Assembly: GCA_017451425.1 (NCBI GenBank)
Contig: JAFSPP010000011.1
Location: 26,510 to 90,509, forward strand
Reading direction: 5' to 3'
DNA: 64,000 bases
Origin: Clostridia bacterium
Lineage (GTDB): Bacteria > Bacillota > Clostridia > Oscillospirales > Acutalibacteraceae
Part shown: piece after piece, positions 1 to 64,000 of the stretch
Layout: every line of letters starts with the position of its first letter
How positions within the stretch are numbered: position 1 is the first letter of the stretch
Program-made: the position numbers and the translations under genes
Notes under the pieces: model-generated
Told to the model about the DNA's origin: nothing
Seen by the model: the letters and a program-made list of their open reading frames with translations, nothing else
Database searches by the model: none

Positions 1-239
1 AGGAAGGCAAAATGAAGGGAATACCTTCCGGTATAAGTTATACAAGAGAGGTGTTTCCCAAGAGAGTATTTGACAGTATAACTTGGGTTGATTTTGCCGG
101 TGAGAGATTTCCGATTCTCGCTGACTATAATTTATATCTCAGTAATCTGTATGGCGAAAATTATATGCAATTGCCGCCTGAAAATAATCGGGAAAAACAT
201 CTCTTGTACAAGTTGTCATTCCCGGAATCTTGTGATTAA
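1..239 (+). CDS. LicD-family (phosphocholine/phospho-alditol transferase) protein, C-terminal fragment; the 5' end lies outside the window
   Basis: The frame is open from the window edge to TAA at 237-239. The tail FPILADYNLYLSNLYGENYMQLPPENNREKH matches the LicD C-terminal Y-L-x3-Y-G-x-Y-M-x-L-P-P block as I recall it. Confidence 0.55.
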   Translation, partial: EGKMKGIPSGISYTREVFPKRVFDSITWVDFAGERFPILADYNLYLSNLYGENYMQLPPENNREKHLLYKLSFPESCD

Positions 240-251
240 TCAGGAATCATT

Positions 252-1508
252 ATGTCGGACAAAAAATTATCTTTTTCCCAAAACTCTGCCTATAACACAA
301 TTGGTATTTTAATCAACAATTTTTGTCTTTGGCTTACAACACTTGCTGTTGTACGGCTTAGTCCCGATTATGCAAATGCAGGTGTCTGGCAACTCTCTAT
401 AAGTGTCATAAATATTTTTTCGACTCTGGCAGCTTTTAATCTGATGCAATACTATGTTTCGGATGTTAACAATGAGCATCAGCTTGAAGATTATTTAGGC
501 ACTCAACTTATAACTTGCATCAGTGCGTCGCTGATATGCGTGGCATATTCAACCATCTGCGGATACAGAGGAGCACAGTTTTTCTGTATTTGCGCATACA
601 TGCTTGTTAGGGTGATAGAGGTTATTGCCGGATTCATGTTCGGAATCGATCAGCGTAATTACCGTATGGACTTTGTAGGAATATCATACGCGCTGCGCGG
701 CATACTTGAGTTGGTTCTGTTCTCGCTTGTGCTCTATACGACGAAGAACATTGTCTTTGCTGTTCTTTCTATGGCGATTGCAGCATTGACACTCCTTGTT
801 TTCTATGATATTCCAAATGCAAAACGCTTTGGAAAAATAAGCGTTTCTATTTCAGGGGAGAAGGTAAAATCGATAGTATTGAAATGTACTCGTTCAGTTC
901 TTGCTATTTCAATATTCATTGCCGTTTCAACAATACCGAGACAGTTCCTTGAAAAAATGTATAATTCCGAAGCGATAGGCTATTATTCAACAATTGCTGC
1001 GCCTATAGTTGTTATACAGGTGATAGTTATAAATGTATTTTTGCCTTTGCTTCGCGATGTTGCTGAGTACTATAAAAACGGCAATTTTGAAAAATTGAAA
1101 ACAATTGCTTTGAAAATAATTGCCACCCTCATAGGACTTGCGGTTTTGGGAAATCTAGGAGCGGTGGTCTTGGGAAAGCCGGTATATGGTCTGCTTTACG
1201 GACAGGGCATAAGGGATTATTGCTATCTCATTTATGCTGTTATAGGTTGTGTAATACTTTATGCTGCCTGCTGGGCCTGCTGGACTACACTCATTGCCAT
1301 CAGAAAGACCAATCTTATGATTTGGTTTTCCGCGATTTCACTTTTGACTGTAATTGTTTTCGGACGACCTATGATTAACCATTTCGGATTAAACGGTGTA
1401 AGTTTTGTTACCATAATTGCTTACGGCATTTATCTGGTCCTAAGTGTATTTTTTATTCTGTACAATGTGAAAAAACAAAAGGAAAGCTTCAATGGAACAG
1501 GAGACTAA
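252..1508 (+). CDS. Wzx-like polysaccharide/oligosaccharide flippase (MOP superfamily), polytopic membrane protein
   Basis: 418 aa and almost entirely hydrophobic helices (about 12 TM). The size and layout are typical of 'polysaccharide biosynthesis protein' flippases. Its 3' end overlaps the next gene by 17 nt. Confidence 0.5.
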   Translation: MSDKKLSFSQNSAYNTIGILINNFCLWLTTLAVVRLSPDYANAGVWQLSISVINIFSTLAAFNLMQYYVSDVNNEHQLEDYLGTQLITCISASLICVAYSTICGYRGAQFFCICAYMLVRVIEVIAGFMFGIDQRNYRMDFVGISYALRGILELVLFSLVLYTTKNIVFAVLSMAIAALTLLVFYDIPNAKRFGKISVSISGEKVKSIVLKCTRSVLAISIFIAVSTIPRQFLEKMYNSEAIGYYSTIAAPIVVIQVIVINVFLPLLRDVAEYYKNGNFEKLKTIALKIIATLIGLAVLGNLGAVVLGKPVYGLLYGQGIRDYCYLIYAVIGCVILYAACWACWTTLIAIRKTNLMIWFSAISLLTVIVFGRPMINHFGLNGVSFVTIIAYGIYLVLSVFFILYNVKKQKESFNGTGD

Positions 1509-3594
1509 GCGCAGACAACTTTACAGGGAAATAATGATTCTGCTTATCATCATGATGATAGGCACTCTTTTACGTCTGCCTATAGGTAATTTTTCTGATG
1601 CAGATGTAAAAATGCTTAATGATCCGGATTCTTATTATTACGCCCGCAAAGCTGTGGAATACTATAACCAACCTGTTTCGGATTGGTCACTTTTCTCAAG
1701 TCGTGCTGACGATCCGTTAATGACTGCAAATCATATTGACGATACTGAACCTACCCCTATGCTTATGCCGATTATTGCAGCGCTGATTTGTAAGATTTTC
1801 AGTTTTCTCTCAATTGATTATGTTATCTATTATGGCATGACTTTATTTTCCGTGCTGGCCGCGATTCCCGTGTTCCTTTTTATAAAGAGTCATTCAACAT
1901 CATTCGGTGGTTTCTTGGGCGCTGCACTTACAGTTCTGTCGTTTTCCTATTTTATTCACACAAAATACGGATACTTTGATACTGACGGCATGATTCTGGT
2001 TATCGCATTGTCATTTATGCTGTCGCATATTGAGTTTCTGATACAGCCGGATAAAAAACAAAAAATAACATTTGCAGTGCTTAGCATCATATTTCTCGTC
2101 CTGTTTTCCTTAACCTGGAATATGTACTTTGTGTATGCTGCAATTGCACTTATTTTGCTCGCGGTAATTACGGTATATAAGATTATCCGAAAAGAGAAAG
2201 AAAACTATTCGATTGTCGCGATATATTCTGTTTGTGTGTTGCTGATTTGTTTCGGCATAAGCAGGAAACATATTGTTTCAATGTTTTTCAGCATTGTATC
2301 AAAGCCTGAAACTGTCGGGTGGCCTTTACCGGGCAAGTTCATAAGTGAACTTTCAGTACCTTCATTGATTTCTGATGGCCCGAATACGGGATTTATCATC
2401 GCAAATACCGGAATACTAAATTTTTCCGGCGGTTATGCCTTGTTTTTTGCGCTTCTGATCTCTATTGCTCTATTTATTTATGAACTCGTGCAGAAATGTA
2501 TAAAACAAAATGCAACATGTGAATACAACTTTTCTCTGGCAATAACGTTGATTGTCTGGTTGATTATATCGTTTTTACTTACCTTGAGGGGAATAAGATA
2601 TGTTCAGCTCTTTGTGCTTCCGTTAAGCGTTTTTGTTGCCTACAGTTTTGCCGTTGTAATAAAGGAATTCGGCAAAAAGAGCCTGACCGGTTTAAAAAAA
2701 GACTTCCTTGTAATAATAATTGCTGCGCTAACTTTTGGTGGGTTGATACTTGTAAATCTTTATGTTGCTGTGGCCATCACTTTAGCAATTACGTTCGTTG
2801 GCCTTTTTGAGCGAAAAGTAGCCATTAAATACGGTGTATATATGCTGTTATTATCACTGTTCTCAGCCTTGATATGCAATTGCTATTATGTAACCATCAC
2901 TACTAAACGTTATGTAGACGATGATTTGTGCGAGGTAACGGAATATCTGGCTTACAATTCACCTGAAAACAGTATGGTTGTTTCCTGGTGGGATTACGGA
3001 TACTACTTTGAATATGCTGCGCAAAGGCAAGTGGCTGCTGATGGAGGTACTTTCAGTGGCGAAGCGTTTTATTGGCTGGCAAACATATTTGTGACAGATA
3101 ATCCGCAGCTTTCAAAAGGCATATGCAATATGTTGGCAGGGGGAAGTATTGATGCTTCTGAACTTTCCGGAGAATATGCCGGTTCTGCAGATGCCGGAGC
3201 GCAGATGCTTAAAGATATCCTGGTTATGAATAAATATGACGCGGCTGCATGTCTTAAAGAAAAGCACGGTTTGAATGAGGATGAAATAGATAAACTGATA
3301 AGTCGCTCGCATCCTTCTGAAACAAAACCGGTTTACATAGTGCTTTCAGATAAAATGATGTGTGATTCGTCCATCATTGCATATTACGGACTTTGGAATT
3401 TCAAAGATGATATAATACTGAGTTTTGATGATGACTTTGATTATAAAAAGGATACAAGTTACTATCCTGCGGAAATCAGGGATTCAATTATGCTGAAACT
3501 ATATTTCGGCGATTTGCCGGATGGATTTTCAGAAGTGTTTTCGAATGAAACTTTTAAGATTTTTGCTTTGGACACAAAACTTGCAGGTGAATGA
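1492..3594 (+). CDS. GT-C fold glycosyltransferase resembling STT3/AglB/PglB oligosaccharyltransferases
   Basis: 700 aa, with a many-TM N-terminal region and a soluble C-terminal domain of about 200 aa. A literal WWDYG motif lies at nt 2986-3000. The acidic loop motif NDPDSYYYAR (nt 1621-1641) follows TM1, where the STT3-family catalytic DxD/EL1 motif sits. Confidence 0.6.
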   Translation: MEQETKRRQLYREIMILLIIMMIGTLLRLPIGNFSDADVKMLNDPDSYYYARKAVEYYNQPVSDWSLFSSRADDPLMTANHIDDTEPTPMLMPIIAALICKIFSFLSIDYVIYYGMTLFSVLAAIPVFLFIKSHSTSFGGFLGAALTVLSFSYFIHTKYGYFDTDGMILVIALSFMLSHIEFLIQPDKKQKITFAVLSIIFLVLFSLTWNMYFVYAAIALILLAVITVYKIIRKEKENYSIVAIYSVCVLLICFGISRKHIVSMFFSIVSKPETVGWPLPGKFISELSVPSLISDGPNTGFIIANTGILNFSGGYALFFALLISIALFIYELVQKCIKQNATCEYNFSLAITLIVWLIISFLLTLRGIRYVQLFVLPLSVFVAYSFAVVIKEFGKKSLTGLKKDFLVIIIAALTFGGLILVNLYVAVAITLAITFVGLFERKVAIKYGVYMLLLSLFSALICNCYYVTITTKRYVDDDLCEVTEYLAYNSPENSMVVSWWDYGYYFEYAAQRQVAADGGTFSGEAFYWLANIFVTDNPQLSKGICNMLAGGSIDASELSGEYAGSADAGAQMLKDILVMNKYDAAACLKEKHGLNEDEIDKLISRSHPSETKPVYIVLSDKMMCDSSIIAYYGLWNFKDDIILSFDDDFDYKKDTSYYPAEIRDSIMLKLYFGDLPDGFSEVFSNETFKIFALDTKLAGE

Positions 3595-4871
3595 CAATAA
3601 TGAGTAAAACTGACGGTCTGATTCTAAACAGAATTTTTGCTATGCCCGATGAAAAACTTATCAGGTTTTGTTTTGCTGCCGTGATTATCTGGATAATCTC
3701 ACCTATAGCGGCTCTGCTCTCAAATCTGTTGGGAATTGACGGGTATAATTTTTGCGGTGTCTGGCTGACATTTTTGTATGTTTCCGGAGCCCTGGGCCTT
3801 ATTTTCGGCGGACTGTTTCTTTTCAAAATGTATTCGTTTTCAGACGCGGAACTCAGGGCTAAACTGATGCTGTCAGAACCACTTATATTAGTCGGAACGG
3901 TCTTTTTATGGGCTGTGTTCTGCACGCTGTTCGCAGGTGAAAAAACGATAGCCATTTACGGATATGAAAAGTTTCATGATAATCTGTTTGTCTATTTGTT
4001 TTATGGCGGTATGATTACTGCAGGAATTGCGGTAAAGAATTCTGAAAAGTATCTTTTGAAATCTGCAGAGGCTTTTTTATGTGTTGCCGCATCTTTGTCG
4101 TTTGTTTCGCTTGTAAATAACGGTGTTACTAATAAACTTTGCAGAAATTCCCTTACGGAAACCGATGGGCATGAGGCTGTGTTTTTTGATACTGAACATT
4201 TTGCCATGTACCTTGTTATGGCAATTATTGTTTGCGCATTTCTGGTTTTGCGGCTTTCAAAAACCGGTGGGCGGATTATTGTTTTATTTGCTCTTGGTCT
4301 GATGGTTGCCGCTTTGGCTTTTACTGGCAGTCTTGCAGGGCTCATTGCACTGGCTTTGGTTTCATTATTTACAATTCTGCGGTATAACAAACTGCCGGCA
4401 AGCAGTTTAAAAGTTCTGCTTTTGGAATTGTCAGTATGTCTTGTTGTATATATACTGATTGTGTCGGTATTTAAGGTCGTTCCCGCATTTCCCGAGAATA
4501 TGCTGGTGTTTTGGCGTAACACTCTTAAAAAGGTCGGAGAAAATGCAGTTGTAGGTATCGGACCGCAGAATACATTGGGATATGCTTATAATGTGTATCT
4601 GAAAATCTGCCTTTATCTCGGTGTGCCGGGATTATTGCTTTATCTTGCGGCCTTCATTACTGCGGCACGAGAACTTATTTCTCAAAATATGAAAATGCCG
4701 CTTTATGCTGTTGCGGCGGTTATGACGGCAATCGGATATGTGATTTTTGCCTTTTTCGGTTCAACAATGTTTTATACCGCACCATATTTCTATATTGTTA
4801 TTGGCATTATCTTCGGAAAATGCCTGGAACCATTAGGAAAAACGGTAAAAGTGAATTGTGACAAAAATTGA
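3591..4871 (+). CDS. Polytopic membrane protein, O-antigen ligase/polymerase-like (Wzy_C-like)
   Basis: 426 aa with about 10-12 TM helices. The late segment GIGPQNTLGYAYNVYLKICLYLGVPGLLLYL resembles the Wzy_C block (G-x-G...H-N-x-Y-L...E-x-G), but the His and Glu are replaced. An ATGA start/stop overlap links it to the upstream gene. Confidence 0.4.
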   Translation: MTIMSKTDGLILNRIFAMPDEKLIRFCFAAVIIWIISPIAALLSNLLGIDGYNFCGVWLTFLYVSGALGLIFGGLFLFKMYSFSDAELRAKLMLSEPLILVGTVFLWAVFCTLFAGEKTIAIYGYEKFHDNLFVYLFYGGMITAGIAVKNSEKYLLKSAEAFLCVAASLSFVSLVNNGVTNKLCRNSLTETDGHEAVFFDTEHFAMYLVMAIIVCAFLVLRLSKTGGRIIVLFALGLMVAALAFTGSLAGLIALALVSLFTILRYNKLPASSLKVLLLELSVCLVVYILIVSVFKVVPAFPENMLVFWRNTLKKVGENAVVGIGPQNTLGYAYNVYLKICLYLGVPGLLLYLAAFITAARELISQNMKMPLYAVAAVMTAIGYVIFAFFGSTMFYTAPYFYIVIGIIFGKCLEPLGKTVKVNCDKN

Positions 4872-4880
4872 AAAAAATAC

Positions 4881-4909
4881 TTGAAATCTTTTTATATATA
4901 TTGTATTAT
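4881..4909 (+). promoter_or_regulatory. Putative sigma-A promoter for the pilin gene
   Basis: TTGAAA (4881-4886), a 17-nt spacer, then TATTAT (4904-4909). It lies about 135 nt upstream of the pilin start. Confidence 0.4.
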
Positions 4910-5043
4910 TTTTTTGATGCCAAAGCACATTTTGGTGTTGTTTAAGGACTTTAGCTTGTGAGGCACAGCACGAGCACTTAAAATAAAGGCATTGTTTAAA
5001 TTTCGTTAAAACAATATTTTTATTTTGAAGGGAGTTTTTTCAA

Positions 5044-5424
5044 ATGAGAAAGCTTAACAAAAAGGGTTTCACACTCGTTGAAATCGTAATCGTAATCGTT
5101 ATCATCGCTATTCTTGCTGCTATGCTTGTTCCCGCTCTTACACAGTGGATCAAGAAGTCTAAGATTAAGACTTTCACATCTGCTTGCGCAACAATCAAGA
5201 CAGCTGTTTGGGCTCAGGCTGCTGAGTCTTATGGCACAGATGGTACCGTAAAGGTTGACTGGTCAACAGTTTCTGCTGACGTTGGTAAGGAAGTTACTAA
5301 TGGTACAGGCGGCGTTTATCAGGTAACATCTTTCAACTTCCAGAACGATAACATCACCGTTACAGATAAGGCCTTCCAGGGCGTATGGACCGGTGATACT
5401 TGGAACGTTACTGAGAAGAGCTAA
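5044..5424 (+). CDS. pilA: Type IV (major) pilin with a prepilin N-terminal cleavage/methylation signal
   Basis: The N-terminus MRKLNKKG|FTLVEIVIVIVIIAILAAMLVP has a class III signal peptide: Gly-1, Phe+1, Glu+5 and a hydrophobic helix. RBS GAAGGGAG lies upstream and a strong terminator lies downstream. Confidence 0.85.
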   Translation: MRKLNKKGFTLVEIVIVIVIIAILAAMLVPALTQWIKKSKIKTFTSACATIKTAVWAQAAESYGTDGTVKVDWSTVSADVGKEVTNGTGGVYQVTSFNFQNDNITVTDKAFQGVWTGDTWNVTEKS

Positions 5425-5458
5425 TTTAGCTTTAACGTTTTAACCTAAAAAACTTTTT

Positions 5459-5498
5459 GAGCCTCGTGCTATTGTGCCAACAGCGCGAGGCTCTTTTA
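5459..5498 (+). terminator. Rho-independent terminator after the pilin gene
   Basis: GAGCCTCG(TGC) at 5459-5469 pairs with (GCG)CGAGGCTC at 5483-5493, followed by TTTT. Confidence 0.6.
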
Positions 5499-5542
5499 AG
5501 TAAGAAGTGACTTTTGTCACAGTGCTGAAAAGGGGATAAACA

Positions 5543-6376
5543 ATGCCTGAAAAAGTCGCTGTAGGTCTGTTTTTGTTCCTGCTCTTTATGTTCGGAGCAT
5601 GCATAGGCAGTTTCTGTAATGTTGTTGCCATGCGCGTGCCGCTCAAAGAGAGCTTTACAAAAGGCAGGTCTCATTGTCCGAAGTGTAAGCATGATCTTAA
5701 TGCTTTGGACCTCATACCTTTTTTCAGTTGGATATTCTTACGCGGCAAGTGCCGTTATTGTAAAGAGAAGATCTCATTCCGGTATCCGTTTACGGAACTG
5801 GTGGGAGGTCTTGCCGCACTGTTTTCACTGTGGCAGCTGGGCGTTACTGTTAATGCTCTGGTTCTTTTTTATATTATTATGGTACTTGTAACCTTATCAA
5901 TGATTGATTTGGAGACCATGGAAATACCAGACGGTTTCCATATTGCAATCCTTGTGGCTGCAATTCTCAGCTATTGGTTTGGTCCGACATTTGGGATTAT
6001 GGATCCCGGTATTGTTTCCCGTGTAATAGGTTTCTTCGTTGTAAGTGTGCCTATGTATATTTTGGCAATGCTTACCGGAGGCTTCGGCGGGGGAGACATT
6101 AAACTTATGGCCGTTGCAGGCCTTCTGCTTGGCTGGAAAGCAACTCTCGTTGCATTTATGGTCGGTATATTTGCGGCAGCTTTTTACTGCATATATATTG
6201 TCATTTATGCTGCGGTTGCTGTTGCAAGAAAGAAAGCAGATTCTTTCAAGGATGGAATGCATTCTGCCATGAAAAGGCAGTTTGCGTTTGGACCTTATCT
6301 GAGTGTGGGTATTGTTGTTGCGTATCTGTACTCAGAACAACTTATTTCGTTTTATTGGGGAATGTTTCTGAAGTAA
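5543..6376 (+). CDS. pilD: Prepilin peptidase / N-methyltransferase (A24 family)
   Basis: Contains CPKC...CRYC zinc-knuckle-like cysteines, the segment LIPFFSWIFLRGKCRYCKEKISFRYPFTEL, and the two catalytic Asp contexts (DLETMEIPDG and GGGDIKLM). Confidence 0.9.
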   Translation: MPEKVAVGLFLFLLFMFGACIGSFCNVVAMRVPLKESFTKGRSHCPKCKHDLNALDLIPFFSWIFLRGKCRYCKEKISFRYPFTELVGGLAALFSLWQLGVTVNALVLFYIIMVLVTLSMIDLETMEIPDGFHIAILVAAILSYWFGPTFGIMDPGIVSRVIGFFVVSVPMYILAMLTGGFGGGDIKLMAVAGLLLGWKATLVAFMVGIFAAAFYCIYIVIYAAVAVARKKADSFKDGMHSAMKRQFAFGPYLSVGIVVAYLYSEQLISFYWGMFLK

Positions 6377-6524
6377 GCAAACGTTTCAGAACGCCCTGAT
6401 CGGCATTCCGTGCCCTGAAAACAGGGCTTTGTGGAATGTTTGCTTACCAAGCATTTCTTGGCAAAGTATTTTTTGCGCGTTTTTTTATTACGCGCGCGCA
6501 TATTTTAAGTAAAGGAGTGGTAAC

Positions 6525-7739
6525 GTGCCCGTATACAGTTACAATGCCGTAACTCTTGATGGCAAAAAGAAGAGCGGCACTCTCGAGGCAGACAACCCTC
6601 AGAAACTTGCGGAACGTCTCCGTGACATGGACCTCTACGTTTCGGATTTCAAGGTCAAGGGCGGATCAAAGACTCTGACTAAGTCTAAACTTAAAGCAAC
6701 AGACCTCTCCGATATGTGCCGTCAGATTGGTACGATGGTAGGTTCCGGTGTCGTAATCGCACGTGCGGTTGATATTATCCGCAGCCGTCAGGGTATCAAC
6801 CCGAAAATCAAGGAGATATACGACGGCCTTTATAATTCACTCAGACAGGGTATGTCTCTCTCTGAGGCGATGGCAGATCAGGGTAATACTTTCCCGAAGA
6901 TGCTCATCAACATGATTATTGCCGGTGAGTCTTCCGGTACCATGGACCAGACTCTTATGAGAATGGCTGAGCACTATGACAAGGAAGAGCGTCTGAACTC
7001 GCAGATTAAGAGTGCCACAACTTATCCGAAGATTTTGATTGTAATTATCGTTGCGGTAATTATCATCCTCTTCGCTGTTGTACTTCCTACATTCTTCGAA
7101 ACATACAAGGAAATGGATATGGAACTTCCGACTGTAACTAAGATTATGGTTGGTCTTTCCGATTTCATTACAAAGAAGTGGTATATTTACATTCCGGTTG
7201 TTGTTGCTATATTCTTCGGTTGGCGTATTGCCAATGCAAATCCGGATTTCGTTCTTTGGAAGGATACAACTAAGGTTCACCTTCCCAAGATAGGTCCTCT
7301 TATGAGAATTATCTACACAGCCCGTTTTGCAAGAACAATTGCTTCACTTTATGCTTCGGGTATTCCGCTTGTTGACTGTCTTACAATCGCTGCCGGTACA
7401 GTAGGCAATACCTACATTGAAAAACAGGTTGTTGAATGTATTAAGGATGTTAAAGGCGGTGCGGCAGTTTCGGAAGTCATACGTACTATTGACGGTTTTG
7501 ACTCAAAACTTTCTGCGACTATCCTCATCGGTGAGGAGACCGGTAAGCTGGATGAGATGCTTCTTTCTACAGCTGACCAGTTCGAGTACGAATCTGAGCA
7601 GGCCACAGGACGTCTTACAGCTCTGATTGAGCCGGTAATGCTCGTTGTAATGGCCGGTCTTGTCGGTTCAGTACTTATCGGCGTTATCGTACCCATGTAC
7701 GGTATGTATGAGGGTATCGACGCCAACGCCGGCGTTTAA
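6525..7739 (+). CDS. pilC: Type IV pilus platform protein (GspF/PilC family)
   Basis: 404 aa. It has the duplicated T2SS-F architecture (two cytoplasmic helical domains and 3 TM) and a typical C-terminal EPVMLVVMAGLVG segment. GTG start after AAAGGAG. Confidence 0.9.
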   Translation: MPVYSYNAVTLDGKKKSGTLEADNPQKLAERLRDMDLYVSDFKVKGGSKTLTKSKLKATDLSDMCRQIGTMVGSGVVIARAVDIIRSRQGINPKIKEIYDGLYNSLRQGMSLSEAMADQGNTFPKMLINMIIAGESSGTMDQTLMRMAEHYDKEERLNSQIKSATTYPKILIVIIVAVIIILFAVVLPTFFETYKEMDMELPTVTKIMVGLSDFITKKWYIYIPVVVAIFFGWRIANANPDFVLWKDTTKVHLPKIGPLMRIIYTARFARTIASLYASGIPLVDCLTIAAGTVGNTYIEKQVVECIKDVKGGAAVSEVIRTIDGFDSKLSATILIGEETGKLDEMLLSTADQFEYESEQATGRLTALIEPVMLVVMAGLVGSVLIGVIVPMYGMYEGIDANAGV

Positions 7740-7766
7740 TAATAAAGGAGGGAAAGAAAGAGTATT

Positions 7767-8660
7767 ATGATTACTTCCGTTTATGTTTCAAACGAAAAAA
7801 TACAGGTACTCACAGGCGAGAAGGATAAAAAGAATCGCCTGGATGTAAAAGCGGTTATGTACGCTACGCTTCCCGAAAAGGCCATGGCTAACGGTGTCAT
7901 TACCGACGAGCTTGGCGTGAAGGAAGCCGTTCAGAAGATCTGGGATAAGTACAATCTTCCGAAGAAGGACGTACATCTCGTTATTGACTCCGGCACAATC
8001 CTCAACAAGAAGGTTGCTTGCCCGGTAGTTCCGAAGGAGTCACTTCCGAATATCGTAAAAGATGAATTCAAAGATGTTGAAGGTTTTGCAAACTTCCTTT
8101 TCGACTACACTGTAATTGAAGACGGCCGCAATGGTGAGCCTCTGCTCTTCGCTAACGCTGTAGGTAAGGAACTTGTTTCTGCTTACGTTCGCGTTTTCAA
8201 CGGCCTTGGAATTTCAATCTCGAGAATCAACACAGGCATAAATGCTGAGATGGCTCTCATCGCAGCAAACCCTGCAACAGCTCATGACACACAGATCGTG
8301 GTCAACCTTGACCCGACAAGCCTTACATCAGTTCTTTACATCGATGGTAAGTACAGCTTCGCAAGCCGCAGCCGTCTCATCGAGGCCAGAGGTTCTGAGG
8401 CTTCACGTATGGAAATCGTTCGTGCACTTTCTTCACTCATTCAGTTCGCACGTTCCGAGAACTCCCAGAAGCCCGTTAAGGCAGTATACGTTTGCGGTAT
8501 GGTAGAGTCCGAAGCAGACCTTTGCCCGAAGATTTCGGCAATGCTCGGCTGCCCGGTATCAACTCTTCCCGCATGTGACAACATTACTTGCACTAAAGAC
8601 AGGAATAAGGCAGCTTTCCTTATGGCTGACTACACCTATGCTTTAGGCAATATGCTTTAA
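7767..8660 (+). CDS. pilM: PilM-like actin-fold pilus assembly protein
   Basis: 297 aa and soluble. The position directly after pilC and the overall pattern (N-terminal beta-strand start, ...LPxxxxxNGVIxD..., ...VxLVIDSG...) are typical of PilM. Confidence 0.65.
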   Translation: MITSVYVSNEKIQVLTGEKDKKNRLDVKAVMYATLPEKAMANGVITDELGVKEAVQKIWDKYNLPKKDVHLVIDSGTILNKKVACPVVPKESLPNIVKDEFKDVEGFANFLFDYTVIEDGRNGEPLLFANAVGKELVSAYVRVFNGLGISISRINTGINAEMALIAANPATAHDTQIVVNLDPTSLTSVLYIDGKYSFASRSRLIEARGSEASRMEIVRALSSLIQFARSENSQKPVKAVYVCGMVESEADLCPKISAMLGCPVSTLPACDNITCTKDRNKAAFLMADYTYALGNML

Positions 8661-8678
8661 GAAAGGAGCGTGTGATAT

Positions 8679-9398
8679 ATGGCTTTTAAGAAAAAAGATG
8701 CCAATCCGATGATGATTGACGGCAATACATCCGCTCCGGCTCCTGCTGCTCCTGCAGCAAAGGAGAAAAAGTCCAAGGTTAAATATCTTGAACCCAACGA
8801 AATGAACTTCTACGAGCAGTACAAGGTCGTAGTTGAAGGCAAGAAGAAGGACGTTGACCTCGCTAAGATTCTCAAGCCCCTGATTGCCGTACTCATAGTT
8901 GTTCTTGCAGTATTTGTTATCCTTGAAGCTATTCTTATCGGATTCAAGGCTAAGAATAAGTCACTTGATAAGTACATCAATGACCCGAACAACATCGCTT
9001 CCTACAACGAGGCGCTTGCTGTTAAGGAAGAGACAGAGACTGTTAATGCTGCCAAAGCAAACATGGAATCTCTTCTTACTGCAATTGATACATATCCGAA
9101 CGTCGGCAAGGACTTCTTTGCAAAAGTTGCTTCCGTAGCCACAAAGAACAATGTAACAATCACCAACTATTCATTCGCAAATGAGAACGGATGGCTGAAC
9201 CTGGCATGTAACGCAAGTGCTACCAAGGACATTTCTCAGTTCGTTCGTGATCTTGAAACACTCGGTCTCTTCGGTAATGTTAATTACACCGGATTCCAGA
9301 GTAATGGTGATGCCACAGGCGGCTATGGTTACTCAGTTGACTGCACTTGCCTTGGCGATCCTAACTATTCACAGGCCGCTGCAGGCACTGAAGGCTAA
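8679..9398 (+). CDS. PilN-like bitopic pilus assembly protein
   Basis: A short cytoplasmic N-terminus, one TM (ILKPLIAVLIVVLAVFVILEAILIGF), then a coiled-coil and a globular periplasm-side domain. It follows pilM. Assigned by synteny and topology only. Confidence 0.45.
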   Translation: MAFKKKDANPMMIDGNTSAPAPAAPAAKEKKSKVKYLEPNEMNFYEQYKVVVEGKKKDVDLAKILKPLIAVLIVVLAVFVILEAILIGFKAKNKSLDKYINDPNNIASYNEALAVKEETETVNAAKANMESLLTAIDTYPNVGKDFFAKVASVATKNNVTITNYSFANENGWLNLACNASATKDISQFVRDLETLGLFGNVNYTGFQSNGDATGGYGYSVDCTCLGDPNYSQAAAGTEG

Positions 9399-9415
9399 GA
9401 AAGGGGAGATTTAAA

Positions 9416-10003
9416 ATGACAGAAAAAGATAAGAAAACCTTAATTATTGCTGCTATTGCTCTCCTTATATTCGGTATCGCTTTCCTCGGTATCAGACCCG
9501 CAATAACAAATCTGAAAGAGGAAAGAGCAAAGAACGTAGAGCTTTCAGCACAGAAACAGACAATGCAGACAGAGATTAACTCTCTCCCTACATACAAGAC
9601 AAATCTTGAAACAGCGAAGACGAACTACAATGCAACGGCTTCCCGCGCATTTGCAGATCTTCCGAATGACAAGATTCACGACGTAGTTATTGACGAAATC
9701 GTTACTCCGCTCGGCCTTGATGTAAAAGCATTCCGCATTAACAGCATTGAACCTCTCGGTGTAAACAATTATGTTGTACCTTCAGCTGATGCAGGCGCTT
9801 CACCGGCTCTTGTTGCAGGCACAACAGACCTTGCTTATATTACTGTTGATGTAGTAGGCACACAGGAGCAGATAATTGCGCTTGTTGACAAACTTAATGC
9901 GACAGAGGGCACATACCTCTCAAACATTTCGTTCTCAACGGTTGCAGACAATGCTACGGTATCAGTTCCGTTCTATATGGTTCTTTCGGAGACATTTGAA
10001 TAA
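9416..10003 (+). CDS. PilO-like bitopic pilus assembly protein
   Basis: An N-terminal TM (LIIAAIALLIFGIAFLGI), a coiled-coil (NLKEERAKNVELSAQKQTMQTEINSL), then a C-terminal domain. Synteny is pilM-N-O. Confidence 0.5.
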   Translation: MTEKDKKTLIIAAIALLIFGIAFLGIRPAITNLKEERAKNVELSAQKQTMQTEINSLPTYKTNLETAKTNYNATASRAFADLPNDKIHDVVIDEIVTPLGLDVKAFRINSIEPLGVNNYVVPSADAGASPALVAGTTDLAYITVDVVGTQEQIIALVDKLNATEGTYLSNISFSTVADNATVSVPFYMVLSETFE

Positions 10004-10045
10004 TACGATTCTCTGAAGGATACTCCGATAAAACGAAAAGAGTTT

Positions 10046-10091
10046 GGCACAAGTTCCGGTTTTTTCCGGGGCTTGTGCCCTGTCTTTTTTT
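10046..10091 (+). terminator. Rho-independent terminator ending the pilD..pilO unit
   Basis: GGCACAAG (10046-10053) pairs with CTTGTGCC (10072-10079), with an inner CCGG/CCGG pairing, followed by a T-rich run (TGTCTTTTTTT). Confidence 0.6.
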
Positions 10092-10099
10092 ATAAGTCC

Positions 10100-10158
10100 A
10101 AAAAAAGTTAAAAAAATGTTAAAAAACTATTCACATTTTGATTTCTTTGATATATAAT
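10100..10158 (+). promoter_or_regulatory. Putative promoter with a phased A-tract (UP-like) element for the minor-pilin operon
   Basis: TTCACA (10130-10135), a 17-nt spacer, then TATAAT (10153-10158). Three A6-7 tracts start at 10100, 10110 and 10121, about one helical turn apart. Confidence 0.4.
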
Positions 10159-10269
10159 AGGTTCATAAAGCGTGGTAGTGTATCTACCCGCGGGACGCAC
10201 GAGAATTATTCATAATTGATTTTATGCATAATTTCAAATCCGGCTTCCAAATAAAGGAGGTAAACATTT

Positions 10270-11961
10270 ATGAGAGTATTGGGAAATAAAAAGGGTTCGG
10301 CACTGCTCTGGTGCATACTCCTGATTATTATTCTCACAATTCTTTTGGGTAGTGTACTTACGGCTACTTATGCCTATTACAACTACACCATGCGTACTGT
10401 TAAGAGACAGCAGGCCTATTTTACTGCTCGTTCTGCAGTGTCCATGCTTCTTGAGGAACTCACCTCTGAAGAGCAGGTAGCTACAAACGGCGAATATCTG
10501 GAGTCGTCCATTTCAGTGCTTCCTTCAAGAAAGGGCGCTGATCATGCCGTAACCGTAAGCGATTTCGGTTTCGGTGAAAAGATGGGTTCGGCTGAAGCTA
10601 CTCTTGTACGTAACGATGACGACGAAATTAATATTGAAGTAACGGCATATTATCCCGATAACATAAACGGTGAGAAGTATGTTATGAAGGCTACTGTTTG
10701 CCGCCAGCCGCTTTATTTCGGCGGTATTGCTGTTAAGCATCTTTCGCTTGACGGCAAGCTTACTCTTGGCGAAAACACAGACCTTTACTGGAACAATACG
10801 GATATTTTCAACACAGCCGGTAATGGTTCCTCTTTTAAGAATAATGGCGGCACTCTTTCCGTTAACGGTAACCTCGTTACAAAAGGAGATGCCACAATTA
10901 CGGCCGGTAATGTTGTTGCAGGCAGAAACTTCTATGGAACAGCCACATTCTCCGGTGATTCTCTTCATTCAAAGAAAATCTGGTCTCCGACAGAATATAT
11001 TATTTCTAACAAGACATTAAGAGTTGATGATGCTGAGAACACGGAGTACACGACAAACGCTATTAATACTCTCAAAAATATTACTAACTATACCATTAAA
11101 TATTGTAACAGCAGAGGCACAAGTGCTTTCGGTCCGAATCCCGTGCTTGCAGATATCTTAGGTGTTGATGTCGGCCAGCTTATGTCCGGTATTCCAATCA
11201 TCGGTAACATTATTTCTGATACAAATGATCAGTTTATGAAGGTTTCCGACTCAAATAACAGCGCTTTGTCCATCAGATACATTAAGCTTCTTTCAACATA
11301 CAAAGCAATTTCTGATGCGCTTGATAACGCTCCTTTGGTCCTGCAGCCAATGATTAATATTATTCGCGCCTTACCTACAACGCAGGCGGCAGCCAGTCTT
11401 ATGAGAGATTGCTACGATGCTCCTTGGATTGATTTCTCTTCATCTGATGAAGGCAACAGATCTGATGAGGTCGTACCTCTTACTTATCTCTTTGTTGACA
11501 GCAAACTCGGCGTCCGTGTTCAGTACGGCAGAGATCCGGGCAAAGCCAGTTTTATAGGTCAGATTACTGATAATATTTCTAATAATGTTGGCTCATTTAT
11601 CAACAGCGTTTTTGATATTCGCAATAAGCCCAGTTATCTTGTTGCTTATATGGAACCCAATTCTTATATCGAACTCGGCTATGGTTGCGGCAAGGGACAT
11701 GTTAACCCGAAGACAGGTGTTACAGAAAACAACAGCCGAAACAGAGGCACGCCACAGAACCTTGTTTTCCTTTATTCACTATATGGTGGAGATAACACAA
11801 CGGTTATCCTTCACGACGGCGTAACGGTTATAGGTGAGATTATCTGTGACAATCTTATTATCGAAGGCGATGCCAAGATAATTTACTCATCAATAAACGG
11901 CGGTCAGATAGCTAAACAGAAGATTGCTGAGTATTGGGCCGTATCAAATTATTCGGATTAA
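10270..11961 (+). CDS. PilX_N-domain pilus-associated protein, large (563 aa)
   Basis: The N-terminus KKGSALLWCILLIIILTILLGSVLT...RQQAYFTARSAV matches the PilX N-terminal pattern (GSAL, hydrophobic helix, QAFxAAEAG). It has no Glu+5 or canonical G|F cleavage site. The remainder is Asn/Gly/Thr-rich. Confidence 0.55.
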   Translation: MRVLGNKKGSALLWCILLIIILTILLGSVLTATYAYYNYTMRTVKRQQAYFTARSAVSMLLEELTSEEQVATNGEYLESSISVLPSRKGADHAVTVSDFGFGEKMGSAEATLVRNDDDEINIEVTAYYPDNINGEKYVMKATVCRQPLYFGGIAVKHLSLDGKLTLGENTDLYWNNTDIFNTAGNGSSFKNNGGTLSVNGNLVTKGDATITAGNVVAGRNFYGTATFSGDSLHSKKIWSPTEYIISNKTLRVDDAENTEYTTNAINTLKNITNYTIKYCNSRGTSAFGPNPVLADILGVDVGQLMSGIPIIGNIISDTNDQFMKVSDSNNSALSIRYIKLLSTYKAISDALDNAPLVLQPMINIIRALPTTQAAASLMRDCYDAPWIDFSSSDEGNRSDEVVPLTYLFVDSKLGVRVQYGRDPGKASFIGQITDNISNNVGSFINSVFDIRNKPSYLVAYMEPNSYIELGYGCGKGHVNPKTGVTENNSRNRGTPQNLVFLYSLYGGDNTTVILHDGVTVIGEIICDNLIIEGDAKIIYSSINGGQIAKQKIAEYWAVSNYSD

Positions 11962-11973
11962 GGGGGCTGCTTT

Positions 11974-12381
11974 ATGAAGAAACTTGATAATAAAGGTTTG
12001 ACTCTTGTTGAGCTTATACTCGCAGCAGTTATCCTTGCAATTTCCGGACTTATGCTTGCCACGACTTTCACATCTGCAATGAGAATTATGAGTCGTGCAA
12101 TACTTTACAAGAACGTCAGTGCAACAGCTGCAGAGACAGTTGAACTTGCCGAGGAACAGGAACCGGTCGAAAACTTTGTTTACGATGTTGACAGTTCCGA
12201 AAAGAACGGCACATTGACTATCACTTACAAGAAAGACAATGTTGATAGTACAACGACAATGAGCGGTCAGTACTATTTTGCAGAGGTCTCAAAAGATGAC
12301 GAGAGGGTCGGCCTGACTTACAAGGAGTTCCTTCCGAGTAACTTCAGTTACGACATTCCTGCGGCCCCTGTAGGGGATTAA
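11974..12381 (+). CDS. Minor type IV pilin / pseudopilin
   Basis: The N-terminus MKKLDNKG|LTLVELILAAVILAISGLMLA is a prepilin cleavage/methylation motif with Glu+5. Confidence 0.75.
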   Translation: MKKLDNKGLTLVELILAAVILAISGLMLATTFTSAMRIMSRAILYKNVSATAAETVELAEEQEPVENFVYDVDSSEKNGTLTITYKKDNVDSTTTMSGQYYFAEVSKDDERVGLTYKEFLPSNFSYDIPAAPVGD

Positions 12382-12405
12382 GTATACAGAAAGGACGAGT
12401 GACTT

Positions 12406-14928
12406 ATGAATATTTTTGAAATAAGAAAAAATAAACTCGGTATGACACTTGTGGAAATGGTTCTTTCCCTTGTAATCCTCGGTATACTTATGACTTCTAC
12501 TATGGGTATGGTAATATCGAGTAATCAGATTTTCATTTCAACAAGTAAAGCCGCAATTGACAAGCAGGTTGGTAACTACTCTTTCGATTTCATCGAAAAG
12601 GTTCTCCGTTACACAACACACATGTCAATCTACAATGAGGGCACTTCACCCAATGATTCCAATCTTCAGTCTCTCTCATTGAATAAGACTGATAATACCA
12701 ATGATTCCGGCATACTTATGTTTAAGCGCGCTGAGGATAACGATCCTTACTCTCTTTACGATAATGGTTTCTACGGCAATAGAACAATCCAGTATTCTGT
12801 TCATAAGGTCGGTAAAAAGAGCCAGCACGTAAAACTTAAAGTAACTGTCTTCAGAGAGGGCAGAGCGGTTTATTCGAGAGAATCCGTTGTCAAGTGCTTG
12901 AACCTTAACCTTGTTGCAATAGGTGACGGTGCAAATCCGATTGTTGATAAGTCATCTGCCGATGCAGTAAACCAGACAATCACATTCTCCGTTGATGAAA
13001 AGCTTCTTTCCGGCGGTAAGAATGCTTACTCACTTGAGTTCAAGGTTTCCGAGTTCATGGGTAAGTACAACAAGATTCAGAAAGCTTATGTTGCCGATAT
13101 AGGTAAGGCTTATACAAAGTATATCAGCGGTAACTATGATGCTGAGGAAAACCCCGGTATCCGCGGTACAACTGATGCTTACAACGGCAGAATTGAAGCC
13201 GAGACATACGCAGCCAGAATGAATGCCTATACAAAGATTGTATTCGGCGACGGAGCGACACCTACAAACTATGATCCCGATCGTATTGAAAACTGTGTAA
13301 ACCTTCGTGCTTACTATCAGCAGGAAATCAATGATCTCCTTAAATTTGATCTTAAATCTTCAAATGCCGCAGGTTTTACCAATGGTAACTTTACCAACAA
13401 TATTATCGGTACAACATCTTATAAGCTTCATAATGGTGATGCCTTCTACGGCGTAGTTGCGACCAAGGAAGAGATGTACTTTGGTTTCATGCTCAACCAT
13501 TATGACAAGAATAACGACGGCACTATTTCAAAGGCTGAATATCCTCAGTTTGAGGGCGACTCCTTCTTCAAGGGCACATCCATGGATTCTTATTTAAAGA
13601 ATACCAGCGGCAACCAGATGGTTATCATGTGCTACTTCAAGGACAATGTTGCCAATGATAACTACAAGGGCCTTGTAGCAAAGACAACCCAGGATGTTTA
13701 CTCCTTCAACGGATCTGTTTCGCACTCTGCTGCAGCGAATGGATCAGCAACTAAACCCGGAGCATCAACAATCCAAGATTACAGCGGAAATAACAGTGAT
13801 GTACCTTCCGGTACAAGTTATCTTAATACCTCCAAGGTATATATCTACTATTCAGATAACAATTACAGAGCCGGTGGCACAAATCTCAACTATGACCGTT
13901 CTGGTAATATTATTTCCGGATACACATATCCCGGCACGGCAATTGAAAATTATCTCAAGAATACACTCGGTGCAAAGAATGCTACTCCTTCTTTTAATGT
14001 AGCATCACATATTTCAGGTTCGGATCATAACGATACTAAGAATTGCTCTTATACCGCACCGACCGACCTTACAGAAGGCTGGTATTATTCCAAGGTTCCG
14101 TATTACAGTGCAGGTGCTGCTAATACTAAATATTGTTTCTGTCTCTTCTATCTCCAGGCTATTGATCAGACAGAAGAGGCTGACGGCCAGGAAATAGTAC
14201 TGAATCCGAATAAAATTGCCATCTTCAGAGGCGGTAAAATTAATTACTCGTTTGCCAACAGCTCGGGTGTATTAGAAACTATTTACTATAAACTGGGTTC
14301 ATTCACTTATGACCAGGCGCAGTTTACAGTAAGCCACGAAGCACAGGGCGGCAACACCACTTCCACTGACTTCCTTGAGTACACAGCACACCAGTATGTT
14401 GACTATGCACTCTACGGAACAGACTGGAACTCCTGGTTCAATGCGAACCCTTCAGGTCTTATTAACCAGCTTGCGAATGTTGTTACGAATTTCGTTAACA
14501 CAATTCGTGGTAAGGCCATAAATAAGAACATAACCAGCATAAGTACGGCAAATGCAGTTCAGTCGCTTGGTAACATCGGACAGCACAACATTTCTACTGC
14601 GATGGACAATCAGGCTGCATCTTATAACCTTGCTTGGTGTGTTTACAGCCCGAAGCGCGGCACATGGTACTATCTGCCCGCCAGATCAACAAGACTTTCA
14701 GGTCTTGCTTCTTCCTTCTCGTTCTCATCAAAGAAGGACGCACCGACACCGCTTGATGCTGACCTTGATGACGGTTCCTGGAGATCCTCCAGCGCAATGG
14801 TAAGTGATATCGAGATGCGTAAACTGTCAAGCAGCGGTCTCTTTGGACTTGTTGATACGACCTCTGATGTACTTTGGGTAGCACTTCCTACAGGTAACAC
14901 AATCGATCTTGATTCCGTTACCGGTTAA
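12406..14928 (+). CDS. Giant modular pilin-like protein (840 aa), candidate tip protein or adhesin
   Basis: The N-terminus ...RKNKLG|MTLVEMVLSLVILGILM has a prepilin-type signal with Glu+5, followed by about 800 aa of Asn/Ser/Thr/Tyr-rich extracellular sequence. This includes a canonical EF-hand-like loop DKNNDGTISKAE at nt 13504-13539. Confidence 0.7.
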   Translation: MNIFEIRKNKLGMTLVEMVLSLVILGILMTSTMGMVISSNQIFISTSKAAIDKQVGNYSFDFIEKVLRYTTHMSIYNEGTSPNDSNLQSLSLNKTDNTNDSGILMFKRAEDNDPYSLYDNGFYGNRTIQYSVHKVGKKSQHVKLKVTVFREGRAVYSRESVVKCLNLNLVAIGDGANPIVDKSSADAVNQTITFSVDEKLLSGGKNAYSLEFKVSEFMGKYNKIQKAYVADIGKAYTKYISGNYDAEENPGIRGTTDAYNGRIEAETYAARMNAYTKIVFGDGATPTNYDPDRIENCVNLRAYYQQEINDLLKFDLKSSNAAGFTNGNFTNNIIGTTSYKLHNGDAFYGVVATKEEMYFGFMLNHYDKNNDGTISKAEYPQFEGDSFFKGTSMDSYLKNTSGNQMVIMCYFKDNVANDNYKGLVAKTTQDVYSFNGSVSHSAAANGSATKPGASTIQDYSGNNSDVPSGTSYLNTSKVYIYYSDNNYRAGGTNLNYDRSGNIISGYTYPGTAIENYLKNTLGAKNATPSFNVASHISGSDHNDTKNCSYTAPTDLTEGWYYSKVPYYSAGAANTKYCFCLFYLQAIDQTEEADGQEIVLNPNKIAIFRGGKINYSFANSSGVLETIYYKLGSFTYDQAQFTVSHEAQGGNTTSTDFLEYTAHQYVDYALYGTDWNSWFNANPSGLINQLANVVTNFVNTIRGKAINKNITSISTANAVQSLGNIGQHNISTAMDNQAASYNLAWCVYSPKRGTWYYLPARSTRLSGLASSFSFSSKKDAPTPLDADLDDGSWRSSSAMVSDIEMRKLSSSGLFGLVDTTSDVLWVALPTGNTIDLDSVTG

Positions 14929-14964
14929 TTGCAGATTTCTGCAAATCCAATAAAACGAATAGCA

Positions 14965-14996
14965 GGGGCGGGCTTTTGTCCGCCTCTGTTTCTTTT
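14965..14996 (+). terminator. Probable Rho-independent terminator after the minor-pilin operon
   Basis: GGGGCGGGC (14965-14973) pairs with GTCCGCCTC (14978-14986) with two G-U pairs and a TTTT loop, followed by TGTTTCTTTT. Confidence 0.5.
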
Positions 14997-15084
14997 GTGG
15001 TTTGACAAATAGGTATTATGTAATAAAATAATTGTATACAAAATGGTTATAATCTTTGAAAGTTTTGCAAGGAGGTGAGCAGGG

Positions 15085-15831
15085 ATGAAGCTTAATTATG
15101 CAGGCAGAAGAGCGTTTGAAGTGTTTACGTTTATTCTGGACTGGATTCTTATTCTGGCCCTGCTCGTCAGCCTTTATAATATATTTATGCGTAAAGTGCG
15201 CCATGAACCTCTGCCAATGCTTTTCGGCAGGGGATATGCGGTAACGGTTTCGGGTTCCATGGAGCCGACAATTGCCATAGGCGACATTGTGTGGATTAAA
15301 CAGCAGCCTAAGTATGATGTGGGCGATATTATCGTGTTTGTGGATAAGGATTCGCCTAATCAGTCTCTGGTAACGCACAGGATTGTCGGTGTTACGGAGG
15401 AGGGCTATATCACCAAGGGCGATAATAACAATACGGCGGATTCCGGTGTTGTGGAGCCACATTACATTAAGGGTGCTGCGACGCATCTTATTCATTACTT
15501 CGGAGCTACGTTGCTGTTCATTCAAAAGCCGATTGGCATGTTCCTGATGCTGCTTTTAGCATTGCTGCTTATTGAGCTTCCGTACCGTATCAGGACGAGG
15601 TACAGGGAAGAGACCATGGCAGCGCTTGATAACATGGTCCACAGGGTCGAAATACAGGGCAAAGAGGTTATTGCGCCTGATCGTACCCTTGAGTTCAATG
15701 ACGGTTCTTATAGGGCGCCACAGAAGACGAAGAGGCAGATTGACTTCGAGCGCGAACTCGACTGGAGGCGCCGCAAGAAGCAGAAGCGGAAGATATTTGT
15801 GCCTGATGAGGGTCACTGGGATATTGACTAG
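15085..15831 (+). CDS. Signal peptidase I, SipW/archaeal-eukaryal (S26B) type, with a long charged C-terminal tail
   Basis: Has the catalytic Ser context VSGSMEPTIAIGDIVWIK, the segments THRIVGV and GYITKGDNN, and a second TM. About 85 extra C-terminal residues are rich in R/K/E (RRRKKQKRK). Confidence 0.75.
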   Translation: MKLNYAGRRAFEVFTFILDWILILALLVSLYNIFMRKVRHEPLPMLFGRGYAVTVSGSMEPTIAIGDIVWIKQQPKYDVGDIIVFVDKDSPNQSLVTHRIVGVTEEGYITKGDNNNTADSGVVEPHYIKGAATHLIHYFGATLLFIQKPIGMFLMLLLALLLIELPYRIRTRYREETMAALDNMVHRVEIQGKEVIAPDRTLEFNDGSYRAPQKTKRQIDFERELDWRRRKKQKRKIFVPDEGHWDID

Positions 15832-15874
15832 TTTTTGCTTTGGTTATTTTTAGAAAGTTGACTTGAATTTTTTG

Positions 15875-15903
15875 TTGACTTTGTCGGTTTATGGTGTTAA
15901 AAT
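15875..15903 (+). promoter_or_regulatory. Sigma-A promoter of the T-box operon
   Basis: TTGACT (15875-15880), a 17-nt spacer, then TAAAAT (15898-15903). A second copy of GTTGACTT lies 17 nt upstream (15857-15864). Confidence 0.55.
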
Positions 15904-15909
15904 TTTGGC

Positions 15910-16187
15910 ATAATAAATAAAGGCGATGACGAAGACGGTTTTGAGGACCTCTTTCAGAGAGCAGACGGTTGGTGCGAGTCTGCAGTGGGAATCAAGTTGA
16001 CCTATCACTTCAGCAGCTGAGCCCTTGAACACATTTGTTAGTAGGGGACTACGTGAAAGCTACGTCAGTGCGAAGGGGTTGATGGACCCTGAGGGGTAAC
16101 GGGCAATAGCCAATCGTTACAATTTGAGTGGTACCGCGGGTAACTTGTTTTATTCGTCTCAAAGCATTTGCTTTGAGGCGTTTTTTT
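15910..16187 (+). promoter_or_regulatory. T-box riboswitch leader (tRNA-sensing transcription attenuator), probable Ile (AUC) specifier
   Basis: GA/K-turn GCGAUGA (15923-15929). AG bulge AGAGAG (15956-15961). Distal loop GGUUGGUGCGA (15967-15977). Specifier context CCU-AUC-A-CUUC (codon at 16004-16006), closed by GAAG at 15931-15934. T-box sequence AAUUUGAGUGGUACCGCGGG (16121-16140). Terminator CGTCTCAAAGCA/TGCTTTGAGGCG plus T7 (16155-16187). The terminator's 5' arm CTCAAA can pair instead with the T-box TTTGAG. Confidence 0.85.
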
Positions 16188-16258
16188 ATTCCCCTCATCT
16201 GCCCCTTTGGGGCACCTTCTCCCCCGGGAGAAGGCATAACAGGAAAGGAATGGTTGTT

Positions 16259-18517
16259 ATGGAAACTAAACAGGAAATCGTTGAGGTAGTGCAGAGAATC
16301 AAGGAGATGAGAGATATCTCCGGCTTTTCTGTCGCTGACATGGCTGAGAAGACCGAACTTACCGAGGAACAGTACCTTGAGTATGAATCCGGTAAGGTGG
16401 ATCTGCCGTTTACGTTCGTGCATAAGTGTGCGCTGGCGTTCGGTATCGGTATTGCTGACTTGCTTGAAGGCCAGTCGGCAAGGCTTTCTTCATACACCGT
16501 GACGAGAAGGAACGGTGGCCTTGTAACGGCAAAAGAGGACGGCATTACCATTCAGAACCTGGCTTCAATGTTCAAGGACAGACTTGCCGACCCGTATTTC
16601 TGTATTTACGAGTATGACGAGTCCCTTCAGGACAAGCCCATAAAGCTTGTTGAGCATGCGGGCCATGAGTTCAACTTCGTTATTAAGGGATCACTGAAGG
16701 TTCAGGTCGGTGACCATGTCGAGACCCTTCACTCAGGTGACTCCATTTACTTTAAATCCTCAATACCTCACGGCGAGCTGGCGGTAGACGGCGCGCCCTG
16801 TAAATTCCTTTCCATAATTTTAAACTCCGACGTTACGGAGGAGCTGTACAAAGAACAGGCTATCCGCCGTGCGGCTCAGTCTGAAAAGCTCGTTGTTGAG
16901 AAGTTTGTTGAGTGCACTGAAGATGAGGAAGGCGCTCTTGTTGACATTAAGTTCCATGACGAGGATAAATTCAACTTCGCTTTCGACGTTGTCGATGAAA
17001 TCGCGAAGAACAAGCCCGAAAAGGTGGCTATGATTCACCTTGATAAGGACAAGAATGAGACTAAGTTCACCTTCAGGGATATGAAGGACCTGTCAAACCA
17101 GGCTGCGAACTACTTTACATCGCTCGGTATCCGCAAGGGCGACCGCGTAATGCTGGTATTAAAGCGCAGATATGAGTTCTGGGTTTCAATTCTTGCACTG
17201 CATAAAATAGGGGCAATTGCGATTCCTGCGACACACCTTCTGAAGGACCATGACTTTGAGTATAGGTTCAATGCTGCAGAAGTTAAGGCGATTATCTGCA
17301 CATGTGATGATGATACGCCTTCATCGGTTGATCGTGCTTGTGCGTCTTGTCCTTCGGTTGAGACGAAGATTATTGTGGGAGCTTCACGCTCGGGCTGGCA
17401 CGATTTTGATGCAGAGTTTAAGCTGTTCAGCCGCAGATATCTGCGTACGGCTGAGTCGCCCTGCGGTGATGATCCCATGCTTATGCTCTTCTCTTCGGGA
17501 ACATCGGGTTATCCGAAGATGGTACTTCATTCCTGCAAGTATCCTCTGGGACACTTCCATACCGCGAAGTACTGGCATTGTGTAAGAAACAACGGTGTAC
17601 ACCTTACAATTTCAGATACCGGCTGGGGCAAGGCTCTCTGGGGCAAGCTTTATGGCCAGTGGATGTATGAGGGTGCAGTATTCGTATATGACTTTGAGAG
17701 ATTCCATGCAGCAGACATTCTGCCGCTGTTTGCGCAGTATAAGATAACTACATTCTGCGCACCTCCGACCATGTACCGTATGCTTATCAAGGAGAACCTG
17801 ATGAACTACGATCTGTCCTCAATCGAGCATGCTACGGTTGCCGGTGAGGCACTGAACCCTGAGGTCTTCTATCAGTTCAAGAGGGCGACAGGTCTTGAAC
17901 TTATGGAGGGCTTCGGTCAGACCGAGACTACGCTTACGGTCGCGAACCTTGTCGGTATGACGCCGAAGCCGGGTTCAATGGGCAAACCCTGCCCGCTTTA
18001 CGACGTTGTTTTGCTTGATCCTTCGGGCAAAGAGGTCGGCGTAGGCGAAAACGGCGAAATCTGCGTGAAGACAAAGAACGGAGCACCCTGCGGACTCTTC
18101 CTCGGATACTACAAGGACGAGGAGGCCACAAAGGCCGCATGGCATAACGGTTACTACCATACAGGTGATATTGCCTGGAAGGATGAGGATGGATACTTCT
18201 GGTACGTCTCACGTGTTGACGATGTCATCAAGTCATCCGGTTACCGCATCGGCCCGTTCGAGATTGAAAACGTTATCATGGAGCTTCCTTATGTTCTTGA
18301 GTGCGGCGTAACTGCCGCTCCTGATGAGGTAAGGGGACAGGTAGTCAAGGCGTGTATCGTTCTGGTTCCCGGAACCGAAGGCACTGACGAACTGAAGAAG
18401 GAAATTCAGAATTACGTCAAGAAAAACACCGCTCCTTACAAATATCCGCGAATTGTCGAGTTCAGAACTGAACTTCCTAAAACTATTAGTGGAAAAATCA
18501 TAAGAAAAGAATTATAA
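16259..18517 (+). CDS. Fusion protein: XRE-type HTH + cupin domain + AMP-forming medium/branched-chain acyl-CoA synthetase (ACSM/MACS-like)
   Basis: Start chosen at ATG 16259, 9 nt after GGAAAGGA; the ORF-track start at 16124 lies inside the T-box. HTH: FSVADMAEKTELTEEQYLEYESGK. Cupin: HAGHEFNFVIKGSLKVQVGDHVETLHSGDSIYFKSSIPHG. Adenylate-forming motifs: FSSGTSGYPKMV, YHTGDIAWKDEDGYFWYVSRVDDVIKSSGYRIGPFEIE and ISGKIIRKEL. It is one uninterrupted frame. Confidence 0.8.
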   Translation: METKQEIVEVVQRIKEMRDISGFSVADMAEKTELTEEQYLEYESGKVDLPFTFVHKCALAFGIGIADLLEGQSARLSSYTVTRRNGGLVTAKEDGITIQNLASMFKDRLADPYFCIYEYDESLQDKPIKLVEHAGHEFNFVIKGSLKVQVGDHVETLHSGDSIYFKSSIPHGELAVDGAPCKFLSIILNSDVTEELYKEQAIRRAAQSEKLVVEKFVECTEDEEGALVDIKFHDEDKFNFAFDVVDEIAKNKPEKVAMIHLDKDKNETKFTFRDMKDLSNQAANYFTSLGIRKGDRVMLVLKRRYEFWVSILALHKIGAIAIPATHLLKDHDFEYRFNAAEVKAIICTCDDDTPSSVDRACASCPSVETKIIVGASRSGWHDFDAEFKLFSRRYLRTAESPCGDDPMLMLFSSGTSGYPKMVLHSCKYPLGHFHTAKYWHCVRNNGVHLTISDTGWGKALWGKLYGQWMYEGAVFVYDFERFHAADILPLFAQYKITTFCAPPTMYRMLIKENLMNYDLSSIEHATVAGEALNPEVFYQFKRATGLELMEGFGQTETTLTVANLVGMTPKPGSMGKPCPLYDVVLLDPSGKEVGVGENGEICVKTKNGAPCGLFLGYYKDEEATKAAWHNGYYHTGDIAWKDEDGYFWYVSRVDDVIKSSGYRIGPFEIENVIMELPYVLECGVTAAPDEVRGQVVKACIVLVPGTEGTDELKKEIQNYVKKNTAPYKYPRIVEFRTELPKTISGKIIRKEL

Positions 18518-18600
18518 TATTCAGTATTCTCTTGTTATTGTTCTTGTTTTTATTGATTTGTTTTGTTTTTAATTTGTTTTAATTTTAGTTACGTGTTGGG

Positions 18601-19281
18601 TTGTTTATGAGTAATTCTGTTAAACGAGTGACCTTGTTTGCCGGGCATTACGGCAGCGGAAAGACGAATTGTGCGATAAATTATGCTTTGCACCTGCGTT
18701 CTTCGGGGCTGCCTGTTGCCATTGCGGACCTGGATGTTGTAAACCCGTATTTCCGTACTGTGGACAGTATGGCTGAACTTGTTTCGGCAGGTATCAGGGT
18801 TGTGGCGTCTGATTACGCGGCTTCCAATGTCGATTTCCCTGCATTGCCGGGTGAGATGTATTCTCTGTTTGAAGACAAATCGTCTTACGCGGTAATTGAT
18901 CTGGGCGGAGACGACAGGGGAGCGCTGGCTCTGGGAAGGTACAGGGATCTGATACTTGAGGAGAATGATTTTAATAATTTCCTGGTGATTAACAAGTATC
19001 GTCCGCTGACTGCCACTCCTGCACTCTGTATGGAGGTCATGGAGGAGATTTCCTCCGCAGCGGGAATTCCGTTTACCGGAATAGTAAATAACTCTAATCT
19101 GGGCGCTGAGACGACCTGGGAGGACATTGAAAAGAGCATTCCTTATGCGAAAGCCGTGTCTTCCATGTCGGGACTGCCTATAGTGATGACGACTTATATG
19201 GATTCACTAACCGTTTTAGGTGCCCTTGATATACCCTTGTTCGGGTTATCGCTTCAGAAAAAAGTCTTCGAGGAGGATTGA
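18601..19281 (+). CDS. P-loop NTPase (MinD/ParA/CooC-like superfamily), function unknown
   Basis: Walker A AGHYGSGKTN near the N-terminus, and a DLGGD Walker-B-like segment. 226 aa. TTG or ATG (18607) start. It sits between the synthetase and the oxidoreductase genes. Confidence 0.45.
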   Translation: MFMSNSVKRVTLFAGHYGSGKTNCAINYALHLRSSGLPVAIADLDVVNPYFRTVDSMAELVSAGIRVVASDYAASNVDFPALPGEMYSLFEDKSSYAVIDLGGDDRGALALGRYRDLILEENDFNNFLVINKYRPLTATPALCMEVMEEISSAAGIPFTGIVNNSNLGAETTWEDIEKSIPYAKAVSSMSGLPIVMTTYMDSLTVLGALDIPLFGLSLQKKVFEED

Positions 19282-19284
19282 GAT

Positions 19285-19491
19285 ATGGGAAAAGTCAGCT
19301 TTAAGACGGATGTCTGCAAAGGCTGCGGCCTCTGTGTGGCCGCCTGTCCCAAGAACATTCTTGTATTGGATGAAAATAAACTTAACGCGAAGGGCCATCA
19401 TCCCGCGACCTGCGTGGATATGGACGCCTGTGTGGGCTGCGCTTCATGCGCAATTATGTGCCCTGACTGCGTTATTACGGTAGAGAGGTGA
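19285..19491 (+). CDS. 2-oxoacid:ferredoxin oxidoreductase delta subunit (2x[4Fe-4S] ferredoxin)
   Basis: 68 aa with two CxxCxxCxxxCP motifs (CKGCGLCVAACP and CVGCASCAIMCP). Confidence 0.8.
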   Translation: MGKVSFKTDVCKGCGLCVAACPKNILVLDENKLNAKGHHPATCVDMDACVGCASCAIMCPDCVITVER

Positions 19492-19498
19492 GTGTGCA

Positions 19499-20560
19499 AT
19501 GGGCGAAAAAGTATTGATGAAAGGTAACGAGGCAATTGCCGAGGCCGCTATTCGCGCAGGCTGCAGACATTACTTCGGATACCCGATTACACCTCAGACT
19601 GAGGTCGCGGCATATATGTCTAAAAGAATGCCGAAAATAGGGGGAACTTTCCTCCAGGCCGAGTCCGAAATCGCCGCCATCAACATGGTTATAGGCGTTG
19701 CGGCAACCGGCAAGAGAGTAATGACATCCTCATCTTCACCGGGAATATCCTTAAAGCAGGAGGGTATCTCATACCTTGCCGGCTGCGATCTTCCCGCACT
19801 GGTTGTAAATGTTGAGCGCGGCGGCCCCGGACTCGGCGGCATCCAGCCCTCACAGTCAGACTACTGGCAGGCCACAAAGGCCGGCGGCCACGGTGACTAC
19901 CACAATATCGTTTTAGCTCCCGCGTCTGTTCAGGAGATGGCTGCCCTTACAATCAAGGGCTTTGAGCTTGCTGACAAGTACAGCATGGTCACCATGATCC
20001 TTGCCGACGGCACAATGGGCCAGATGATGGAACCCGTTGAGATTGACGATATTGAGATAAAGACAGTTGAAAAGCCTTGGGCTCTTACCGGTACCGGTAT
20101 GGCTCGCTCGCACAACATTGTTAATTCACTTTATCTGAAGCCTGACCTTCTTGAGCAGAAGAATTTTGAAAGATATGAGAAATATGCGCAGATAGAGAAA
20201 TCTGAGGTCATGTATGAGGAATACATGATGGATGATGCCGATATCTGCCTTGTAGCTTTCGGTATTACCGCACGTGTTGCGAAGAATGCCATAGCTGAGG
20301 CTCGTGCCAAGGGCATTAAGGTAGGACTTCTTCGTCCGATTACCCTGTGGCCGTTCCCGTCACAGGCTCTGGCAGCACGCGCTTCGCAGTGCAAGGCTTT
20401 CATTTCGGTCGAGATGAATATGGGACAGATGATTGATGATGTTAAACTTGCAATTTCATGTTCACGTCCCGTTTACCTCTGCAACCGTGTAGGCGGTATG
20501 ATCCCGTCACCGGAAGAGGTACTCGACAAGATTATTTCTGTTTCGGGAGGTGCTGATTGA
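19499..20560 (+). CDS. 2-oxoacid:ferredoxin oxidoreductase alpha subunit (VorB/KorA type)
   Basis: 353 aa. The N-terminus LMKGNEAIAEAAIRAGCRHYFGYPITPQTE is the classic POR/VOR/KOR alpha-subunit opening. Confidence 0.85.
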   Translation: MGEKVLMKGNEAIAEAAIRAGCRHYFGYPITPQTEVAAYMSKRMPKIGGTFLQAESEIAAINMVIGVAATGKRVMTSSSSPGISLKQEGISYLAGCDLPALVVNVERGGPGLGGIQPSQSDYWQATKAGGHGDYHNIVLAPASVQEMAALTIKGFELADKYSMVTMILADGTMGQMMEPVEIDDIEIKTVEKPWALTGTGMARSHNIVNSLYLKPDLLEQKNFERYEKYAQIEKSEVMYEEYMMDDADICLVAFGITARVAKNAIAEARAKGIKVGLLRPITLWPFPSQALAARASQCKAFISVEMNMGQMIDDVKLAISCSRPVYLCNRVGGMIPSPEEVLDKIISVSGGAD

Positions 20561-21315
20561 TGGCAGTCGTATTTGATAAACCGCATGCTCTGACAGATGC
20601 CACAATGCACTACTGCCCGGGCTGTACACACGGTATAATTCACAGACTCATAGCCGAGGTTATTGATGAGCTCGGTATTGAGGGCGATACCATAGGTGTA
20701 GCATCCGTCGGATGCTCCGTTATGGCTTATGACTACTTTAATGTGGACTTCGTCCAGGCGGCTCACGGCAGGGCTCCGGCCGTTGCCACGGGCGTCAAGA
20801 GGTCGGATCCGTCTAAAGTAGTATTCACTTACCAGGGAGACGGAGACCTTGCCGCCATAGGCACGGCTGAGACCGTTCATTCCGCCGCGCGCCGTGAGAA
20901 TATCACCGTCATCTTCGTAAATAACGCTATTTACGGTATGACAGGCGGTCAGATGGCGCCGACAACCCTTCCGGGTATGGTTACGCAGACTTCTCCTTAC
21001 GGCCGAAATGTTGAGGCCGTAGGCTATCCCGTAAAGGTCTGCGAAATGCTTTCTGAGATTGACGGCGCCGCTTATCTTGAGCGTGTAGCGGTCAACAATG
21101 TCGCAAATGTCAGAAAGGCAAAGGCGGCTATTAAAAAGGCTTTTGAGTATCAGCTTTCCGGTAAGGGCTTCTCACTTGTTGAGATTGTTTCAACCTGCCC
21201 GACAAACTGGGGCGTTTCACCTGAGAAGGCGCTGTCATTTGTTGATACGGATATGATTCCTTACTATCCTCTCGGAGTTTACAAGGATATCTATGCAGAG
21301 GAGGATGCAGGATGA
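20557..21315 (+). CDS. 2-oxoacid:ferredoxin oxidoreductase beta subunit (TPP-binding)
   Basis: CPGCTHGI near the N-terminus and the TPP motif GDGDLAAIG...NNAIYGMTGGQ. Its start overlaps the alpha-subunit stop. Confidence 0.85.
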   Translation: MMAVVFDKPHALTDATMHYCPGCTHGIIHRLIAEVIDELGIEGDTIGVASVGCSVMAYDYFNVDFVQAAHGRAPAVATGVKRSDPSKVVFTYQGDGDLAAIGTAETVHSAARRENITVIFVNNAIYGMTGGQMAPTTLPGMVTQTSPYGRNVEAVGYPVKVCEMLSEIDGAAYLERVAVNNVANVRKAKAAIKKAFEYQLSGKGFSLVEIVSTCPTNWGVSPEKALSFVDTDMIPYYPLGVYKDIYAEEDAG

Positions 21316-21842
21316 GTACTTTGAATATTCTCTTCGCAGGCTTCGGCGGACAGGGCATACTGTTCTCCGGCAAATTCATGGCCTATGAGGGTCTTCTTGC
21401 GGACAAGCACGTCTCATGGCTCCCGTCCTACGGACCGGAGATGAGAGGCGGTACCGCAAACTGTTCCGTTATCATCTCTGATGAGGAGGTCGGTTCACCG
21501 ATTGTCGACAAGCCCGATGTGCTTGTTGTCATGAACCTCCCGTCACTTGATAAATACGAGGACGCAGTAGTCCCCGGCGGCAAGATCTTTGTCGACTGCT
21601 CTCTCATCGAGCGCAAGGTTGAGCGTACGGATGTATCTGTTTACTATGTACCCGCTACGGGCCTTGCTTCGGAGAAGAAGATTCCGACACTTGCCAACAT
21701 GATCATTACCGGAAAGATGCTGAAGGAACTCGGTTTCTCGCTTGATTCGGTTGACGCAGTACTCGGCAAGATCGTCTCTACACGTCACCAGGATCTCCTT
21801 TCGGTAAACAAGGACGCGATTCGCGCAGGTTATGAACTTTAA
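21312..21842 (+). CDS. 2-oxoacid:ferredoxin oxidoreductase gamma subunit
   Basis: 176 aa. [19 protein letters not shown]...[20 protein letters not shown] is the conserved gamma-subunit signature. It overlaps the beta-subunit stop. Confidence 0.85.
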
Positions 21843-21856
21843 TTGGGGGTTTTAAT

Positions 21857-22924
21857 ATGCTTGATATCAGAATTGAGAAAACTACATCACCCAAGGCTAA
21901 GCCGGCTGATGAGTCCAAACTCGGTTTCGGTCAGATCTTCTCTGACCACATGTTCATCATGGACTATTCCGAGGGTAAATGGCACGATGCCAGAATCGTA
22001 CCTTTCCAGAATCTTTCCTACAGCCCCGGAACAGCTGTTTTCCACTATGGATGTGAGATATTTGAAGGTCTTAAGGCTTACCGCACCGCACAGGGCAATG
22101 TACAGCTTTTCAGACCCATTGAGAACGTACGCAGAATGAACAATTCCGCTGAGCGTCTCTGCCTTCCTCAGATGGATGAGTCAGACATGCTTCAGGCTAT
22201 TGTTGAGTTCGTAAAGGTTGAGAAGGACTGGGTTCCTCACACCGAGGGCACATCTTTATACCTTCGTCCGTTCCTCCTCGGCGTTGACGAGACACTGGGC
22301 GTTCACACAATCCAGAAGGCACAGTTTATTATCATCGCTTCTCCTTCGGGCAGCTACTATCCCGAGGGTATCAACCCCGTCAAGATTATGATTGAGACCG
22401 AGGACGTCCGTGCTGTCCGCGGCGGTACAGGCTATGCCAAGTGCGGCGGTAACTACGCGGCTTCCACGAGAGCAGGCCACAAGGCTGAGCTCCAGGGTTA
22501 CTCACAGGTACTCTGGCTCGATGGTGTTGAGCAGAAGTATATTGAGGAAGTAGGCGCCATGAACGTAATGTTCAAGATTGACGGCACTGTCGTCACTCCC
22601 AAACTCCTCGGTTCCGTTCTTCCCGGTATCACGAGAAAGTCATGCATTGAGCTTCTCAGGGACAAGGGCATTCCGGTTGAGGAGAGAAAAATCTCCGCTG
22701 ACGAACTCTTTGACGCCCTTCGCGCAGGCAAGCTCGAAGAGGCCTGGGGCACAGGTACGGCAGCTGTTGTATCTCCCATAGGCGAGCTCTCATACAAGGG
22801 CGAGAAGTACACCGTAAATGATTTCAAAATCGGTGACACAACACAGTGGCTCTACGATACTCTTACGGGTATGCAGTGGGGCAAGATAGAGGACAACAAG
22901 GGCTGGATTGTACCCGTTGATTAA
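21857..22924 (+). CDS. ilvE: Branched-chain amino acid aminotransferase (fold type IV, long form)
   Basis: 355 aa. Contains FGQIFSDHMF, EGLKAYR, RPENNxxRM-like IENVRRMNNSAERL, YLRPF, GGTGYAKCGGNYAAS and EEVGAMNVMF. Confidence 0.9.
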   Translation: MLDIRIEKTTSPKAKPADESKLGFGQIFSDHMFIMDYSEGKWHDARIVPFQNLSYSPGTAVFHYGCEIFEGLKAYRTAQGNVQLFRPIENVRRMNNSAERLCLPQMDESDMLQAIVEFVKVEKDWVPHTEGTSLYLRPFLLGVDETLGVHTIQKAQFIIIASPSGSYYPEGINPVKIMIETEDVRAVRGGTGYAKCGGNYAASTRAGHKAELQGYSQVLWLDGVEQKYIEEVGAMNVMFKIDGTVVTPKLLGSVLPGITRKSCIELLRDKGIPVEERKISADELFDALRAGKLEEAWGTGTAAVVSPIGELSYKGEKYTVNDFKIGDTTQWLYDTLTGMQWGKIEDNKGWIVPVD

Positions 22925-22974
22925 TAGTCATAAAATTATTATCTTTTAATGGGTTTATTTGTCACTTTGTCTAA

Positions 22975-23003
22975 TTGAATATCCGACTGTTTTTTGGCAT
23001 AAT
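22975..23003 (+). promoter_or_regulatory. Putative promoter of the pur operon
   Basis: TTGAAT (22975-22980), a 17-nt spacer, then CATAAT (22998-23003), preceded by TGg (extended -10-like). Confidence 0.5.
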
Positions 23004-23010
23004 ATTAGTG

Positions 23011-23120
23011 TACTTTGTAACTGACGGATCAGTGGGGTTTACCACATGGGAGCAAAGTAAAGTAATATGTCGACCGTCTGGGCAGTCCCTCAGTACACGA
23101 GGGACTGCCTTGTTTATTTT
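23011..23120 (+). promoter_or_regulatory. ZTP (pfl-motif) riboswitch with an intrinsic-terminator expression platform
   Basis: P1 is ACTTTG/CAAAGT. Conserved ACUGACGG, P2 GUGG/CCAC and GGGAGC are present. After a linker comes CGACCGUCUGGGCA. The pseudoknot GACGG:CCGUC covaries relative to the consensus GGCGG:CCGCC. The terminator GGCAGTCCCTC/GAGGGACTGCC (23081-23109) plus a T-run shares GGCA with the aptamer's 3' end. Confidence 0.8.
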
Positions 23121-23134
23121 CTGGAGGTGCTTTT

Positions 23135-23623
23135 GTGAAGAAAGTTGCGGTCATCATGGGCAGCAGTTCTGACCTCGGCGTGGTGGAGAAGTGCATAAAT
23201 ACGCTTTCCGACTACGGCATAGAGACAGAGGTACACGTATACTCCGCACACAGGACACCGGACAAGGTTCAGGCGTTTTGCAGCAAGGCACGCGAGAACG
23301 GCTTCGGTGTAATCATTGCCGCTGCCGGAAAAGCAGCACACCTTGCAGGTGTATGTGCGTCATGGACGACGCTTCCGGTTATCGGCATACCCGTAAAGGC
23401 CTCGGAGCTTGACGGAATGGACGCTCTTCTTGCGACCGTTCAGATGCCTTCAGGCATTCCCGTAGCCACGGTCGCAATAAACGGTGCCGCAAATGCAGCT
23501 CTGCTCGCTGTACAGATCCTCGCCGTAGAGGATGCTGCGCTCGCAGAGAAGCTTCAGAGCGCCAGAAAAGTAGGCGCAGATACTGTGCTTGCCGCAGACA
23601 GGGAAATTGCAGGCAGATATTAA
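23135..23623 (+). CDS. purE: N5-carboxyaminoimidazole ribonucleotide mutase (class I-like PurE)
   Basis: VAVIMGSSSDL, SAHRTP and AGKAAHLAGV are class I-like signatures. GTG start after GGAGGTG. Confidence 0.9.
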   Translation: MKKVAVIMGSSSDLGVVEKCINTLSDYGIETEVHVYSAHRTPDKVQAFCSKARENGFGVIIAAAGKAAHLAGVCASWTTLPVIGIPVKASELDGMDALLATVQMPSGIPVATVAINGAANAALLAVQILAVEDAALAEKLQSARKVGADTVLAADREIAGRY

Positions 23624-23658
23624 TCTGCCTGTTTTGACTTTTTTGGAGGAAATTATTC

Positions 23659-25083
23659 ATGGGTGGATTTTTCGGAGCTGTATCTTCATCGGACGTACTG
23701 CTCGATGTATTTTTCGGTACAGACTATCACTCACATCTCGGCACACGCCGCGGCGGACTCGCGGCTTATGACCCCGGAAAGGGCCTTCAGCGCGAGATTC
23801 ACAATATTGAAAACTCTCCCTTCAGAACGAAGTTTGAAGATATCTTCGACGAGATGAAGGGTTCATCATGCATAGGCTGTATCAGCGACTATGACCCTCA
23901 GCCTCTGCTTATGCGCTCAAAGTTCGGCGCTTACGCTATCTGTATGGTCGGTGTCGTAAACAACAAGGACGCCTTAATCAAGCAGTATCTTGAGACCACG
24001 GGTGGACACTTCGGCGCCATGACGGGCGGTCTTGTAAACACGACTGAACTCGTGGCTGCCATCATAAACCTTCAGGACGACTTTATCTCGGGTATAAAAC
24101 TGGCTCAGGACATCATCGACGGCACAGCCTCAATCCTGATCCTCAAAGAGGGCGGGGAACTCATCGCCGCCCGCGACAAGTTCGGCAGACTTCCCGTACT
24201 TCTCGGCAAAAAGGATACCGGCTATGCCGTCTCATTTGAGTCTTTCGCCTTTGAGAAGGTCGGCTATGAGTCCTGCTATGAACTCGGCCCCGGAGAGATA
24301 GTCTCCGTGACAACTTCGGGTTATAAGGTTGAGCGTCCTGCATTGCCAAAGATGCGTATCTGCTCATTCCTCTGGTCATACTATGGCTATCCGAACTCCG
24401 TATATGAGGGAGTCAATGTTGAAATCATGCGTTACTTAAACGGCAAACGCATGGCTGAGAACGACATGGAGAACGGTGAACTGCCGGCTGTGGACTTTGT
24501 CTGCGGCGTGCCGGACTCGGGCACGCCGCACGCAATAGGCTATTCGCATAAGAGCGGCATTAACTTCGCGCGTGCATTTATCAAGTACACTCCGACCTGG
24601 CCGCGCAGCTTCATGCCGCAGAACCAGGATCAGCGCGACATAGTCGCGAAGATGAAGCAGATTCCGGTAAAGGAACTCATCAAGGGCAAGAACCTCATGT
24701 TTGTCGATGACTCTATAGTCCGCGGCACGCAGATGAGAGAGACGGTCGAGTTCCTCTACGAGAACGGTGCATCTTCGGTTCACATGCGCTCTGCGTGTCC
24801 GCCGATAATGTACGGCTGCAAATACTTAAACTTCTCACGGTCCACTTCCGAGATGGAACTTATAACAAGAAACACAATCATGGAGATTGAAGGTGAAGAG
24901 GGCTTCAAGCACCTTGCCGAGTATTCAGACGGTAATACCGAGCGCGGAAAGAAGATGCGCGAGGCCATCTGCTCAAAGCTTCATCTCTCATCACTGCAAT
25001 TCCAGACCTTGGATGGTCTTGTCGAATCAATAGGTATCCCTCGCGAAAATCTCTGCACTTACTGCTGGACAGGGGAGGAATAA
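23659..25083 (+). CDS. Amidophosphoribosyltransferase-like protein with a degenerate N-terminal glutaminase domain
   Basis: The PRTase half is intact: PRPP loop [14 protein letters not shown] and Fe-S ligand contexts RICSF, ACPP...YGC and CTYCWTGE. The N-terminus is MGGFFG rather than MCG(I/V)(F/V)G, and I cannot find the Ntn-glutaminase motifs (LQHRGQ, HxRYST, HNGN). A strong RBS (GGAGGA) fixes the start. Confidence 0.75.
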
Positions 25084-25084
25084 T

Positions 25085-26134
25085 ATGGAAAACTCAAGAT
25101 CTGACGCATACGCCTCCGCAGGCGTTGATATTACGGCCGGCTACAAGGCTGTTGAGCTTATGAAGGCACATGTCGCCAAGACAATGACTTCCGGCGCAAT
25201 CGGTGCCATAGGCGGCTTCGGCGGCCTCTTCGAGCTTAATATGACCGGTATAACGAAACCGGTACTCGTTTCAGGCACCGATGGCGTGGGAACAAAGCTT
25301 AAGATAGCTTTCCTCATGGACAAGCACGACACGGTCGGCATTGACTGCGTCGCCATGTGTGTAAACGACATAATCTGCTGCGGCGCGAAGCCCCTTCTTT
25401 TCCTGGACTACATCGCCTGTGGCAAGAATATTCCCGAACGCATAGCTTCAATAGTCTCCGGTGTTGCAGAGGGCTGCGTACAGTCCGGAGCCGCGCTTGT
25501 AGGCGGTGAGACCGCTGAAATGCCCGGCTTTTATCCTGAGGACGAGTACGACCTTGCCGGTTTCTCGGTAGGCTTGGTTGATAAGTCAAAGATTCTTGAC
25601 AACACAAAGATGGAAGAGGGCGATGTAATCATCGCGCTTCCCTCATCGGGCGTTCATTCAAACGGTTTCTCGCTTGTGCGCAAGGTGTTCGACATTGAGA
25701 ATATCTCTGCCGCTGACCTTCGGGCTCCTCTGGATGCCCTTGACGGCAAGTCTCTGGGCGAGACGCTTCTGAAACCCACAAAGATTTACGTAAAACCCAT
25801 GCTCGCACTCTTCGATGCCGTTACGGTCAAGGCTGTTTCGCATATCACCGGCGGCGGATTTTATGAGAACATACCGCGCAGCATTCCGGACGGATTCTGC
25901 GCCTCAATCAAAAAGTCCTCAGTCCGCGTCCTGCCGATATTCAGACTTTTGCAGGAGCGCGGAGGAATTCCTGAGCATGACATGTTCAACACATATAATA
26001 TGGGCGTCGGTATGACCGCTGTTGTCTCCGCCGCCGATGCCGACAAGGCACTGTCGGTACTTCACTCTTTCGGCGAGGACGCCTATGTCCTCGGTACGAT
26101 AGTTAAAGGTTCTGAGAAGATAGTTCTGGAGTGA
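25085..26134 (+). CDS. purM: Phosphoribosylformylglycinamidine cyclo-ligase (AIR synthetase)
   Basis: [44 protein letters not shown] and [11 protein letters not shown]. Confidence 0.9.
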
Positions 26135-26138
26135 TAAT

Positions 26139-26768
26139 ATGAAAGACAAGGTACGTATAGCCGTTCTCGTCTCAGGCGGCGGCACGAATCTTCAGGCGCT
26201 TATTGATGCGCAGATGGCCGGAAAAATCCCTCATGGTGAGATTGTTACCGTAATCTCAAACAAAGAGGGGGCTTTCGCTCTTGAGCGGGCCAGGAATGCA
26301 GGTATTGAGGCCGTCACCATTTTAAAAGCTGACTGCGGCTCAAAAGAGGAGTTCGAGGATGTCATAGGTGACTCGCTCGAATTTCGCAAAATAGACCTGA
26401 TAGTTCTGGCGGGATTCCTCGCTGTCCTCTCCGAGGACTTCGTAAAAAGATTCCCGAACAGAATAATCAATATACATCCCTCGCTCATACCGTCTTTCTG
26501 CGGCGACGGCATGTACGGACTCAAGGTGCACAACGCTGCGCTCGCGCGCGGAGTAAAGGTCACCGGAGCAACCGTACACTATGTCAACGAAATTACGGAC
26601 GGCGGCGAGATAATACTTCAAAAGGCAGTGGACATACTGCCGGGAGACACACCCGCAACTCTTCAGAAGAGAGTTATGGAGGAGGCTGAGTGGAAGCTGC
26701 TTCCGCAGGCCACGGAAATCGTATGTCAGAAAATTTTAAAGGAGATCTCAGCTGATGAATATTTATGA
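26139..26768 (+). CDS. purN: Phosphoribosylglycinamide formyltransferase
   Basis: IAVLVSGGGTNLQALID, IINIHPSLIPSFCG and GVKVTGATVHYV. Confidence 0.9.
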   Translation: MKDKVRIAVLVSGGGTNLQALIDAQMAGKIPHGEIVTVISNKEGAFALERARNAGIEAVTILKADCGSKEEFEDVIGDSLEFRKIDLIVLAGFLAVLSEDFVKRFPNRIINIHPSLIPSFCGDGMYGLKVHNAALARGVKVTGATVHYVNEITDGGEIILQKAVDILPGDTPATLQKRVMEEAEWKLLPQATEIVCQKILKEISADEYL

Positions 26769-27501
26769 GACCATGTCGATGGGCAGCAGAATTCACGGAA
26801 ATGAGTATGTCGGAAGAGGCATAGTCATAGGAAAGACAGCGGACGGCACGAAGGCTGCCATTGCCTACTTCATAATGGGCCGTTCCGAAAACAGCAGAAA
26901 CCGCATCTTCTCCAAAGAGGGAGACAATGTCACGATTTATCCCTTCGACGAATCAAAGGTTTCAGATCCTTCACTTATCATATACAACCCCGTAATGGTA
27001 CAGGGCAATTCAACAATCGTCACCAACGGTGACCAGACCTCTACCATCTATGAGAAACTCGGCTCAGAGAAGGCTGCCGGCAAATGCGGCTGCTACGCCT
27101 TTGAGAAGGCCCTGAAGACCAGGGAGTTTGAACCCGACGGTCCTAACTGGACACCGCGTATCTCCGGCATTGTTGATTTGAAGGACGGAGATTTCACATA
27201 CAAGATGAGTATATTAAAGTCGGCCGATGCAGAGGGCACAGCCTGCAATCGATTCACTTTCGATTATTCTCCGCTTCCCGGACTCGGCCACTTTATTCAT
27301 ACATACGTCTGTGACGGCAATCCCATTCCCACATTCCAGGGTGAGCCGGAGCGCGTAACAATTCCCGATGACATAGATAAGTTCTATGATGATATCTGGA
27401 ACAATTTAAACGCAAACAACAGGATTTCACTCTATGTCAGATACATTGACCTCGAGACAGGTAAGTATGACGACAGGATGATCAACAAGAACAAGAGGTA
27501 A
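26755..27501 (+). CDS. IMP cyclohydrolase, PurO-like (archaeal-type)
   Basis: 248 aa. YVGRGIVIGKTADG...YFIMGRSENSRNR resembles the PurO-type IMP cyclohydrolase family. It sits immediately upstream of an AICARFT-only gene, so purH is split. Confidence 0.65.
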   Translation: MNIYETMSMGSRIHGNEYVGRGIVIGKTADGTKAAIAYFIMGRSENSRNRIFSKEGDNVTIYPFDESKVSDPSLIIYNPVMVQGNSTIVTNGDQTSTIYEKLGSEKAAGKCGCYAFEKALKTREFEPDGPNWTPRISGIVDLKDGDFTYKMSILKSADAEGTACNRFTFDYSPLPGLGHFIHTYVCDGNPIPTFQGEPERVTIPDDIDKFYDDIWNNLNANNRISLYVRYIDLETGKYDDRMINKNKR

Positions 27502-27504
27502 GAC

Positions 27505-28680
27505 ATGAAAGAATTCGAACTCAAATACGGTTGCAATCCCAACCAGAAACCCGCAAAAATCTATATGAGAGACGGTTCTGATCTTCCGATAGATATTCTC
27601 TCCGGCAGACCCGGCTTCATCAATTTCCTTGATGCCTTCAACTCATGGCAGCTTGTTAAAGAGCTCAAAGAGGCTCTCGGACTTCCCGCAGTCACTTCAT
27701 TCAAGCATGTAAGCCCGACTTCGGCCGCCGTCGGAATACCGATGTCCGACACGCTTAAGAAGGCCTGCTTCGTCGAAGACGTGGAGCTGACACCCCTCGC
27801 CACCGCATATGCGCGTGCCCGCGGCACTGACCGCATGTGCTCGTTCGGCGACTGGGTGGCTCTCTCGGACGTCTGCGATGTTGCTACCGCAAACCTTATC
27901 AAGCGTGAGGTCTCCGACGGCGTCATAGCTCCGGGCTTCGAGCCTGAGGCCCTTGAAATCCTCAAGACCAAGAGGGGCGGTAACTACAACATAGTAAAAA
28001 TCGATCCTGATTATGTCCCTGAGGTTCAGGAGACAAAACAGGTCTTCGGTATAACTTTCGAGCAGGGAAGAAACAACTTCAGAATTGATGAGTCCCTTCT
28101 TGAAAACATTGTCACTGCGAATAAGGAACTTCCCGACAGCGCGAAGCGCGACCTTATAATCTCACTCATCACACTGAAGTATACTCAGTCCAACTCTGTC
28201 TGCTTCGCTGTTGACGGTCAGGCGATAGGCGTCGGCGCAGGTCAGCAGTCGCGCGTACACTGTGTGCGCCTTGCAGGCTCAAAGGCTGACACCTGGTTCC
28301 TCCGCCAGTGCGATAAGGTACTCTCGCTGCCGTTTAAAGAAGACATAGGCAGACCTGAGCGCGACAACGTCATCGACGGTTACATCAATCAAAACGAAGA
28401 GGACGTCTGCGCCGACGGTAACTGGCAGAAGTACTTCACTTCACAGCCTGCGCCTCTGACAGAGGCTGACAAGAGGGAATTCCTCTCAAAGCAGACAGGC
28501 GTAGCTTTAGGCTCAGATGCATTCTTCCCGTTCGCGGACAATATCGAACGCGCGAAGAAGAGCGGTGTTTCCTACATCGCAGAGCCCGGCGGTTCAATAA
28601 GAGACGACCTCGTAATCGCAAAGGCCGATGAATACGGCATGACGATGGCATTCACCGGAATGCGTCTCTTCCACCATTGA
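27505..28680 (+). CDS. purH: AICAR formyltransferase (PurH C-terminal-domain-only form)
   Basis: 391 aa. [50 protein letters not shown] and a C-terminal FTGMRLFHH. Confidence 0.85.
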
Positions 28681-28716
28681 TCAGATAATTACCCCAGATA
28701 AAGGAGAACTTTACCA

Positions 28717-29955
28717 ATGCTTTTTTTAGATGAACTCAAACAGTACGATGAAGCCGTATTCGAGGCTTGCAACAACGAACTTCTTCGCCAGAAGGGCAAT
28801 ATTGAGCTTATTGCCTCGGAAAACATTGTTTCCAAGGGCGTTCTGCTTGCCATGGGCACTGTGCTTACCAATAAATATTCCGAGGGCTATCCGGGCCACC
28901 GTTACTACGGCGGCTGCCAGTATGTCGACGTTGTTGAGGACCTTGCACGTGAGCGTGCAAAGGAACTCTTCGGTGCAGAACATGCTAATGTTCAGCCCCA
29001 CTCAGGCGTAAATGCAAACCTTGCAGTCATGTTTGCTCTTCTTGAGCCCGGCGACACGGTAATGGGCATGAACCTCGCCCACGGCGGACATCTCTCACAC
29101 GGCTCACCGGTAAACATCTCCGGCAAGTACTTCAATTTCGTATCCTACGGCATTGACGACGAGACTCAGTATATTGATTACGATGAGATGGAGAAGCTTG
29201 CTCTTCAGTGCCATCCGAAACTCATCATCTCAGGCGCGTCTGCCTATTCAAGAGTCATCGATTACAAGCGTATCCGTGAGATATGCGACAAGGTCGGCGC
29301 TTATATGATGGTCGACATTGCCCATATCGCAGGACTTATCGCAGCGGGCGAGCATCCTTCACCGGTGCCTTATGCAGATGCAGTCACGACCACGACTCAC
29401 AAGACCCTCCGCGGTCCCCGCGGCGGCCTTATCCTCTGCAAAGAGGCAATAGGCAAGAAAATAGACAGTGCTATCTTCCCCGGAACACAGGGCGGACCGC
29501 TCATGCACGTTATTGCCGCAAAGGCAGTTGCGTTCGGTGAGGCTTTAAAGCCCGAGTTCAAGACATATCAGCATCAAGTAATCCTTAATGCAAAGACCCT
29601 CTGTGACGACCTTATTGCCGAAGGCTACAAGATTGTCTCAGGCGGCACCGACAACCATCTCATGCTTTTAAACCTCACTCCGTTTAATGTTACGGGTAAG
29701 GAGCTTGAGGAAAAACTTGACCTTGTCCACATTACGGCAAACAAGAATGTTATCCCGAATGACCCTCAGCCCGCAAAGATCACAAGCGGTCTCAGACTCG
29801 GTACTCCCGCAGTAACCACGAGGGGATTCAAAGAGGAGGAAATGCATCTTATAGCCAAGTGGATCAAGGACATCACAGTTGATTTTGAAGGAAACAGAGC
29901 GCGTGTAAACGACGAAGTCAGCGCTCTTTGCGCAAAGTTCCCCATCTATGAATAA
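28717..29955 (+). CDS. glyA: Serine hydroxymethyltransferase
   Basis: [48 protein letters not shown] (PLP Lys) and [11 protein letters not shown]. Confidence 0.95.
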
Positions 29956-29970
29956 AATTTGAGGTGACTT

Positions 29971-31236
29971 ATGAAAATACTCGTAGTGGGCGGCGGCGGC
30001 CGCGAGCATGCAATCATCAAGAAGATTAAAGAGAATCCCGATGTTACTGAGATTTTTGCCCTACCGGGCAACGGCGGCATAGCAGCCGACGCGACATGTG
30101 TCGACATAGCCGCGACGGACATTGACAAGATTGTGGAATTCGCATTCTACAATCGTATCGATTTTGCCGTCGTCGCGCCTGACGACCCGCTGGTTCTCGG
30201 CTGCGTTGACGCGCTCGAGCACCACGGCATACCGTGCTTCGGCCCCGTGCAAAAGGCCGCAATAATCGAGGGCAGCAAGATCTTCTCAAAGAATCTTATG
30301 AAGAAATACGGCATCCCCACAGCGGAATATGCCGTCTTCACTGACAGGGAGGCAGCTCTCAAGTATGTTGAGACCTGCAAGATTCCCATTGTAATCAAGG
30401 CTGACGGCCTCGCGCTCGGCAAGGGTGTTATCATTGCCGAGACCAGAGAGCAGGCCGCTGATGCCGTCAATATGATGATGCTCGACATGAAGTTCGGAAA
30501 GAGCGGTTCACAGATTGTAATTGAGGAGTTCCTTGAGGGACCCGAGGTTACGGTGCTCTCTTTCACGGACGGCAAGACCCTTATCCCCATGATATCCTCA
30601 CAGGACCACAAGCGCGCCCTTGACGGCGACAAAGGTCTCAATACGGGCGGTATGGGTGTTGTGGCTCCGAACCCCTACTACACCAAGGAGATAGCCGATG
30701 AGTGCATGGAGAAAATCTTCCTTCCCACTATGGAAGCTATGAACGCAGAGGGCAGAACCTTCAAGGGCTGTCTCTACTTCGGCCTCATGCTTACGGCTGA
30801 CGGCCCGAAGGTCATAGAGTACAACTGCCGTTTCGGCGACCCCGAGACACAGGTAGTGCTTCCGCTTCTCAAAACCGACCTTCTCACAATCATGAGGGCC
30901 GTACGCTTCGGCAAACTCGCGAGTGTGGATGTAGAATTTGAGGACAAATCCGTATGCTGCGTGGTTATGGCTTCAAAGGGCTATCCCGAGCACTATGAGA
31001 AAGGTTATGAAATAACCTTCGACAACGGCACTGACGGTGTCTACATCGCCGGCGCAAAGCTTGAAAACGGAAAACTCCTCACAAACGGCGGACGCGTGCT
31101 CGTCGCGGTACGCACCGGCGACACACTGCAGGAGGCAATAGACAATGCCTATGCCGCAGTGAAGACTATTCATTTTGAAAATGCATATTATCGCACCGAC
31201 ATCGGTCAGCGTGCGCTGAAGGCAGGAAAAGAATAA
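29971..31236 (+). CDS. purD: Phosphoribosylamine-glycine ligase
   Basis: MKILVVGGGGREHA, PGNGG, KADGLALGKGV, EEFLEGPE, DHKRALDGDKGLNTGGMG, LYFGLMLT and EYNCRFGDPE. Confidence 0.95.
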   Translation: MKILVVGGGGREHAIIKKIKENPDVTEIFALPGNGGIAADATCVDIAATDIDKIVEFAFYNRIDFAVVAPDDPLVLGCVDALEHHGIPCFGPVQKAAIIEGSKIFSKNLMKKYGIPTAEYAVFTDREAALKYVETCKIPIVIKADGLALGKGVIIAETREQAADAVNMMMLDMKFGKSGSQIVIEEFLEGPEVTVLSFTDGKTLIPMISSQDHKRALDGDKGLNTGGMGVVAPNPYYTKEIADECMEKIFLPTMEAMNAEGRTFKGCLYFGLMLTADGPKVIEYNCRFGDPETQVVLPLLKTDLLTIMRAVRFGKLASVDVEFEDKSVCCVVMASKGYPEHYEKGYEITFDNGTDGVYIAGAKLENGKLLTNGGRVLVAVRTGDTLQEAIDNAYAAVKTIHFENAYYRTDIGQRALKAGKE

Positions 31237-34200
31237 TGGTATTTCGTGTATTCGTTGAAAAGAAGCCGCATCTCGCTCATGAGGCCGCTTCACTTAAATC
31301 CGAGATAAACAAGCTTCTCGGCATAAGCTCCGTCACATCCCTGCGTATCGTCAACAGATATGACCTTGAGGGACTTGATGAGGCTACATTTCAGCTTGCG
31401 GTAAAGACCATACTGTCCGAACCGCAGCTTGATGATGTCTGCTTTGAACTTGACGCAGGCACTTGTAAAATGTTTGCCGTCGAGTATCTTCCCGGACAGT
31501 TTGATCAGAGAGCGAACTCCGCGGCAGAGTGTATTCAGCTCGTTGCAAAAGGGGAGAGACCTCTCGTCCGTTCGGCGAAAGTATATCTTCTCGGAGGCGA
31601 TGTTTCCGATTCAGACCTCGAGGCAATCAAGAAATACGTTGTAAACCCCGTAGAGGCCCGTATAGCGTCCCTTGAGAAACCTGAGACACTCGTCATGCCC
31701 ATGGACCTTCCGACAACCGTTGAGACCCTCACGGGCTTCATAGGCTACTCAGATGAGCAGCTCTCTGCATTTGTTGCGGAAAAAGGTCTTGCAATGGACT
31801 TTGACGACATAAAGTTCTGCCAGGACTATTTCAAGAGCGAGCAGCGCGACCCGACTATCACCGAGATAAGGATGATAGACACCTACTGGTCCGACCACTG
31901 CCGTCACACCACTTTCCTGACAACGGTCGATTCCGTAAAATTTGATGACGCCTTCCTTCAGGAGGCGTATAACAGGTATATTGCCGCCCGTGTCGAACTC
32001 GGCAGGGAGAAGCCCGTAAACCTCATGGACATAGGCACTCTTGCCGCAAAGGTCTTAAAGGCACAGGGCAAACTTCAGAAACTCGACGAGTCTGAAGAGA
32101 TAAACGCATGTACCGTAAAGATGACAATAAAGCATGACGGTGAGGATGAGGACTGGCTCCTTCTGTTCAAGAATGAGACACATAACCATCCCACCGAGAT
32201 AGAGCCTTTCGGCGGCGCCGCGACCTGCATCGGCGGTGCCATTCGTGACCCGCTGTCGGGCCGCGCATACGTCTACGCCGCAATGCGCGTGACGGGCGCA
32301 GCAGACCCGACAAGACCGCTCTCCGAGACGATGCAGGGCAAGCTTCCCCAGAGGAAGCTTGTTACAACTGGAGCCAACGGTTATTCCTCATACGGCAACC
32401 AGATAGGTCTTGCGACCGGTCAGGTAGATGAACTCTACCATGACGGCTATGCCGCAAAGCGTATGGAAATCGGCGCAGTTGTAGCCGCGGCACCGGCTGA
32501 GAATGTCCGCCGCGAAGTACCCGCTCCCGGAGACATAGTAATCCTGCTCGGCGGCCGCACCGGACGTGACGGCTGCGGCGGTGCAACAGGCTCCTCCAAG
32601 TCGCACAACCTTCAGTCCCTTGACACCTGCGGTGCAGAAGTACAGAAGGGTAATGCCCCTGAGGAGAGAAAACTTCAGAGACTCTTTAGGAATCCGACAG
32701 CTTCAAAACTTATCAAGCGCTGCAACGACTTCGGTGCAGGCGGTGTGTCTGTTGCCATAGGCGAACTCGCCGACGGCCTTGAGATATCACTCGACGCCGT
32801 ACCGAAGAAGTATGAAGGCCTCGACGGCACGGAACTCGCCATTTCCGAATCTCAGGAGAGAATGGCTGTTGTCGTTGAACCCGGCGATGCCGATGAGTTC
32901 ATCAGACTCGCAAACTCCGAGAACCTTGAGGCGACTATTGTTGCAACTGTTACGGAGAAGCCCTACCTTACAATGAACTGGAAGGGCAATACCATAGTAA
33001 ATATCTCGCGTGAGTTCTTAAACTCAAACGGCGCAGAGAAACATATTGATATTCATACAGAGGCTCAGGAACCCTTCAGGAGACCTGTCGCAGGTTCCTT
33101 CTCAGACAACTACAGGAAACTTGTCGATGACCTCAATGTCTGCTCAAAGAGGGGACTTTCCGAGCGCTTTGACTCAACAATAGGCGCGGGTACCGTTTTA
33201 ATGCCTTTCGGAGGCAAGTACCAGCGCACTCCCATCCAGGCCATGGCAAACAAGGTCTCCGTGGAGCATGGCGACACGGACACCTGCTCACTTATGGCCT
33301 GGGGTTACAACCCTTATATTATGGAGAAGGACCAGTACCACGGAGCATATCTCTCCGTAGTTGAGTCCATCTCGAAACTCATAGCCACAGGCGCATCTTT
33401 CGAGGATGTTTACCTCACATTCCAGGAGTACTTTGAAAAGCCCGGCAAGACGCCGGAACGCTGGGGCAAGCCGCTGGCGGCATTGCTTGGCGCGTTCTCG
33501 GCCCAGATAGACTTCGGCTGCGCCGCTATTGGCGGCAAGGACTCCATGTCCGGCTCCTTTGAGGACCTCGATGTGCCGCCTACGCTCTGCTCGTTTGCGG
33601 TCACAACCGACAAGATCAGGAGAATAATCTCAAATGACTTCAAGGCCGCAGGCCACCGCGTGCTTGTCGCTTATCCCGATTATGACGAGTACGGTGTGCC
33701 GAAGGCTGAGAGTCTGAAGAAACTCTTTGTCGCAGTCTCTGACCTGATAGGCGAAGGCAGTGTAATCTCCGCTTATACACCCACTTACGGCGGTGTTGCA
33801 GAAGCGGTTTATAAGATGTGCATAGGCAACGGTCTCGGCTTTGACTTTGTCAGCGAGACAAGCCTCGACGAGCTCTTCGGCTATCGCTACGGTGCATTCC
33901 TGCTTGAACTCGATGTTAACGCGGGCATGGTGCTTGAGGCCTCTGACGGTTTCAACGCAAAACAGCTCGGTAACACTATCTTTGAGCAGAAACTCCGCTA
34001 CGGTTCTGAGGAACTTGAACTTTCAGAACTCGACTCACTCTATGAGAACAGGCTTGAGAAGGTATTTGCCTGCAATATAGAGACGGAGGAGAAGGAAATA
34101 CCCGTATTCTCATATGATGAGGAGAAGCGTTTCACATCTCTTCTGAAACTCGATCCGAAGGTGCTCATCCCCGTATTCCCGGGCACAAACTGTGAGATTG

Positions 34201-34949
34201 ATACGGCCAAGGCCTTTGAGGCCGCCGGTGCCGAGGTACAGATCTTCGTCATAAACAATCTCACCCCGAAGGGAATAGAGGAGTCCATTGCGCGCTTTGC
34301 CGACGCAATTGACACTTCGCAGATTATCTTCGTACCCGGCGGAGTCTCCGGCGGCGACGAGCCTGAGGGCTCCGCGAAACTAATTGCTTCCTTTTTCAGG
34401 AATCCCGAGATATCTGCCGCAGTAATGAACCTCCTTGAGAACAGGGACGGCCTCATGGGCGGTATCTGCAACGGTTTCCAGGCCCTTATAAAACTCGGCC
34501 TTGTACCTTACGGCAAGATAATCGAGACTGATGCTGACTGCCCGACACTCTCATACAACGTCATCGGCCGTCACCAGTCCAAACTCGTACGCACAAGGGT
34601 TTGCTCGAAAAACTCTCCCTGGCTTACAAAGGCTGAAGTCGGTCAGATTGTCACGGTTCCCATCTCACACGGTGAGGGACGTATAATCGCCTCAGACGAT
34701 CTTTTACTCGCTCTCGCCGAAAAGGGTCAGATTATGACTCAGTATGTCGACCTTGACGGTAAACCGACTTATGATGTCGCTTTCAACCCCAACGGCTCGG
34801 CGATGGCCGTCGAAGGCCTACTGTCGCCTGACGGCCGCGTCTTCGGCAAGATGGGACACTCCGAGCGTACCGGTACCGGTCTCTACAAGAACGTACCCGG
34901 CGACTTCGATCTCGGTTTGTTCACATCCGCGGTCGGGTATTTTAAGTAA
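31236..34949 (+). CDS. purL: Phosphoribosylformylglycinamidine synthase, single-chain (PurS-PurL-PurQ fused) form
   Basis: 1237 aa. [36 protein letters not shown] and SESQERM. C-terminal glutaminase with GICNGFQAL and a HGEG/HSERT-type triad context. Confidence 0.95.
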
Positions 34950-34965
34950 ATATAGACAAAAAGAG

Positions 34966-34996
34966 GAGCCCGCATCGCGCGGGCTCTGCTTTTTTG
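34966..34996 (+). terminator. Rho-independent terminator of the pur operon
   Basis: GAGCCCGC (34966-34973) pairs with GCGGGCTC (34979-34986), followed by TGCTTTTTTG. Confidence 0.7.
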
Positions 34997-35011
34997 TATA
35001 AAATTCAGGAA

Positions 35012-35075
35012 TTTTTGAATATTATGCAAAAATATGTTGACTTTATGCAGGTATGCGCTTATAATTATGCACATA
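35012..35075 (+). promoter_or_regulatory. arg operon promoter overlapped by three phased ARG-box-like (ArgR/AhrC) operator repeats
   Basis: TTGACT (35037-35042), a 17-nt spacer, then TATAAT (35060-35065). TTATGCA recurs at 35022, 35043 and 35065 (21- and 22-nt spacing). The first box, TTTGAATATTATGCAAAA, closely resembles the Firmicute ARG box (TGAATAxxxATGCA). Confidence 0.55.
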
Positions 35076-35098
35076 TTAAAGAAATGAGGCGCGAAACA

Positions 35099-36322
35099 AT
35101 GAATAAAAATTCAATCAAAAAAGTCGTACTTGCATACTCCGGAGGACTTGATACCTCCATCATCATTCCCTGGCTGAAAGAGAACTACAACAATTGTGAG
35201 GTGGTTGCGGTCTCCGGTAATGTCGGACAGGCTGACGAACTCGAAGGACTTGAGGAGAAGGCATTAAAGACAGGTGCTTCCAAACTCTATGTTCTCGACC
35301 TGACAGATGACTATGCCGACAACTACATCGTACCTTGCCTTAAAGCAGGCGCGGAGTATGAGGGTTATCTTCTCGGCACCAGCACGGCGAGACCCTGCAT
35401 TGCCAAAGGTCTTGTAGACATTGCAATAAAGGAGAACGCGGACGCTATAGTTCACGGCTGCACGGGTAAGGGCAACGACCAGGTAAGATTTGAACTTTCA
35501 GTTAAGCATTTCGCACCCAAGATGCCCATCATCGCTCCCTGGCGTGAGTGGGACATAAAGTCAAGGGAAGAGGAGATAGAGTACGCTGAGGCGCACAATA
35601 TTCCCCTTAAGATAAACAGAGAGACAAACTACTCGAAGGACAAGAACCTCTGGCATCTCTCTCACGAGGGACTCGATCTTGAAGACCCCTCATGCGAGCC
35701 TCAGTACGAGAAGGAAGGCTTCCTCGAGATGGGTGTTTCACCGCTCAAGGCTCCCGATGAGCCCACATACATTGAGCTCGGCTTTGAGAAGGGCGTTCCC
35801 ATATCAATAGACGGCGAGAAAATGAGCGTCAAGGAGATTATCCTGAAACTCAACGAGCTCGGCGGCAAGAACGGTATAGGCCTCTTCGATGTAGTTGAGA
35901 ACAGACTCGTAGGCATGAAGTCCAGGGGCGTATATGAGACTCCGGGCGGAACAATCCTCTACAAGGCACACGAGATGCTCGAGACAATTACACTCGACAA
36001 GATGACCTGCCACGAGAAAAAGAAGATTGCCGTAACATACGGTGAGCTCGTCTACAACGGCCAGTGGTTCACACCGCTGAGAGAGGCTCTCGCGGCTTTC
36101 GTTGACAAGACACAGGAGACAGTTACCGGTACGGTTAAGCTCAAACTCTACAAGGGCAATATAATCCTTGCGGGTCTTGAGAGTCCCTACACACTTTATT
36201 CAGAAGATATGGCCACATTCGGTGAGAGTGACTACGACCACGCAGACGCTTCAGGTTTCATCAACCTCTACGGTCTGCCGATAAAGGTCCAGGCTCTCGC
36301 AAAGGAACAGCAGAATGGTTAA
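35099..36322 (+). CDS. argG: Argininosuccinate synthase
   Basis: Start chosen at ATG 35099 (RBS GAGG 9 nt upstream). [39 protein letters not shown] and [18 protein letters not shown]. Confidence 0.9.
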
Positions 36323-37229
36323 AGTTTTTATAGACGGCAGCGCCGGTACTACCGGCCTTGTCGTGGAGGAGCGGCTTAAAAGCCGCGGGGGAATAGAACT
36401 CCTCAGTATTCCGGAGAACTTAAGGAAGGATGCCGCCGCGAAGGCAGAGGTCTTTGCCTCGGCGGACCTCGTCTTCCTCTGCCTTCCGGATGCGGCGGCA
36501 AAAGAGGCCGCTGCCCTGGTCCCCGGGAACACGACGATTATTGACACGTCGACGGCGCACCGCACCGACGACGTCTGGGTATACGGGTTCCCCGAACTTC
36601 CCGGGCAGCGCGAAAAGATAAGCGCATCAAAGCGTATCGCGAACCCCGGATGCCACGCGAGCGGCTTTATCGCCCTCGTCGCACCCCTCGTCAGGGCGGG
36701 GCTCATCTCAAATGACGCACAGCTTTCGAGTTTCTCGGTCACGGGCTACTCGGGCGGCGGCAAGAAGATGATAGCCGACTACGAGGACGGGGGCAGAAGC
36801 GAGCTGCTTGATTCTCCCATGCAGTATGCTCTTACACAGGAGCATAAGCACATCCCCGAGATGATGAAGGTCTGCGGACTTTCAAGTGCCCCGGTCTTCT
36901 GTCCGGTTGTCGGGGACTTCTACAGCGGTATGACAGTGACGGTACAGCTTTTCAAATCACAGATAAGCGGTACGGTCAGTGATATTGAAGATATTTACTC
37001 AAGCACCTACAAAAGCGGTGTGGTACATTTCGAAAAGTCGGACGAGAGCGGAATTTACGCCGGTTCTCACAGCGGACTTGACGACATGGCCGTGACGGTG
37101 AAGGGAAATGATGAGAGAATCCTTCTCATCTCATCCTTTGACAACCTCGGCAAGGGTGCCTGCGGCGCCGCAATCCAGAACATGAACCTGGCATTGGGTC
37201 TTGATGAGACGGAAGGTTTGATACTATGA
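36315..37229 (+). CDS. argC: N-acetyl-gamma-glutamyl-phosphate reductase (short, type 2 form)
   Basis: [12 protein letters not shown], the active-site context [10 protein letters not shown] and [16 protein letters not shown]. Confidence 0.9.
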
Positions 37230-38440
37230 AAGAAATAAACGGCGGAATATGCGCCGCAAAGGGCTTTAAGGCCGCGGGCGCGCACTGCGGAATCAGAAAG
37301 AATCCCGGAAAGAAGGATCTCTCGCTGATAGTCAGTGAGGTTCCCTGCACGGCAGCGGCAGTCTATACGACAAACCTTGTGAAAGGCGCGCCGATCATCG
37401 TCGATAAGGAGCACCTGAAAAACGGTGTGGCTCAGGCGATAATCTGCAACAGCGGTATAGCAAACACCTGCAACGCAAACGGCGTTGAAGTGGCAAATGC
37501 CATGGCGGATCTCGTTGAGAAGTACGCCGGAATAAAGGCGGACGATGTTGTTGTTGCCTCGACCGGTGTAATAGGCGAGCCCTTAAACCTTGAGCCCATA
37601 GAGGCCGGACTTCCCGGACTCGTAAAGGCTCTCTCGGAGGACGGAAGCCTTGATGCCTGCCACGGCATAATGACGACCGACACAGTGGAAAAGCAGGTCG
37701 CTGTCGAATTTGAAATCGGCGGAGTGCCGTGCCGTATAGGTGGCATTGCAAAGGGCAGCGGCATGATCCACCCGAATATGGCGACAATGCTCGTCTTCAT
37801 AACTTCAGACGTGAAGATAAGCTCCGCAATGCTGCAGAAAGCGCTCTCTGCCGACATAAAGAACACTTTCAACATGCTCAGTGTCGACGGCGACACCTCC
37901 ACCAATGACACGGTGGCGGTCCTTGCAAACGGTCTTGCGGGCAACGCGGAGATTACCGAAGACGGCGAGGACTTCGCAGAGTTCATGAAGGCACTGAACT
38001 CGGTCAATGTAGCTCTCTCCAGAAAGATTGCCGCAGACGGCGAAGGCGCCACGAAACTTCTGGAGTGCAAGGTTTCTGGCGCGGCTTCGGAGGAGATTGC
38101 AAAAGTCTCCGCAAAGAGCGTCATCACCTCAAGCCTCGTAAAATCGGCTTTCTTCGGTGAGGACGCAAACTGGGGCAGGGTCCTCTGCGCGCTCGGTTAC
38201 AGCGGCGCTGACCTCGACCCTGACACAATCGACCTCACATTCTCATCGGCTGCGGGCAGCGTTTTGGTCTGCAAGAACGGAGCAGGTGTGGAGTTCTCCG
38301 AGGAACTCGCGGCAAAGGTCCTGCACGAGGATGAGATTTTAATAGACGTCAGCGTGGGCGACGGACCCTTTACGGCTACGGCCTGGGGCTGCGACCTCAC
38401 CTATGAATATGTAAAGATTAACGGGGAGTACAGAACCTGA
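37226..38440 (+). CDS. argJ: Bifunctional ornithine acetyltransferase / N-acetylglutamate synthase
   Basis: AKGFKAAGAHCGI, the autoprocessing site GMIHPNMATMLVFITSD, DGDTSTNDT and EDANWGR. Confidence 0.9.
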   Translation: MKEINGGICAAKGFKAAGAHCGIRKNPGKKDLSLIVSEVPCTAAAVYTTNLVKGAPIIVDKEHLKNGVAQAIICNSGIANTCNANGVEVANAMADLVEKYAGIKADDVVVASTGVIGEPLNLEPIEAGLPGLVKALSEDGSLDACHGIMTTDTVEKQVAVEFEIGGVPCRIGGIAKGSGMIHPNMATMLVFITSDVKISSAMLQKALSADIKNTFNMLSVDGDTSTNDTVAVLANGLAGNAEITEDGEDFAEFMKALNSVNVALSRKIAADGEGATKLLECKVSGAASEEIAKVSAKSVITSSLVKSAFFGEDANWGRVLCALGYSGADLDPDTIDLTFSSAAGSVLVCKNGAGVEFSEELAAKVLHEDEILIDVSVGDGPFTATAWGCDLTYEYVKINGEYRT

Positions 38441-39309
38441 TGACTACTGATTTTTCAAACGCCGAGAGGGCAAGGGTCCTTGTAGAGGCACTACCTTACA
38501 TCGATAAATACAGGGGACAGTGTGTCGTTATCAAATACGGCGGCAACGCCATGATAAACGAGGAACTCCGTTCCCAGGTCATGGAGGACATAGTCCTGCT
38601 CCACATGATCGGAGTAAAAGTCGTTCTCGTGCACGGCGGAGGTCCCAAGATTTCCGAGATGATGGACAAACTCGGCAAGAAACCCGAGTTTGTGGACGGC
38701 CTCCGCGTCACCGACAAGGAGACCATGGAGATAGTCCAGATGGTCCTCTCGGGAAAGATCAACAAGACTCTCGTAAACTTACTCGAGTCAAAGGGCGGCA
38801 ACGCGGTCGGACTCTCCGGCCTTGACGGCAGACTGATCGAGTGCAGCATGAAGGACGAGAAGCTCGGCTTCGTCGGCGAGGTTGAAAAGATCAATATAGA
38901 ACCCGTGACTGACCTCCTTGAAAAGGGATATATTCCCGTCATCTCAACCATCGGCTGCGATGAGGAGGGCAATGTCTACAACATAAACGGAGACACCGCA
39001 GTCGCTTATATCGCAGGCGTTTTGGAGGCCAAGCGTCTCATAATGCTCACCGACATAGCCGGTGTCCTGAAGGACAAGAACGACCCCTCAACACTCATCC
39101 CGGAACTCACAATAGAGGAGGCCGGAAAACTCTTTGAGGAGAATGTCATTGCCGGCGGAATGATTCCGAAGGTGGACTGCTGTATCACCGCACTCTGCAA
39201 GGGTGTTCAGAAGGCCATCATAATGGACGGACGCGTTCCTCACTCACTCCTTATGGAACTTCTGACCGATGAGGGCGCAGGTACAATGTTTGTGAAAACA
39301 GAGAAATGA
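38440..39309 (+). CDS. argB: Acetylglutamate kinase
   Basis: VIKYGGNAM, VLVHGGGP, GLRVTD and NINGDTAV. Confidence 0.9.
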   Translation: MTTDFSNAERARVLVEALPYIDKYRGQCVVIKYGGNAMINEELRSQVMEDIVLLHMIGVKVVLVHGGGPKISEMMDKLGKKPEFVDGLRVTDKETMEIVQMVLSGKINKTLVNLLESKGGNAVGLSGLDGRLIECSMKDEKLGFVGEVEKINIEPVTDLLEKGYIPVISTIGCDEEGNVYNINGDTAVAYIAGVLEAKRLIMLTDIAGVLKDKNDPSTLIPELTIEEAGKLFEENVIAGGMIPKVDCCITALCKGVQKAIIMDGRVPHSLLMELLTDEGAGTMFVKTEK

Positions 39310-40478
39310 TTATGGGAAACATTAAAGAACTCGATAAACAATACATCGCCGGTACCTACAGCAGGTTCCCGATTGTTATAACACACGGCAAGGGATCATT
39401 GCTTTACGATGAGGACGGTAAGGAATACATCGACCTCGGTAGCGGTATAGCCGTAAACTCATTCGGCGCATGTGACGACGAGTGGAAGGCAGCCGTAACC
39501 GAACAGCTGCGGAAAATCCAGCATACCTCAAACCTCTATTACACGGAGCCCTGCGTGAAGGTGGCCGAAATGCTCTCGAAGATGAGCGGCATGAAGAAGG
39601 CCTTCTTCTGCAACTCGGGTGCTGAGGCAAACGAGGGTGCAATCAAGGCGGCAAGGCGTTATGCCGAAAAGAAAAAGGGCGCGAACTACTACAACATAAT
39701 CACTCTTGAAAACAGTTTCCACGGCAGAACGCTCACAACCCTTGCCGCTACGGGCCAGCCTGTGTTCCACGAGCATTTCGGCCCGCTCACTCCGGGCTTC
39801 GTGAATATGCCCGTAAACGACATAGAGACTCTTCTTGTCACTGTAAGTGAGAAGAAGACCGCAGCAATAATGATAGAATGTGTCCAGGGTGAGGGCGGTG
39901 TCAATCCGCTTGACCGTGACTTCGTAAATGAGATTGCCAAAATCTGCAAGGAGAAGGACATACTTCTCATAGTTGACGAGGTCCAGACAGGCCTCTGCAG
40001 AAGCGGTGAGTACTTCGCTTACCAGTCCTACGGCATAACACCCGACATAGTCACTGTTGCCAAGGGCCTCGGCGGAGGACTTCCGATAGGCGCAGTCCTT
40101 CTCGGCGAGAAGGTACAGGATGTACTTGAGCCCGGAGAGCACGGTTCCACCTTCGGCGGAAACCTCATCTCATGCGCGGGCGCAATCAGCGTCCTCAGCC
40201 GTATGGATGAGAACTTACTCGCTGATGTTAAGAAGAAGAGCGAGTACATAAAGAACAGACTTGAAGAAGCAGAGGGCGTGGAGTTCGTCGGAGGACTCGG
40301 TCTGATGCTCGGCATAAAGACGAAGAAACCCGCGAAAGATGTTGTGTCAAAGGCAATGGAGAACGGCGTTCTCTGCCTCACCGCAAAGGATAAGGTAAGG
40401 CTTCTGCCCGCGCTCAACATTCCGCAGGACCTGCTTGAGAAAGCAATGGACGTTCTGATTGATGCCTGCAAGGAGTAA
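39306..40478 (+). CDS. argD: Acetylornithine aminotransferase (class III PLP aminotransferase)
   Basis: FFCNSGAEANEGAIK, LLIVDEVQTGLCRSG, the PLP-Lys context DIVTVAKGLGGG and HGSTFGGN. Confidence 0.85.
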   Translation: MIMGNIKELDKQYIAGTYSRFPIVITHGKGSLLYDEDGKEYIDLGSGIAVNSFGACDDEWKAAVTEQLRKIQHTSNLYYTEPCVKVAEMLSKMSGMKKAFFCNSGAEANEGAIKAARRYAEKKKGANYYNIITLENSFHGRTLTTLAATGQPVFHEHFGPLTPGFVNMPVNDIETLLVTVSEKKTAAIMIECVQGEGGVNPLDRDFVNEIAKICKEKDILLIVDEVQTGLCRSGEYFAYQSYGITPDIVTVAKGLGGGLPIGAVLLGEKVQDVLEPGEHGSTFGGNLISCAGAISVLSRMDENLLADVKKKSEYIKNRLEEAEGVEFVGGLGLMLGIKTKKPAKDVVSKAMENGVLCLTAKDKVRLLPALNIPQDLLEKAMDVLIDACKE

Positions 40479-40481
40479 GAG

Positions 40482-41483
40482 ATGACTTTTAAAGACAGAG
40501 ATTTTTTAAAACTTCTCGATTTCACATCTGAAGAGATAGACGCTCTGCTGGACCTCGCCGCGAAGCTTAAGGCTGAGAAGAAGGCGGGAATTCCCCACAG
40601 ACTCTGTGAGGGTAAGAACATCGCTCTCATCTTTGAGAAGAACAGCACGCGCACGCGCTGCAGTTTTGAGGTAGCGGCAGCGGACCTCGGCATGCATCCG
40701 GTGTTCCTTGATCCTTCAGCCTCGCAGATTGGCAGGAAGGAGAGCATAGCCGATACCGCAAGAGTGCTTTCGAGAATGTTTGACGGTATTGAATACCGGG
40801 GATTTGAGCAGGAGAGAGTGGAGACACTCGCGAAGTTTGCTGATGTTCCCGTCTGGAACGGTCTTACAAACGAGTATCACCCCACACAGATCCTCGCGGA
40901 TTTCCTCGCGATAAAGGAGCATTTCGGAGAACTCAGGGGCAAGAAACTCGTCTATTTCGGCGATGCCCGCTACAACATGGGCAACTCACTCATGGTGGGC
41001 TGTGCCAAGATGGGCATGCATTTTGTGGCCTGTGCGCCTGCCGAGTATTTCCCGAATAAGGAACTGACAGAGGAGTGCAAAAAGATCGCCGCGCAGACAG
41101 GCGCGACGATAGAGTTTGAAACTGACCCGAATAAGGCGGCAGTCGCCGCAGACGTCTTCTACACTGACGTCTGGGTTTCGATGGGTGAGCCGGAAGGCGT
41201 ATGGGAGAAGCGTATAAATGACCTGCTCCCGTACCGCGTGACGGCAGAGCTCGTCGCGCTGGCGGGACCGCAGGTACGCTTCATGCACTGCCTTCCGGCC
41301 TTCCACGACCTTGAGACCGAGGTCGGCCTCAAAATTCACGAGAAGTTCGGCCTTGACTGCATGGAGGTTGAGGATGCGGTTTTTGAAGGACCGCAGTCAA
41401 TCGTCTTCGACGAGGCCGAAAACCGCATGCATACAATTAAGGCGGTCATGGCCGCAACACTTTCAGGCTGTATTGATAAATAA
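40482..41483 (+). CDS. argF: Ornithine carbamoyltransferase
   Basis: [15 protein letters not shown] (carbamoyl-P site), [16 protein letters not shown] and FMHCLPAF. Confidence 0.9.
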
Positions 41484-41491
41484 AAAAAAAG

Positions 41492-41519
41492 AACGGACCC
41501 GAAACCGGGTCCGTTTTAT
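41492..41519. terminator. Bidirectional Rho-independent terminator shared by argF (+) and padR (-)
   Basis: AACGGACCCG (41492-41501) pairs with CGGGTCCGTT (41506-41515). It is flanked by an A9 run upstream and a T-rich run downstream. Confidence 0.7.
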
Positions 41520-42062
41520 TTATTCGAATATTTTAATGCAGCGCTCAAGCCAGGCGACGTATGACTCCTCTCTGAGCACCGCTCCGTCGAGGACCATATA
41601 GTCGCCGAGTTCGCGCGTGCCTTTCTTCGGGGGAGTATCATTGAACACCCTGGTTTTAATTTCAGCCAGGAAGTCGCGCTTCTCCATATGCTGAACGCAC
41701 TGGCTTTTAAGGAGCTTTAAGAACTCTTCATCCGTAAGGCTCTCAGAGTAGAAGGTGCGAAGGCGGAAGATATCCTTGTGAGTTCGCTCTATTGCCACAT
41801 CATCTTTAAGCCAGTCAAGAAATTCCTTTCTTCCGGCAGGGGTGATGGTATAGAGTTTTTTCTCCATTTTCTCACCGCGGATATCAGTGTCAAAATCGAG
41901 CATACCTTCCTCGACAAGCTTTTTGAGCTCAGGGTAGATCTGGCTGTGCTCCGCATGCCAGAAGCTGGTGAGAGCTCTGTCTTCGAAGGCTTTCTTAATG
42001 TCGTATCCCGTCATGGGTTCTCTGTTGACGAGGCCTAAAATAGCGTATTTTAAGTTTCTCAT
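41520..42062 (-). CDS. PadR-family transcriptional regulator
   Basis: Start chosen at 42062 (RBS AAGGAGAG). The N-terminus MRNLKYAILGLVNREPMTGYDIKKAFE...FWHAEHSQIYPELKKLVEEGML is the canonical PadR winged-helix. Confidence 0.8.
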   Translation of the reverse strand: MRNLKYAILGLVNREPMTGYDIKKAFEDRALTSFWHAEHSQIYPELKKLVEEGMLDFDTDIRGEKMEKKLYTITPAGRKEFLDWLKDDVAIERTHKDIFRLRTFYSESLTDEEFLKLLKSQCVQHMEKRDFLAEIKTRVFNDTPPKKGTRELGDYMVLDGAVLREESYVAWLERCIKIFE

Positions 42063-42139
42063 GGCGCTCTCCTTTGTCTGTTCGCATAGATTATAACTTA
42101 AATATCCATCCGCCTCAACTGTCAAAACCGACAAAACGA

Positions 42140-42159
42140 ATATGTAAATATTTACATAT
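42140..42159. promoter_or_regulatory. Perfect 20-bp palindrome, putative PadR operator (ATGT-N8-ACAT)
   Basis: ATATGTAAAT|ATTTACATAT is exactly self-complementary. It contains ATGT (42142-42145), 8 nt, then ACAT (42154-42157), the dyad described for PadR-family operators. It lies in the divergent intergenic region. Confidence 0.6.
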
Positions 42160-42227
42160 TTGTCAATGGATTTTTGAATCACGGCAGGCTAATATAGTAT
42201 TGTGAGATTTTATATCGGAGGGATAAT

Positions 42228-42653
42228 ATGAGCGTTTTCAAGCATCCTGTTCATTTGCCCGAACCGTCTTTTACGGAACTTTACAAAGGTTTCGTTGAGT
42301 TTGATGCGGACATTGAACGCATGGAAATCAAACCCGGCAGCCACAGAGCTTTCAAAGTTACCGGAGGCTGTGTAACCGGAAAAGTAAATGCAGATATAGT
42401 ACCTGTTGTGTCAACTTTGTGGAAGTTTGTTGACGCATCAGGTGCTTTGCGTTTTGAGAGCAAGTTTGTGGCAAAACCGGGAAAACTTGTCACAATCTCG
42501 TGCGATGTATACGGCAGCAATAAAGATATGTTTCATATACTTTATGATACCGGCTGGCCGAAATATACATGGCTCGCTCATACGATTACATTTATAAAAG
42601 TTGACAGGGTTGAGGGTAACAGAGTTTCCTTCACCTGCCTGCAGGTTGACTGA
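42228..42653 (+). CDS. Small beta-rich protein, DUF3237-like (weak)
   Basis: 141 aa with RBS GGAGGG. The pattern VTGGCVTGKVNADIVPV...DASGALRFESKF...GKLVTISCDVYG loosely follows the DUF3237 layout and the neighbouring paralog. Confidence 0.35.
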   Translation: MSVFKHPVHLPEPSFTELYKGFVEFDADIERMEIKPGSHRAFKVTGGCVTGKVNADIVPVVSTLWKFVDASGALRFESKFVAKPGKLVTISCDVYGSNKDMFHILYDTGWPKYTWLAHTITFIKVDRVEGNRVSFTCLQVD

Positions 42654-42665
42654 GGAGGTGCGCAT

Positions 42666-43154
42666 ATGAAAACAAAGTTTCTTTATTACACTGAGTGCGC
42701 ATGCCCCATGGCCATTCATCCGGTCGGTCTCAAAGGCCTCGGTGTGCAGGTCGTAATCCCCATTGAGGACGGACCCGTTGAGGGCGATGTAATAAACGGC
42801 TGCATCAAGCCGCTCGGAGCTGACTGGAATACCATTCATCTGCTGGGAATTACATCGGACGTTCTCGCGAAATACCAGATACATACTGATGACGGTGCCG
42901 TAATCGATCTCTTCACAAACGGCAGGATGAAAGTGAAGTGGAAGGACGTTCCAAAAAACATAATCACCCTGAAACATCATCTTTCCGACTATCTCTATTT
43001 CAGGGAGTTCCTTTACTTCCATACCGATGACGAGCGTTACAAGTGGCTTGAAACCACACCGTGCTTCGCGATAATATCAATGAAATTTACGCTTAAGAAC
43101 AGAGTACCTTATTTCCTTATTTCTTACAAGGCTTATGCCATAGAGGAGGATTGA
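42666..43154 (+). CDS. DUF3237-family protein
   Basis: 162 aa with RBS GAGGAGG. PIEDGPVEGDVINGCIKPLGADWNTI...AKYQIHTDDGAVIDLFTNG matches the recalled DUF3237 signature (GG-x-f-x-G...G-x-v-x-p-GGADW...Y-x-l-x-TDDGa-I). Confidence 0.5.
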   Translation: MKTKFLYYTECACPMAIHPVGLKGLGVQVVIPIEDGPVEGDVINGCIKPLGADWNTIHLLGITSDVLAKYQIHTDDGAVIDLFTNGRMKVKWKDVPKNIITLKHHLSDYLYFREFLYFHTDDERYKWLETTPCFAIISMKFTLKNRVPYFLISYKAYAIEED

Positions 43155-43155
43155 C

Positions 43156-43923
43156 ATGGATTATAAGATCAGACCTTTTACCACAAAGAGCGAAGAGGGC
43201 AACACAATAAGAGGAATTATTGTATCGCCCAAGAACTTTACGGGAAAACTTCCCGCCATTGTCATGTCACATGAGTTCTGCGCGAACATGTGGACAACTT
43301 TCAGATACGCCAGAAAAGTCGTAAATGACGGCTATGTATGCTTCTGCTACGACTTTACCCGCTCCGGTTCCGGTATCTCCGGCGGCAGCTCAATCGGCAT
43401 GAGTGCCGTCCAGGAGTCCAGAGATGTAATCTCCGTTCTGCGCTATGCTCAGTCCTGCGACTTCGTCGACAAGGATGATATCACACTCTGGGGCTGTTCA
43501 CAGGGCGGTATGGCAACTGCACTTGCCGCTCCTGAAGTCGAAGACGAGATTAAGAGAATAATACTTTACTATCCGGCATTGTCCATCTGTGATGACGCCA
43601 GAAAAGGTTCAATGATAACCGCGCGTTTTGACCCTCAGAATCCGCCCGAGAAATTCTGGTGCGCAATCGTTCATGTAGCAAGCAATTACTGTACTGACGT
43701 AATTGACCTTGACCCGTATGAGCAGATCTGTAAGTTTAAAAAGCCGGTACTTTTAATCCACGGCACGAAGGACCATATCGTAAATGTATCCTATTCAAGA
43801 GAAGCTGCGGAGAAATACCCGTGCTGCGAGTATCACGAATTCCCGGCTGAGCATGTCTGGGTAGGCGGCGGTGCCAAGAAGGCAGTCGCATTCACACGTG
43901 ATTTTCTGAGAAATAATAAGTGA
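43156..43923 (+). CDS. Alpha/beta hydrolase, cinnamoyl/feruloyl-esterase-like
   Basis: Nucleophile elbow GCSQGG, the later HGTKDHIV segment and a C-terminal His context. The overall order resembles the Lactobacillus/Butyrivibrio cinnamoyl esterase family as I recall it. Paralog of 50188-50952. Confidence 0.6.
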   Translation: MDYKIRPFTTKSEEGNTIRGIIVSPKNFTGKLPAIVMSHEFCANMWTTFRYARKVVNDGYVCFCYDFTRSGSGISGGSSIGMSAVQESRDVISVLRYAQSCDFVDKDDITLWGCSQGGMATALAAPEVEDEIKRIILYYPALSICDDARKGSMITARFDPQNPPEKFWCAIVHVASNYCTDVIDLDPYEQICKFKKPVLLIHGTKDHIVNVSYSREAAEKYPCCEYHEFPAEHVWVGGGAKKAVAFTRDFLRNNK

Positions 43924-43930
43924 GGTAATT

Positions 43931-45544
43931 ATGGCAAAATTCGTAACGGCGGCTCAGGCTGCTGAACTTATTGAAGACTGCGCGACTCTCGCCGTCGCCG
44001 GAATGGGACTTTCCGGCTGGGCGGAGGAGATAGCCTGCGCCATCCGTGACCGGTATAAAGAGACCGGTCATCCGAAAGGTATCAACTTGAAGCAGGCCTC
44101 GGCTCTCGGCGACTGGGGTCACGGCAACAAGTTCGTGGGCTGGGATCGCGTAAAACGCGACGAGCCCGATACCGAGCACGGCGCGCGTGGTGCGACACGC
44201 CTCGGCGAGGCCGGACCCGGCCTCGTCACCAAATGGACCAGCGCGCATATCGGCTCGGCCTTCTCGCTCTGCGACCAGGCACGTGCCGAGCAGCTCGAGA
44301 GCTACTGCCTGCCGCAGGGAGTAATAGTCAACCTGTGGCGGGAGATAGCGGCAGGCCGTCCCGGTCTTATAACAAAGACCGGACTCGGCACATTTGTCGA
44401 CCCCCGCGTAGAGGGCGGCCGTATGAATGCGTCCGCAAAGGACGAAATAGTCAAGGTTGTTGAATTCGGAGGAGAGGAGTATCTCTACTATCCCGGATTT
44501 TCAATAGATGTTGCAATACTTCGCGGCACTATAGCCGATGAGAACGGTAATATCTCTTTCGCTCACGAGTCCGTAATCAATGAGGGACTTGCGGTTGCTG
44601 AAGCCACAAAGAACACAGGCGGTATCGTCATTGTTCAGGTCGAATACATCGCAAAGAAAGAGACATTGAATCCCAAGGAAGTAAAGATTCCGGGCGTACT
44701 TGTCGACTATGTCGTAAAAGCGAACGATCCCATGTCATGTTGGCAGGCAGAAGGCGACTACTGGCAGCCTTCCTACTCCGGCCAGATTAAAATTCCCCTC
44801 GGTGAGATCAAACCGATTCCTTTCGACGAGAGAAAAGTAATCTGCCGTCGCTGCGCCATGGAGCTTAAAGCCGGCAATCTCATAAACCTCGGAGTGGGAA
44901 TGCCTGCCGACATATCGAAAGTTGTCGCTGAAGAAGGACAGCTTGAGAAAGTCACAATGAGTACCGAGTCAGGTATGGTGGGCGGTGTGCCTTCGGCTCT
45001 GCCGAGCTTCGGAAGCGCATACAACCCGGAAGCCATAATGACTCCGAATGACATGTTTGACCTCATTTCCGGAGGCGGCCTTGACGTCACCTGCCTCGGA
45101 ATAGGAGAGGTCGATAGGGACGGAAACAACAATGTCTCCCGCATGGGCAAGCGTCTTACCGGCCCCGGCGGATTTATAGACATAACATCTTCAACGAAAA
45201 AGGTTATCTTTGCCGGAACATTCACCGGTCACGCTGAGTATGAAATAGGCGACGGCAGGATAAAGATCACAAAGGAAGGCGACATTAAGAAGTTTGTAAA
45301 TACTGTCGGACAGATTACTTTTGCCGGTCAGTACTCTCCTGATACCCAGGAGGTCTTCTATGTGACCGAGAGAGCCGTTTTCAAGCTCATAGACAAGAAG
45401 ATGACCCTTATAGAGATTGCGCCCGGTATAGACCTCGAGAAGGACATTCTGGCGCAGATGGATTTTGAACCTGCAATCGCTTCTGATTTAAAGGAGATGG
45501 ATCCTGCAATATTCCGTGAAACCTGGGGAGGACTCACATTATGA
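43931..45544 (+). CDS. Family I acyl-CoA:carboxylate CoA-transferase, fused alpha-beta (Pct/YdiF-like)
   Basis: 537 aa and collinear with propionate CoA-transferase-type enzymes: ...ETGHPKGI..., GLGTFVDPR, YYPGF..DVAILRGT.ADENGN, and the catalytic Glu context MSTESGMVGG. Confidence 0.8.
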   Translation: MAKFVTAAQAAELIEDCATLAVAGMGLSGWAEEIACAIRDRYKETGHPKGINLKQASALGDWGHGNKFVGWDRVKRDEPDTEHGARGATRLGEAGPGLVTKWTSAHIGSAFSLCDQARAEQLESYCLPQGVIVNLWREIAAGRPGLITKTGLGTFVDPRVEGGRMNASAKDEIVKVVEFGGEEYLYYPGFSIDVAILRGTIADENGNISFAHESVINEGLAVAEATKNTGGIVIVQVEYIAKKETLNPKEVKIPGVLVDYVVKANDPMSCWQAEGDYWQPSYSGQIKIPLGEIKPIPFDERKVICRRCAMELKAGNLINLGVGMPADISKVVAEEGQLEKVTMSTESGMVGGVPSALPSFGSAYNPEAIMTPNDMFDLISGGGLDVTCLGIGEVDRDGNNNVSRMGKRLTGPGGFIDITSSTKKVIFAGTFTGHAEYEIGDGRIKITKEGDIKKFVNTVGQITFAGQYSPDTQEVFYVTERAVFKLIDKKMTLIEIAPGIDLEKDILAQMDFEPAIASDLKEMDPAIFRETWGGLTL

Positions 45545-46683
45545 TACTTGATGAGAAACGCCTGCTTATGAGAAAGCTCTGCCGCGAGTTCGCCGAGAAC
45601 GAATTCACAGATGAACTTCTCGACAGGCTTGAGGAGACGGGCGAATTCGACTGGGACATCTTTCATAAGATGGGACAGTACGGTTTCTGCGGAGTGAAGA
45701 TTCCGAAGGAATACGGCGGACAGGGCGGAGACTCGCTCGACTATGTCATCATGGTTGAGGAGTTCGCAAAAGTCTCACCCGTGCTTTCGCTCTACGCAAA
45801 CACTTCAAACTCACTCGGCGGCGGACCTCTTATGATCTGCGGCAATGAGGAACAGAAGGCAAAATACCTGGGCGATGTAGCCTCGGGTAAAAAGATAATG
45901 ATATTCTGTCTCACGGAGCCGGGGGCCGGTTCCGACGCGGGCGGCACAATAACAACCGCGAAAGAGGACGGGGACTACTTCATCTTGAATGGCCGCAAGA
46001 CCTTTGCGTCCGGCGCACCTATAGCTGACTATGCCTGCGTTCTTGCAAAGACGGATACGTCTCTCAGGGGCTCAAAAGGCATTTCCATGTTTATTGTTGA
46101 TATGAAGCTTCCGGGTGTTAACTGCGGCAAGCCGGAACACAAGATGGGCATTGTCGGTTACCCGACATCCGACGTCATCTTCGAGGACGTCAGGGTCCAT
46201 AAGGACGATATGGTCGGCAAGCGCGACAAGGGCTTTGGCGCCGCCATGGCGACCCTCGATGGCGGCCGTCTCGGTATAGCCGCCCAGTCTCTCGGTATAG
46301 CCGAGGGCGCATATGCCGAAGCGCTCAAGTATGCGAAAGAGCGCAAACAGTTCGGACAGCCGATTGCAAACTTCCAGGCAATCAGTTTCATGCTCGCTGA
46401 CATGGCGACCGAGATTGAGGCCGCGAGAGAGCTTATCTATTCAACTGCGATAAAGAAGGACGCGGGAGATCCGGAGGCATCAAAGCTCTGCGCTATGTCC
46501 AAACTCTTCGCATCAGAGATGTGTAACAGAGTGGCATACAAGGCCGTTCAGATTCACGGCGGCTACGGCTACATCAAAGAGTACAAAGTCGAGCGTTTCT
46601 ACAGAGACGCTCGTATAACCTCGCTTTACGAGGGCACATCGCAGATACAACAGCTCGTAATCGCAAATACGATTTTAAGATAG
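45541..46683 (+). CDS. Acyl-CoA dehydrogenase family enoyl-CoA reductase (Bcd/CarC-like)
   Basis: 380 aa. FCLTEPGAGSDAG, the GR KTFASG-type motif, QIHGGYGY and the catalytic Glu in LYEGTSQIQ. An ATGA overlap links it to the transferase gene. Confidence 0.9.
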   Translation: MILDEKRLLMRKLCREFAENEFTDELLDRLEETGEFDWDIFHKMGQYGFCGVKIPKEYGGQGGDSLDYVIMVEEFAKVSPVLSLYANTSNSLGGGPLMICGNEEQKAKYLGDVASGKKIMIFCLTEPGAGSDAGGTITTAKEDGDYFILNGRKTFASGAPIADYACVLAKTDTSLRGSKGISMFIVDMKLPGVNCGKPEHKMGIVGYPTSDVIFEDVRVHKDDMVGKRDKGFGAAMATLDGGRLGIAAQSLGIAEGAYAEALKYAKERKQFGQPIANFQAISFMLADMATEIEAARELIYSTAIKKDAGDPEASKLCAMSKLFASEMCNRVAYKAVQIHGGYGYIKEYKVERFYRDARITSLYEGTSQIQQLVIANTILR

Positions 46684-46693
46684 GAGGGCACAT

Positions 46694-47494
46694 ATGAAAT
46701 ACATAGTTTGCGTAAAACAGGTGCCCGACACTCAGGGCAAGGTTGCGGTAAAAGAGGATGGTACAATGGACCGTTCCAAGATGGCAGCCATTATAAATCC
46801 GGATGACCTCAATGCCGTTGAGGCAGCGCTTACGCTGAAGGACAGCAATCCCGATGCAAAGGTCGTCGTAGTCACAATGGGACCTCCGCCGGCTGCGGGT
46901 ATGCTCCATGAGCTCCTCGCCATGGGTGCTGATGAGGCCGTTCTGGTATCCGGCCGTGAATTCGGCGGCTCGGACACATTCGCCACATCACAGATTTTAG
47001 CCGGCGCCATATCGCATATCGGCATTGAAGCAGATGATGTCATCTTCTGCGGCCGCCAGGCGATAGACGGCGATACGGCGCAGGTAGGACCGCAGATTGC
47101 CGAGAAACTCGGCATACCGCAGATCTCCTACGCCGCCGACATTGAACAAAACGGCAATACGCTTAAAGTAAAAAGAGTCCTTGAGGACGGCTATATGACC
47201 ATAGAGGCTGACACACCCTGTCTTATAACCTGCATCAAGGAACTCAATAAACCGAGATATATGACGGTTTCCGGCATTCTGGAATTTGATAAGAAGCCGT
47301 ACTCTGTCTTTGACTATGAAACACTCAAGGATGAGCCCCTCATAGAAGCTGACACAATCGGTCTTAAGGGCTCACCGACAAACGTATACAAGTCATTCTC
47401 ACCGCCGCAGAAGGCTCCGGGCAGAATGATTGCCGCCAATGAGAGCGGCGTGAAAGAGCTGGCGCAGGAACTTGCCGCCAAGCATATCATATAA
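46694..47494 (+). CDS. etfB: Electron transfer flavoprotein beta subunit
   Basis: MKYIVCVKQVPD, INPDDLNAVEAAL, GRQAIDGDTAQVGPQIAEKLGIPQ. Confidence 0.9.
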   Translation: MKYIVCVKQVPDTQGKVAVKEDGTMDRSKMAAIINPDDLNAVEAALTLKDSNPDAKVVVVTMGPPPAAGMLHELLAMGADEAVLVSGREFGGSDTFATSQILAGAISHIGIEADDVIFCGRQAIDGDTAQVGPQIAEKLGIPQISYAADIEQNGNTLKVKRVLEDGYMTIEADTPCLITCIKELNKPRYMTVSGILEFDKKPYSVFDYETLKDEPLIEADTIGLKGSPTNVYKSFSPPQKAPGRMIAANESGVKELAQELAAKHII

Positions 47495-47507
47495 GGAGGA
47501 AAAAGAG

Positions 47508-48602
47508 ATGTATGACTGCACTGACATAAAGTCCTTCTCAGGCGTTATGGTCTTCTGTGAGGCCCGTGAAGGCAAAATCAATACCACATCCTTCGAACTC
47601 CTTTCTGAAGGAAGAAAACTTGCCGATGACCTCGGTACGGAACTTTCCGGACTGCTTATAGGCAAAGACGTGAAAGGCCTCGCCGGACAGATCGGCGGAT
47701 ACGGTGCCGACAAAGTATATGTTGTCGAGTCACCGCTTCTTGAAACTTATACCACTGACGCTTATACTAAAGTCATAAGCGATGTTGTTCACGAGAAAAA
47801 GCCCGAGATACTTCTCATAGGCGCCACGAACATAGGCCGTGATCTCGGCCCGCGCTGCGCCGCAAGGCTGCACACCGGCCTCACAGCCGATGCCACGCAC
47901 CTCGACATTGACACGGGCAAGTATCTGGACTTCCTTCGTGAATCCTCGACAATCGATGTCGATTCGATGAAATGGGATATGGAGGACAAGGGCCTTAAAA
48001 TGACCCGTCCCGCTTTCGGCGGTCACCTTATGGCGACAATTATCTGCCCGCGTTTCCGCCCGCAGATGTCAACCGTCAGACCCGGTGTTTTGAAATGCGC
48101 CGAGTTTGATCAGGCAAAGGCTGATTCCGTGGTCATCGAGGAACTGAAGACCGACCTTTCGGATGCCGACCTTAAGACACGTGTTCTTGAGGTTGTCAAA
48201 GAGACAAAGGAGATAGTCGATCTCCTCGGCGCCGAAGTCATAGTCTCAGTCGGACAGGGTATTGCAAAGGATCCCGAAAAAGGTATCGCTCTCGCATCGG
48301 AACTCGCCGAGGTACTCGGCGGAGGAGTCGTCGGCGCATCCCGCGCCGCAGTTGACGCCGGTTTCATCTCGGGCGACCATCAGGTCGGCCAGACGGGCAA
48401 GACCGTCAGGCCGCATATATAAGTCGCCCTCGGTATCTCCGGCGCCATCCAGCATAAGGCGGGCATGCAGGACTCCGAGTATATTATCGCCGTCAACAAT
48501 TCGGAGACGGCCCCGATATTTGAAGTCGCGGACTACGGTATCTGCGGAGACCTCTATACCGTTGTTCCCATGCTTATTAATGCGGTGAAAGAAGTGAAAT
48601 AG
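47508..48602 (+). pseudogene. etfA: Electron transfer flavoprotein alpha subunit interrupted by an in-frame TAA (48420-48422)
   Basis: RBS AGGAGG precedes ATG 47508. The frame reads ...[79 protein letters not shown] in a single reading frame. The stop sits where conserved EtfA has Tyr ([15 protein letters not shown]). The next gene's ATG abuts the downstream TAG. Confidence 0.8.
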
Positions 48603-50159
48603 ATGATTACACTCCGTAACATTACAATCGATCAGGCTCTCCGTGAGGCTGTCGAAAAGTACCCGGACAACAAGGCTATTGTCTACGGTGATGAATGCTA
48701 CACCTACCGGGAATTTGATGAAGCCGTCACAAGAATGGCATCCGGTCTTATCGACTGTGGTGCCAAAAAAGGCGACAGGGTAGGTGTCTGGTGCGATACA
48801 TCGCCCAAGGCCATTATTGCCATGTTCGCCTGTTTCAGGGCCGGCTTTGTGCTGACAATGTTCAACACCTCACTGCTTCATCAGGAGATGATGGAGCTTA
48901 TGAATGCGATCGATATCAAGCAGCTGATTATCGGTGAGGGTTACAAGAACGTGGATTTCATAAAGGAGTCCGAACTCTTTTATGACAATGTTCCCGCACT
49001 GCAGAATATTCTCTACATCGGCAACGACATGACGAGAAGAGAGTATAAGAATATTGCCAGGTACAGGGGTACGGCTGACAATCTTGTTTCGGAGTTTTCA
49101 GAGAAGGTCACTCCCGAAGATGAAGCCTGTATTCTCTTCACCAGCGGCACGACTCATACTGCAAAGCCTGTTGTGACAACCAATTACAGCAGGGTAAACA
49201 GCGCACTCTTGCAGGGAGAGGACATTAAAACCACCGAAAACGATGTTTTCTGTATTACGATGCCGATCTTCCACTGCTTCAGCCTTAATGTCAACATTAT
49301 GGCACCTCTTTTTAACGGCGCATGTATCTGTATCCCGAAATCAAGGCATACGGGTGACGTAATTGAAGCGGTAGTAAAGCATAAATGTACCGTCATGAGC
49401 TCTGTACCTTCTTTCTACCACGCCCTGATAGTGAAACAGGATCTTTCAAAATTCGATATATCAAGCCTCCGTGTAGGCTTTATAGGAGGCAGCGCCTGTC
49501 CTCCCGGACTTTTCAAAGAGATTGAGGAAGCCCTGGGCTTCACGCTTCTCTCGAGTTTCGGCCAGACTGAGGCCACTGCAGGCATAACCGTTGCGGGCCT
49601 CGATGATTCCCTTGAGGAACGCGCAACGACACTGGGTCATTTCATGGATTATATTCAGTACAAATTCACCGATGAAGGTGAGATATGCATCAAGGGATAC
49701 AACGTAATGAAGGGCTATTTCAACGATCCTGAGGCTACGGCAAGAGTTATCGACAGCGAGGGATGGCTTCATACCGGAGATACCGGTTATCTCAATGAGA
49801 ACGGAAATCTCGTCTATACCGGCAGGTGCAAGGAGATCATCATCCGCGGCGGCGAAAACATCAGCCCGATGGAGATTGAGAAGGTCATGGCCGATGACGG
49901 AAGAATTAGAGCCGTCAAGGCAATTGGCGTACCCGACAGCCACTATGGTGAGGAGGTTGCTCTCTGTGTTGTAAAGGAGGAGGGTGCTTCAATCACCGAA
50001 AATGATATCCGTGCCATCTACAGAATGAAACTCGCGGATTTCAAGAATCCCAAGTACATCTATTTCTTCAACGAGCTTCCCGAAAATGAATTCGGAAAGG
50101 TAAACATAGAGGAACTCAGAAAAGAAACGGCATATAAGCTCGGCGATTACCGCGAATAG
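48603..50159 (+). CDS. AMP-forming acyl-CoA ligase (ANL superfamily)
   Basis: FTSGTTHTAKPV, FGQTEAT, HTGDTGYLNENGNLVYTGRCKEIIIRGGENISPMEIE and a C-terminal GKV. Confidence 0.85.
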   Translation: MITLRNITIDQALREAVEKYPDNKAIVYGDECYTYREFDEAVTRMASGLIDCGAKKGDRVGVWCDTSPKAIIAMFACFRAGFVLTMFNTSLLHQEMMELMNAIDIKQLIIGEGYKNVDFIKESELFYDNVPALQNILYIGNDMTRREYKNIARYRGTADNLVSEFSEKVTPEDEACILFTSGTTHTAKPVVTTNYSRVNSALLQGEDIKTTENDVFCITMPIFHCFSLNVNIMAPLFNGACICIPKSRHTGDVIEAVVKHKCTVMSSVPSFYHALIVKQDLSKFDISSLRVGFIGGSACPPGLFKEIEEALGFTLLSSFGQTEATAGITVAGLDDSLEERATTLGHFMDYIQYKFTDEGEICIKGYNVMKGYFNDPEATARVIDSEGWLHTGDTGYLNENGNLVYTGRCKEIIIRGGENISPMEIEKVMADDGRIRAVKAIGVPDSHYGEEVALCVVKEEGASITENDIRAIYRMKLADFKNPKYIYFFNELPENEFGKVNIEELRKETAYKLGDYRE

Positions 50160-50187
50160 GCCGGAACTGACAGAGGAGATTGGTACC

Positions 50188-50952
50188 ATGGCAATTAAAA
50201 TCCGACCTTTTAAGATTAAAAGCAGCGGTGTCCGCCTGTGCGGATACAGCTTAGTGCCGAAAGACGCTGACGGGAAGCTTCCTGCTGTAATCGTAAGTCA
50301 CGGTTTCGGCAGCAATATGCTCATCTCATACTCATATGCCAGGGTCTTCGTTGATATGGGCTATGCGGCCTTCTGTTACGATTTCCCGAATTCGGGAAGT
50401 AGTATCTTCTCCGGAGGCTCAGGCACCCGGATGAGCGTCATAGACAACAAGGAAGACCTGAAGAATGTTCTTGAGTATGTCCGCTCACTTGATTTTGTTG
50501 ACACAGACCGCATAATACTTGCCGGCTGTTCACAGGGCGGAATGGTCACTGCGCTGACGGCACCCGAGGTTGAAGACAGGATTGAGAGAATCGTTCTTTA
50601 TTACCCCGCTCTCTGTATACCTGACGATGCCCGCGCGGGCAATGTAATCGGTACGAAGATAGATCCGGATAACATACCGGATACCTTCCGCGCAATCGTT
50701 TTCAAGGTCGGAAAGAAGTATCCGCTTGATTCGATGACGCTTGACCCTTACAGGGAAATCTGCGGTTTTAAGAAACCGGTATTCATAGTCCACGGCAAGG
50801 AAGATAAGATAGTGAACATCGATTATTCCAGACGGGCCGCGGAACTTTATCCGGACTGCAGGCTTGTTGAGGTGCACGGTGATCACGGATTCATTTTGCG
50901 GGGCGGACGTGCATCAAAAAAGGCAACGAGAAAGTATCTTTCGGAAATTTAA
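50188..50952 (+). CDS. Alpha/beta hydrolase, cinnamoyl/feruloyl-esterase-like (paralog of 43156-43923)
   Basis: Same length class and collinear with its paralog: KIRPF, LPAVIVSHGF, CYDFPNSGSS, AGCSQGGMVTALTAPEVEDRIERIVLYYPAL and FIVHGKEDKIVN. The DNA around the GCSQGG codons is near-identical to the paralog. Confidence 0.6.
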   Translation: MAIKIRPFKIKSSGVRLCGYSLVPKDADGKLPAVIVSHGFGSNMLISYSYARVFVDMGYAAFCYDFPNSGSSIFSGGSGTRMSVIDNKEDLKNVLEYVRSLDFVDTDRIILAGCSQGGMVTALTAPEVEDRIERIVLYYPALCIPDDARAGNVIGTKIDPDNIPDTFRAIVFKVGKKYPLDSMTLDPYREICGFKKPVFIVHGKEDKIVNIDYSRRAAELYPDCRLVEVHGDHGFILRGGRASKKATRKYLSEI

Positions 50953-50969
50953 GGGAGGAGAGAGCTTTT

Positions 50970-52205
50970 ATGAGCAAAATAAAACAGGAAAAAATCCGCC
51001 GGCTGACACTCGCCGGAGAGAACAAGCAGCCTGACTGCGTGCCCATTACCAGTCAGATAGAGACTTTTGCCTACGGCTATGCGGGTACGACAATAGCCGA
51101 GGTTAAAAAGAATCCGATAAAGGGTGTTCAGGCTTATAAAAAGTGCTACGAGGACTTCTATTTTGACGCTTTCTTCGAGCCCATTTTCGTCCATCCGTTT
51201 GCATTTTTCGACGGACTGGGTGCTGATTCATATTTTGCATCCGATGACGGTGTAACTGCTCAGCACAAGGAAATAGCTCCCATGGAGGGCACGGAAGAGG
51301 AGTACAAAGCACTTATCAAGGACCCGACAAAGTTCTTCCTCGATGTCATAAATCCGAGAAAGTTCCCGAACTTAAACGGTGCCGAATCCGGCCAGAGAAA
51401 AGCCGTTGTCGATGCAATGAAGGGCGCAGGAAGCTTTCTTGTAGGTATGGGCGGAGGCAATATGGCACTCCCGATACTTACCGACACCCCGGGTTTCATG
51501 GGCGGTTTTATAGAGATGCCGTATGACAATATCTTTGACTTCCTTCGCGGATTCAAAGGCTCATCCATTGATATGCGCCGTCATCCGGACCTCCTTGTTG
51601 AGGCGACAGAGGCTATCTTTGAGACATACACAACTGAGTGTGAGAAAATCTACTCATTCCTGAATGCTCTCTCATCGCCGCCGAGACTCGTAAAGAACGC
51701 ATACAATGTATTTGTTAAAGCGGGCGAGCCCGAGTGCTCCTCATTCCCGTGGTTCTTCAATCCCACACATGCGCCTTCTTTCATGAACCAGCAGCAGTAT
51801 GAGAAATTCTACTGGCCGACATATAAGAAAACCCTTGAACTCGTAACCAAGTGGGGCGGACGCACATGTACGCTTCTCGAGGGCGAGTGGGGTCCCGAAA
51901 AGCTTGAACTCTTCAAGGATCTCAAGAAGGATTCTGTAATCCTCTATGTCGAAAATGACGATATATGCGCCGCAAAGAAGCAGGTGGGCGACTACCAGGC
52001 CATAATGGGCGGTATGCCGATATCACTTCTCAAATCCGGCACGAAGAAAGAATGCCTCGATCATACAATGAAGGTCTACGATGAATGTGCTCCGGGCGGA
52101 GGATTCATTTTCACGACCGATAAATCGCTGCTCTCGACAGATGACTGCAATCCCGAAAACCTTAAGGCCGTAAATGCTTTTGCGCATGCATACGGCAGAT
52201 ATTAA
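50970..52205 (+). CDS. Uroporphyrinogen-decarboxylase-fold (URO-D/MtaA-like) family protein
   Basis: 411 aa. N-terminal ...AGENKQPDCVPI... and C-terminal GGGFIFTTDKSLLSTDDCNPENLKAVNAFAHAYGRY resemble URO-D-like methyltransferase/decarboxylase family ends. Assigned from memory of the family pattern. Confidence 0.45.
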   Translation: MSKIKQEKIRRLTLAGENKQPDCVPITSQIETFAYGYAGTTIAEVKKNPIKGVQAYKKCYEDFYFDAFFEPIFVHPFAFFDGLGADSYFASDDGVTAQHKEIAPMEGTEEEYKALIKDPTKFFLDVINPRKFPNLNGAESGQRKAVVDAMKGAGSFLVGMGGGNMALPILTDTPGFMGGFIEMPYDNIFDFLRGFKGSSIDMRRHPDLLVEATEAIFETYTTECEKIYSFLNALSSPPRLVKNAYNVFVKAGEPECSSFPWFFNPTHAPSFMNQQQYEKFYWPTYKKTLELVTKWGGRTCTLLEGEWGPEKLELFKDLKKDSVILYVENDDICAAKKQVGDYQAIMGGMPISLLKSGTKKECLDHTMKVYDECAPGGGFIFTTDKSLLSTDDCNPENLKAVNAFAHAYGRY

Positions 52206-52220
52206 GAGGAGGTATGAACG

Positions 52221-52391
52221 ATGGAGAGAAAATTTTCCGAAATAATCGCCGATCAACTTCAGGGTACCCTGAAAAAGTTTATACCTGTCTTCTGGATACC
52301 GGGAATAGGCAACAGACTTCTTGACAGACTGATGAATTCATATGCCATAAGCCTTCTCTGGAAAGGCTGGGTAATGCTGTCCCTCATGTGA
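52221..52391 (+). CDS. Hypothetical small protein (56 aa), not in the supplied ORF track
   Basis: ATG 52221 lies 8 nt after AAGAGGAGG. It reads MERKFSEIIADQLQGTLKKFIPVFWIPGIGNRLLDRLMNSYAISLLWKGWVMLSLM. The stop is 3 nt before the MFS start, consistent with translational coupling. Confidence 0.3.
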   Translation: MERKFSEIIADQLQGTLKKFIPVFWIPGIGNRLLDRLMNSYAISLLWKGWVMLSLM

Positions 52392-52394
52392 TAT

Positions 52395-53606
52395 ATGAAG
52401 AAGAGATACAGAGTACTCGTAAGCGACAGCTTTCAGCTGATATTCCTGGGCCTTGTCTATGCCTGGAGTATCTTCAAGAAACCGCTGGCTGCCGTTTACG
52501 GGTGGAATGATTCGCAGCTTACATGGACTTTTTCGATTTCGATGTTCATGTTCTGTATAGGCGGTTTCGCAGGTGCGCAGATATCAAAACGCGTACCTCA
52601 TATGGTTATAACATGGATATGTGCCGTACTGATGGGCGGCAGTTTTGTGCTTATGAGCACTATGACCGCTCTGTGGCAGATATATGTCCTCTACGGCGTC
52701 ATAATAGGCTTTTCAGTAGGCGCGGTATACAACTGTATACTTGCCACGGGAAACCGCTGGTTTCCCGACAAGGGCGGCCTTATTGCCGGACTGCTCCTCA
52801 TGTTCTTCGGAGCAGGAAGCCTTGTTTTAAGCCCGCTCTCAAGCTGGCTTATGGAGTCCTTCGGAATAAAACATGCCTTTATGATTATCGGCATTGTTTT
52901 CCTTCTCGTTTTCATCATGGGCGGCTTCTTTGTTGTCGCGCCGAATGAAAAGGAGAGCGAGGAGCTGAAATCGCTCCTCGCAAAGAAAGAGGCCGCGGCA
53001 AAAACTATGCCGCCCGATTTTGAGACAAAAGAGATGCTGAAAGCACCAAGCTTCTGGCTTTATATGCTCTGGTGCATTATGGTCTCCTCAATCGGCCTCG
53101 CACTGCTCGGCCAGATTGCCACAATCTCCGGCTTTGTCGGCCTGACAACCGCGAAGGCGGCCCTGATGGTCAGTCTTTTCGCTGTCTTCAACGGTCTCGG
53201 AAGACTGTTCTTCGGAGGCTTCTATGACAGACGCGGCAGACTTATCACAATGACAATCTTCGGCATATTCTTCATTCTCGGAGGAATAGCGCTTTTCATC
53301 GGTGTTACCCGCGGCGCGGCAGTGCCGGTTATTGTTTCCTTCGTCCTTTTCGGCCTTGCGTATGGCGGTGTCACACCCACCAACGCAAACTTTGCCCGAT
53401 CATACTTCGGAAATAAGAACTACGCCACCAATTTCAGCATCATTAACTTCAACCTGCTTGTTACGGTTTTTCTGGGTCAGTTTGTAGGTTCAACACTTTT
53501 TGTCAAAACAGGAAACTATACTGCGACTGCTATCGCAATATTGATCCTTTCAGTGATTTCTCTCATTCTCCAGTTTTTTATAAAACCGACCGCAAAACCG
53601 GAATAA
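52395..53606 (+). CDS. MFS transporter, oxalate/formate antiporter (OFA)-like family
   Basis: 403 aa with 12 predicted TM helices. The N-terminal LGLVYAWSIFKKPLAAVYGWNDSQLTWTFSISMF is typical of OFA-family MFS carboxylate transporters. Confidence 0.75.
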   Translation: MKKRYRVLVSDSFQLIFLGLVYAWSIFKKPLAAVYGWNDSQLTWTFSISMFMFCIGGFAGAQISKRVPHMVITWICAVLMGGSFVLMSTMTALWQIYVLYGVIIGFSVGAVYNCILATGNRWFPDKGGLIAGLLLMFFGAGSLVLSPLSSWLMESFGIKHAFMIIGIVFLLVFIMGGFFVVAPNEKESEELKSLLAKKEAAAKTMPPDFETKEMLKAPSFWLYMLWCIMVSSIGLALLGQIATISGFVGLTTAKAALMVSLFAVFNGLGRLFFGGFYDRRGRLITMTIFGIFFILGGIALFIGVTRGAAVPVIVSFVLFGLAYGGVTPTNANFARSYFGNKNYATNFSIINFNLLVTVFLGQFVGSTLFVKTGNYTATAIAILILSVISLILQFFIKPTAKPE

Positions 53607-53607
53607 G

Positions 53608-53636
53608 AAAAGGGCTCCCCGCGGAGCCCTTTTGTT
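53608..53636. terminator. Bidirectional terminator between the MFS gene (+) and the GtrA-like gene (-)
   Basis: AAAGGGCTCC (53609-53618) pairs with GGAGCCCTTT (53623-53632), with A-rich sequence on the 5' side and T-rich on the 3' side. Confidence 0.6.
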
Positions 53637-54238
53637 TATTCTGATGTATGTACCGGCTGTTTTTCCTTGAGCAGTACGAATTTCTCTATGGGGAAGAGGA
53701 CAAGCATCTGTACAAGGCCTGCGGCAAGTCCCGCAATGGTCCTCGCGAGTTTTACGAGCACGGGAATGCCTATGTTTGAGAGCCAGCCGAATACGGCGGC
53801 CTGAAGCCATGTGGAGAAGAGGATAAGGGCTACGAGAAGGAAAATATAGATGACAAAGCAGTAGGTCGGAGCGTCCGACTTGAATGTCGTCTTTTTATTC
53901 TGGATGTAGCCGTAGATGTTGGCTATGGCGTTTGAGAGGAAGAAGGGGAGAACATATCCCCATGTTACAACACCGGAAACAACGTATTTTGCGTATTCTG
54001 CAGCGCCTGATTCCTTGCTCACGTCAAAGAGGGAGTCCGGCACGAAAATATGCTGAAGGAAACCCGGGAGCGTCGCCGTTACATTGTCGAAAATGAGCGG
54101 CAGAAGATTTGCCAGAACGAGCTGGATTATCGTTACACCGAGTGAGACTACAAGGAATTTGACAATCTGCCAGAGAGTCTTTATGCCTCCGCCTTTGGCC
54201 TCGGCCTTTTCATCGATGTTTGTAATGAAATTTGCCAT
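53636..54238 (-). CDS. GtrA-like small polytopic membrane protein (candidate lipid-linked sugar translocase)
   Basis: 200 aa with 4 TM helices. Segments IVKFLVVSLGVTIIQLVLANLL, NAIANIYGYIQNKKTTFKS and LFPIEKFVLLK follow the GtrA family pattern. Confidence 0.45.
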   Translation of the reverse strand: MANFITNIDEKAEAKGGGIKTLWQIVKFLVVSLGVTIIQLVLANLLPLIFDNVTATLPGFLQHIFVPDSLFDVSKESGAAEYAKYVVSGVVTWGYVLPFFLSNAIANIYGYIQNKKTTFKSDAPTYCFVIYIFLLVALILFSTWLQAAVFGWLSNIGIPVLVKLARTIAGLAAGLVQMLVLFPIEKFVLLKEKQPVHTSE

Positions 54239-54291
54239 GGTATACCTCCGAGTAATATGTATGATTTCATTTTACTAAAATTCCGGTTGCC

Positions 54292-54320
54292 TTGCAACGA
54301 ATATTAAACTGTGATAAAAT
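54292..54320 (+). promoter_or_regulatory. Putative promoter
   Basis: TTGCAA (54292-54297), a 17-nt spacer, then TAAAAT (54315-54320) with TGa immediately upstream (extended -10). Confidence 0.4.
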
Positions 54321-54359
54321 ATCTGCGTTGTTTTTTCAGCATGGAATCGAGGTAGCAAA

Positions 54360-55067
54360 ATGAGCAGAACAACGAAAGTGAAAATATCAATCACCCTCAA
54401 GTTCATCACGTTCATCTGTGTGCTTTCCGCATTTCTGATGTATCCTGAGGGCATTCCGAGTCTTCTGATGTTCTTCACGGGACAGAGCAATTTCCTTATC
54501 GGCATTCTTCAGCTTGTCCTCGGAATTCTGCTTATCCGCAGTTTCAAGTCGGGAAAGTACGAGCTTGATACCATTCCGTATATATTGCAGCTTATCTGTA
54601 CTGTTGCGATTACCGTTACCGGAATTATCTTCTGCGGAGTGCTTGCTCCCGTATTTCTCGCTTCCGGCGCACCGCTTTCGTTCATTCTCTCGCCCTATCA
54701 GATGCTCCTGCACGTAGTGGTGCCCTTGCTCTCGATAGTGGATTTTCTATGCTTTACGAGACCGCTGAATTTTACATACAAGTTCCGCGACTTTGTATGG
54801 CCGATATCCTATCCGCTCTTTTATCTGGCATTTCAGGTTATCTGCTATGTCAGGGGAATTGAGTTTTATCCCGGAGTCACTTATCCTTACTTCTTCATGA
54901 ACTGGGGTTCTCCCGCAGGAGTCTGGGGCTTTTCAAAAGAGATGCCGTACTTCATGGGCGGCGGTTACTGGATAATCATCATCCTGCTTCTCGTACTCGG
55001 AATTTCATTCCTTTATCTGAGGATTGTAAATAAACACATTGTAAAATGTCGTGATAATTTAATTTAA
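54360..55067 (+). CDS. Integral membrane protein of unknown function (possibly Pr6Pr-family)
   Basis: 235 aa with about 6 TM helices and an FFTGQSNFLIG segment. The family call is tentative. Confidence 0.35.
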   Translation: MSRTTKVKISITLKFITFICVLSAFLMYPEGIPSLLMFFTGQSNFLIGILQLVLGILLIRSFKSGKYELDTIPYILQLICTVAITVTGIIFCGVLAPVFLASGAPLSFILSPYQMLLHVVVPLLSIVDFLCFTRPLNFTYKFRDFVWPISYPLFYLAFQVICYVRGIEFYPGVTYPYFFMNWGSPAGVWGFSKEMPYFMGGGYWIIIILLLVLGISFLYLRIVNKHIVKCRDNLI

Positions 55068-55079
55068 GGAGTCTTATAA

Positions 55080-55616
55080 ATGAACACGTATGAAATCACC
55101 ATCTGCGGCCTTACACGCCATCTTCCCCTCTGTGAGGTAAACGAGCATCTCGACATAGCCGGTTTTGTTATCTTCGGCGATGTTGAAATGACAGTTAAGT
55201 GCGCTGAGGAGCTGCTTAAAAAGGCGCCTGAGTTTGATTACATAATCACGGCCGAGGCGAAGGGTATACCGCTCGGTTTTGAAATGGCGCGCCAGGCAGG
55301 CAAGCCCTATATTGTCGCCAGAAAGGCCACAAAGCTCTATATGCTCGAGCCCTTCGGTGTTGAGGTAAAATCCATCACTACAGAACGCGTGCAGCATCTC
55401 TATCTCGACAAGAGTGAGGCTGATCAGCTCAAAGGCAAACGCGTAATCGTCGTTGATGATGTAATATCAACCGGTGAGTCACTTAAGGCCGTTGAGACCC
55501 TCTGTGAAGAAGCAGGCGCAAATGTAGTCGGAAGAATGGCTATCCTTGCCGAGGGCGATGCAGCGAAACGCGACGACCTCATCTTCCTTGAGGAGCTTCC
55601 GCTGTTTTTCAAATAA
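55080..55616 (+). CDS. Type I phosphoribosyltransferase (Apt/Xpt-like purine PRTase family)
   Basis: PRPP-binding loop KRVIVVDDVISTGESL. 178 aa. Confidence 0.65.
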   Translation: MNTYEITICGLTRHLPLCEVNEHLDIAGFVIFGDVEMTVKCAEELLKKAPEFDYIITAEAKGIPLGFEMARQAGKPYIVARKATKLYMLEPFGVEVKSITTERVQHLYLDKSEADQLKGKRVIVVDDVISTGESLKAVETLCEEAGANVVGRMAILAEGDAAKRDDLIFLEELPLFFK

Positions 55617-55626
55617 TATAAAAATG

Positions 55627-55660
55627 AAGAGCGCTTCACTTACGAAGCGCTCTTTTTTAT
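55627..55660. terminator. Bidirectional terminator overlapping the last codons of yfhO
   Basis: AAGAGCGCTTC (55627-55637) pairs with GAAGCGCTCTT (55644-55654), followed by TTTTTAT. Confidence 0.6.
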
Positions 55661-58246
55661 TTTCTTCGGCAGTATTGAAACTGCGAGGAGGACGGCGAGG
55701 GAGGCGACTGAGACCGCGGCGCCGGCTGCGAGGCCCTGAGGCCTGTAGTGCAGGCTGACCGTATGGTCGCCCTGCGTCAGTTTTATGCCGAGCAGCGCAC
55801 CGTCTATGCTTACGATATCGCCGTCCGGAACCTTTTTGCCGTCAACTGTGACGGTCCAGGATTTGTCGTAATTGATTGAGGTGAAGAGGAGGGAGTCGGA
55901 CTTCACACTGACCTTGCCCTCAACCTTTGTGTCAGTCATATTTATGACCGTCATTCCTTGAGAAGCAAGTTTCTCATAGCCCTCTTTGAAAACGTCTTCG
56001 TTGAGGCCGTAGGTGTATACATCGACATAGCCTGATGTGCCTTCTTCAATCGGAATGTCAATATAGAGCAGTTCGCCCGCCTTGTGTACGCCGAGGTCGA
56101 AGATGTAAGGCTCATCGATTGTCTGTGACTTCAGCCAGGTGCTGTCCTCGTTCCTCATGGTAACGGTTTTTACATTTTCCGATTTTACGAAGATATAGAG
56201 GTTCTGTTCCTTCTCGGGAATCAGCTCGAGAGTGAAGGATGCGCCCTGGTCGTCATTGGTCTTGTAGAAGACGAGATTGCCTGTTGAAAGGTCGGAGAAT
56301 TCATCGATATTGTAGTAAATACAGTCGACAATCGGAACGGGCTCAAACACGCCCTCGAGACCTGTCGCGTCCTTCCAGAAATTGCTCTGGTTTATGAAGG
56401 GATCGGTGTTTCCGCTGCCCCATTCGGAGACTGCGGAAGGTACTGCAAAGCCTATGGGCAGGCAGTATTTATTCTCATAAGCCGTGAACTTGTCAACCGT
56501 GCGAATCTCTTTGTAGAAGCGGTCTGAAAGGTCAATTGCGGGTGTGTTGTTCACCAGGTATTTCAGCGAGAACATCGCGTTGTAGACCGGAGTCTGGGGA
56601 TTATAAGTATAGCTGTTGATGTAGTTTCCGAACATGCCGAGATTCTGCTGAAGATTTGCGGATTTCTCGTAGGCCATTGAGGAGAAGACCGAGAGACCAT
56701 TGTATCCGTACCAGGAATCATCCATACGGGCTCGTAGAGAGGTGAGCTCCATACGGTAGAAGTTGTTCTCTTCCCTCTTGTCGAGATCGGATTTCAGTTT
56801 GCGGAAATCGGTGTAGTCACCGGCATAGTTTGTCTTGGGCTGGTCAATGTCGTAATTGTCGGTATTTGCAATGGCAATTTCCGCGAACATGACGCAGAAT
56901 ACGAGAGCCGCCATGGCTCCTGCGGAGAAGCGCGAATTGCGCATGAGATAAAGAACTACGGTATATACGATTACGAAGACGAGACTGATTATAACCGTAT
57001 CGGTTCCCACGTTCTTTGAACCGATTTTCTCAACGACAATGATGAAGAGAGCAAAACCGACTCCGACATTGAGGATCTCGCGTCCGGAGAGTTCCTTGAT
57101 TTTGAAAATGGCCCTTGCGGCTATGGTTATAAGAAGGAATGAATAGCAGTAGGACCAGCGGTACGGCAGGTCGTTCGGGAAGTGGAACGCATGCCAGATG
57201 TTGTTGAGCCAGTTTATGTCAAATGAGAGCGCGAGTATAAGGAGCAATACAAATTTTGAGACCTTTTCGCGCAGCGGAATTGAACGGATATACAGAAACA
57301 GGATTGCCAGCATGACCGTTGCAATACCGCAGTAGATATTCGGCAGGACATCGTCGCCGCTGCTGCGGATTGTCGGTTCAAGAGCGGCAAAGTGCTGGCT
57401 CAGGAAGTCAAAAGCATTGAAGTAGAGCTTAAACTCCTTCGGAAAACTGTCGGATGTGGCCGAGCAGGTCTTCAGACAGTAGAATGTCGGAAGCAGTGAT
57501 ACTGCTGCGAGGCCGCCCGAGATAAGTGAGAAACCGATGAGTCTGCCGAAGTTTTTGAGAGTGCTGAGCGAGGCCTTCTGCGTGGCTGCTATGAACATAA
57601 TCGAATAGAGGATTATGAAGATGCATACCATGTATGCCATATAGTATGAGGCGAACATCAGAAGGGCCAGTGAAATGACGTAGAACAGGCCTTTCTCGCC
57701 TGTGAGAATCTTCTCCAGTCCGAGGATGATAATGGGGAGAAGGACCATTCCGTCAAGCCACATGAAGTTCCAGTAATAAGCTACGAAATAGCCTGAAAAA
57801 GCATAGAGAATACCCAGCCCGGCAGTCAGGAAATCCGATTTGCCGAACTGAGGAGATTTTTTCAGATAATATGTCATTGCTCCTGCGGACAGGGCTGCCT
57901 TGAGTGAGATTATGAAAGCAATACACTCTGTTGTGTTCTTATGTCCGAACAGGAGTATGAGATAAGAGAGGGGACTTGCCAGATAATTTGCGTAATTGCC
58001 GAGGAAACTGCCTCCGCCGCCGGATGTCCAGGAGTAGAGAAGACTCTGTCCGTGGACCACTCTGTCATAGAGTTCGGCGAGTAACGGACCGTACTGATGA
58101 TACATGTCCATTCGCAGGATGGTAATGTCGCCGAAAGGCACCATGTCGTAGCAGAATGCTATGAGAAGCATTATGCCCAGCGAGGTGCCGAAAGAGAGCA
58201 GTATAAATCGCCAATCAAAGGCAAATTTTTTAAGTTTTTCCTTCAA
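55640..58246 (-). CDS. yfhO: YfhO-family GT-C membrane glycosyltransferase
   Basis: 868 aa. The N-terminal FGDITILRMDMYHQYGPLLAELYDRV...LLYSWTSGGGGSFLGNYANYLASPLSYL is the characteristic YfhO opening. There are many TM helices plus a C-terminal extracytoplasmic domain and a final TM. Confidence 0.8.
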   Translation of the reverse strand: MKEKLKKFAFDWRFILLSFGTSLGIMLLIAFCYDMVPFGDITILRMDMYHQYGPLLAELYDRVVHGQSLLYSWTSGGGGSFLGNYANYLASPLSYLILLFGHKNTTECIAFIISLKAALSAGAMTYYLKKSPQFGKSDFLTAGLGILYAFSGYFVAYYWNFMWLDGMVLLPIIILGLEKILTGEKGLFYVISLALLMFASYYMAYMVCIFIILYSIMFIAATQKASLSTLKNFGRLIGFSLISGGLAAVSLLPTFYCLKTCSATSDSFPKEFKLYFNAFDFLSQHFAALEPTIRSSGDDVLPNIYCGIATVMLAILFLYIRSIPLREKVSKFVLLLILALSFDINWLNNIWHAFHFPNDLPYRWSYCYSFLLITIAARAIFKIKELSGREILNVGVGFALFIIVVEKIGSKNVGTDTVIISLVFVIVYTVVLYLMRNSRFSAGAMAALVFCVMFAEIAIANTDNYDIDQPKTNYAGDYTDFRKLKSDLDKREENNFYRMELTSLRARMDDSWYGYNGLSVFSSMAYEKSANLQQNLGMFGNYINSYTYNPQTPVYNAMFSLKYLVNNTPAIDLSDRFYKEIRTVDKFTAYENKYCLPIGFAVPSAVSEWGSGNTDPFINQSNFWKDATGLEGVFEPVPIVDCIYYNIDEFSDLSTGNLVFYKTNDDQGASFTLELIPEKEQNLYIFVKSENVKTVTMRNEDSTWLKSQTIDEPYIFDLGVHKAGELLYIDIPIEEGTSGYVDVYTYGLNEDVFKEGYEKLASQGMTVINMTDTKVEGKVSVKSDSLLFTSINYDKSWTVTVDGKKVPDGDIVSIDGALLGIKLTQGDHTVSLHYRPQGLAAGAAVSVASLAVLLAVSILPKKIKKSAS

Positions 58247-58300
58247 ATCACATACCTGCCTTTAAGTCTTGCGAAAGAAAGTATAACAAATTTTTATATA

Positions 58301-58329
58301 TTGTACAATAAATTTAAAAGTTGTATAAT
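58301..58329 (+). promoter_or_regulatory. Putative promoter of the asp23-nusB... operon
   Basis: TTGTAC (58301-58306), a 17-nt spacer, then TATAAT (58324-58329). Confidence 0.45.
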
Positions 58330-58370
58330 TGGTAAGTACGATTGCATAAATATTCAAGGAGGACAAAATT

Positions 58371-58751
58371 GTGGCAGAAAACAACTACAAAGGCGGTCTT
58401 GTTATTTCTGAGGACGTCATAGCATCTATTGCCATCAATGCCGCAAAGGACGTGGACGGTGTCGCGGGCCTCGGTGTGAGACCGAAGGACCTCTACACAT
58501 CTTTCAAGGTCAATGCCGACAATATCAGACATGTAAAAGTCGATATAACGGACAATGACATCAAGCTCCACATCTATCTCATCCTGTCCGCTTCCGCTAA
58601 AATCCAGGAAGTGGCAGATGCTGTACAGAAAGCGGTCAAGGCCGCAGTACAGAATATGACCGGACGTGTGGTAACCAAGGTGGATGTCACCATTTCCGGC
58701 ATTGAATCAAACAGCGGAGTTGACACTTCGGCCGAACCTTCAGAACTTTAA
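58371..58751 (+). CDS. Asp23/Gls24-family envelope stress protein
   Basis: GGLVISEDVIASIAINAAKDVDGVAG and VDVTISGI. GTG start after AGGAGG. Confidence 0.85.
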   Translation: MAENNYKGGLVISEDVIASIAINAAKDVDGVAGLGVRPKDLYTSFKVNADNIRHVKVDITDNDIKLHIYLILSASAKIQEVADAVQKAVKAAVQNMTGRVVTKVDVTISGIESNSGVDTSAEPSEL

Positions 58752-58763
58752 ACGGCTTATCAA

Positions 58764-58797
58764 ACCCTTCGCGGTCATGCCGTGGAGGGTATTTTTT
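58764..58797 (+). terminator. Possible intra-operon terminator/attenuator between asp23 and nusB
   Basis: An 11-bp stem (58764-58774 / 58780-58790, two wobble pairs) with a 5-nt loop, followed by ATTTTTT. Confidence 0.45.
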
Positions 58798-58808
58798 GAG
58801 GTGTATCT

Positions 58809-59213
58809 ATGACAAGAAGTCAGGAGAGAGAGCAGGCTTTCACTCTGGTATTCGAAAAAGGTTTCAACACGGATCTCTCCATTGATGAAATCTACGATAT
58901 GGCAGTCGAGTCCGAATTCATGAAGCCCTCTGCTTTTACCGAGAGGCTCGCTAAACTCACTGCTGAGAATACGGACGCAATAGATGAGAAGATTAAGGAA
59001 TTCTCCGTGGGCTGGACCCTTGACAGAATTACAAAGGTCTCGCTCTCAATTCTCAGAATTGCGGTCTGTGAAATGCTCTATATGGACGATGTCCCTGTCG
59101 GAGTCTCTATAAATGAGGCCGTTGAACTGGCAAAGAACTATGCAACCAACGAGGACGGACAGTTCATAAACGGTGTCCTCGGCAGCATTGCGAGGGACCT
59201 GGAGAAGAAATGA
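58809..59213 (+). CDS. nusB: Transcription antitermination factor NusB
   Basis: SQEREQAFTLVFE, ILRIAVCEMLYMDDVPVGVSINEAVELAK and FINGVLG. Confidence 0.85.
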   Translation: MTRSQEREQAFTLVFEKGFNTDLSIDEIYDMAVESEFMKPSAFTERLAKLTAENTDAIDEKIKEFSVGWTLDRITKVSLSILRIAVCEMLYMDDVPVGVSINEAVELAKNYATNEDGQFINGVLGSIARDLEKK

Positions 59214-60169
59214 GCCTGTTTCTCGGAATTGACACGAGCAACTACACAACTTCCGTTGCTCTTTATGACGCGACTGAAAAAAAGGTAATACAATCACGCA
59301 GACTTCTGCCTGTGAAGGAAGGGGAGCGCGGCATACGTCAGTCCGACGCCGTCTTTCATCATACGCAGCAGCTGCGCGAGCTTCTTCCGAAACTGCTCGC
59401 TGAAAACGGCAGCGTTTCAGCTGTGGCTGTTTCGGTCTCTCCCAGGCGCGCAGAGGGCTCGTATATGCCCTGCTTTACCGTCGGACATACCGTTGCCGCC
59501 TCTGTCGCTGCGGCGCTCTCGGTGCCGCTCTATGAGGTCTCACACCAGGAGGGACATATTGCCGCGGCTCTTTTCGGCGCCGGCAGGACCGATCTGCTTG
59601 GCCGGGACTGCTTTGCGTTCCATGTCTCAGGAGGCACCACCGAGTCCCTTCGTGTCAGACAGGAGGGAGACAATCCCGTATCCGCGACACTCATCGGTTC
59701 TTCAACCGATCTTAAAGCCGGACAGGCCATAGACCGCGTAGGTCTTATGCTCGGTCTAAGATTTCCCTGCGGACCGGAACTTGAAAAGCTTGCGCGTGAG
59801 TCCGCGAAAACCAAAAAGGACTTTCCTGAACTTAAAGTCTCAATGAACGGAGCGGACTGCAGTCTGTCCGGAATAGAGAATAAGTGCAGGGACATGCAAA
59901 ACAGAGGAGAACCCGCATGTGACATTGCCATGTTCTGTCTCTGCAGCATTGAGAAAGCCGTAGAAGGCATGCTGAAGGCACTGCCCGATGAGAAACTGCC
60001 TGTAGTATTCTCGGGAGGCGTCATGTCCGACATGATCCTTCAGGAACAGCTGGGACAATTCTGTCTGAGCACGGGCAGGGAAGCAGTGTTTACAAAACCA
60101 GAATTCTCAAGCGATAACGCGGCCGGTGTCGCGATACTCGCTTCGATTTACGGAGAAAGCAATGATTAA
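59210..60169 (+). CDS. Divergent Kae1/TsaD-like (M22 'glycoprotease' family, ASKHA fold) protein
   Basis: LGIDTSNYTTSVAL (TsaD has GIETSCDETS), SHQEGHIAAA (TsaD has HMEGH), FHVSGGTTE, GGVMSDMILQEQL and SSDNAAGVA. Confidence 0.6.
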   Translation: MSLFLGIDTSNYTTSVALYDATEKKVIQSRRLLPVKEGERGIRQSDAVFHHTQQLRELLPKLLAENGSVSAVAVSVSPRRAEGSYMPCFTVGHTVAASVAAALSVPLYEVSHQEGHIAAALFGAGRTDLLGRDCFAFHVSGGTTESLRVRQEGDNPVSATLIGSSTDLKAGQAIDRVGLMLGLRFPCGPELEKLARESAKTKKDFPELKVSMNGADCSLSGIENKCRDMQNRGEPACDIAMFCLCSIEKAVEGMLKALPDEKLPVVFSGGVMSDMILQEQLGQFCLSTGREAVFTKPEFSSDNAAGVAILASIYGESND

Positions 60170-61358
60170 TGTGACACCGGAGGTATACTCCGTTGCACAA
60201 CTCAACAACTATATCAAAGCCCTCTTTGAGCAGGACATACCTCTGACCTGCGTCGCTGTTGAGGGCGAGATTTCCAATTTCAAGAATCATACTTCCGGTC
60301 ACTGGTACATGACACTGAAGGATGACACATCCGCCATCCGCGCCGTGATGTTCAGGGGCCAGAATGCACACATAAAATTCATACCGGAAAACGGTATGAA
60401 GATACTTGCCGTCGGACGCGTGTCGGTTTACGAGCGCGACGGCACATATCAGATCTATATCAATGACATGATGCCCGAGGGCGCCGGAGCGCTGAGTATA
60501 GCCTTTGAACAGCTCCGCGTAAAACTTGAGAAAGAGGGACTCTTTTCTGATGAGCACAAGAAGCCCATTCCGAAGTACCCAAAAGCCGTCGGTGTCGTAA
60601 CCGCAGAGACAGGTGCGGCTTTCCAGGATATCTGCAAGGTCCTGAAAAGACGCTGGCCGGCAGTGAAAGTGGTTTTATCCCCGGCCCTGGTCCAGGGTTC
60701 GGACGCGCCGCCTTCAATTGTCAGCGCCATTGAGGCGCTTGACAGGTCGGGTCTCTGTGATGTCATGATTGTGGGACGCGGCGGCGGTTCCGTTGAAGAC
60801 CTCTGGTGCTTCAATGATGAGAGCGTCGCACGTGCGATTTACGCCTGTAAGACACCTGTTATTTCCGGTGTGGGCCATGAGCCCGACATAACCATTGCGG
60901 ACTATGTAGCTGACAGACGCGCTCCCACACCTTCCGCTGCGGCTGAACTTGCCGTGCCGGACGGCACTGCAGAACTTGAACGTCTCCGCAGCCTGTCCGC
61001 GCGTATGGGTCAGCTTGTCGGGAATAAGGTTCAAACATACAGACTCAGTCTGAACGCCCTTACATCGCGCAATGTCATGCAGAGTCCTCTTGCACTCGTG
61101 AATGAGCGCAGACTTCTGGTTGACTCATATACCGACCGCATTTCGGCTTCGGCCGGGAGAAAGGTGGCGGATGAGAGAAATCGATTCCTTGTCCTCACCG
61201 GCAAACTTGACGCATTCTCACCGCTCAAGGTGCTCTCCAGAGGTTACAGCATAACAGAGGGCCCCGGCGGTGTGGTTAAATCGGTATCCGATGTCTCCGC
61301 GGGAGACAGACTTACTATAAAACTGAGCGACGGCGCCATAGGCGCGGAGGTAGTTTAA
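60162..61358 (+). CDS. xseA: Exodeoxyribonuclease VII large subunit
   Basis: Start chosen at ATG 60162 (RBS GGAGAAAG). YSVAQLNNYIKALFE, GEISNFKNHTSGHWYMTLKD, VGVVTAETGAAFQDI, RGGGSVEDLWCFNDE and GHEPD. Confidence 0.9.
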   Translation: MINVTPEVYSVAQLNNYIKALFEQDIPLTCVAVEGEISNFKNHTSGHWYMTLKDDTSAIRAVMFRGQNAHIKFIPENGMKILAVGRVSVYERDGTYQIYINDMMPEGAGALSIAFEQLRVKLEKEGLFSDEHKKPIPKYPKAVGVVTAETGAAFQDICKVLKRRWPAVKVVLSPALVQGSDAPPSIVSAIEALDRSGLCDVMIVGRGGGSVEDLWCFNDESVARAIYACKTPVISGVGHEPDITIADYVADRRAPTPSAAAELAVPDGTAELERLRSLSARMGQLVGNKVQTYRLSLNALTSRNVMQSPLALVNERRLLVDSYTDRISASAGRKVADERNRFLVLTGKLDAFSPLKVLSRGYSITEGPGGVVKSVSDVSAGDRLTIKLSDGAIGAEVV

Positions 61359-61549
61359 TGGAAGAACTCAGCTATGAACAGCAGATGAAAAGGCTTGAGG
61401 AGATTGTCGCAAAACTCGAGGACGGATCTCTCGGACTCGATGAATCACTCAAGCTGTTTGAAGAAGGTACCAAACTTGCTGCTGAGTGCAACAAGGTTTT
61501 GAATAATGCCGAGCAGAAGATAATCAAGCTCTCGGGGGAAGAGGAATAA
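61358..61549 (+). CDS. xseB: Exodeoxyribonuclease VII small subunit
   Basis: 63 aa. LEEIVAKLEDGSLGLDESLKLFEEGTKL is the typical XseB helix-turn-helix hairpin. Confidence 0.9.
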   Translation: MEELSYEQQMKRLEEIVAKLEDGSLGLDESLKLFEEGTKLAAECNKVLNNAEQKIIKLSGEEE

Positions 61550-61551
61550 TA

Positions 61552-62451
61552 ATGGGAAGCGAATTACTTTCGGCACCAGCATTTAAGCACTATACCTCAC
61601 TTGTTAACCTTGTAAACGCCACTCTCGGTGACTACCTCAGCATCAACAACATGCCTTACCAGGTGGTTGCCGACGCAATGCAGTACAGCGTGGAAATCGG
61701 CGGAAAACGCGTCAGACCGCTCCTTGTACTGGAGTTCTGCCGTATCTGCGGCGGAAATATCTCGGACGCACTGCCTTTTGCCTGTGCTCTTGAACTCATT
61801 CATACATATTCACTGGTTCACGACGACCTGCCGGCTATGGACAATGACTCCTTCCGCCGCGGCAAGGAATCAACCTGGAAGAAATACGGGGAGGCTTACG
61901 GCATCCTTACGGGTGACGCTCTTTTAACCTATGCTTTCCAGATTGCTTCCGATGCAGGTGTGTCTGACCATACAACCACCATCGCCACCAGATGTCTTGC
62001 AAACTATGCAGGCATCTTCGGAATGATAGGCGGCCAGACTCTTGACCTTCAGAACGAGATGTCCGAGGATATCACGCTTGAAGATCTCAAAGAGACCCAC
62101 AGACTTAAAACCGGCGCTCTTATCAGATGCGCCTGTGAACTCGGCTGTGCGGCGGCAGACGCTTCTTCCGAACAGTTTGAAGCCTCCAAGAAGTACGCGG
62201 AAAACCTCGGCCTCGCTTTCCAGATCACCGATGACATACTTGATGTCACCGGAAATCCCGAGGTCCTCGGCAAGGAAGTGGGACAGGATGCCGCAAACGG
62301 CAAGGTCACTTATGTCACCCTGCTCGGAGTGGAAGAAGCCGAAAAGCTCGCCGCCGAGTATACTCAGAATGCTCTTGACGCCCTTGATGCCTTCGACGAT
62401 GTCGAATACCTGAGAGAGGCGACAAAATATCTTCTCAACAGAGAGAATTAG
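61552..62451 (+). CDS. ispA: (2E,6E)-farnesyl diphosphate synthase / polyprenyl synthetase
   Basis: First Asp-rich motif LVHDDLPAMDNDSFRRG, second FQITDDILD. Confidence 0.9.
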   Translation: MGSELLSAPAFKHYTSLVNLVNATLGDYLSINNMPYQVVADAMQYSVEIGGKRVRPLLVLEFCRICGGNISDALPFACALELIHTYSLVHDDLPAMDNDSFRRGKESTWKKYGEAYGILTGDALLTYAFQIASDAGVSDHTTTIATRCLANYAGIFGMIGGQTLDLQNEMSEDITLEDLKETHRLKTGALIRCACELGCAAADASSEQFEASKKYAENLGLAFQITDDILDVTGNPEVLGKEVGQDAANGKVTYVTLLGVEEAEKLAAEYTQNALDALDAFDDVEYLREATKYLLNREN

Positions 62452-62460
62452 GAGAGTCCA

Positions 62461-64000
62461 ATGGTTATCAGATATCTGGATAAGGTCTCAGATGACAAAA
62501 AGGAACTGAAAAAACTTTCGTACAGGGAACTCAATGTTCTGGCTGACGAAATCCGCCGTACGCTGGTGGACACCGTCTCAAAGACGGGCGGACACCTCGC
62601 GTCCAATCTCGGTGTGGTAGAACTGACTATTGCAATGCACAGGTGTTTTGATACACCTAAAGACAATTTTGTATTTGATGTAGGCCATCAGGTGTATACT
62701 CATAAGCTCCTGACAGGCCGTTATAAGGAGTTTTCAACCCTTCGCCAGGACGGAGGCCTCTCAGGCTTCCCGAGCCCGGAGGAGTCTCCCCACGACACTT
62801 TTGCCGCGGGTCATTCCGGAGCGTCCGTCTCGGCAGCGTACGGACTTGTCGAGGCAAAGAACCTCAAAGGCGACGACTCGTATACCGTAGTCGTAATAGG
62901 AGATGGTTCTTTCACCGGCGGCCTGGTCTATGAAGGACTGAACAATGCAGGCCGTAAAAAGGGAAAACTCATCGTTATCTTAAATGACAATGAGATGTCG
63001 ATATCTTCACCGGTAGGTTCCCTTGCAAAGTACCTTACGACATTCAGAACAAACAAGGTCTATTACAAGGTGCGCAACACTGCTATAGATGTCCTGGAAG
63101 TCATCCCCGGCGGTGCGGGAATATCTTCGAGACTCGCGATGGCCAAGAAGATTGTCAAGGACTACATCTACCAGAACAACAATTTCTTCGAAGATCTCGG
63201 ATTCCAGTATATGGGTCCGGTCGACGGACATAACATAAAGGCACTCTGCCGTGCTCTTGAAGGTGCAAAGGAATTTGATGATAAGCCGGTTCTGCTTCAC
63301 GTCCGTACTGTCAAGGGCATGGGATATCAGCCCGCAGAACTTGATCCTTCGCAGTTCCACGGTATATCGAGGTTCAATGTCCTTACGGGCGAGCCTCTCT
63401 CGGTGCCCGGCAAGAAGAACTATTCCGATACCTTCGGTGAACTCCTTTGCGAACTTGCTGCAGAGGACAGGAGAATCTGCGCAATAACCGCTGCAATGGC
63501 TCTCGGTACCGGTCTTGAAGACTTTGCCAAGAGATTCCCGGACAGGTTCTTCGATGTCGGCATTGCCGAAGAGCATGCCGCCACATTCTCGGGCGGTCTG
63601 GCCAAAGGCGGAATGATTCCGGTATTTGCCGTATATTCCACATTCCTGCAGCGAGCCTATGACGAACTGGTCCACGATGTTTCAATGCAGAGCCAGAAGG
63701 TTATTCTGGCAGTTGACCGCGCGGGCTTCGTAGGCGAGGACGGCAGGAGCCATCAGGGCCTGCTCGATGTCGCATTCCTGAAAACCATTCCCGGCTCAAT
63801 GATATACAGTCCGAGCTCCTATGATGAACTCTCGCTTCATCTTCGCAGGGCCGTTGAAAGCGGCGGAAAGGTCGTCGCGGTTCGTTACCCGCGCGGCTAC
63901 GAGGGATATCTGCCTGAAAACTATGTTGCTTCTGATGAGAATGTATCTTTCTTCGGAAAAGAGGGCTCATCTGTGGCAATAGTCACATACGGCAGCCTGT
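62461..64000 (+). CDS. dxs: 1-deoxy-D-xylulose-5-phosphate synthase, 3'-truncated by the window edge
   Basis: ATG 62461 follows GGAGAG. GGHLASNLGVVELTIAMH, FDVGHQVYTHKLLTGR, the TPP motif IGDGSFTGGLVYEGLNNAG, MSISSPVG and IAEEHA. The frame stays open to the end of the window and is absent from the ORF track because it has no stop. Confidence 0.9.
   Translation, partial: MVIRYLDKVSDDKKELKKLSYRELNVLADEIRRTLVDTVSKTGGHLASNLGVVELTIAMHRCFDTPKDNFVFDVGHQVYTHKLLTGRYKEFSTLRQDGGLSGFPSPEESPHDTFAAGHSGASVSAAYGLVEAKNLKGDDSYTVVVIGDGSFTGGLVYEGLNNAGRKKGKLIVILNDNEMSISSPVGSLAKYLTTFRTNKVYYKVRNTAIDVLEVIPGGAGISSRLAMAKKIVKDYIYQNNNFFEDLGFQYMGPVDGHNIKALCRALEGAKEFDDKPVLLHVRTVKGMGYQPAELDPSQFHGISRFNVLTGEPLSVPGKKNYSDTFGELLCELAAEDRRICAITAAMALGTGLEDFAKRFPDRFFDVGIAEEHAATFSGGLAKGGMIPVFAVYSTFLQRAYDELVHDVSMQSQKVILAVDRAGFVGEDGRSHQGLLDVAFLKTIPGSMIYSPSSYDELSLHLRRAVESGGKVVAVRYPRGYEGYLPENYVASDENVSFFGKEGSSVAIVTYGSL

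Follow-up and report, generated by a model that had tools for sequence, protein, structure and literature searches.

The 64,000-nucleotide stretch of Clostridia bacterium DNA analysed here (the window), from an organism of gut or rumen type, encodes near its left edge a genuine STT3/PglB/AglB-family oligosaccharyltransferase (OST), in a gene cluster that runs into a type IV pilus operon. On balance we favour, with moderate confidence, the view that the window holds the 3' half of a protein glycosylation module dedicated to pilins and joined to a monoderm-type (Clostridia-like) pilus operon and working by the mechanism proposed below; this function is inferred, and there is no biochemical evidence for it. 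An initial annotation, made from the sequence alone, had suggested such a system for the adjacent pilins, and its interpretation was supported, none of its refuting conditions that could be checked by computation being met.

Results

Gene layout

All the open reading frames of the initial annotation (positions 3-5424) were present as given (Table 1), as were its 17-nt overlap of the flippase and STT3 genes (1492-1508), its ATGA overlap joining the STT3 gene to the next gene (3591-3594) and its 172-bp gap before the pilin gene. The LicD fragment that it had placed at the left edge also held, by its match to the end of the LicD model and by 62% identity to part (residues 237-314) of the full-length LicD (120 bits) of locus L014, a relative in the window's own lineage. 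Its Wzx-like call for the 418-aa protein is supported only indirectly: no direct Pfam match was found, and the evidence is a 49%-identical orthologue in locus L013 which matches Polysacc_synt (PF01943, E 4.6e-7). The dN/dS of this gene is 0.11. The region has a low GC content (39% vs about 50% elsewhere), and an internal segment is mosaic, with about 80% nucleotide identity between flanks of 95-100%.

Table 1. Features of the putative glycosylation cluster and pilus operon (window coordinates)
Feature	Position (nt)	Strand	Remarks
LicD-family phosphotransferase, C-terminal 78 aa, cut by window edge	3-239	+	Pfam LicD E 0.0015, model positions 183-227
Candidate Wzx/MOP-type flippase for lipid-linked glycan, 418-aa polytopic membrane protein	252-1508	+	
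STT3/PglB/AglB-family oligosaccharyltransferase, GT-C fold, 700 aa	1492-3594	+	
External loop 1 motif NDPDSYYYAR	1618-1647	+	D46 (nt 1627-1629) = PglB D56 equivalent
HTKYGYFDTD	1957-1986	+	D163/D165 = PglB D154/D156 equivalents; H156 at PglB R147 position
E286, long external loop (residues 270-313)	2347-2349	+	TIXE/SVSE glutamate (PglB E319) equivalent
R369	2596-2598	+	PglB R375 equivalent (lipid-phosphate contact)
WWDYG, residues 499-503	2986-3000	+	
MI-type-like segment M622-x-x-D625-x-x-x-I629, soluble domain	3355-3378	+	Clade alignment A4
Divergent Wzy_C/WaaL-fold membrane protein, 426 aa, conserved STT3-gene partner	3591-4871	+	
Promoter-like site TTGAAA-17-TATTAT, within the gap preceding the pilin gene	4881-4909	+	Consensus scan, 10/12 matches; pattern match only
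Type IV prepilin (PilA), 126 aa, cleavage after G8 then FTLVE, proposed acceptor	5044-5424	+	Pfam N_methyl E 1.2e-8
Prepilin peptidase PilD	5543-6376	+	Pfam A24_N_bact 115 bits, Peptidase_A24 57 bits
PilC platform protein	6525-7739	+	Pfam T2SSF 193 bits
PilM	7767-8660	+	PilM_2 27.1 bits
PilN-like	8679-9398	+	PilN E 8e-4, below cut-off
PilO-position protein	9416-10003	+	Gene order and sizes as in L027
563-aa protein, 135-aa minor pilin, 840-aa pilin-like protein	10270-14928	+	N_methyl matches for 135-aa and 840-aa

The 700-aa protein is an STT3-family member

Sequence and fold, the latter predicted by a model, place the 700-aa protein in the STT3/PglB/AglB family. It exceeds the cut-offs of Pfam STT3 (PF02516, 68.6 bits, cut-off 24.5) and STT3-PglB_core (PF21436, 47.2 bits, cut-off 23), and its top phmmer match in the PDB is Campylobacter lari PglB (E 5e-9). 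With its AF2 model (pLDDT 94, pTM 0.93), Foldseek returned PglB 6gxc first (E 4e-15, TM 0.60), followed by STT3 of human and of yeast and by AglB; the first 19 matches are all N-OSTs, with DPY19 and ArnT ranking behind. The initial STT3/AglB/PglB-like call therefore held, its WWDYG not being a chance occurrence, and the best match to a non-OST GT-C family (ArnT, PMT or YfhO) that would have refuted it was not found, since the best HMM, sequence and structure matches are PglB, STT3A/B, yeast Stt3 and AglB. The soluble C-terminal part covers about residues 477-700. The gene is under purifying selection (dN/dS 0.155), and a near-identical contig, L012, carries a TAA nonsense codon in it, just before the DTD motif.

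Catalytic residues are conserved

Conservation was counted over 92 relatives, and residues were mapped to PglB through PglB-like sequences in the alignment, with no three-dimensional superposition. By this alignment the catalytic residues of the STT3 family are conserved in the window protein, the convergence of the motifs in space remaining unchecked. D46, E286 and R369 are each present in 92/92 relatives, aligned respectively with the Asp of 'NDGY', with 'TVKE' and with 'GLRF' of the PglB-like protein P0005; a literal SVSE occurs in P0004. The motif around D46 had been noted before at 1621-1641, a position slightly off. A direct phmmer alignment sets the HTKYGYFDTD segment against 'NRTMSGYYDTD' of PglB (YGYFDTD over GYYDTD), D163 being found in all 92 relatives and D165 in 89.

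The WWDYG, whose position held, is less uniform: G503 is present in 92/92 relatives and W500 in 90/92, these two mapping onto PglB G461 and W458, and D501 in only 73/92, with WWGRG, WWGYG and WWNIG in three pilin-linked relatives. In PglB, the Asp of WWD recognises the Ser/Thr at +2. The M622/D625/I629 segment, which we take, from the motif template alone and without a three-dimensional check, to be the equivalent of the PglB MI motif, has in the clade the pattern [MLI]-x-x-[D/N/I/A/V]-x-x-x-[IL], variable in its middle position. Because of this variability and of the replacement of D501 by Gly or Asn in the three pilin-linked relatives, acceptor recognition across the clade may differ from the classical sequon.

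The STT3 gene is linked to pilin genes

The closest clade, of about 690 aa, was sampled as representatives of separate 50%-identity clusters; identity to the query is 86-100% inside the window's own lineage and 32-37% elsewhere. Seven lineages contained members with readable flanks (L013, L016, L023, L024, L026, L027 and the window lineage L011/L014). In 7/7 the gene directly upstream of STT3 encodes a pilin, so that homologues never linked to pilus genes, the other outcome that would have counted against the annotation, can be excluded. Directly downstream is a 414-448-aa WaaL-fold homologue of the window's 426-aa protein in all six lineages with readable sequence, the L024 contig ending inside the gene that follows STT3. 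The pilin-STT3-WaaL-like trio is thus conserved. Furthermore, L027, at 32% identity, repeats the whole pilus operon of the window (pilin-STT3-434aa-pilin-PilD-PilC-PilM-258-194-556-133-834). Among more distant STT3 genes, 17 loci were examined and none showed a prepilin motif. Scored with a profile of the clade, archaeal AglBs reach only 28-58 bits, whereas the branch's other bacterial members reach 200-440 bits.

The WaaL-fold partner

The 426-aa protein has no direct Pfam match, falling below the Wzy_C threshold. A profile of its family can be aligned from end to end with a Pfam-positive Wzy_C protein (hhalign: E 3e-41, probability 100%), its distant profile matches are all PF04932 proteins, and the only significant PDB match of its AF2 model (pLDDT 84) is the WaaL ligase 7TPG (E 5e-5, TM 0.52); the earlier Wzy_C-like label thus stands on profile and fold. 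In its GIGPQNT...AYN motif (nt 4554-4592), Y333 occupies the position of the signature His of the Wzy_C 'HN' motif, which is retained in 1/6 family members; GxGxxN and (H)N are separated by a shortened loop, and the family has no invariant Arg, Lys or His. Since Tyr replaces the signature His and an invariant basic residue is lacking, the protein is a weak O-oligosaccharyltransferase candidate. Of the N-OST-like and O-OST-like pair suggested initially, both proteins exist as a conserved pair, with the second assignment weak; the WaaL-fold protein could act as a polymerase, as a second transferase or as an accessory subunit, and its role is unresolved.

Pilus proteins are enriched in sequons

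The adjacent PilA has three sequons (N86-G-T, N103-I-T and N121-V-T; 1.1 expected), none with Asp/Glu at -2, and its C-terminal W-N-V-T is common to the L027 orthologue. The 563-aa protein, 135-aa minor pilin and 840-aa pilin-like protein, which have same-size orthologues in L027, hold 12, 3 and 20, and the PilM, PilN-like and PilO-position trio also matches L027 in order and sizes. The window's six extracellular pilus proteins contain 49 N-X-S/T, vs 27.7 +/- 4.6 expected from 5000 composition-preserving shuffles, of which 0/5000 reached 49; for the reversed motif the count is 29. Pilus proteins have 2.0-2.9 sequons per 100 aa and the window's cytoplasmic proteins 0-0.6. The enrichment is thus shown against shuffles, with no comparison with pilus proteins of Clostridia lacking STT3. 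Its conservation is uneven: downstream pilins have 4 sequons in L013 and 6 in L027, the upstream pilin of L027 has none, an 'NTT' site of upstream pilins is retained in only 4/7, and the PilN excess is not conserved (7 vs 1). A conserved DG[ST]xW[ST]Y[ED], with Ser or Thr inside, forms the end of the upstream pilins.

Glycan genes of the relatives

The cassette reads pilin/GT2/DUF2304/GT2/LicD/Wzx/STT3 in L014 and NTP_transferase/pilin/GT2/DUF2304/Wzx/STT3 in L013, a minimal form with only one glycosyltransferase. Among the relatives' glycan genes is thus an undecaprenyl-phosphate sugar synthase of GacI/GacJ type (GT2 + DUF2304), a gene pair absent inside the window and also found beside STT3 genes P0004 and P0021, which belong to other clades. 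DUF2304 is the family of GacJ, the activator of the GlcNAc-P-Und synthase GacI (10.1101/180810). The top matches of the cassette GT2 are AglJ (2e-23) and PpgS (9e-23) in NCBIfam, and Dol-P-Man synthase and ArnC in the PDB. No initiating phosphoglycosyltransferase was found in any neighbourhood recovered, which does not exclude one encoded elsewhere; such an enzyme would make the donor Und-PP-linked. Because a GacI/GacJ-type synthase is present in the relatives and no such initiating enzyme was recovered, we infer a short glycan on undecaprenyl monophosphate (Und-P) rather than on Und-PP, and the en-bloc system first proposed must be qualified accordingly, the genes not suggesting classical Und-PP en-bloc transfer. 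In this strain the cassette upstream may be a different one, given the mere 62% identity of its LicD fragment to that of L014.

Discussion

In the model that we propose, a GacI/GacJ-type GT2 and DUF2304 protein, whose genes would sit immediately outside the window's left edge as in an 89%-identical relative, would load a sugar onto undecaprenyl phosphate at the cytoplasmic face; another GT2, together with the LicD phosphotransferase, would extend or decorate it; the Wzx-like protein would flip the lipid-linked glycan to the outer face; and the STT3-family enzyme would move it to the Asn of N-X-S/T in membrane-anchored prepilins or pilins before assembly, much as archaeal AglB acts on type IV pilins and archaellins. 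The three sequons of the adjacent PilA would be the first acceptor candidates, and the WaaL-fold protein would be an obligate partner. Both the pilin Asn as acceptor and the role of each accessory gene are inferred.

Among known systems, the top sequence and structure match, PglB (GT66; C. lari, C. jejuni), resembles the window protein in being about 700 aa long and working as a single subunit, and equivalents of its D56, D154/D156, E319, R375 and WWDYG are found, with an MI-like rather than a DK-like segment. However, the two share only about 15% identity, the window protein reaches 50.7 bits on the NCBIfam PglB equivalog (cut-off 1300), the PglB C-terminal beta-barrel domain is lacking (PF18527, no match), and His takes the R147 position. 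The window enzyme also differs in its monoderm-type host, its linkage to pilin genes in place of a general pgl locus, its pilin sequons without the acidic -2 residue, and glycan genes pointing to an Und-P and not an Und-PP donor. Archaeal AglB, documented to N-glycosylate pilins and archaellins (PMC5131992) and also acting on S-layer proteins, resembles the proposed enzyme in its type IV pilin-like substrates, and the best score of the first cassette GT2 is against AglJ, a Dol-P hexosyltransferase with which the Haloferax N-glycan begins; Euryarchaeota use monophosphate donors. Yet AglB serves as an OST of general use, its gene does not lie beside pilin genes, and the archaeal STT3 model gives only 40 bits on the window protein (cut-off 450). 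TfpW, of Pseudomonas aeruginosa group IV pilins, is a GT-C arabinosyltransferase encoded next to pilA and using a polyprenyl-monophosphate donor, and thus shares fold, gene position and the donor type inferred here; unlike the window protein, it is no STT3 homologue, and it places arabinofuranose on Ser/Thr (O-linked) in a diderm host.

The first alternative is that the WaaL-fold protein is the real pilin O-oligosaccharyltransferase, like TfpO/PilO, PglS or PglL, whose genes all adjoin that of their pilin, and that STT3 is a general N-OST or serves other surface proteins, sharing only the glycan supply. In its favour are the Wzy_C/WaaL fold, shared with these enzymes and with TfpM, a gene immediately upstream of pilA and kept in all pilin-linked loci, the known genetic linkage of pilin-specific O-OTases to their substrate (PMC12645811), and the Ser/Thr in the conserved end of upstream pilins. 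Against it, the signature His and any invariant basic residue are missing, the loop is shortened and the protein lacks a Pfam match of its own; unlike in those enzymes, its homologues are STT3-paired in every locus with readable downstream sequence, and the STT3 gene is equally tightly linked to pilin, with a complete catalytic set. We consider this alternative unlikely.

Also unlikely, in our opinion, is that the STT3-like protein is the GT-C part of a GacIJKL/GtrABC-type system, passing a single sugar from Und-P-sugar to a wall polysaccharide or teichoic acid, or to pilin Ser/Thr as TfpW does. A GT-A C55-P-sugar synthase, a flippase and a GT-C enzyme form a general multi-component scheme of transmembrane glycosylation (PMC8035078), and the order GT2-DUF2304-Wzx-GT-C is exactly GacI-GacJ-GacK-GacL, with the Wzx-like protein in the position of GacK; the single glycosyltransferase of the L013 cassette and the variable WWD Asp also fit. 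However, the protein scores as STT3 and as no other GT-C family, ArnT and AftA lying far below N-OSTs; it retains the full WWDYG and the EL5 Glu, both N-OST-specific; and the pilin linkage in 7/7 lineages would be unnecessary for a wall-polymer enzyme. Compared with the Gac and similar multi-component systems of Gram-positive bacteria, the window lineage has an extra GT2 and LicD, its GT-C component belongs to the STT3 family, and its predicted acceptor is a pilin instead of a wall polysaccharide.

That the gene is a decaying, functionless remnant of an archaeal or bacterial OST gained by horizontal transfer, as the stop codon in L012, the low GC and the mosaic segment might suggest, is very improbable given the intact window ORF, its dN/dS, catalytic residues invariant or nearly so in 92 relatives, and pilin linkage (7/7) and downstream partner (6/6 readable) kept at 32-37% identity.

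We therefore retain the pilin-dedicated module as the best explanation. A literature search found nothing on such a pilin-linked STT3 system, and the adjacency of an STT3 relative to a type IV pilin gene in the related lineages indicates an undescribed pilin glycosylation system of Gram-positive type. A true relative of the Asn-glycosylating enzyme of eukaryotes, archaea and Campylobacter is present, linked to pilin, in a Clostridia-like bacterium.

Results

The 700-aa protein belongs to the STT3 family

The initial annotation had proposed, from sequence alone, an STT3-like oligosaccharyltransferase (OST) beside a pilin gene, with a Wzy_C-like O-OST candidate next to it, in a cassette for en-bloc glycosylation. 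Its ORF map held (the LicD fragment, the products of 418, 700 and 426 aa, the overlaps and the gap of 172 bp), and so did the position of WWDYG; the acidic motif NDPDSYYYAR also held, with coordinates slightly off (1621-1641, correctly nt 1618-1647).

Features of the window discussed in the text (nt positions; L011, L012 and L014 are loci of relatives)
Feature	Position	Remark
LicD fragment	3-239	ORF map
418-aa polytopic protein (Wzx-like)	252-1508	ORF map
700-aa STT3-family protein	1492-3594	17-nt overlap with preceding ORF
Site of the L012 stop codon	~1955-1965	L012:1065-1563
Segment diverging from L011 and L014	2400-3050	STT3 residues ~303-519
Insert of ~50 aa	~2675-2825	STT3 residues ~395-445
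WWDYG	2986-3000	residues 499-503, start of soluble domain
426-aa polytopic protein	3591-4871	ATGA overlap with the 700-aa ORF
Prepilin gene	start 5044	172 bp past the 426-aa ORF
W-N-V-T terminus of downstream pilin	5395-5424	
HTH, cupin and AMP-binding fusion	16124-18517	
ZMP/ZTP riboswitch	23007-23090 (+)	61 bits, gathering score 39

In Pfam, the 700-aa protein matched PF02516 with 68.6 bits (cut-off 24.5) and PF21436 with 47.2 bits (cut-off 23). The top NCBIfam models were PglB and archaeal STT3, both far under equivalog level: the PglB equivalog NF050801 scored 50.7 bits (cut-off 1300), and archaeal AglB (TIGR04154) scored 40.4 bits (cut-off 450), short of subfamily level. The PglB C-terminal β-barrel domain (PF18527) found no match in the protein in Pfam. 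The low NF050801 score and the missing PF18527 match rule out PglB orthology and leave STT3 membership standing; the protein is orthologous to neither PglB nor AglB.

Searching PDB sequences, the top match was C. lari PglB (E 5e-9), in an alignment that pairs YGYFDTD with GYYDTD and WWDYGY with WWDYGY. With 92 relatives as input, AF2 produced a model with a mean pLDDT of 94 and a pTM of 0.93, and by AF2 and Foldseek the protein met the criterion for a GT-C fold, namely a polytopic N-terminal region followed by a soluble C-terminal domain. Foldseek against the PDB ranked PglB first (E 4e-15, TM 0.60), and ranks 1-19 were all PglB, STT3A/B, yeast Stt3 and AglB (E 4e-15 to 1.5e-9), as fold-level matches only; DPY19, ArnT, AftA, ALG and PMT enzymes ranked below all N-OSTs.

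Residues D46, D163, W209, E286, R369 and G503 are invariant in the 92-sequence alignment, and D165, W500 and D517-G-G are nearly so. Through two PglB-like rows of this alignment, D46 corresponds to PglB D56, D163/D165 to D154/D156, E286 to E319 (TIXE), R369 to R375, and residues 499-503 to the PglB WWDYG. The acidic set of N-OSTs is present, with the EL1 Asp, the second-motif D-x-D and the EL5 Glu (TIXE/SVSE), together with the lipid-phosphate Arg. D501 of WWDYG is substituted in 19 of the 92 relatives, three of them pilin-linked, and in M622xxD625xxxI629 only the outer positions fit the MI template, the middle residue being variable in the clade and without 3D placement; in N-OSTs a DK or MI motif shapes the pocket for the +2 Ser/Thr. 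Against an 89%-identical relative the gene has a dN/dS of 0.155, which indicates purifying selection. Together, the HMM, structure, conserved-residue and selection evidence places the protein firmly in the STT3 family, as the initial annotation had proposed, with all of the catalytic set present; its residues are assigned by alignment, and transfer of a glycan to Asn is inferred.

Several features of the gene were observed in passing. The insert of ~50 aa, predicted to form two extra transmembrane helices, is common to the pilin-linked clade and a Lachnospiraceae protein of 845 aa, and is missing from two other homologues (P0003 and P0004). Nucleotide identity to L011 and L014, of the same lineage as the window, falls to about 80% only in one internal segment of the STT3 gene, against 95-100% in its flanks, and dS is 0.34-0.42 for this gene, whereas PilC, the pilin and the WaaL-like gene reach only 0.04-0.11; this pattern suggests recombination within the gene or an exchange of alleles. 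Over 700 nt the contig of L012 differs from the window only by TAA in place of AAA directly ahead of YGYFDTD, a change that divides the gene into ORFs of 157 and 534 aa; the stop codon marks either a naturally occurring null allele or an error in the assembly. GC content is 39-40% across positions 1-6000, covering the glycosylation genes and the pilin, versus 45-55% in the remaining window.

STT3 and a WaaL-fold partner are linked to pilin genes

A word-indexed search with the STT3 protein returned four relatives; the resulting impression of a near-unique family was overturned by an exhaustive search, with 1589 cluster representatives at E <1e-3 and 83 at E <1e-30. The nearest full-length clade (P0014-P0019) comprises proteins of ~690 aa, 32-37% identical to the window STT3, and all members looked up come from metagenome assemblies. 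In every member with readable flanks a prepilin gene lies directly upstream of STT3 or of its glycan genes, which in the window lineage and L013 are placed between pilin and STT3. Wherever the contig is long enough, a homologue of the 426-aa ORF (414-448 aa) lies directly downstream. The gene order of L027 matches that of the window operon throughout. The L014 contig shows the genes missing beyond the left edge of the window, which places the glycan cassette between two pilin genes.

Gene order in loci of relatives with pilin-linked STT3 genes
Locus	STT3	Gene order
L014	89% identical	pilin (130 aa)/GT2 (240 aa)/DUF2304/GT2 (346 aa)/LicD/Wzx-like/STT3
L013	37% identical	NTP_transferase/pilin/GT2/DUF2304/Wzx/STT3/441 aa/pilin/PilD
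L016	34% identical	pilin/STT3/448 aa/Wzy_C
L027	32% identical	pilin/STT3/434 aa/pilin/PilD/PilC/PilM/258/194/556/133/834
L023	clade member	pilin/STT3/414 aa
L024	clade member	PBP/pilin/STT3/...
L026	clade member	YfhO/pilin/STT3/425 aa

When loci were scanned by regex for class III signal peptides, pilins turned up in every locus of the ~690-aa clade with sufficient flank and in none of 17 loci whose STT3 genes are more distant. The expected linkage of homologues to pilus genes thus held within the readable part of this clade. The distant genes occur standalone in Lachnospiraceae MAGs, in a radical-SAM/PqqD/ABC cluster, in a GT2/LicD/Wzx cassette that precedes a gene for a 1245-aa protein, or followed by three GT2 genes and DUF2304.

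Two further arrangements were seen in the same bacterial branch. At L010:669-6455 and on the 72.9-kb contig of P0003, a 789-aa STT3 is flanked by radical-SAM, PqqD and a 79-aa ORF, with an ABC exporter and NTP_transf_5 opposite; by analogy, this layout resembles a RiPP cluster and might hint at peptide glycosylation. L018, L020 and L022, more distant members, carry two or three tandem STT3 paralogues per contig.

An archaeal origin of the clade was considered and not upheld. A clade profile gave 200-440 bits for other bacterial members of the branch and 28-65 bits for PglB-like and archaeal proteins; these two groups did about equally poorly, with 52-65 bits for PglB-like proteins and 28-58 bits for archaeal AglB, and therefore no donor lineage can be named.

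The 426-aa partner itself has no match to Pfam Wzy_C (PF04932), and three of six members of its family match below threshold (best E 4e-5). However, hhalign of the family profile with a Pfam-positive Wzy_C paralogue gave a full-length alignment (probability 100%, E 3e-41), and its remote database matches are all PF04932 'O-antigen ligase' proteins. A search of PDB sequences with the profile found no match; the only significant Foldseek match of its AF2 model (pLDDT 84) was WaaL 7TPG (E 5e-5, TM 0.52). By homology and fold, the partner belongs to the Wzy_C/WaaL superfamily. The His of the 'HN' motif is essential in WaaL and PglL. It is present in one of six partner-family members, and P-H-N of the paralogue aligns with A-Y333-N in the window protein (Y333-N334). 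Because this signature His is lost, and because the family has a shortened loop ahead of the motif and lacks any invariant Arg, Lys or His, we call the partner atypical: the proposed family and fold held, and candidacy as an O-OST is weakened. It is conserved, with polymerase, second transferase or accessory subunit as possible roles, and is restricted to the pilin-linked clade. A 467-aa protein upstream of an STT3 of a 786-aa clade (L028) was compared as a Wzx-like or WaaL-like relative and proved unrelated.

In a check against the monoderm Tfpa-type operon, pilin, PilD, PilC and PilM were clear in the window and the PilN match was weak. Despite this pil cluster, no PilB/PilT Walker motif was found across the full 64 kb, so the pilus assembly ATPase is likely to be encoded elsewhere. 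Immediately downstream of the pilus operon and an S26 signal peptidase, one gene encodes HTH, cupin and AMP-binding (acyl-CoA synthetase-like) domains fused together. The sole Rfam match in the window, a ZTP riboswitch, lies upstream of a purE/purF gene run and is unrelated to glycosylation.

Sequons are enriched in the pilus proteins

In the window, the six extracellular pilus proteins together contain 49 N-X-S/T sequons, compared with 27.7 ± 4.6 (maximum 45) in 5000 composition-preserving shuffles and 29 occurrences of the reversed motif; sequon density is about five-fold lower in the cytoplasmic proteins. The adjacent pilin has three (N86-G-T, N103-I-T and N121-V-T), none with an acidic residue at -2. 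Downstream pilins carry four in L013 and six in L027, and a C-terminal W-N-V-T is common to those of the window and L027. Three observations count against sequon targeting: the L027 upstream pilin lacks sequons altogether, three clade members carry G or N in place of the WWD Asp, and an NTT site in the upstream pilins, rejected as the conserved acceptor, is retained in only 4 of 7.

The upstream pilins of L013, L014, L016, L023, L024, L026 and L027 end in DG[ST]xW[ST]Y[ED] or a close variant, and the W-N-V-T terminus of downstream pilins falls at the aligned position. It is conceivable that a C-terminal glycosite is marked by the conserved Trp, with Asn in one pilin paralogue and Ser/Thr in the other.

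Gene content of relatives suggests an undecaprenyl-phosphate donor

The GT2 proteins of L014 (240 aa) and L013 (223 aa) scored highest as polyprenyl-monophosphate glycosyltransferases (NCBIfam models AglJ, PpgS, PgfS, ArnC and Dol-P hexose transferase), and the nearest solved structures are Dol-P-Man synthase and ArnC. DUF2304 is the family of GacJ, which binds the GlcNAc-P-Und synthase GacI and boosts its activity, as Rv3632 does for PpgS (10.1101/180810). GacK is a Wzx-family flippase and GacL a GT-C enzyme, in a scheme general among Gram-positive bacteria (PMC8035078). L014 and L013 hold the full GacIJKL-type set of GT-A Und-P-sugar synthase, DUF2304 activator, flippase and GT-C; the window itself contains only the flippase candidate, whose family profile found no match among PDB sequences, and the GT-C.

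No recovered neighbourhood contains an initiating phosphoglycosyltransferase, and the L013 cassette consists of a sugar-nucleotide enzyme, the GT2/DUF2304 pair, a flippase and the STT3 gene, and nothing more. From these two facts we infer that the donor is undecaprenyl monophosphate carrying a single sugar or a short oligosaccharide, which would correct the en-bloc reading of the initial annotation. In the window lineage, the second GT2 would extend this donor and LicD would decorate it. The step remains an inference from the gene content of relatives, and supply of the donor by the housekeeping Und-PP pathway instead cannot be excluded. For the preferred Und-P reading, the upstream glycan genes of the window strain are uncertain because its LicD fragment and the LicD of L014 (L014:7797-8744) share only 62% identity; the Wzx-like gene beside it is 93.5% identical to that of the relative. 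The strain may carry an allele set different from that of L014.

Discussion

The observation made in the initial annotation is confirmed, and its interpretation is probably right, being supported by independent comparative evidence, with corrections to the donor type and to the O-OST candidate and with the chemistry inferred. Like PglB and AglB, the window enzyme is of the STT3 family and predicted to work alike, but it is a member of neither named subfamily. As with TfpO, PglS and TfpW, the transferase gene is tied to its proposed pilin substrate, and the GT-A/flippase/GT-C logic of the GacIJKL scheme recurs in L014 and L013. What seems new is the combination of an N-OST, this Gram-positive scheme and a pilin-tied transferase, for which we found no prior report in the literature searched. 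The full-text literature searched describes no STT3-type enzyme from Firmicutes or next to a pilin gene, an absence that is not proof. To our knowledge, OST-dependent N-glycosylation in bacteria has not been seen outside Campylobacterota and a few other Gram-negative lineages.

A bolder reading joins all of these elements, and we think it more probable that it fails in some part than that it holds throughout. It would make this the first OST-dependent N-glycosylation of Gram-positive type, with a pilin-dedicated STT3 using a short glycan on Und-P. In its donor it would resemble euryarchaeal AglB, which uses Dol-P, and differ from all known bacterial N-OSTs, and it would be obligately paired with a catalytically divergent WaaL-fold protein. 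The pair would belong to a large unexplored bacterial STT3 branch (83 clusters at E <1e-30), recruited also to RiPP-like clusters and tandem paralogues.

The conserved trio of pilin, STT3 and WaaL-like protein provides a defined acceptor and enzyme pair, and the hypothesis is therefore directly testable. If correct, it would offer a compact OST for glycoengineering, apparently without need of an acidic residue at -2 of the sequon and perhaps accepting monophosphate-linked donors. Furthermore, N-OST biology would reach monoderm gut and rumen bacteria, in convergence with archaeal pilin and archaellin glycosylation, and could account for glycoprotein type IV pilins in rumen Clostridia, where the R. 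albus pilin GP25 is reported to have been named as a glycoprotein.

Follow-up and report, generated by a model that had tools for sequence, protein, structure and literature searches.

A giant candidate tip pilin with a hypervariable inserted module and an EF-hand-type loop in a type IV pilus locus of gut Clostridia

The 64,000-nt stretch of DNA analysed here (the window) derives from an uncultured lineage from sheep, goat and horse guts and carries a type IV pilus locus, in which the machinery genes are followed by a cassette of three further genes. The features of the locus are as follows, a slash marking the cleavage site of a prepilin signal.

5044..5424, + strand: 126-aa major-type pilin (N_methyl E 1.2e-8)
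5543..6376, + strand: prepilin peptidase PilD, A24 family (A24_N_bact E 1.3e-33, Peptidase_A24 E 2.3e-15)
6525..10003, + strand: assembly platform genes for PilC, PilM, PilN and a PilO-like protein (Pfam; synteny with relatives conserved)
10046..10079, + strand: terminator-like hairpin after the PilO-like gene (14-bp stem and T run), separating the machinery genes from the cassette
10130..10158, + strand: promoter-like site before the cassette, TTCACA-17-TATAAT (11/12 consensus positions)
10270..11961, + strand: 563-aa partner protein, presumed tip-complex cap (GspK/PilX/ComGG-like N-terminus KKG/SALLW, no Glu5)
11974..12381, + strand: 135-aa small minor pilin, middle gene of the cassette (KG/LTLVEL; N_methyl above cut-off; conserved synteny)
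12406..14928, stop codon included, + strand: giant minor pilin gene, P0001, 840 aa (ORF list and translation)
14961..14990, + strand: terminator-like hairpin 33 nt past the giant pilin stop codon (13-bp stem and T run)

Within the assembly platform, T2SSF and PilM_2 were matched above the Pfam cut-offs, and PilN scored 19.8 bits, under its cut-off of 22.8. A PilB-type and two PilT-like ATPases are encoded on other contigs (C1, C38 and C42) of the genome, which comprises 1.48 Mb and is 95 % complete. The RNA-library depth over the major pilin gene was 187-257 in comparison to approximately 15 elsewhere in the locus, and this more than 10-fold excess was seen in RNA only.

The order of the cassette, with the 563-aa protein followed by the 135-aa pilin and the giant pilin last, was kept in 6/6 relatives examined and on two further contigs, and in two genomes (G313 and G306) the cassette was duplicated as convergent copies. 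The first 80 residues of the 563-aa protein matched NCBIfam ComGG_2 (E 4.5e-5) and GspK (E 7.5e-4), both under the cut-offs. In same-genus genomes (L019-L022 and L024) the cassette proteins were 36-51 % identical, in comparison to 67-81 % for PilC and PilM, so the cassette proteins diverge faster than these two.

The cassette has its own promoter and terminator, separate from the machinery genes. In one RNA run (X13) the read depth was zero at 9004-10095 and resumed in the bin 10096-10459, and a long contig started at 10346. The sheep-gut metatranscriptome contigs spanned positions 10346-13451, 13525-14945 and 11979-14774. At the distal end the RNA-library contigs ended at 14945 and 14774 and the RNA depth was approximately 0 past 14828, whereas contigs from the DNA run continued and the DNA depth remained flat. 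The giant pilin gene was thus covered by RNA-library contigs, which bears on its transcript and not on the protein or its incorporation into pili.

The original prediction, made from the letters of the window, was that a class III signal heads an 840-aa protein of roughly five times the size of ordinary minor pilins, and both parts of it hold. The reading frame is open, and in its N-terminal part, MNIFEIRKNKLG/MTLVEMVLSLVILGILMTSTMGMV, Gly occupies position −1 and Glu position +5 in the cleavage context KLG/MTLVEM, with a hydrophobic stretch of about 22 residues. The protein scored 24.2 bits with Pfam N_methyl (cut-off 21.2) and 17.8 with TIGR02532 (cut-off 16.3). It is 4 to 6 times as large as the 126-135-aa pilins encoded nearby and as the minor pilins of 170-200 aa whose sequences correspond to its first 170 residues. 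The homology search returned 45 clusters of P0001 homologues, and the family counts out of 41 given below refer to an alignment of 41 relatives. Relatives belong to the Acutalibacteraceae (Candidatus Limimonas and kin). N_methyl was matched in 41/41 of the aligned proteins and residues K10, G12, T14 and E17 were invariant among them. P0001 combines the class III signal with a pilin fold, a helix on an antiparallel beta-sheet, and is encoded together with a peptidase and assembly machinery; it is a genuine prepilin-type protein within a type IV pilus locus that has its own prepilin peptidase. PilD is the enzyme expected to cleave the leader at Gly12.

The gene was divided into the following parts.

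12406..12441, + strand: prepilin (class III) leader, aa 1-12, with Gly12 as its last residue (N_methyl and TIGR02532 above cut-offs)
12442..12915, + strand: pilin module, aa 13-170, composed of the alpha-1 helix (E17 being Glu+5) and a beta-sheet (helix 10-69 and strands 72-163 of the model)
12997..13665, + strand: helical domain with the calcium-loop motif, aa 198-420 (one helix of 38 residues, three more helices, beta hairpin)
13465..13503, + strand: entering helix of the EF-hand-like motif, aa 354-366, EEMYFGFMLNHY (DSSP of the model)
13504..13539, + strand: 12-residue EF-hand-type loop DKNNDGTISKAE, aa 367-378 (PS00018 fit), followed by Tyr379 and the invariant Pro380
13666..14385, + strand: hypervariable inserted beta module, aa 421-660 (core aa 460-641 common to P0065, see below)
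14386..14925, + strand: conserved C-terminal domain, aa 661-840 (motifs WNSWF, SLGN, TWYYLP and WVALP)

The whole-protein model was moderately confident (pLDDT 70, pTM 0.53), the C-terminal domain being poorly modelled. Its best structural match was Streptococcus sanguinis PilB (VIA Z 13.8), which the pilin module of P0001 resembles, and the GspJ-type pilins XcpW, EpsJ and GspJ, the best pilin matches after PilB and PilJ, aligned weakly over model residues 44-172 (Z 5.0-5.6). Approximately 100 small minor pilins of 170-200 aa matched aa 6-170 of P0001, and the ESM Atlas contained a 173-aa prepilin with a TM score of 0.78 (normalised by hit). The helical domain, which comes after the pilin module across a low-confidence stretch of about 30 aa, had a pLDDT of 85-96 within the whole-protein model and, when modelled alone, a pLDDT of 79 with a pTM of 0.76; no structural relative of it was found in the PDB, the AFDB clusters or the ESM Atlas. 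The C-terminal domain has low pLDDT and found no sequence match in the PDB; its conservation is 40-70 %, it is present in short-form relatives, and the pilin-fold alignments reach residues 830-838, i.e. its very end. P0001 has modules beyond the pilin fold, one of them autonomous (see below), contrary to the possibility, named at the outset, that there would be none. No binding fold was recognised in these extra domains by Foldseek and VIA against the PDB, AFDB clusters and ESM Atlas, by Pfam or by PDB profile searches.

The segment at nt 13504-13539 had been put forward as an EF-hand-type loop, and this was borne out by the exact coordinates, by the fit to the PROSITE EF-hand pattern PS00018, and by the same fit at the homologous position in 28/41 relatives. 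DKNNDGTISKAE matches the pattern with D1, N3, D5, G6, I8 and E12, and it agrees with a canonical 12-residue loop, which has ligands at positions 1, 3, 5, 9 and 12, Gly at position 6 and a hydrophobic residue at position 8. Among all ORFs of at least 100 aa of the 1.48-Mb genome (567,200 aa) the pattern matched 4 times, 2 of them in one genuine dockerin. In the alignment (n=41) the loop had D at position 1 in 31/41, N or D at position 3 in 41/41, D at position 5 in 30/41, G at position 6 in 28/41, I or V at position 8 in 41/41 and E or D at position 12 in 38/41 proteins. Conservation tracks the ligand positions, and the calcium-loop motif has been kept well above chance. The entering helix shows the usual hydrophobic pattern of EF-hands, with E355 invariant and G360 and F361 nearly invariant. 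The exit helix is one turn long (residues 376-378), the invariant Pro380 interrupting it thereafter (DSSP of the model and alignment).

Pfam EF-hand_1 gave 18.1 bits on P0001, under the gathering score of 25.4, EF-hand_5 and EF-hand_1 matched 13 and 8 relatives, respectively, with E up to 0.01, and the family profile picked the EF-hand proteins RIB22 and KChIP2 over exactly this helix-loop with non-significant E-values. Every relative had a single PS00018 match per protein, and no calmodulin-like structural match was obtained for the domain model; a paired EF-hand, in which two motifs form a four-helix domain, was rejected, the motif being one EF-hand-like helix-loop whose exit helix is truncated. 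A type I dockerin (PF00404) was rejected as well, as there is one loop only in place of two tandem 22-residue repeats of calcium loop and helix, and the genome search with PF00404 matched proteins on contigs C54 and C16 and not P0001. The loop probably binds Ca2+. The further suggestion that folding depends on Ca2+ fared less well: the loop is degenerate or lost in 13/41 relatives, including 3/4 paralog copies examined, which means that Ca2+-dependent folding cannot be a central feature of the family. The degenerate-loop paralogs sit beside copies with a canonical loop, and short-form relatives of 524-555 aa have no loop.

The variability of P0001 is concentrated in the central module. Between P0001 and its closest relative the identity was 92 % in the pilin module, 91 % in the helical domain and 85 % in the C-terminal domain in comparison to 55 % in the central module, and paralogs were 12-23 % identical in this module in comparison to 34-64 % in the scaffold. 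The segment between the conserved anchors at aa 411 and 558 ranged from 124 to 356 aa across relatives. The central module is an insertion, as it alone is missing from the shorter relatives (524-555 aa); core motifs, EGWYY and FYLxA, are conserved in it. The core of the module was also found, with 36 % identity and E 1e-29, in aa 72-265 of P0065, a free-standing 271-aa protein of the same genome which consists of a signal peptide and the module and is encoded at C1:56582-57394, directly upstream of pilB. Its occurrence as a free-standing protein indicates that the module is an autonomous, exchangeable unit.

The closest known counterparts are the S. sanguinis modular pilins PilB, with a vWA module, and PilC, with a lectin module, which occur in a tip complex with PilA (PMC8179133, PMC9934059; PDB 7b7p). 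Like them, P0001 is a Gram-positive minor pilin that has a class III signal and in which bulky extra mass is attached to a small pilin module, and, as PilC is partnered with the GspI-like PilA, P0001 is partnered with a small pilin. Such bulk leads one to expect, on steric grounds, a location at the tip, where bulky PilB and PilC are accommodated (PMC8179133, PMC9934059). The differences lie in the rest of the protein: the extra domains of P0001 match no defined functional domain in Pfam, the PDB, AFDB or the Atlas, an EF-hand-type loop being their only recognisable element, and P0001 has this calcium-loop motif instead of a MIDAS site. The extra mass is also laid out as a helical domain, an inserted module and a C-terminal domain rather than as a C-terminal graft via a short linker, and S. 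sanguinis is without a cap-like protein of the 563-aa type lacking Glu5. The modular pilin idea of the original prediction holds as regards the extra modules, but the design is not the C-terminal graft of S. sanguinis PilB; here a module has been inserted between conserved domains.

The cassette also resembles the GspK-GspI-GspJ and HIJK sets (PDB 3ci0, 2ret and 3nje) in having three genes for a large Glu5-less member, a small pilin and a larger pilin, and in all relatives examined the 563-aa Glu5-less protein and the 135-aa pilin were encoded directly upstream of the giant pilin, the context of a J-type pilin. It differs in the order (K-like, small pilin, giant pilin), in having no H-type gene, and in that the J-like member is hugely expanded too, not the K-like one alone. 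The helical domain of P0001 is unlike the alpha-domain of GspK, chain K of 3ci0 giving no match, and the GspJ, PilW and ComGF sequence models of Pfam and NCBIfam did not match P0001.

Clostridioides difficile PilJ (PDB 4ixj), which has two pilin-like domains and is, like P0001, a Clostridia minor pilin, was the second-best structural match with Z 8.8, in the middling range of the tool. Its C-terminal pilin-like domain aligned to model residues 202-828, covering the long helix 204-241 and the C-terminal strands, and this model-based similarity is regarded as a lead and not as demonstrated kinship. PilJ has 262 aa, without insertions and without an EF loop. The PilY1/PilC proteins of diderm type IVa pili (Pseudomonas, Neisseria, Kingella and Myxococcus) are large, tip-associated and work with minor pilins, as P0001 may do if it is located at the tip, and several PilY1 sets per genome in Myxococcus recall the duplicated cassettes seen here. 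Such tip adhesins carry EF-hand-like calcium sites (PMC8833165). PilY1 is, however, a non-pilin with a beta-propeller, whereas P0001 is itself a pilin whose calcium loop is dispensable in many relatives. Membership of the PilY1/PilC family (PF05567) was rejected, as P0001 showed no Pfam match and no structural match and has a prepilin signal.

Taken together, P0001 is most likely a modular pilin of the tip complex that displays a variable binding module, a reading that we hold with slightly better than even confidence. In this reading the prepilin peptidase would process P0001, which would serve as a minor pilin in the type IV pilus of a Gram-positive bacterium, and, by analogy with GspK-I-J/HIJK and S. 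sanguinis PilA-B-C, the three cassette products would form the complex by which pilus assembly is primed and which is finally located at the tip. The pilin module (aa 13-170) would anchor the protein in the filament and the helical domain (aa 198-420) would act as a pedestal, stiffened by Ca2+ that its loop probably binds. The inserted module of about 240 aa (aa 421-660) would then probably be the exposed, ligand-recognising surface, and the C-terminal domain (aa 661-840) probably packs back onto the scaffold. Tip location, ligand binding and Ca2+ binding are what we infer from these features, and the adhesin role is likewise suggested by the tip-cassette context and the hypervariability.

The cassette context is equally compatible with P0001 being a purely structural subunit that primes assembly, in which case the module would bind no ligand and its hypervariability would mean escape from pilus-specific phages or host antibodies at the tip. 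No known binding fold was found, and extreme divergence between species and paralogs in the module alone is what would be expected of an exposed surface under attack. Pressure from phages or antibodies, rather than a diversity of ligands, could underlie the hypervariability. A decoy, however, need not persist as an insertion of 124-356 aa (between the anchors at aa 411 and 558) with the core motifs EGWYY and FYLxA, and that the module also occurs free-standing beside pilB is more readily accounted for if it has its own function; this explanation is considered rather unlikely. Still less probable is that P0001 is not a filament subunit at all and uses the class III signal for export and anchoring only, as a cell-surface receptor or binding protein comparable to those archaeal sugar-binding proteins that have prepilin signals. 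Its 840-aa bulk is hard to place except at the tip and its C-terminal domain matches no PDB sequence, but Glu5 and the pilin-type module of alpha-1 helix and beta-sheet are invariant, the gene is strictly linked to those for the Glu5-less cap-like protein and the small pilin, and bulky modular pilins such as PilB and PilC do fit at a tip (PMC8179133, PMC9934059).

A loop whose ligand positions are preserved and which is conserved in 28/41 relatives, in a genome with two PilT-like ATPases, could also be read as a switch like that described for the calcium sites of PilY1/PilC proteins in diderms, with Ca2+ sensing by the loop governing either the extension and retraction of the pilus or tip activity. 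This seems very unlikely given that a third of the family has a degenerate loop, as do paralogs next to canonical copies, that short-form relatives lack the loop, and that P0001 shows no resemblance to the PilY1 propeller. Gut contents are rich in calcium, and a structural role of the loop is for this reason favoured over a switch. The least probable of the alternatives makes P0001 an adhesin for plant fibre (cellulose or xylan), as the original prediction had suggested by analogy with Ruminococcus pili. The sheep, goat and horse gut niche and the two dockerin-bearing proteins of the genome would suit it, and in R. albus and R. flavefaciens type IV pilins are associated with cellulose (PMC3672088), but the protein concerned there is a small major pilin and not a giant minor pilin (PMC3672088). 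The cellulose link finds no support here: the relatives are Acutalibacteraceae, the 95 %-complete genome of 1.48 Mb contains no match to GH5, GH9 or cohesin families, no CBM or lectin signature was detected in P0001 or its 40 relatives, and sequence and structure searches with P0001 returned no lectin, CBM, vWA or Ig match.

With the tip-complex reading preferred, the P0001 family offers a compact candidate tip pilin in which rapid evolution is confined to the inserted module of about 200 aa. To our knowledge, there is hardly any work on type IV pili in gut Clostridia and none on the targets that their tips recognise. The class of modular pilins being already known, P0001 would be a new version of the design, and its value is moderate as its function is deduced; it would widen the modular pilin idea from the C-terminal graft of a known domain to an exchangeable module inserted into a conserved three-part scaffold, and add one more calcium-loop motif in a putative pilus tip protein outside the PilY1 family.

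An extension of this reading is that the central module is a ligand-recognition unit moved between the type IV tip pilin and SipW-peptidase-dependent secreted proteins encoded beside pilB, which appears unlikely. If it were true, the pilus tip and the secreted or fibre proteins would share one target, host or partner tropism would be strain-specific through alternative tip cassettes (duplicated in some species), and module presentation would be coupled to Ca2+ by the EF-hand-type loop beside the insertion point. Since the module exists naturally as a free-standing protein, it should be expressible alone, which makes ligand screens practical for an uncultured lineage of ruminant and horse guts.

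The open reading frame at 12406-14928 (+) encodes a product of 840 aa. The N-terminal sequence MNIFEIRKNKLG/MTLVEMVLSLVILGILMTSTMGMV shows the Gly (-1), the Glu (+5) and the hydrophobic helix of a class III (prepilin) signal, and the curated cut-offs of both Pfam N_methyl and TIGR02532 were passed. With all these marks present in the sequence, the signal proposed in the original prediction to head an 840-aa protein was confirmed. On every testable criterion this giant pilin is a type IV pilin, and it is most likely a minor pilin of a tip complex, presenting an exchangeable, hypervariable module on a pedestal that bears a calcium loop. Enrichment of N-glycosylation sequons was uninformative (20 N-x-S/T sites versus about 14 expected, and only one D/E-x-N-x-S/T).

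The AlphaFold model of the giant pilin (pLDDT 70, pTM 0.53) comprised a pilin module with a helix at 10-69 and strands at 72-163, a confident helical domain from 204 to about 400 (pLDDT 85-96), a beta-rich region at 405-673 and a C-terminal part that is strongly conserved yet poorly modelled. The helical domain modelled alone gave pLDDT 79 and pTM 0.76. The closest structural matches of the model were S. sanguinis PilB (Z 13.8) and C. difficile PilJ (Z 8.8, residues 202-828), and three GspJ orthologues aligned with residues 44-172 at Z 5.0-5.6. Since the models of small prepilins aligned to the giant pilin over ranges ending at residues 830-836, the C-terminal end may pack with the pilin module, although these alignments are only suggestive.

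No known binding fold was recognised in the giant pilin. With the whole model as query, Foldseek against the PDB returned nothing at E up to 0.001, a wide VIA-align search found only pilins, and the only matches in the AFDB clusters and ESM Atlas were prepilin proteins. With the helical domain as query, Foldseek likewise returned nothing at that cut-off, and VIA-align yielded only generic helical bundles (Z up to 5.3). The helical domain had no relative in the PDB, AFDB clusters or ESM Atlas, and its identification with a GspK-type alpha-domain was rejected as no structural match supported it. Language-model look-alikes for aa 198-420 and aa 405-675 included no usable match, and sequence profiles of the whole family, the helical domain, the C-terminal domain and the central module gave only sub-significant EF-hand matches in the PDB.

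The region that varies is the central module. Relative to P0003, the closest relative with a distinct sequence, identity was 92 % in the pilin module, 91 % in the helical domain, 55 % in aa 421-660 and 85 % in the C-terminal domain. The segment between the conserved anchors aa 411 and aa 558 ranged from 124 to 356 aa across relatives, and paralogs within one genome shared 12-23 % identity in the central module versus 34-64 % elsewhere. Relatives of 524-555 aa have the pilin module and then a shorter helical domain, which is followed by the C-terminal domain without anything in between. An exhaustive search also found three complete small proteins matching aa 445-643 only. One of these, the free-standing P0065 (271 aa), encoded in the same genome at C1:56582-57394 directly upstream of pilB, carries the module behind an N-terminal signal-like helix, and is 36 % identical to giant pilin aa 460-641 (E 1e-29), as close as the third-nearest orthologue; its family is tiny, with five clusters. 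By these sequence comparisons the central module is an autonomous unit inserted into the protein.

The EF-hand-type loop proposed at 13504-13539 was found at exactly these coordinates: DKNNDGTISKAE (aa 367-378) fits PS00018, the PROSITE EF-hand pattern. The long ORFs of the genome (567,200 aa) contained only four matches to this pattern, two of them inside a true dockerin. The loop is preceded by a helix at 354-366 and, in the model, has a beta-bridge at loop Ile8 and Ser9, followed by one helical turn and the invariant Pro380. Its conserved positions are the ligand positions, and the pattern was matched at the loop site in 28 of the 41 relatives, exactly once in each. The family profile retrieved true EF-hand proteins over exactly the helix-loop, but non-significantly. 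Lying some 40 residues ahead of the insertion point, the loop probably serves the pedestal as a structural Ca2+ site. A central role is disfavoured by the Pfam EF-hand score, which was below threshold, by the lack of a paired partner and by degeneracy of the loop, which affects 13 of the 41 relatives, three of the four examined paralog copies and every short form; in our reading the loop is not a switch. The dockerin alternative was rejected because the loop is single and has no PF00404 match, while true dockerins of the same genome were detected. Dockerin modules above the Pfam cut-off were present in two proteins, at C54:12695-12868 (-) and C16:2177-2335 (+), in open frames of 736 and 660 aa.

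In its way of working the giant pilin is most like S. sanguinis PilB and PilC in the PilA-B-C tip complex and the K-I-J core of HIJK complexes, whereas the likeness to PilY1 is limited to bulk at the tip paired with a calcium loop. The first reading of the protein was right in part. The name 'modular pilin' suits it in spirit and not in letter: modules beyond the pilin fold are present, but no defined functional domain was found and the module is an insertion, not a terminal graft. The analogy with cellulose adhesion in Ruminococcus is weak: the 95 %-complete genome gave no family match to GH5, GH9 or cohesin, which weakens the cellulose link, and the cellulose-associated Ruminococcus protein is a small major pilin (PMC3672088).

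The family is narrow. Searches found 45 homologous clusters. When 1.84 billion representatives were searched exhaustively with HMMER, no more than 27 proteins reached E below 1e-30, and the matches of about 100 ordinary 170-200-aa minor pilins were confined to aa 6-170. Among species-representative genomes, the full-length form was present in 11 of 17 of the same genus and a 524-aa form in one other genus of the same family, and in the other families of the order (about 280 genomes) the sole match was a weak one to the pilin module. Named relatives belong to Candidatus Limimonas, the others being Acutalibacteraceae or Oscillospiraceae MAGs from the guts of horses, humans and other hosts; the gene itself is present in sheep and goat gut metagenomes. 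Pfam detected only N_methyl, weak EF-hand matches and one cadherin-like domain in one relative among all 41. P0021 (1023 aa) carries an extra cadherin-like beta-sandwich domain (PF12733, E 3.3e-8), so the scaffold is able to accept further modules.

The giant pilin gene is the last of the type IV pilus locus, which is arranged as follows:

5044-5424, major-type pilin
5543-6376, PilD
6525-10003, PilC, PilM, PilN and a PilO-like gene
10046-10079, strong terminator-like hairpin between the machinery genes and the last three genes
10130-10158, near-consensus promoter, in the same interval
10270-11961, 563-aa protein (cassette)
11974-12381, 135-aa pilin (cassette)
12406-14928 (+), giant pilin (cassette)
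14961-14990, second strong hairpin, after the giant pilin gene

The assembly ATPase and two PilT-like ATPases are encoded on other contigs. The order 563-aa protein, small pilin, giant pilin was retained in the six relatives examined and on two further contigs; in genome G301 the cassette lies apart from the machinery genes. G313 (L021, C25) and G306 (L022, C11) each carry two complete convergent (tail to tail) cassettes, whose giant pilins have almost wholly different central modules, and in G313 only one of the two copies kept the canonical calcium loop. Across same-genus genomes the three cassette proteins were 36-51 % identical, versus 67-81 % for PilC and PilM, a faster divergence as expected of exposed parts.

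In other sheep and goat sample contigs positions 5225-5538, covering the 3' half of the major pilin gene plus the spacer before pilD, are replaced by unrelated sequence of similar length, with joints at 5225/5451, 5225/5538, 5296/5380 and 5418/5538, so the C-terminal half of the major pilin is also strain-variable. A second major-type pilin gene (C48:23209-23604, 131 aa, KKG/FTLIEIV) lies 3.3 kb upstream of the window start, and the two pilin genes thus flank an STT3-type oligosaccharyltransferase cassette (252-4871).

Transcription was assessed from assembled contigs of two sheep-gut metatranscriptome libraries, compared with DNA runs. Contigs of X13 span 10346-13451 and 13525-14945 and a contig of X16 spans 11979-14774, at 94-97 % identity. 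RNA depth was about zero beyond 14828 and, in X13, zero upstream of the promoter, and the major pilin gene was 12-17x deeper than the rest of the locus in the RNA libraries. As the DNA runs were flat, continued past the gene and lacked these drops and peaks, the pattern speaks for genuine transcripts and for the unit boundaries as predicted, although a single transcript cannot be proved from contigs.

The 563-aa protein begins KKG/SALLW, without Glu5, and its first 80 residues gave weak ComGG and GspK matches; such an N-terminus is characteristic of the subunit that caps the tip complexes of type IV filaments (PMC9934059). A tapirin model matched weakly at the N-terminus (E 0.0045), and no full-length tapirin match was found. 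The neighbouring SipW peptidase (15085-15831), and not PilD, may cut this protein. After the transmembrane helix, (S/T)-Y-A-Y-F-(N/S)-Y-T is conserved in seven of the eight orthologues compared (10270-11961 and loci L019-L024), and a genome-wide scan for this type of motif picked out no more than five ORFs, of which three belong to the SipW cluster of C1. The peptidase gene adjoins the cassette here, in the contigs of the relatives P0003 and P0004, in G301 and in G313, and is not beside it in G307, G306, G324 and G314; on the P0003 contig the pilin and peptidase genes are separated by an inserted PhdYeFM-PIN toxin-antitoxin pair. Another SipW-type signal peptidase (309 aa, 73 bits to TIGR02228) is encoded within C1:52,300-59,500 (L049:713-8867), in a cluster that also encodes four proteins of unknown family and is followed immediately by the gene for the pilB-type assembly ATPase, so both pilus loci adjoin a SipW peptidase gene. 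Three proteins of this cluster (200, 238 and 271 aa, the last being P0065) share a T-x-A-K-Y motif right after the signal helix.

Follow-up and report, generated by a model that had tools for sequence, protein, structure and literature searches.

Canonical T-boxes, such as the Ile-specific leaders of ileS and of branched-chain amino acid genes in Firmicutes, precede genes for an aminoacyl-tRNA synthetase, a transporter, or a de novo pathway. Knowledge going back to the 1960s has it that anaerobes of the rumen and gut either require isobutyrate, 2-methylbutyrate, and isovalerate or assimilate them. The conversion of 2-methylbutyrate to isoleucine by reductive carboxylation is physiologically documented (cited in PMC2812497), and a branched-acid reductive carboxylation route has been inferred for Methanobrevibacter ruminantium (PMC2812497). 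For the enzyme itself, a 2020 Prevotella paper described the reverse oxidoreductase reaction as 'not proven yet' (PMC7709123). The searchable literature does not pin down the Firmicutes genes for branched-acid assimilation or the in vivo direction of the oxidoreductase.

Two AMP-forming ligases are the closest described relatives of the synthetase discussed here. MacsMa, the medium-chain acyl-CoA synthetase of Methanosarcina acetivorans, prefers 2-methylbutyrate, which is its only fully productive substrate; with propionate, the adenylate is formed but the CoA thioester is not completed (PMC10455477). This enzyme is archaeal, and its role and regulation are not tied to a T-box. The second ligase, MbcS, is the methylbutyryl-CoA synthetase of Staphylococcus aureus and acts on 2-methylbutyrate as well as isobutyrate (PMC10026030, PMC11167679). 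It feeds branched fatty acid synthesis, not amino acid synthesis. Unlike the synthetase of the present locus, neither enzyme carries an HTH-cupin module.

The locus lies in a 64,000-nucleotide stretch of contig JAFSPP010000011.1 from a Clostridia bacterium of the Acutalibacteraceae (the window). Its T-box shares all elements and the induction logic of the canonical leaders but governs a different cargo, namely an acyl-CoA ligase, a ferredoxin oxidoreductase, and a branched-chain aminotransferase (BCAT). Seven tightly packed genes 3' of the leader encode the acyl-CoA synthetase, a P-loop NTPase, the oxidoreductase delta, alpha, beta, and gamma subunits, and IlvE (Table 1). This gene list had been proposed in a sequence-only reading, and all seven genes agree with it in Pfam and NCBIfam searches.

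The most likely function of this tRNA-Ile T-box operon is a three-step isoleucine salvage that starts from exogenous 2-methylbutyrate. As uncharged tRNA-Ile accumulates, the antiterminator would be stabilized and RNA polymerase would read into the seven genes. The AMP-forming synthetase would convert 2-methylbutyrate to 2-methylbutyryl-CoA, the four-subunit ferredoxin-dependent oxidoreductase would reductively carboxylate this thioester to 2-oxo-3-methylvalerate, and IlvE would transaminate the 2-oxoacid to isoleucine. The P-loop NTPase and the fused HTH-cupin module may also have roles. The proposed chemistry agrees with the classical labelling results and with the route inferred for M. ruminantium.

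Table 1. Features of the T-box operon, in window coordinates.
Feature	Position	Strand	Basis or remark
Sigma-70-type promoter, TTGACT-17-TAAAAT, extended TG	15875..15903	+	10/12 consensus matches
T-box leader (RF00230)	15917..16164	+	CM, full-length match
Stem I	15923..16017	+	CM alignment and covariation
Specifier codon AUC (Ile)	16004..16006	+	CM alignment
Antiterminator	16125..16161	+	CM alignment
Intrinsic terminator: 11-bp stem, AUUU loop, U7	16155..16187	+	folding z = -2.87
HTH(XRE)-cupin-AMP-forming acyl-CoA synthetase, 752 aa	16259..18517	+	HTH_19, Cupin_2, AMP-binding, AMP-binding_C (Pfam)
SIMIBI-class P-loop NTPase, 224 aa	18607..19281	+	Walker A GHYGSGKT; weak CbiA match
Oxidoreductase delta, 2x[4Fe-4S] ferredoxin, 68 aa	19285..19491	+	Pfam, NCBIfam
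2-Oxoacid:ferredoxin oxidoreductase alpha, VorB subfamily	19499..20560	+	NF005507, POR_N and PFOR_II
Oxidoreductase beta, TPP-binding	20557..21315	+	no NCBIfam family at its cut-off
Oxidoreductase gamma	21312..21842	+	PF01558
Branched-chain aminotransferase IlvE, class IV, type II	21857..22924	+	NF009897, TIGR01123

The leader is a conventional transcription-attenuating T-box riboswitch, and the riboswitch itself is ordinary. With permissive filters, the Rfam covariance model (CM) RF00230 matched it over model positions 1-219 of 219 (91.2 bits, E=1.1e-20). The Rfam check that had been suggested for this leader was thus positive in this form but negative at the gathering threshold, where the scan missed the leader by 1.8 bits because the cut-off is 93. 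Orthologous leaders score 68-95 bits with the same model and are preceded by equivalent promoters, TTGACA-17-TATAAT. In the CM alignment, Stem I includes a GAUGA K-turn (15925-29), an AGAGA bulge (15956-60), and a distal loop with GGUUGGUG (15967-74). Thermodynamic folding was uninformative (z = -1.5 for the whole leader, +1.2 for Stem I alone). Since Stem I depends on non-canonical motifs, it was judged by the CM and by covariation, which across 85 leaders scored 0.50 versus 0.22 in shuffles (0/500), while slid registers did not exceed 0.15. The pairing is 100%, 78%, and 96% for helices 1, 4, and 5, respectively; helix 2 was a criterion for selecting leaders and was left out of the covariation evidence.

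The antiterminator is formed by UGAG (16125-28), the bulge UGGUACC (16129-35), and GCGGG (16136-40), paired with UUCGU-CUCA (16153-61). The conserved T-box sequence with its UGGN bulge, AGUGGUACCGCGGG, lies at 16127-40, and the T-box sequence AGUGGUACCGCG was found at 76/80 loci. The UGGU of the bulge would pair with the ACCA at the tRNA 3' end. In the terminator, 16155-65 pairs with 16170-80 and is followed by a T-run (16181-87); an equally good fold was seen in one of 200 shuffles. The terminator 5' strand overlaps the 3' strand of the antiterminator, making the two pairings mutually exclusive. A complete leader with exclusive antiterminator and terminator, as the sequence-only reading had it, is therefore present.

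Judged by its specifier codon, AUC, the T-box is set for tRNA-Ile. The CM alignment gives the codon and the position that had been claimed from the letters. The specifier is followed by A16007 and then by CUUC (16008-11), which pairs with GAAG (15931-34) adjoining the K-turn, and this pairing, too, had been recognized earlier. AUC occupies the specifier columns of 71-73 of 74 orthologous Ile-class leaders. These columns are conserved at 100%, 99%, and 99%, compared with 53% and 47% for the flanking bases. The 'conserved purine' said to follow the specifier is an A in the window, but only 47% of the orthologous leaders have A there. A regular expression made one orthologous leader, L023, a Lys or Glu outlier, whereas the CM allows for an insertion and puts AUC where the specifier normally lies; the register of this leader is ambiguous between AAA and AUC. 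Antitermination by tRNA-Ile is predicted from the specifier.

The synthetase has an alternative ATG at 16250, which would give 755 aa, and a ribosome-binding site, AGGAAAGGA, at 16241-49. It shares its whole catalytic domain with MacsMa (PDB 3ETC; 651 bits, 54.9% identity over 526 residues of the ligase domain). The pocket Trp259 of MacsMa corresponds to W439 of the window synthetase, the Trp of TAKYW, and is conserved; Gly457 is conserved too. The top-scoring NCBIfam family is MbcS (NF047394), also an AMP-forming ligase. The match reaches 446 bits against an equivalog cut-off of 850, so the window synthetase is not an MbcS orthologue. Related genomes encode two paralogues, and the window synthetase is 66% identical to the Ile-linked ACS1 versus 59% to the Val-linked ACS2. 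Seven positions differ between the paralogue groups while reaching at least 90% conservation within each, and just one of them falls in the catalytic domain. At this position, in core motif A4, the Ile type has Gly457 and the Val type has Ala. By motif alignment to Val310 of acetyl-CoA synthetase, Gly457 would lie in the acyl pocket. The difference would fit C5 versus C4 acid substrates. We propose that the synthetase, as an Ile-linked ACS1-type enzyme, ligates 2-methylbutyrate to CoA.

An Ile specifier would fit equally well a route from propionate, in which the synthetase makes propionyl-CoA, the oxidoreductase is a 2-oxobutyrate synthase, the ordinary ilv pathway follows, and IlvE finishes isoleucine. 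Reports that clostridia can make isoleucine from propionate count for this route. The oxidoreductase could have such a specificity, and MacsMa-type enzymes do adenylate propionate (PMC10455477). We nonetheless hold the propionate route to be quite improbable. MacsMa stops at the adenylate with propionate and is productive with 2-methylbutyrate, and no ilvBN, ilvC, or ilvD gene was found within the operon. Moreover, in most genomes the orthologous oxidoreductase is co-transcribed with the paralogous ligase behind a Val T-box. For valine only the isobutyrate route makes sense, so the shared oxidoreductase must handle branched acyl-CoAs.

The oxidoreductase resembles VOR (2-ketoisovalerate:ferredoxin oxidoreductase, EC 1.2.7.7) in being four-subunit and TPP- and Fe-S-dependent, with an alpha subunit of the VorB subfamily. 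The alpha subunit passes NF005507 (542 bits, cut-off 399), for which 'VorB' is a subfamily label and not an equivalog, and the genes for delta, beta, and gamma lie beside its own. To the archaeal VOR models the window enzyme is only distant kin (69 bits, PRK08366). Its substrates are predicted to be branched-chain 2-oxoacids and acyl-CoAs, and the regulation suggests that it runs in the reductive direction in vivo. IlvE passes two BCAT equivalog cut-offs, with 461 bits for NF009897 (cut-off 307) and 387 bits for TIGR01123 (cut-off 250).

The oxidoreductase could instead be a 2-oxoglutarate or pyruvate synthase supplying central carbon or glutamate, the amino donor, with the synthetase acting on acetate- or succinate-like acids and the branched-chain link being incidental. 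The best named NCBIfam relatives of the delta and beta subunits are OGOR/Oor subunits, and among the PDB matches of alpha, of which 1yd7 is the best, the second-best solved relative (8ys5) is a 2-oxoglutarate synthase. These delta and beta scores lie far below the cut-offs (48 versus 125 and 137 versus 364, respectively), and alpha, which passes the VorB model alone, scores 254 bits against a cut-off of 579 for the 2-oxoglutarate synthase alpha model. Such an enzyme would also have no obvious logic next to Ile and Val T-boxes, a MacsMa-like ligase, and a BCAT. We consider this explanation very improbable.

All named homologues of the P-loop NTPase are annotated 'hypothetical protein', and the gene keeps the same operon position in 61 loci. 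An AF2 model with a 30-sequence alignment reached pLDDT 85, compared with 37 for single-sequence AlphaFold. Its nearest neighbors in a fold search were ATPase-type HypB and SRP GTPases (TM ~0.5). Because these are generic SIMIBI matches, no specific role is claimed; an accessory or maturation factor is possible.

At least 599 species-representative genomes of gut and rumen Clostridia encode the fusion synthetase. A T-box lies upstream of it in 76 of the 80 species loci sampled, and the gene order synthetase, P-loop, delta, alpha, beta, gamma, ilvE is conserved across loci. Most genomes have the second synthetase, ACS2, behind its own Val (GUA) T-box and joined to the same oxidoreductase genes. 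The T-box motif precedes ACS2 in 55 loci, with GUA or GUC as the specifier in about 50, and the Ile and Val units each have a separate promoter. At one locus (L043), the genes for ACS2 and the P-loop protein overlap, and those for the oxidoreductase and IlvE come next; a Val unit of this type ties the oxidoreductase to branched-chain substrates. Many genomes also have a nearby Leu T-box (CUC or CUG) adjoining a LeuA-like gene and a third synthetase, and the Leu-unit specifiers vary solely at the synonymous third position. The operon is thus conserved, with a modular Ile, Val, and Leu T-box architecture. Unlike canonical T-boxes, those of the relatives include Ile and Val T-boxes in series, each with its own ligase paralogue.

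This architecture bears on the possibility that the pathway runs the other way, with BCAT and the oxidoreductase working oxidatively from BCAA to branched acyl-CoA, the synthetase scavenging branched acids, and both feeding branched fatty acid synthesis or a Stickland-type fermentation. 2-Oxoacid:ferredoxin oxidoreductases are reversible, and MbcS, the best NCBIfam match, supplies branched fatty acid primers (PMC10026030, PMC11167679). Induction of an Ile-consuming pathway by uncharged tRNA-Ile would, however, be self-defeating, and the fact that Ile, Val, and Leu specifiers each go with a ligase gene of their own speaks for the supply of amino acids, not of lipids. In effect, AMP-forming synthetases run only toward the thioester, and catabolic routes conserve ATP via ADP-forming enzymes, kinases, or CoA transferases. 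A fermentation would be expected to save the ATP that an AMP-forming ligase spends. A lipid or catabolic function is therefore unlikely as the main one, although the acyl-CoA may secondarily be used for lipids.

Salvage of isoleucine from the branched acid, the interpretation first offered by the sequence-only reading, is supported by the conservation of AUC, the MacsMa-like ligase, the paralogue behind a Val T-box, and the VorB and BCAT cut-offs. Its further claim that Ile limitation switches on the whole route would hold for single-synthetase loci such as that of the window. It does not carry over to two-synthetase genomes, where the oxidoreductase and ilvE are located behind the Val T-box and Ile starvation alone may therefore not induce them.

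The synthetase was correctly described as an AMP-forming acyl-CoA synthetase, but its N-terminal HTH(XRE) and cupin module had gone unmentioned. The module has the HTH-plus-cupin order of PuuR-type regulators. Its match to the PuuR model, over the N-terminal 185 residues, runs from end to end but is weak (26.8 bits, below the cut-off of 211), and the cupin retains an HppE-like His/Glu/His triad. Positions that discriminate the Ile and Val paralogues are 16-fold enriched in the module (13/225 versus 2/527, p=7e-6). BirA is an enzyme-repressor fusion in which an adenylate-forming enzyme is joined to an HTH domain, as it is here; the two differ in fusion partner and domain order. Tentatively, the module could turn the synthetase into a one-component sensor, acting through BirA/PuuR-like autoregulation or as an allosteric feedback domain. 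If so, the operon would integrate tRNA-Ile charging, through the T-box, with the availability of a specific branched acid or the end-product level, through the module, and the ligand or operator would differ from one paralogue to the other. Palindromes that bracket the -10 box and start site, and that differ between Ile-unit and Val-unit promoters, occur in one subclade. Inverted repeats near the promoters were not above shuffled controls across loci, and none was found in the window. A conserved operator for the HTH domain was rejected, since repeats occur in that subclade only and overall stand at the shuffled level.

In the searchable literature, no publication was found that connects a T-box with these genes; T-box databases such as TBDB or RegPrecise may contain an earlier mention. 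Acyl-CoA ligase and ferredoxin oxidoreductase cargo is not listed in two T-box surveys (PMC2494555, PMC3766115). Judged by the literature that could be searched, the regulon is new in its content. The regulation suggests both direction and substrate, with an Ile sensor on one ligase, a Val sensor on its paralogue, and a common oxidoreductase and transaminase. The operon offers candidate, testable genes for a pathway known from the labelling studies of the 1960s. It is relevant to branched-acid supplementation in ruminant nutrition, to cross-feeding between proteolytic and fiber-degrading gut bacteria, and to better auxotrophy prediction for genomes that seem to lack the ilv pathway. No evidence was found that the source organism is a rumen cellulolytic bacterium. 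Its nearest named relative is Candidatus Limimonas coprohippi, a horse-feces MAG.

The isoleucine T-box leader and seven-gene operon that the sequence-only reading proposed at 15875-22924 (+) are present in the window, with a full-length RF00230 match, an AUC specifier and all of the gene families. The covariance match spans 15917-16164 and model positions 1-219 at 91.2 bits (E=1.1e-20, permissive filters). The leader was not returned by the default Rfam scan of the window solely because this score falls below the curated RF00230 cut-off of 93. The terminator folds far more stably than shuffled controls (z=-2.9), as expected of a default-off leader. A direct repeat, GTTGACTT, occurs at 15857-15881 as two copies 17 nt apart, the second of which serves as the -35 box in the T-box promoter.

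The seven genes lie 3' of the leader on the + strand, and their junctions are short or overlapping. A hairpin terminator was sought in the gap between the synthetase and P-loop genes and 3' of ilvE, and none was found in either. Upstream, the operon is flanked by the gene for a SipW-like signal peptidase; downstream, by a separate ZTP riboswitch (23007-23090) at the head of a pur operon.

Coordinates of the isoleucine T-box operon in the window and of leucine T-box units in related loci (L numbers, loci among the 80 best relatives of the synthetase)
Feature	Position	Strand	Remark
Strong promoter, TTGACT-17-TAAAAT, extended TG	15875-15903	+	
K-turn GAUGA	15925-29	+	covariance-model alignment
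Specifier-adjacent helix, GAAG with CUUC	15931-34 with 16008-11	+	covariance-model alignment
AG bulge AGAGA	15956-60	+	covariance-model alignment
Stem I distal loop, GGUUGGUG		+	covariance-model alignment
Specifier AUC, then A16007	16004-06	+	covariance-model alignment
T-box sequence AGUGGUACCGCGGG	16127-40	+	antiterminator 5' part
Antiterminator partner strand UUCGUCUCA	16153-61	+	pairs with AGUGGUACCGCGGG
Terminator, 11-bp stem and seven U	16155-65 with 16170-80	+	5' strand overlaps antiterminator strand 16153-61
Synthetase, 752 aa	16259-18517	+	HTH_19, Cupin_2, AMP-binding, AMP-binding_C
P-loop protein, 224 aa	18607-19281	+	
Delta subunit, 68 aa	19285-19491	+	2x[4Fe-4S]
Alpha subunit	19499-20560	+	NCBIfam VorB subfamily, 542 bits; cut-off 399 passed
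Beta subunit	20557-21315	+	TPP-binding
Gamma subunit	21312-21842	+	
IlvE	21857-22924	+	both BCAT equivalog cut-offs passed
Leu T-box unit, L077	3349-7578		
Leu T-box unit, L049	3346-7537	-	
Leu T-box unit, L011	10165-11850		

Relatives of the fusion synthetase occur in at least 599 GTDB species-representative genomes (599 of 600 candidate stretches encode one), and the 80 best of these form the comparative set. They come from gut and rumen Clostridia, namely Oscillospiraceae, Acutalibacteraceae, Lachnospiraceae, Ruminococcus and one Erysipelotrichaceae isolate; Erysipelotrichaceae bacterium NK3D112 (locus L028) is a carrier that has been cultured. The closest among the matches listed is a Candidatus Limimonas MAG (84% identity). 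An invariant AGUGGUACCGCG lies ~90-330 nt 5' of the synthetase gene in 76 of the 80 loci; in two of the other four, the contig ends upstream of the gene. In a structure-blind alignment of the leaders, ATC falls in one column block, and the tally gives an AUC specifier in 71-73 of 74. Conservation of the three specifier columns is 100%, 99% and 99%, against only 53% for the preceding base and 47% for the following one. Conservation between such variable flanks points to selection acting on the codon, not to common descent. Across 85 leaders of three classes, the Stem I covariation score is 0.50 vs 0.22 in shuffles (0/500) and at most 0.15 in slid registers. Helices 1, 4 and 5 are paired in 100%, 78% and 96% of these leaders, with many double changes; helix 2 served as a sequence-selection criterion and was left out of this evidence. 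One locus, L023, has three T-boxes (3042-3292, 5715-5964 and 8451-8702), one of them immediately 5' of the gene for the P-loop protein. At the specifier site, AAUCU is common to the first and third, in an ambiguous register that reads AAA or GAA in the standard setting and AUC when shifted.

Wherever the downstream sequence suffices, the 80 loci repeat the gene order synthetase, P-loop, delta, alpha, beta, gamma, ilvE; 61 have the P-loop gene, 60 the alpha subunit and 44 ilvE. Most loci carry an extra 2.6 kb 3' of the first, Ile-linked synthetase (ACS1). This segment encodes a second, paralogous HTH-cupin synthetase (ACS2), which has a separate promoter and T-box. A T-box motif stands at the ACS2 position in 55 loci, and in ~50 of these the specifier is GUA, rarely GUC, which means valine. 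The two-T-box layout, each with its own promoter, is found in ~50 of loci L010-L080, where the P-loop, oxidoreductase and ilvE genes come after synthetase 2. In L043, for example, an Ile T-box (AUC, 7651-7896) precedes synthetase 1 and a Val T-box (GUA, 10324-10571) precedes synthetase 2; the ACS2 and P-loop genes overlap, and therefore the oxidoreductase and ilvE are part of the Val unit there. The window is of the minority type, with one synthetase and an Ile T-box that directly controls the whole operon. In L008 and L022, no P-loop, oxidoreductase or ilvE gene lies within 10 kb 3' of the Ile T-box and synthetase 1, and the ligase unit is therefore able to stand alone.

A further, Leu-specific T-box nearby reads CUC or CUG in ~30 loci, varying only at the synonymous third position. 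In the three loci inspected, a LeuA-like gene lies 3' of it, together with a third synthetase, again AMP-forming, that carries a TIM-barrel fusion. The LeuA-like synthase is divergent (319 bits, below the 532 cut-off). The fusion 3' of it in L077 and L049 has 825-838 aa and joins a xylose-isomerase-like TIM barrel to a synthetase of another, PRK12583-like clade, 25% identical to that of the window; it may be an isovalerate-related ligase.

By sequence, the window synthetase is of the Ile-linked type, being 66% identical to ACS1 proteins vs 59% to ACS2 and carrying the ACS1 residue at 7/7 discriminating positions. The sole such position in the catalytic domain is 457, in the motif SDTGW-G-K; by motif alignment, it probably matches a residue in the acyl pocket of acetyl-CoA synthetase. 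It is Gly in ACS1, as in the Methanosarcina acetivorans acyl-CoA synthetase MacsMa (PDB 3ETC), and Ala in ACS2; the bulkier Ala would fit a smaller acid, isobutyrate, in the Val-linked enzyme. The ligase domain matches 3ETC at 651 bits, with 54.9% identity across 526 residues. Among NCBIfam families, MbcS, the 2-methylbutyrate/isobutyrate-CoA synthetase of S. aureus, scores best, at 446 bits, under the equivalog cut-off of 850. MacsMa favours 2-methylbutyrate, the substrate with which it completes both half-reactions, and Trp259, critical for that reaction (PMC10455477), is retained in the window synthetase as W439.

The oxidoreductase assignment is less secure, and the proposed branched-chain role comes from genomic context. 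A named model is passed by the alpha subunit alone. For beta and delta, the best named relatives are low-scoring 2-oxoglutarate enzymes; that the complex acts on 2-oxoglutarate or pyruvate is the less likely reading.

In the proposed route, uncharged tRNA-Ile would stabilise the antiterminator, and the operon would take 2-methylbutyrate through its CoA ester and 2-oxo-3-methylvalerate to isoleucine. Synthesis is the favoured direction because an Ile-starvation signal should not switch on an Ile-consuming pathway, and because each of the three sensors, for Ile, Val and Leu, goes with a separate ligase. AMP-forming ligases also run toward the thioester, and fermentation would not spend ATP in this way. 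A lipid-primer or catabolic role of the operon is thus less likely. The most serious rival is a route from propionate through 2-oxobutyrate to isoleucine. It is weakened because MacsMa-type enzymes leave CoA ligation unfinished with propionate, and because the orthologous oxidoreductase lies under Val control, in a unit for which isobutyrate is the only sensible substrate. In two-synthetase genomes, Ile limitation by itself may induce only ACS1; for the 2-methylbutyrate route to work there, one has to assume cross-talk or some basal oxidoreductase expression.

The sequence-only reading was right about an AMP-forming synthetase and made no mention of its HTH-cupin module, which was found by domain search. 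This HTH(XRE)-cupin module (residues 1-225, 16259-16930) is fused to the ligase in at least 599 species. It gives weak yet end-to-end alignments with PuuR and with the cupin of HppE, and it conserves an HppE-like His133/Glu137/His171 triad. The module is 16-fold enriched in positions that tell ACS1 and ACS2 apart (13/225 vs 2/527, p=7e-6), which suggests that it recognises a paralogue-specific feature. In one subclade (L048, L049, L055, L056, L068 and L073), inverted repeats bracket the -10 box and transcription start of both T-box units, TTGTGATAAT...ATTATCACAA in the Ile unit and TGGTATT...AATACCA in the Val unit. These palindromes are possible paralogue-specific operators. Across all loci, the promoter palindrome signal was not significant, and the window has none. 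Every source-named member of the P-loop family is annotated 'hypothetical protein'. Its structural model (pLDDT 85) is a SIMIBI-class NTPase, nearest to the ATPase-type HypB metallochaperone and SRP GTPases at a TM of only ~0.5, and our guess is a maturation or accessory factor of the Fe-S/TPP enzyme.

The T-box is ordinary as a riboswitch, and the proposed route follows classical chemistry. Reductive carboxylation of 2-methylbutyrate has been invoked for isoleucine synthesis in a rumen methanogen (PMC2812497), and a 2020 paper describes the reverse oxidoreductase reaction as unproven at the enzyme level (PMC7709123). No T-box control of these genes is described in the accessible literature, outside which lie the T-box databases and some key papers; nor was a description of the HTH-cupin synthetase fusion found there. 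Such genes are not listed in the T-box surveys PMC2494555 and PMC3766115. The regulon is unusually informative, since it links a long-standing physiological observation to specific genes that can be tested.

Downstream of the operon, the ZMP/ZTP riboswitch (RF01750, 61 bits, 23007-23110) has its own promoter-like site and terminator. It heads purE (23135), purF (23659), purM-like (25085), purN-like (26139) and purL (31236) genes, an ordinary arrangement. Upstream is a type IV pilus-like cluster (1492-15831), which has an STT3/PglB-type oligosaccharyltransferase gene on its upstream side (1492-3594) and encodes a prepilin peptidase (5543) and PilC/GspF (6525), PilM-like (7767) and PilN-like (8679) proteins. 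Several of its large proteins have no Pfam or NCBIfam match, including those at 10270-11961 (563 aa) and 12406-14928 (840 aa). The cluster ends with the SipW-like signal peptidase at 15085-15831.
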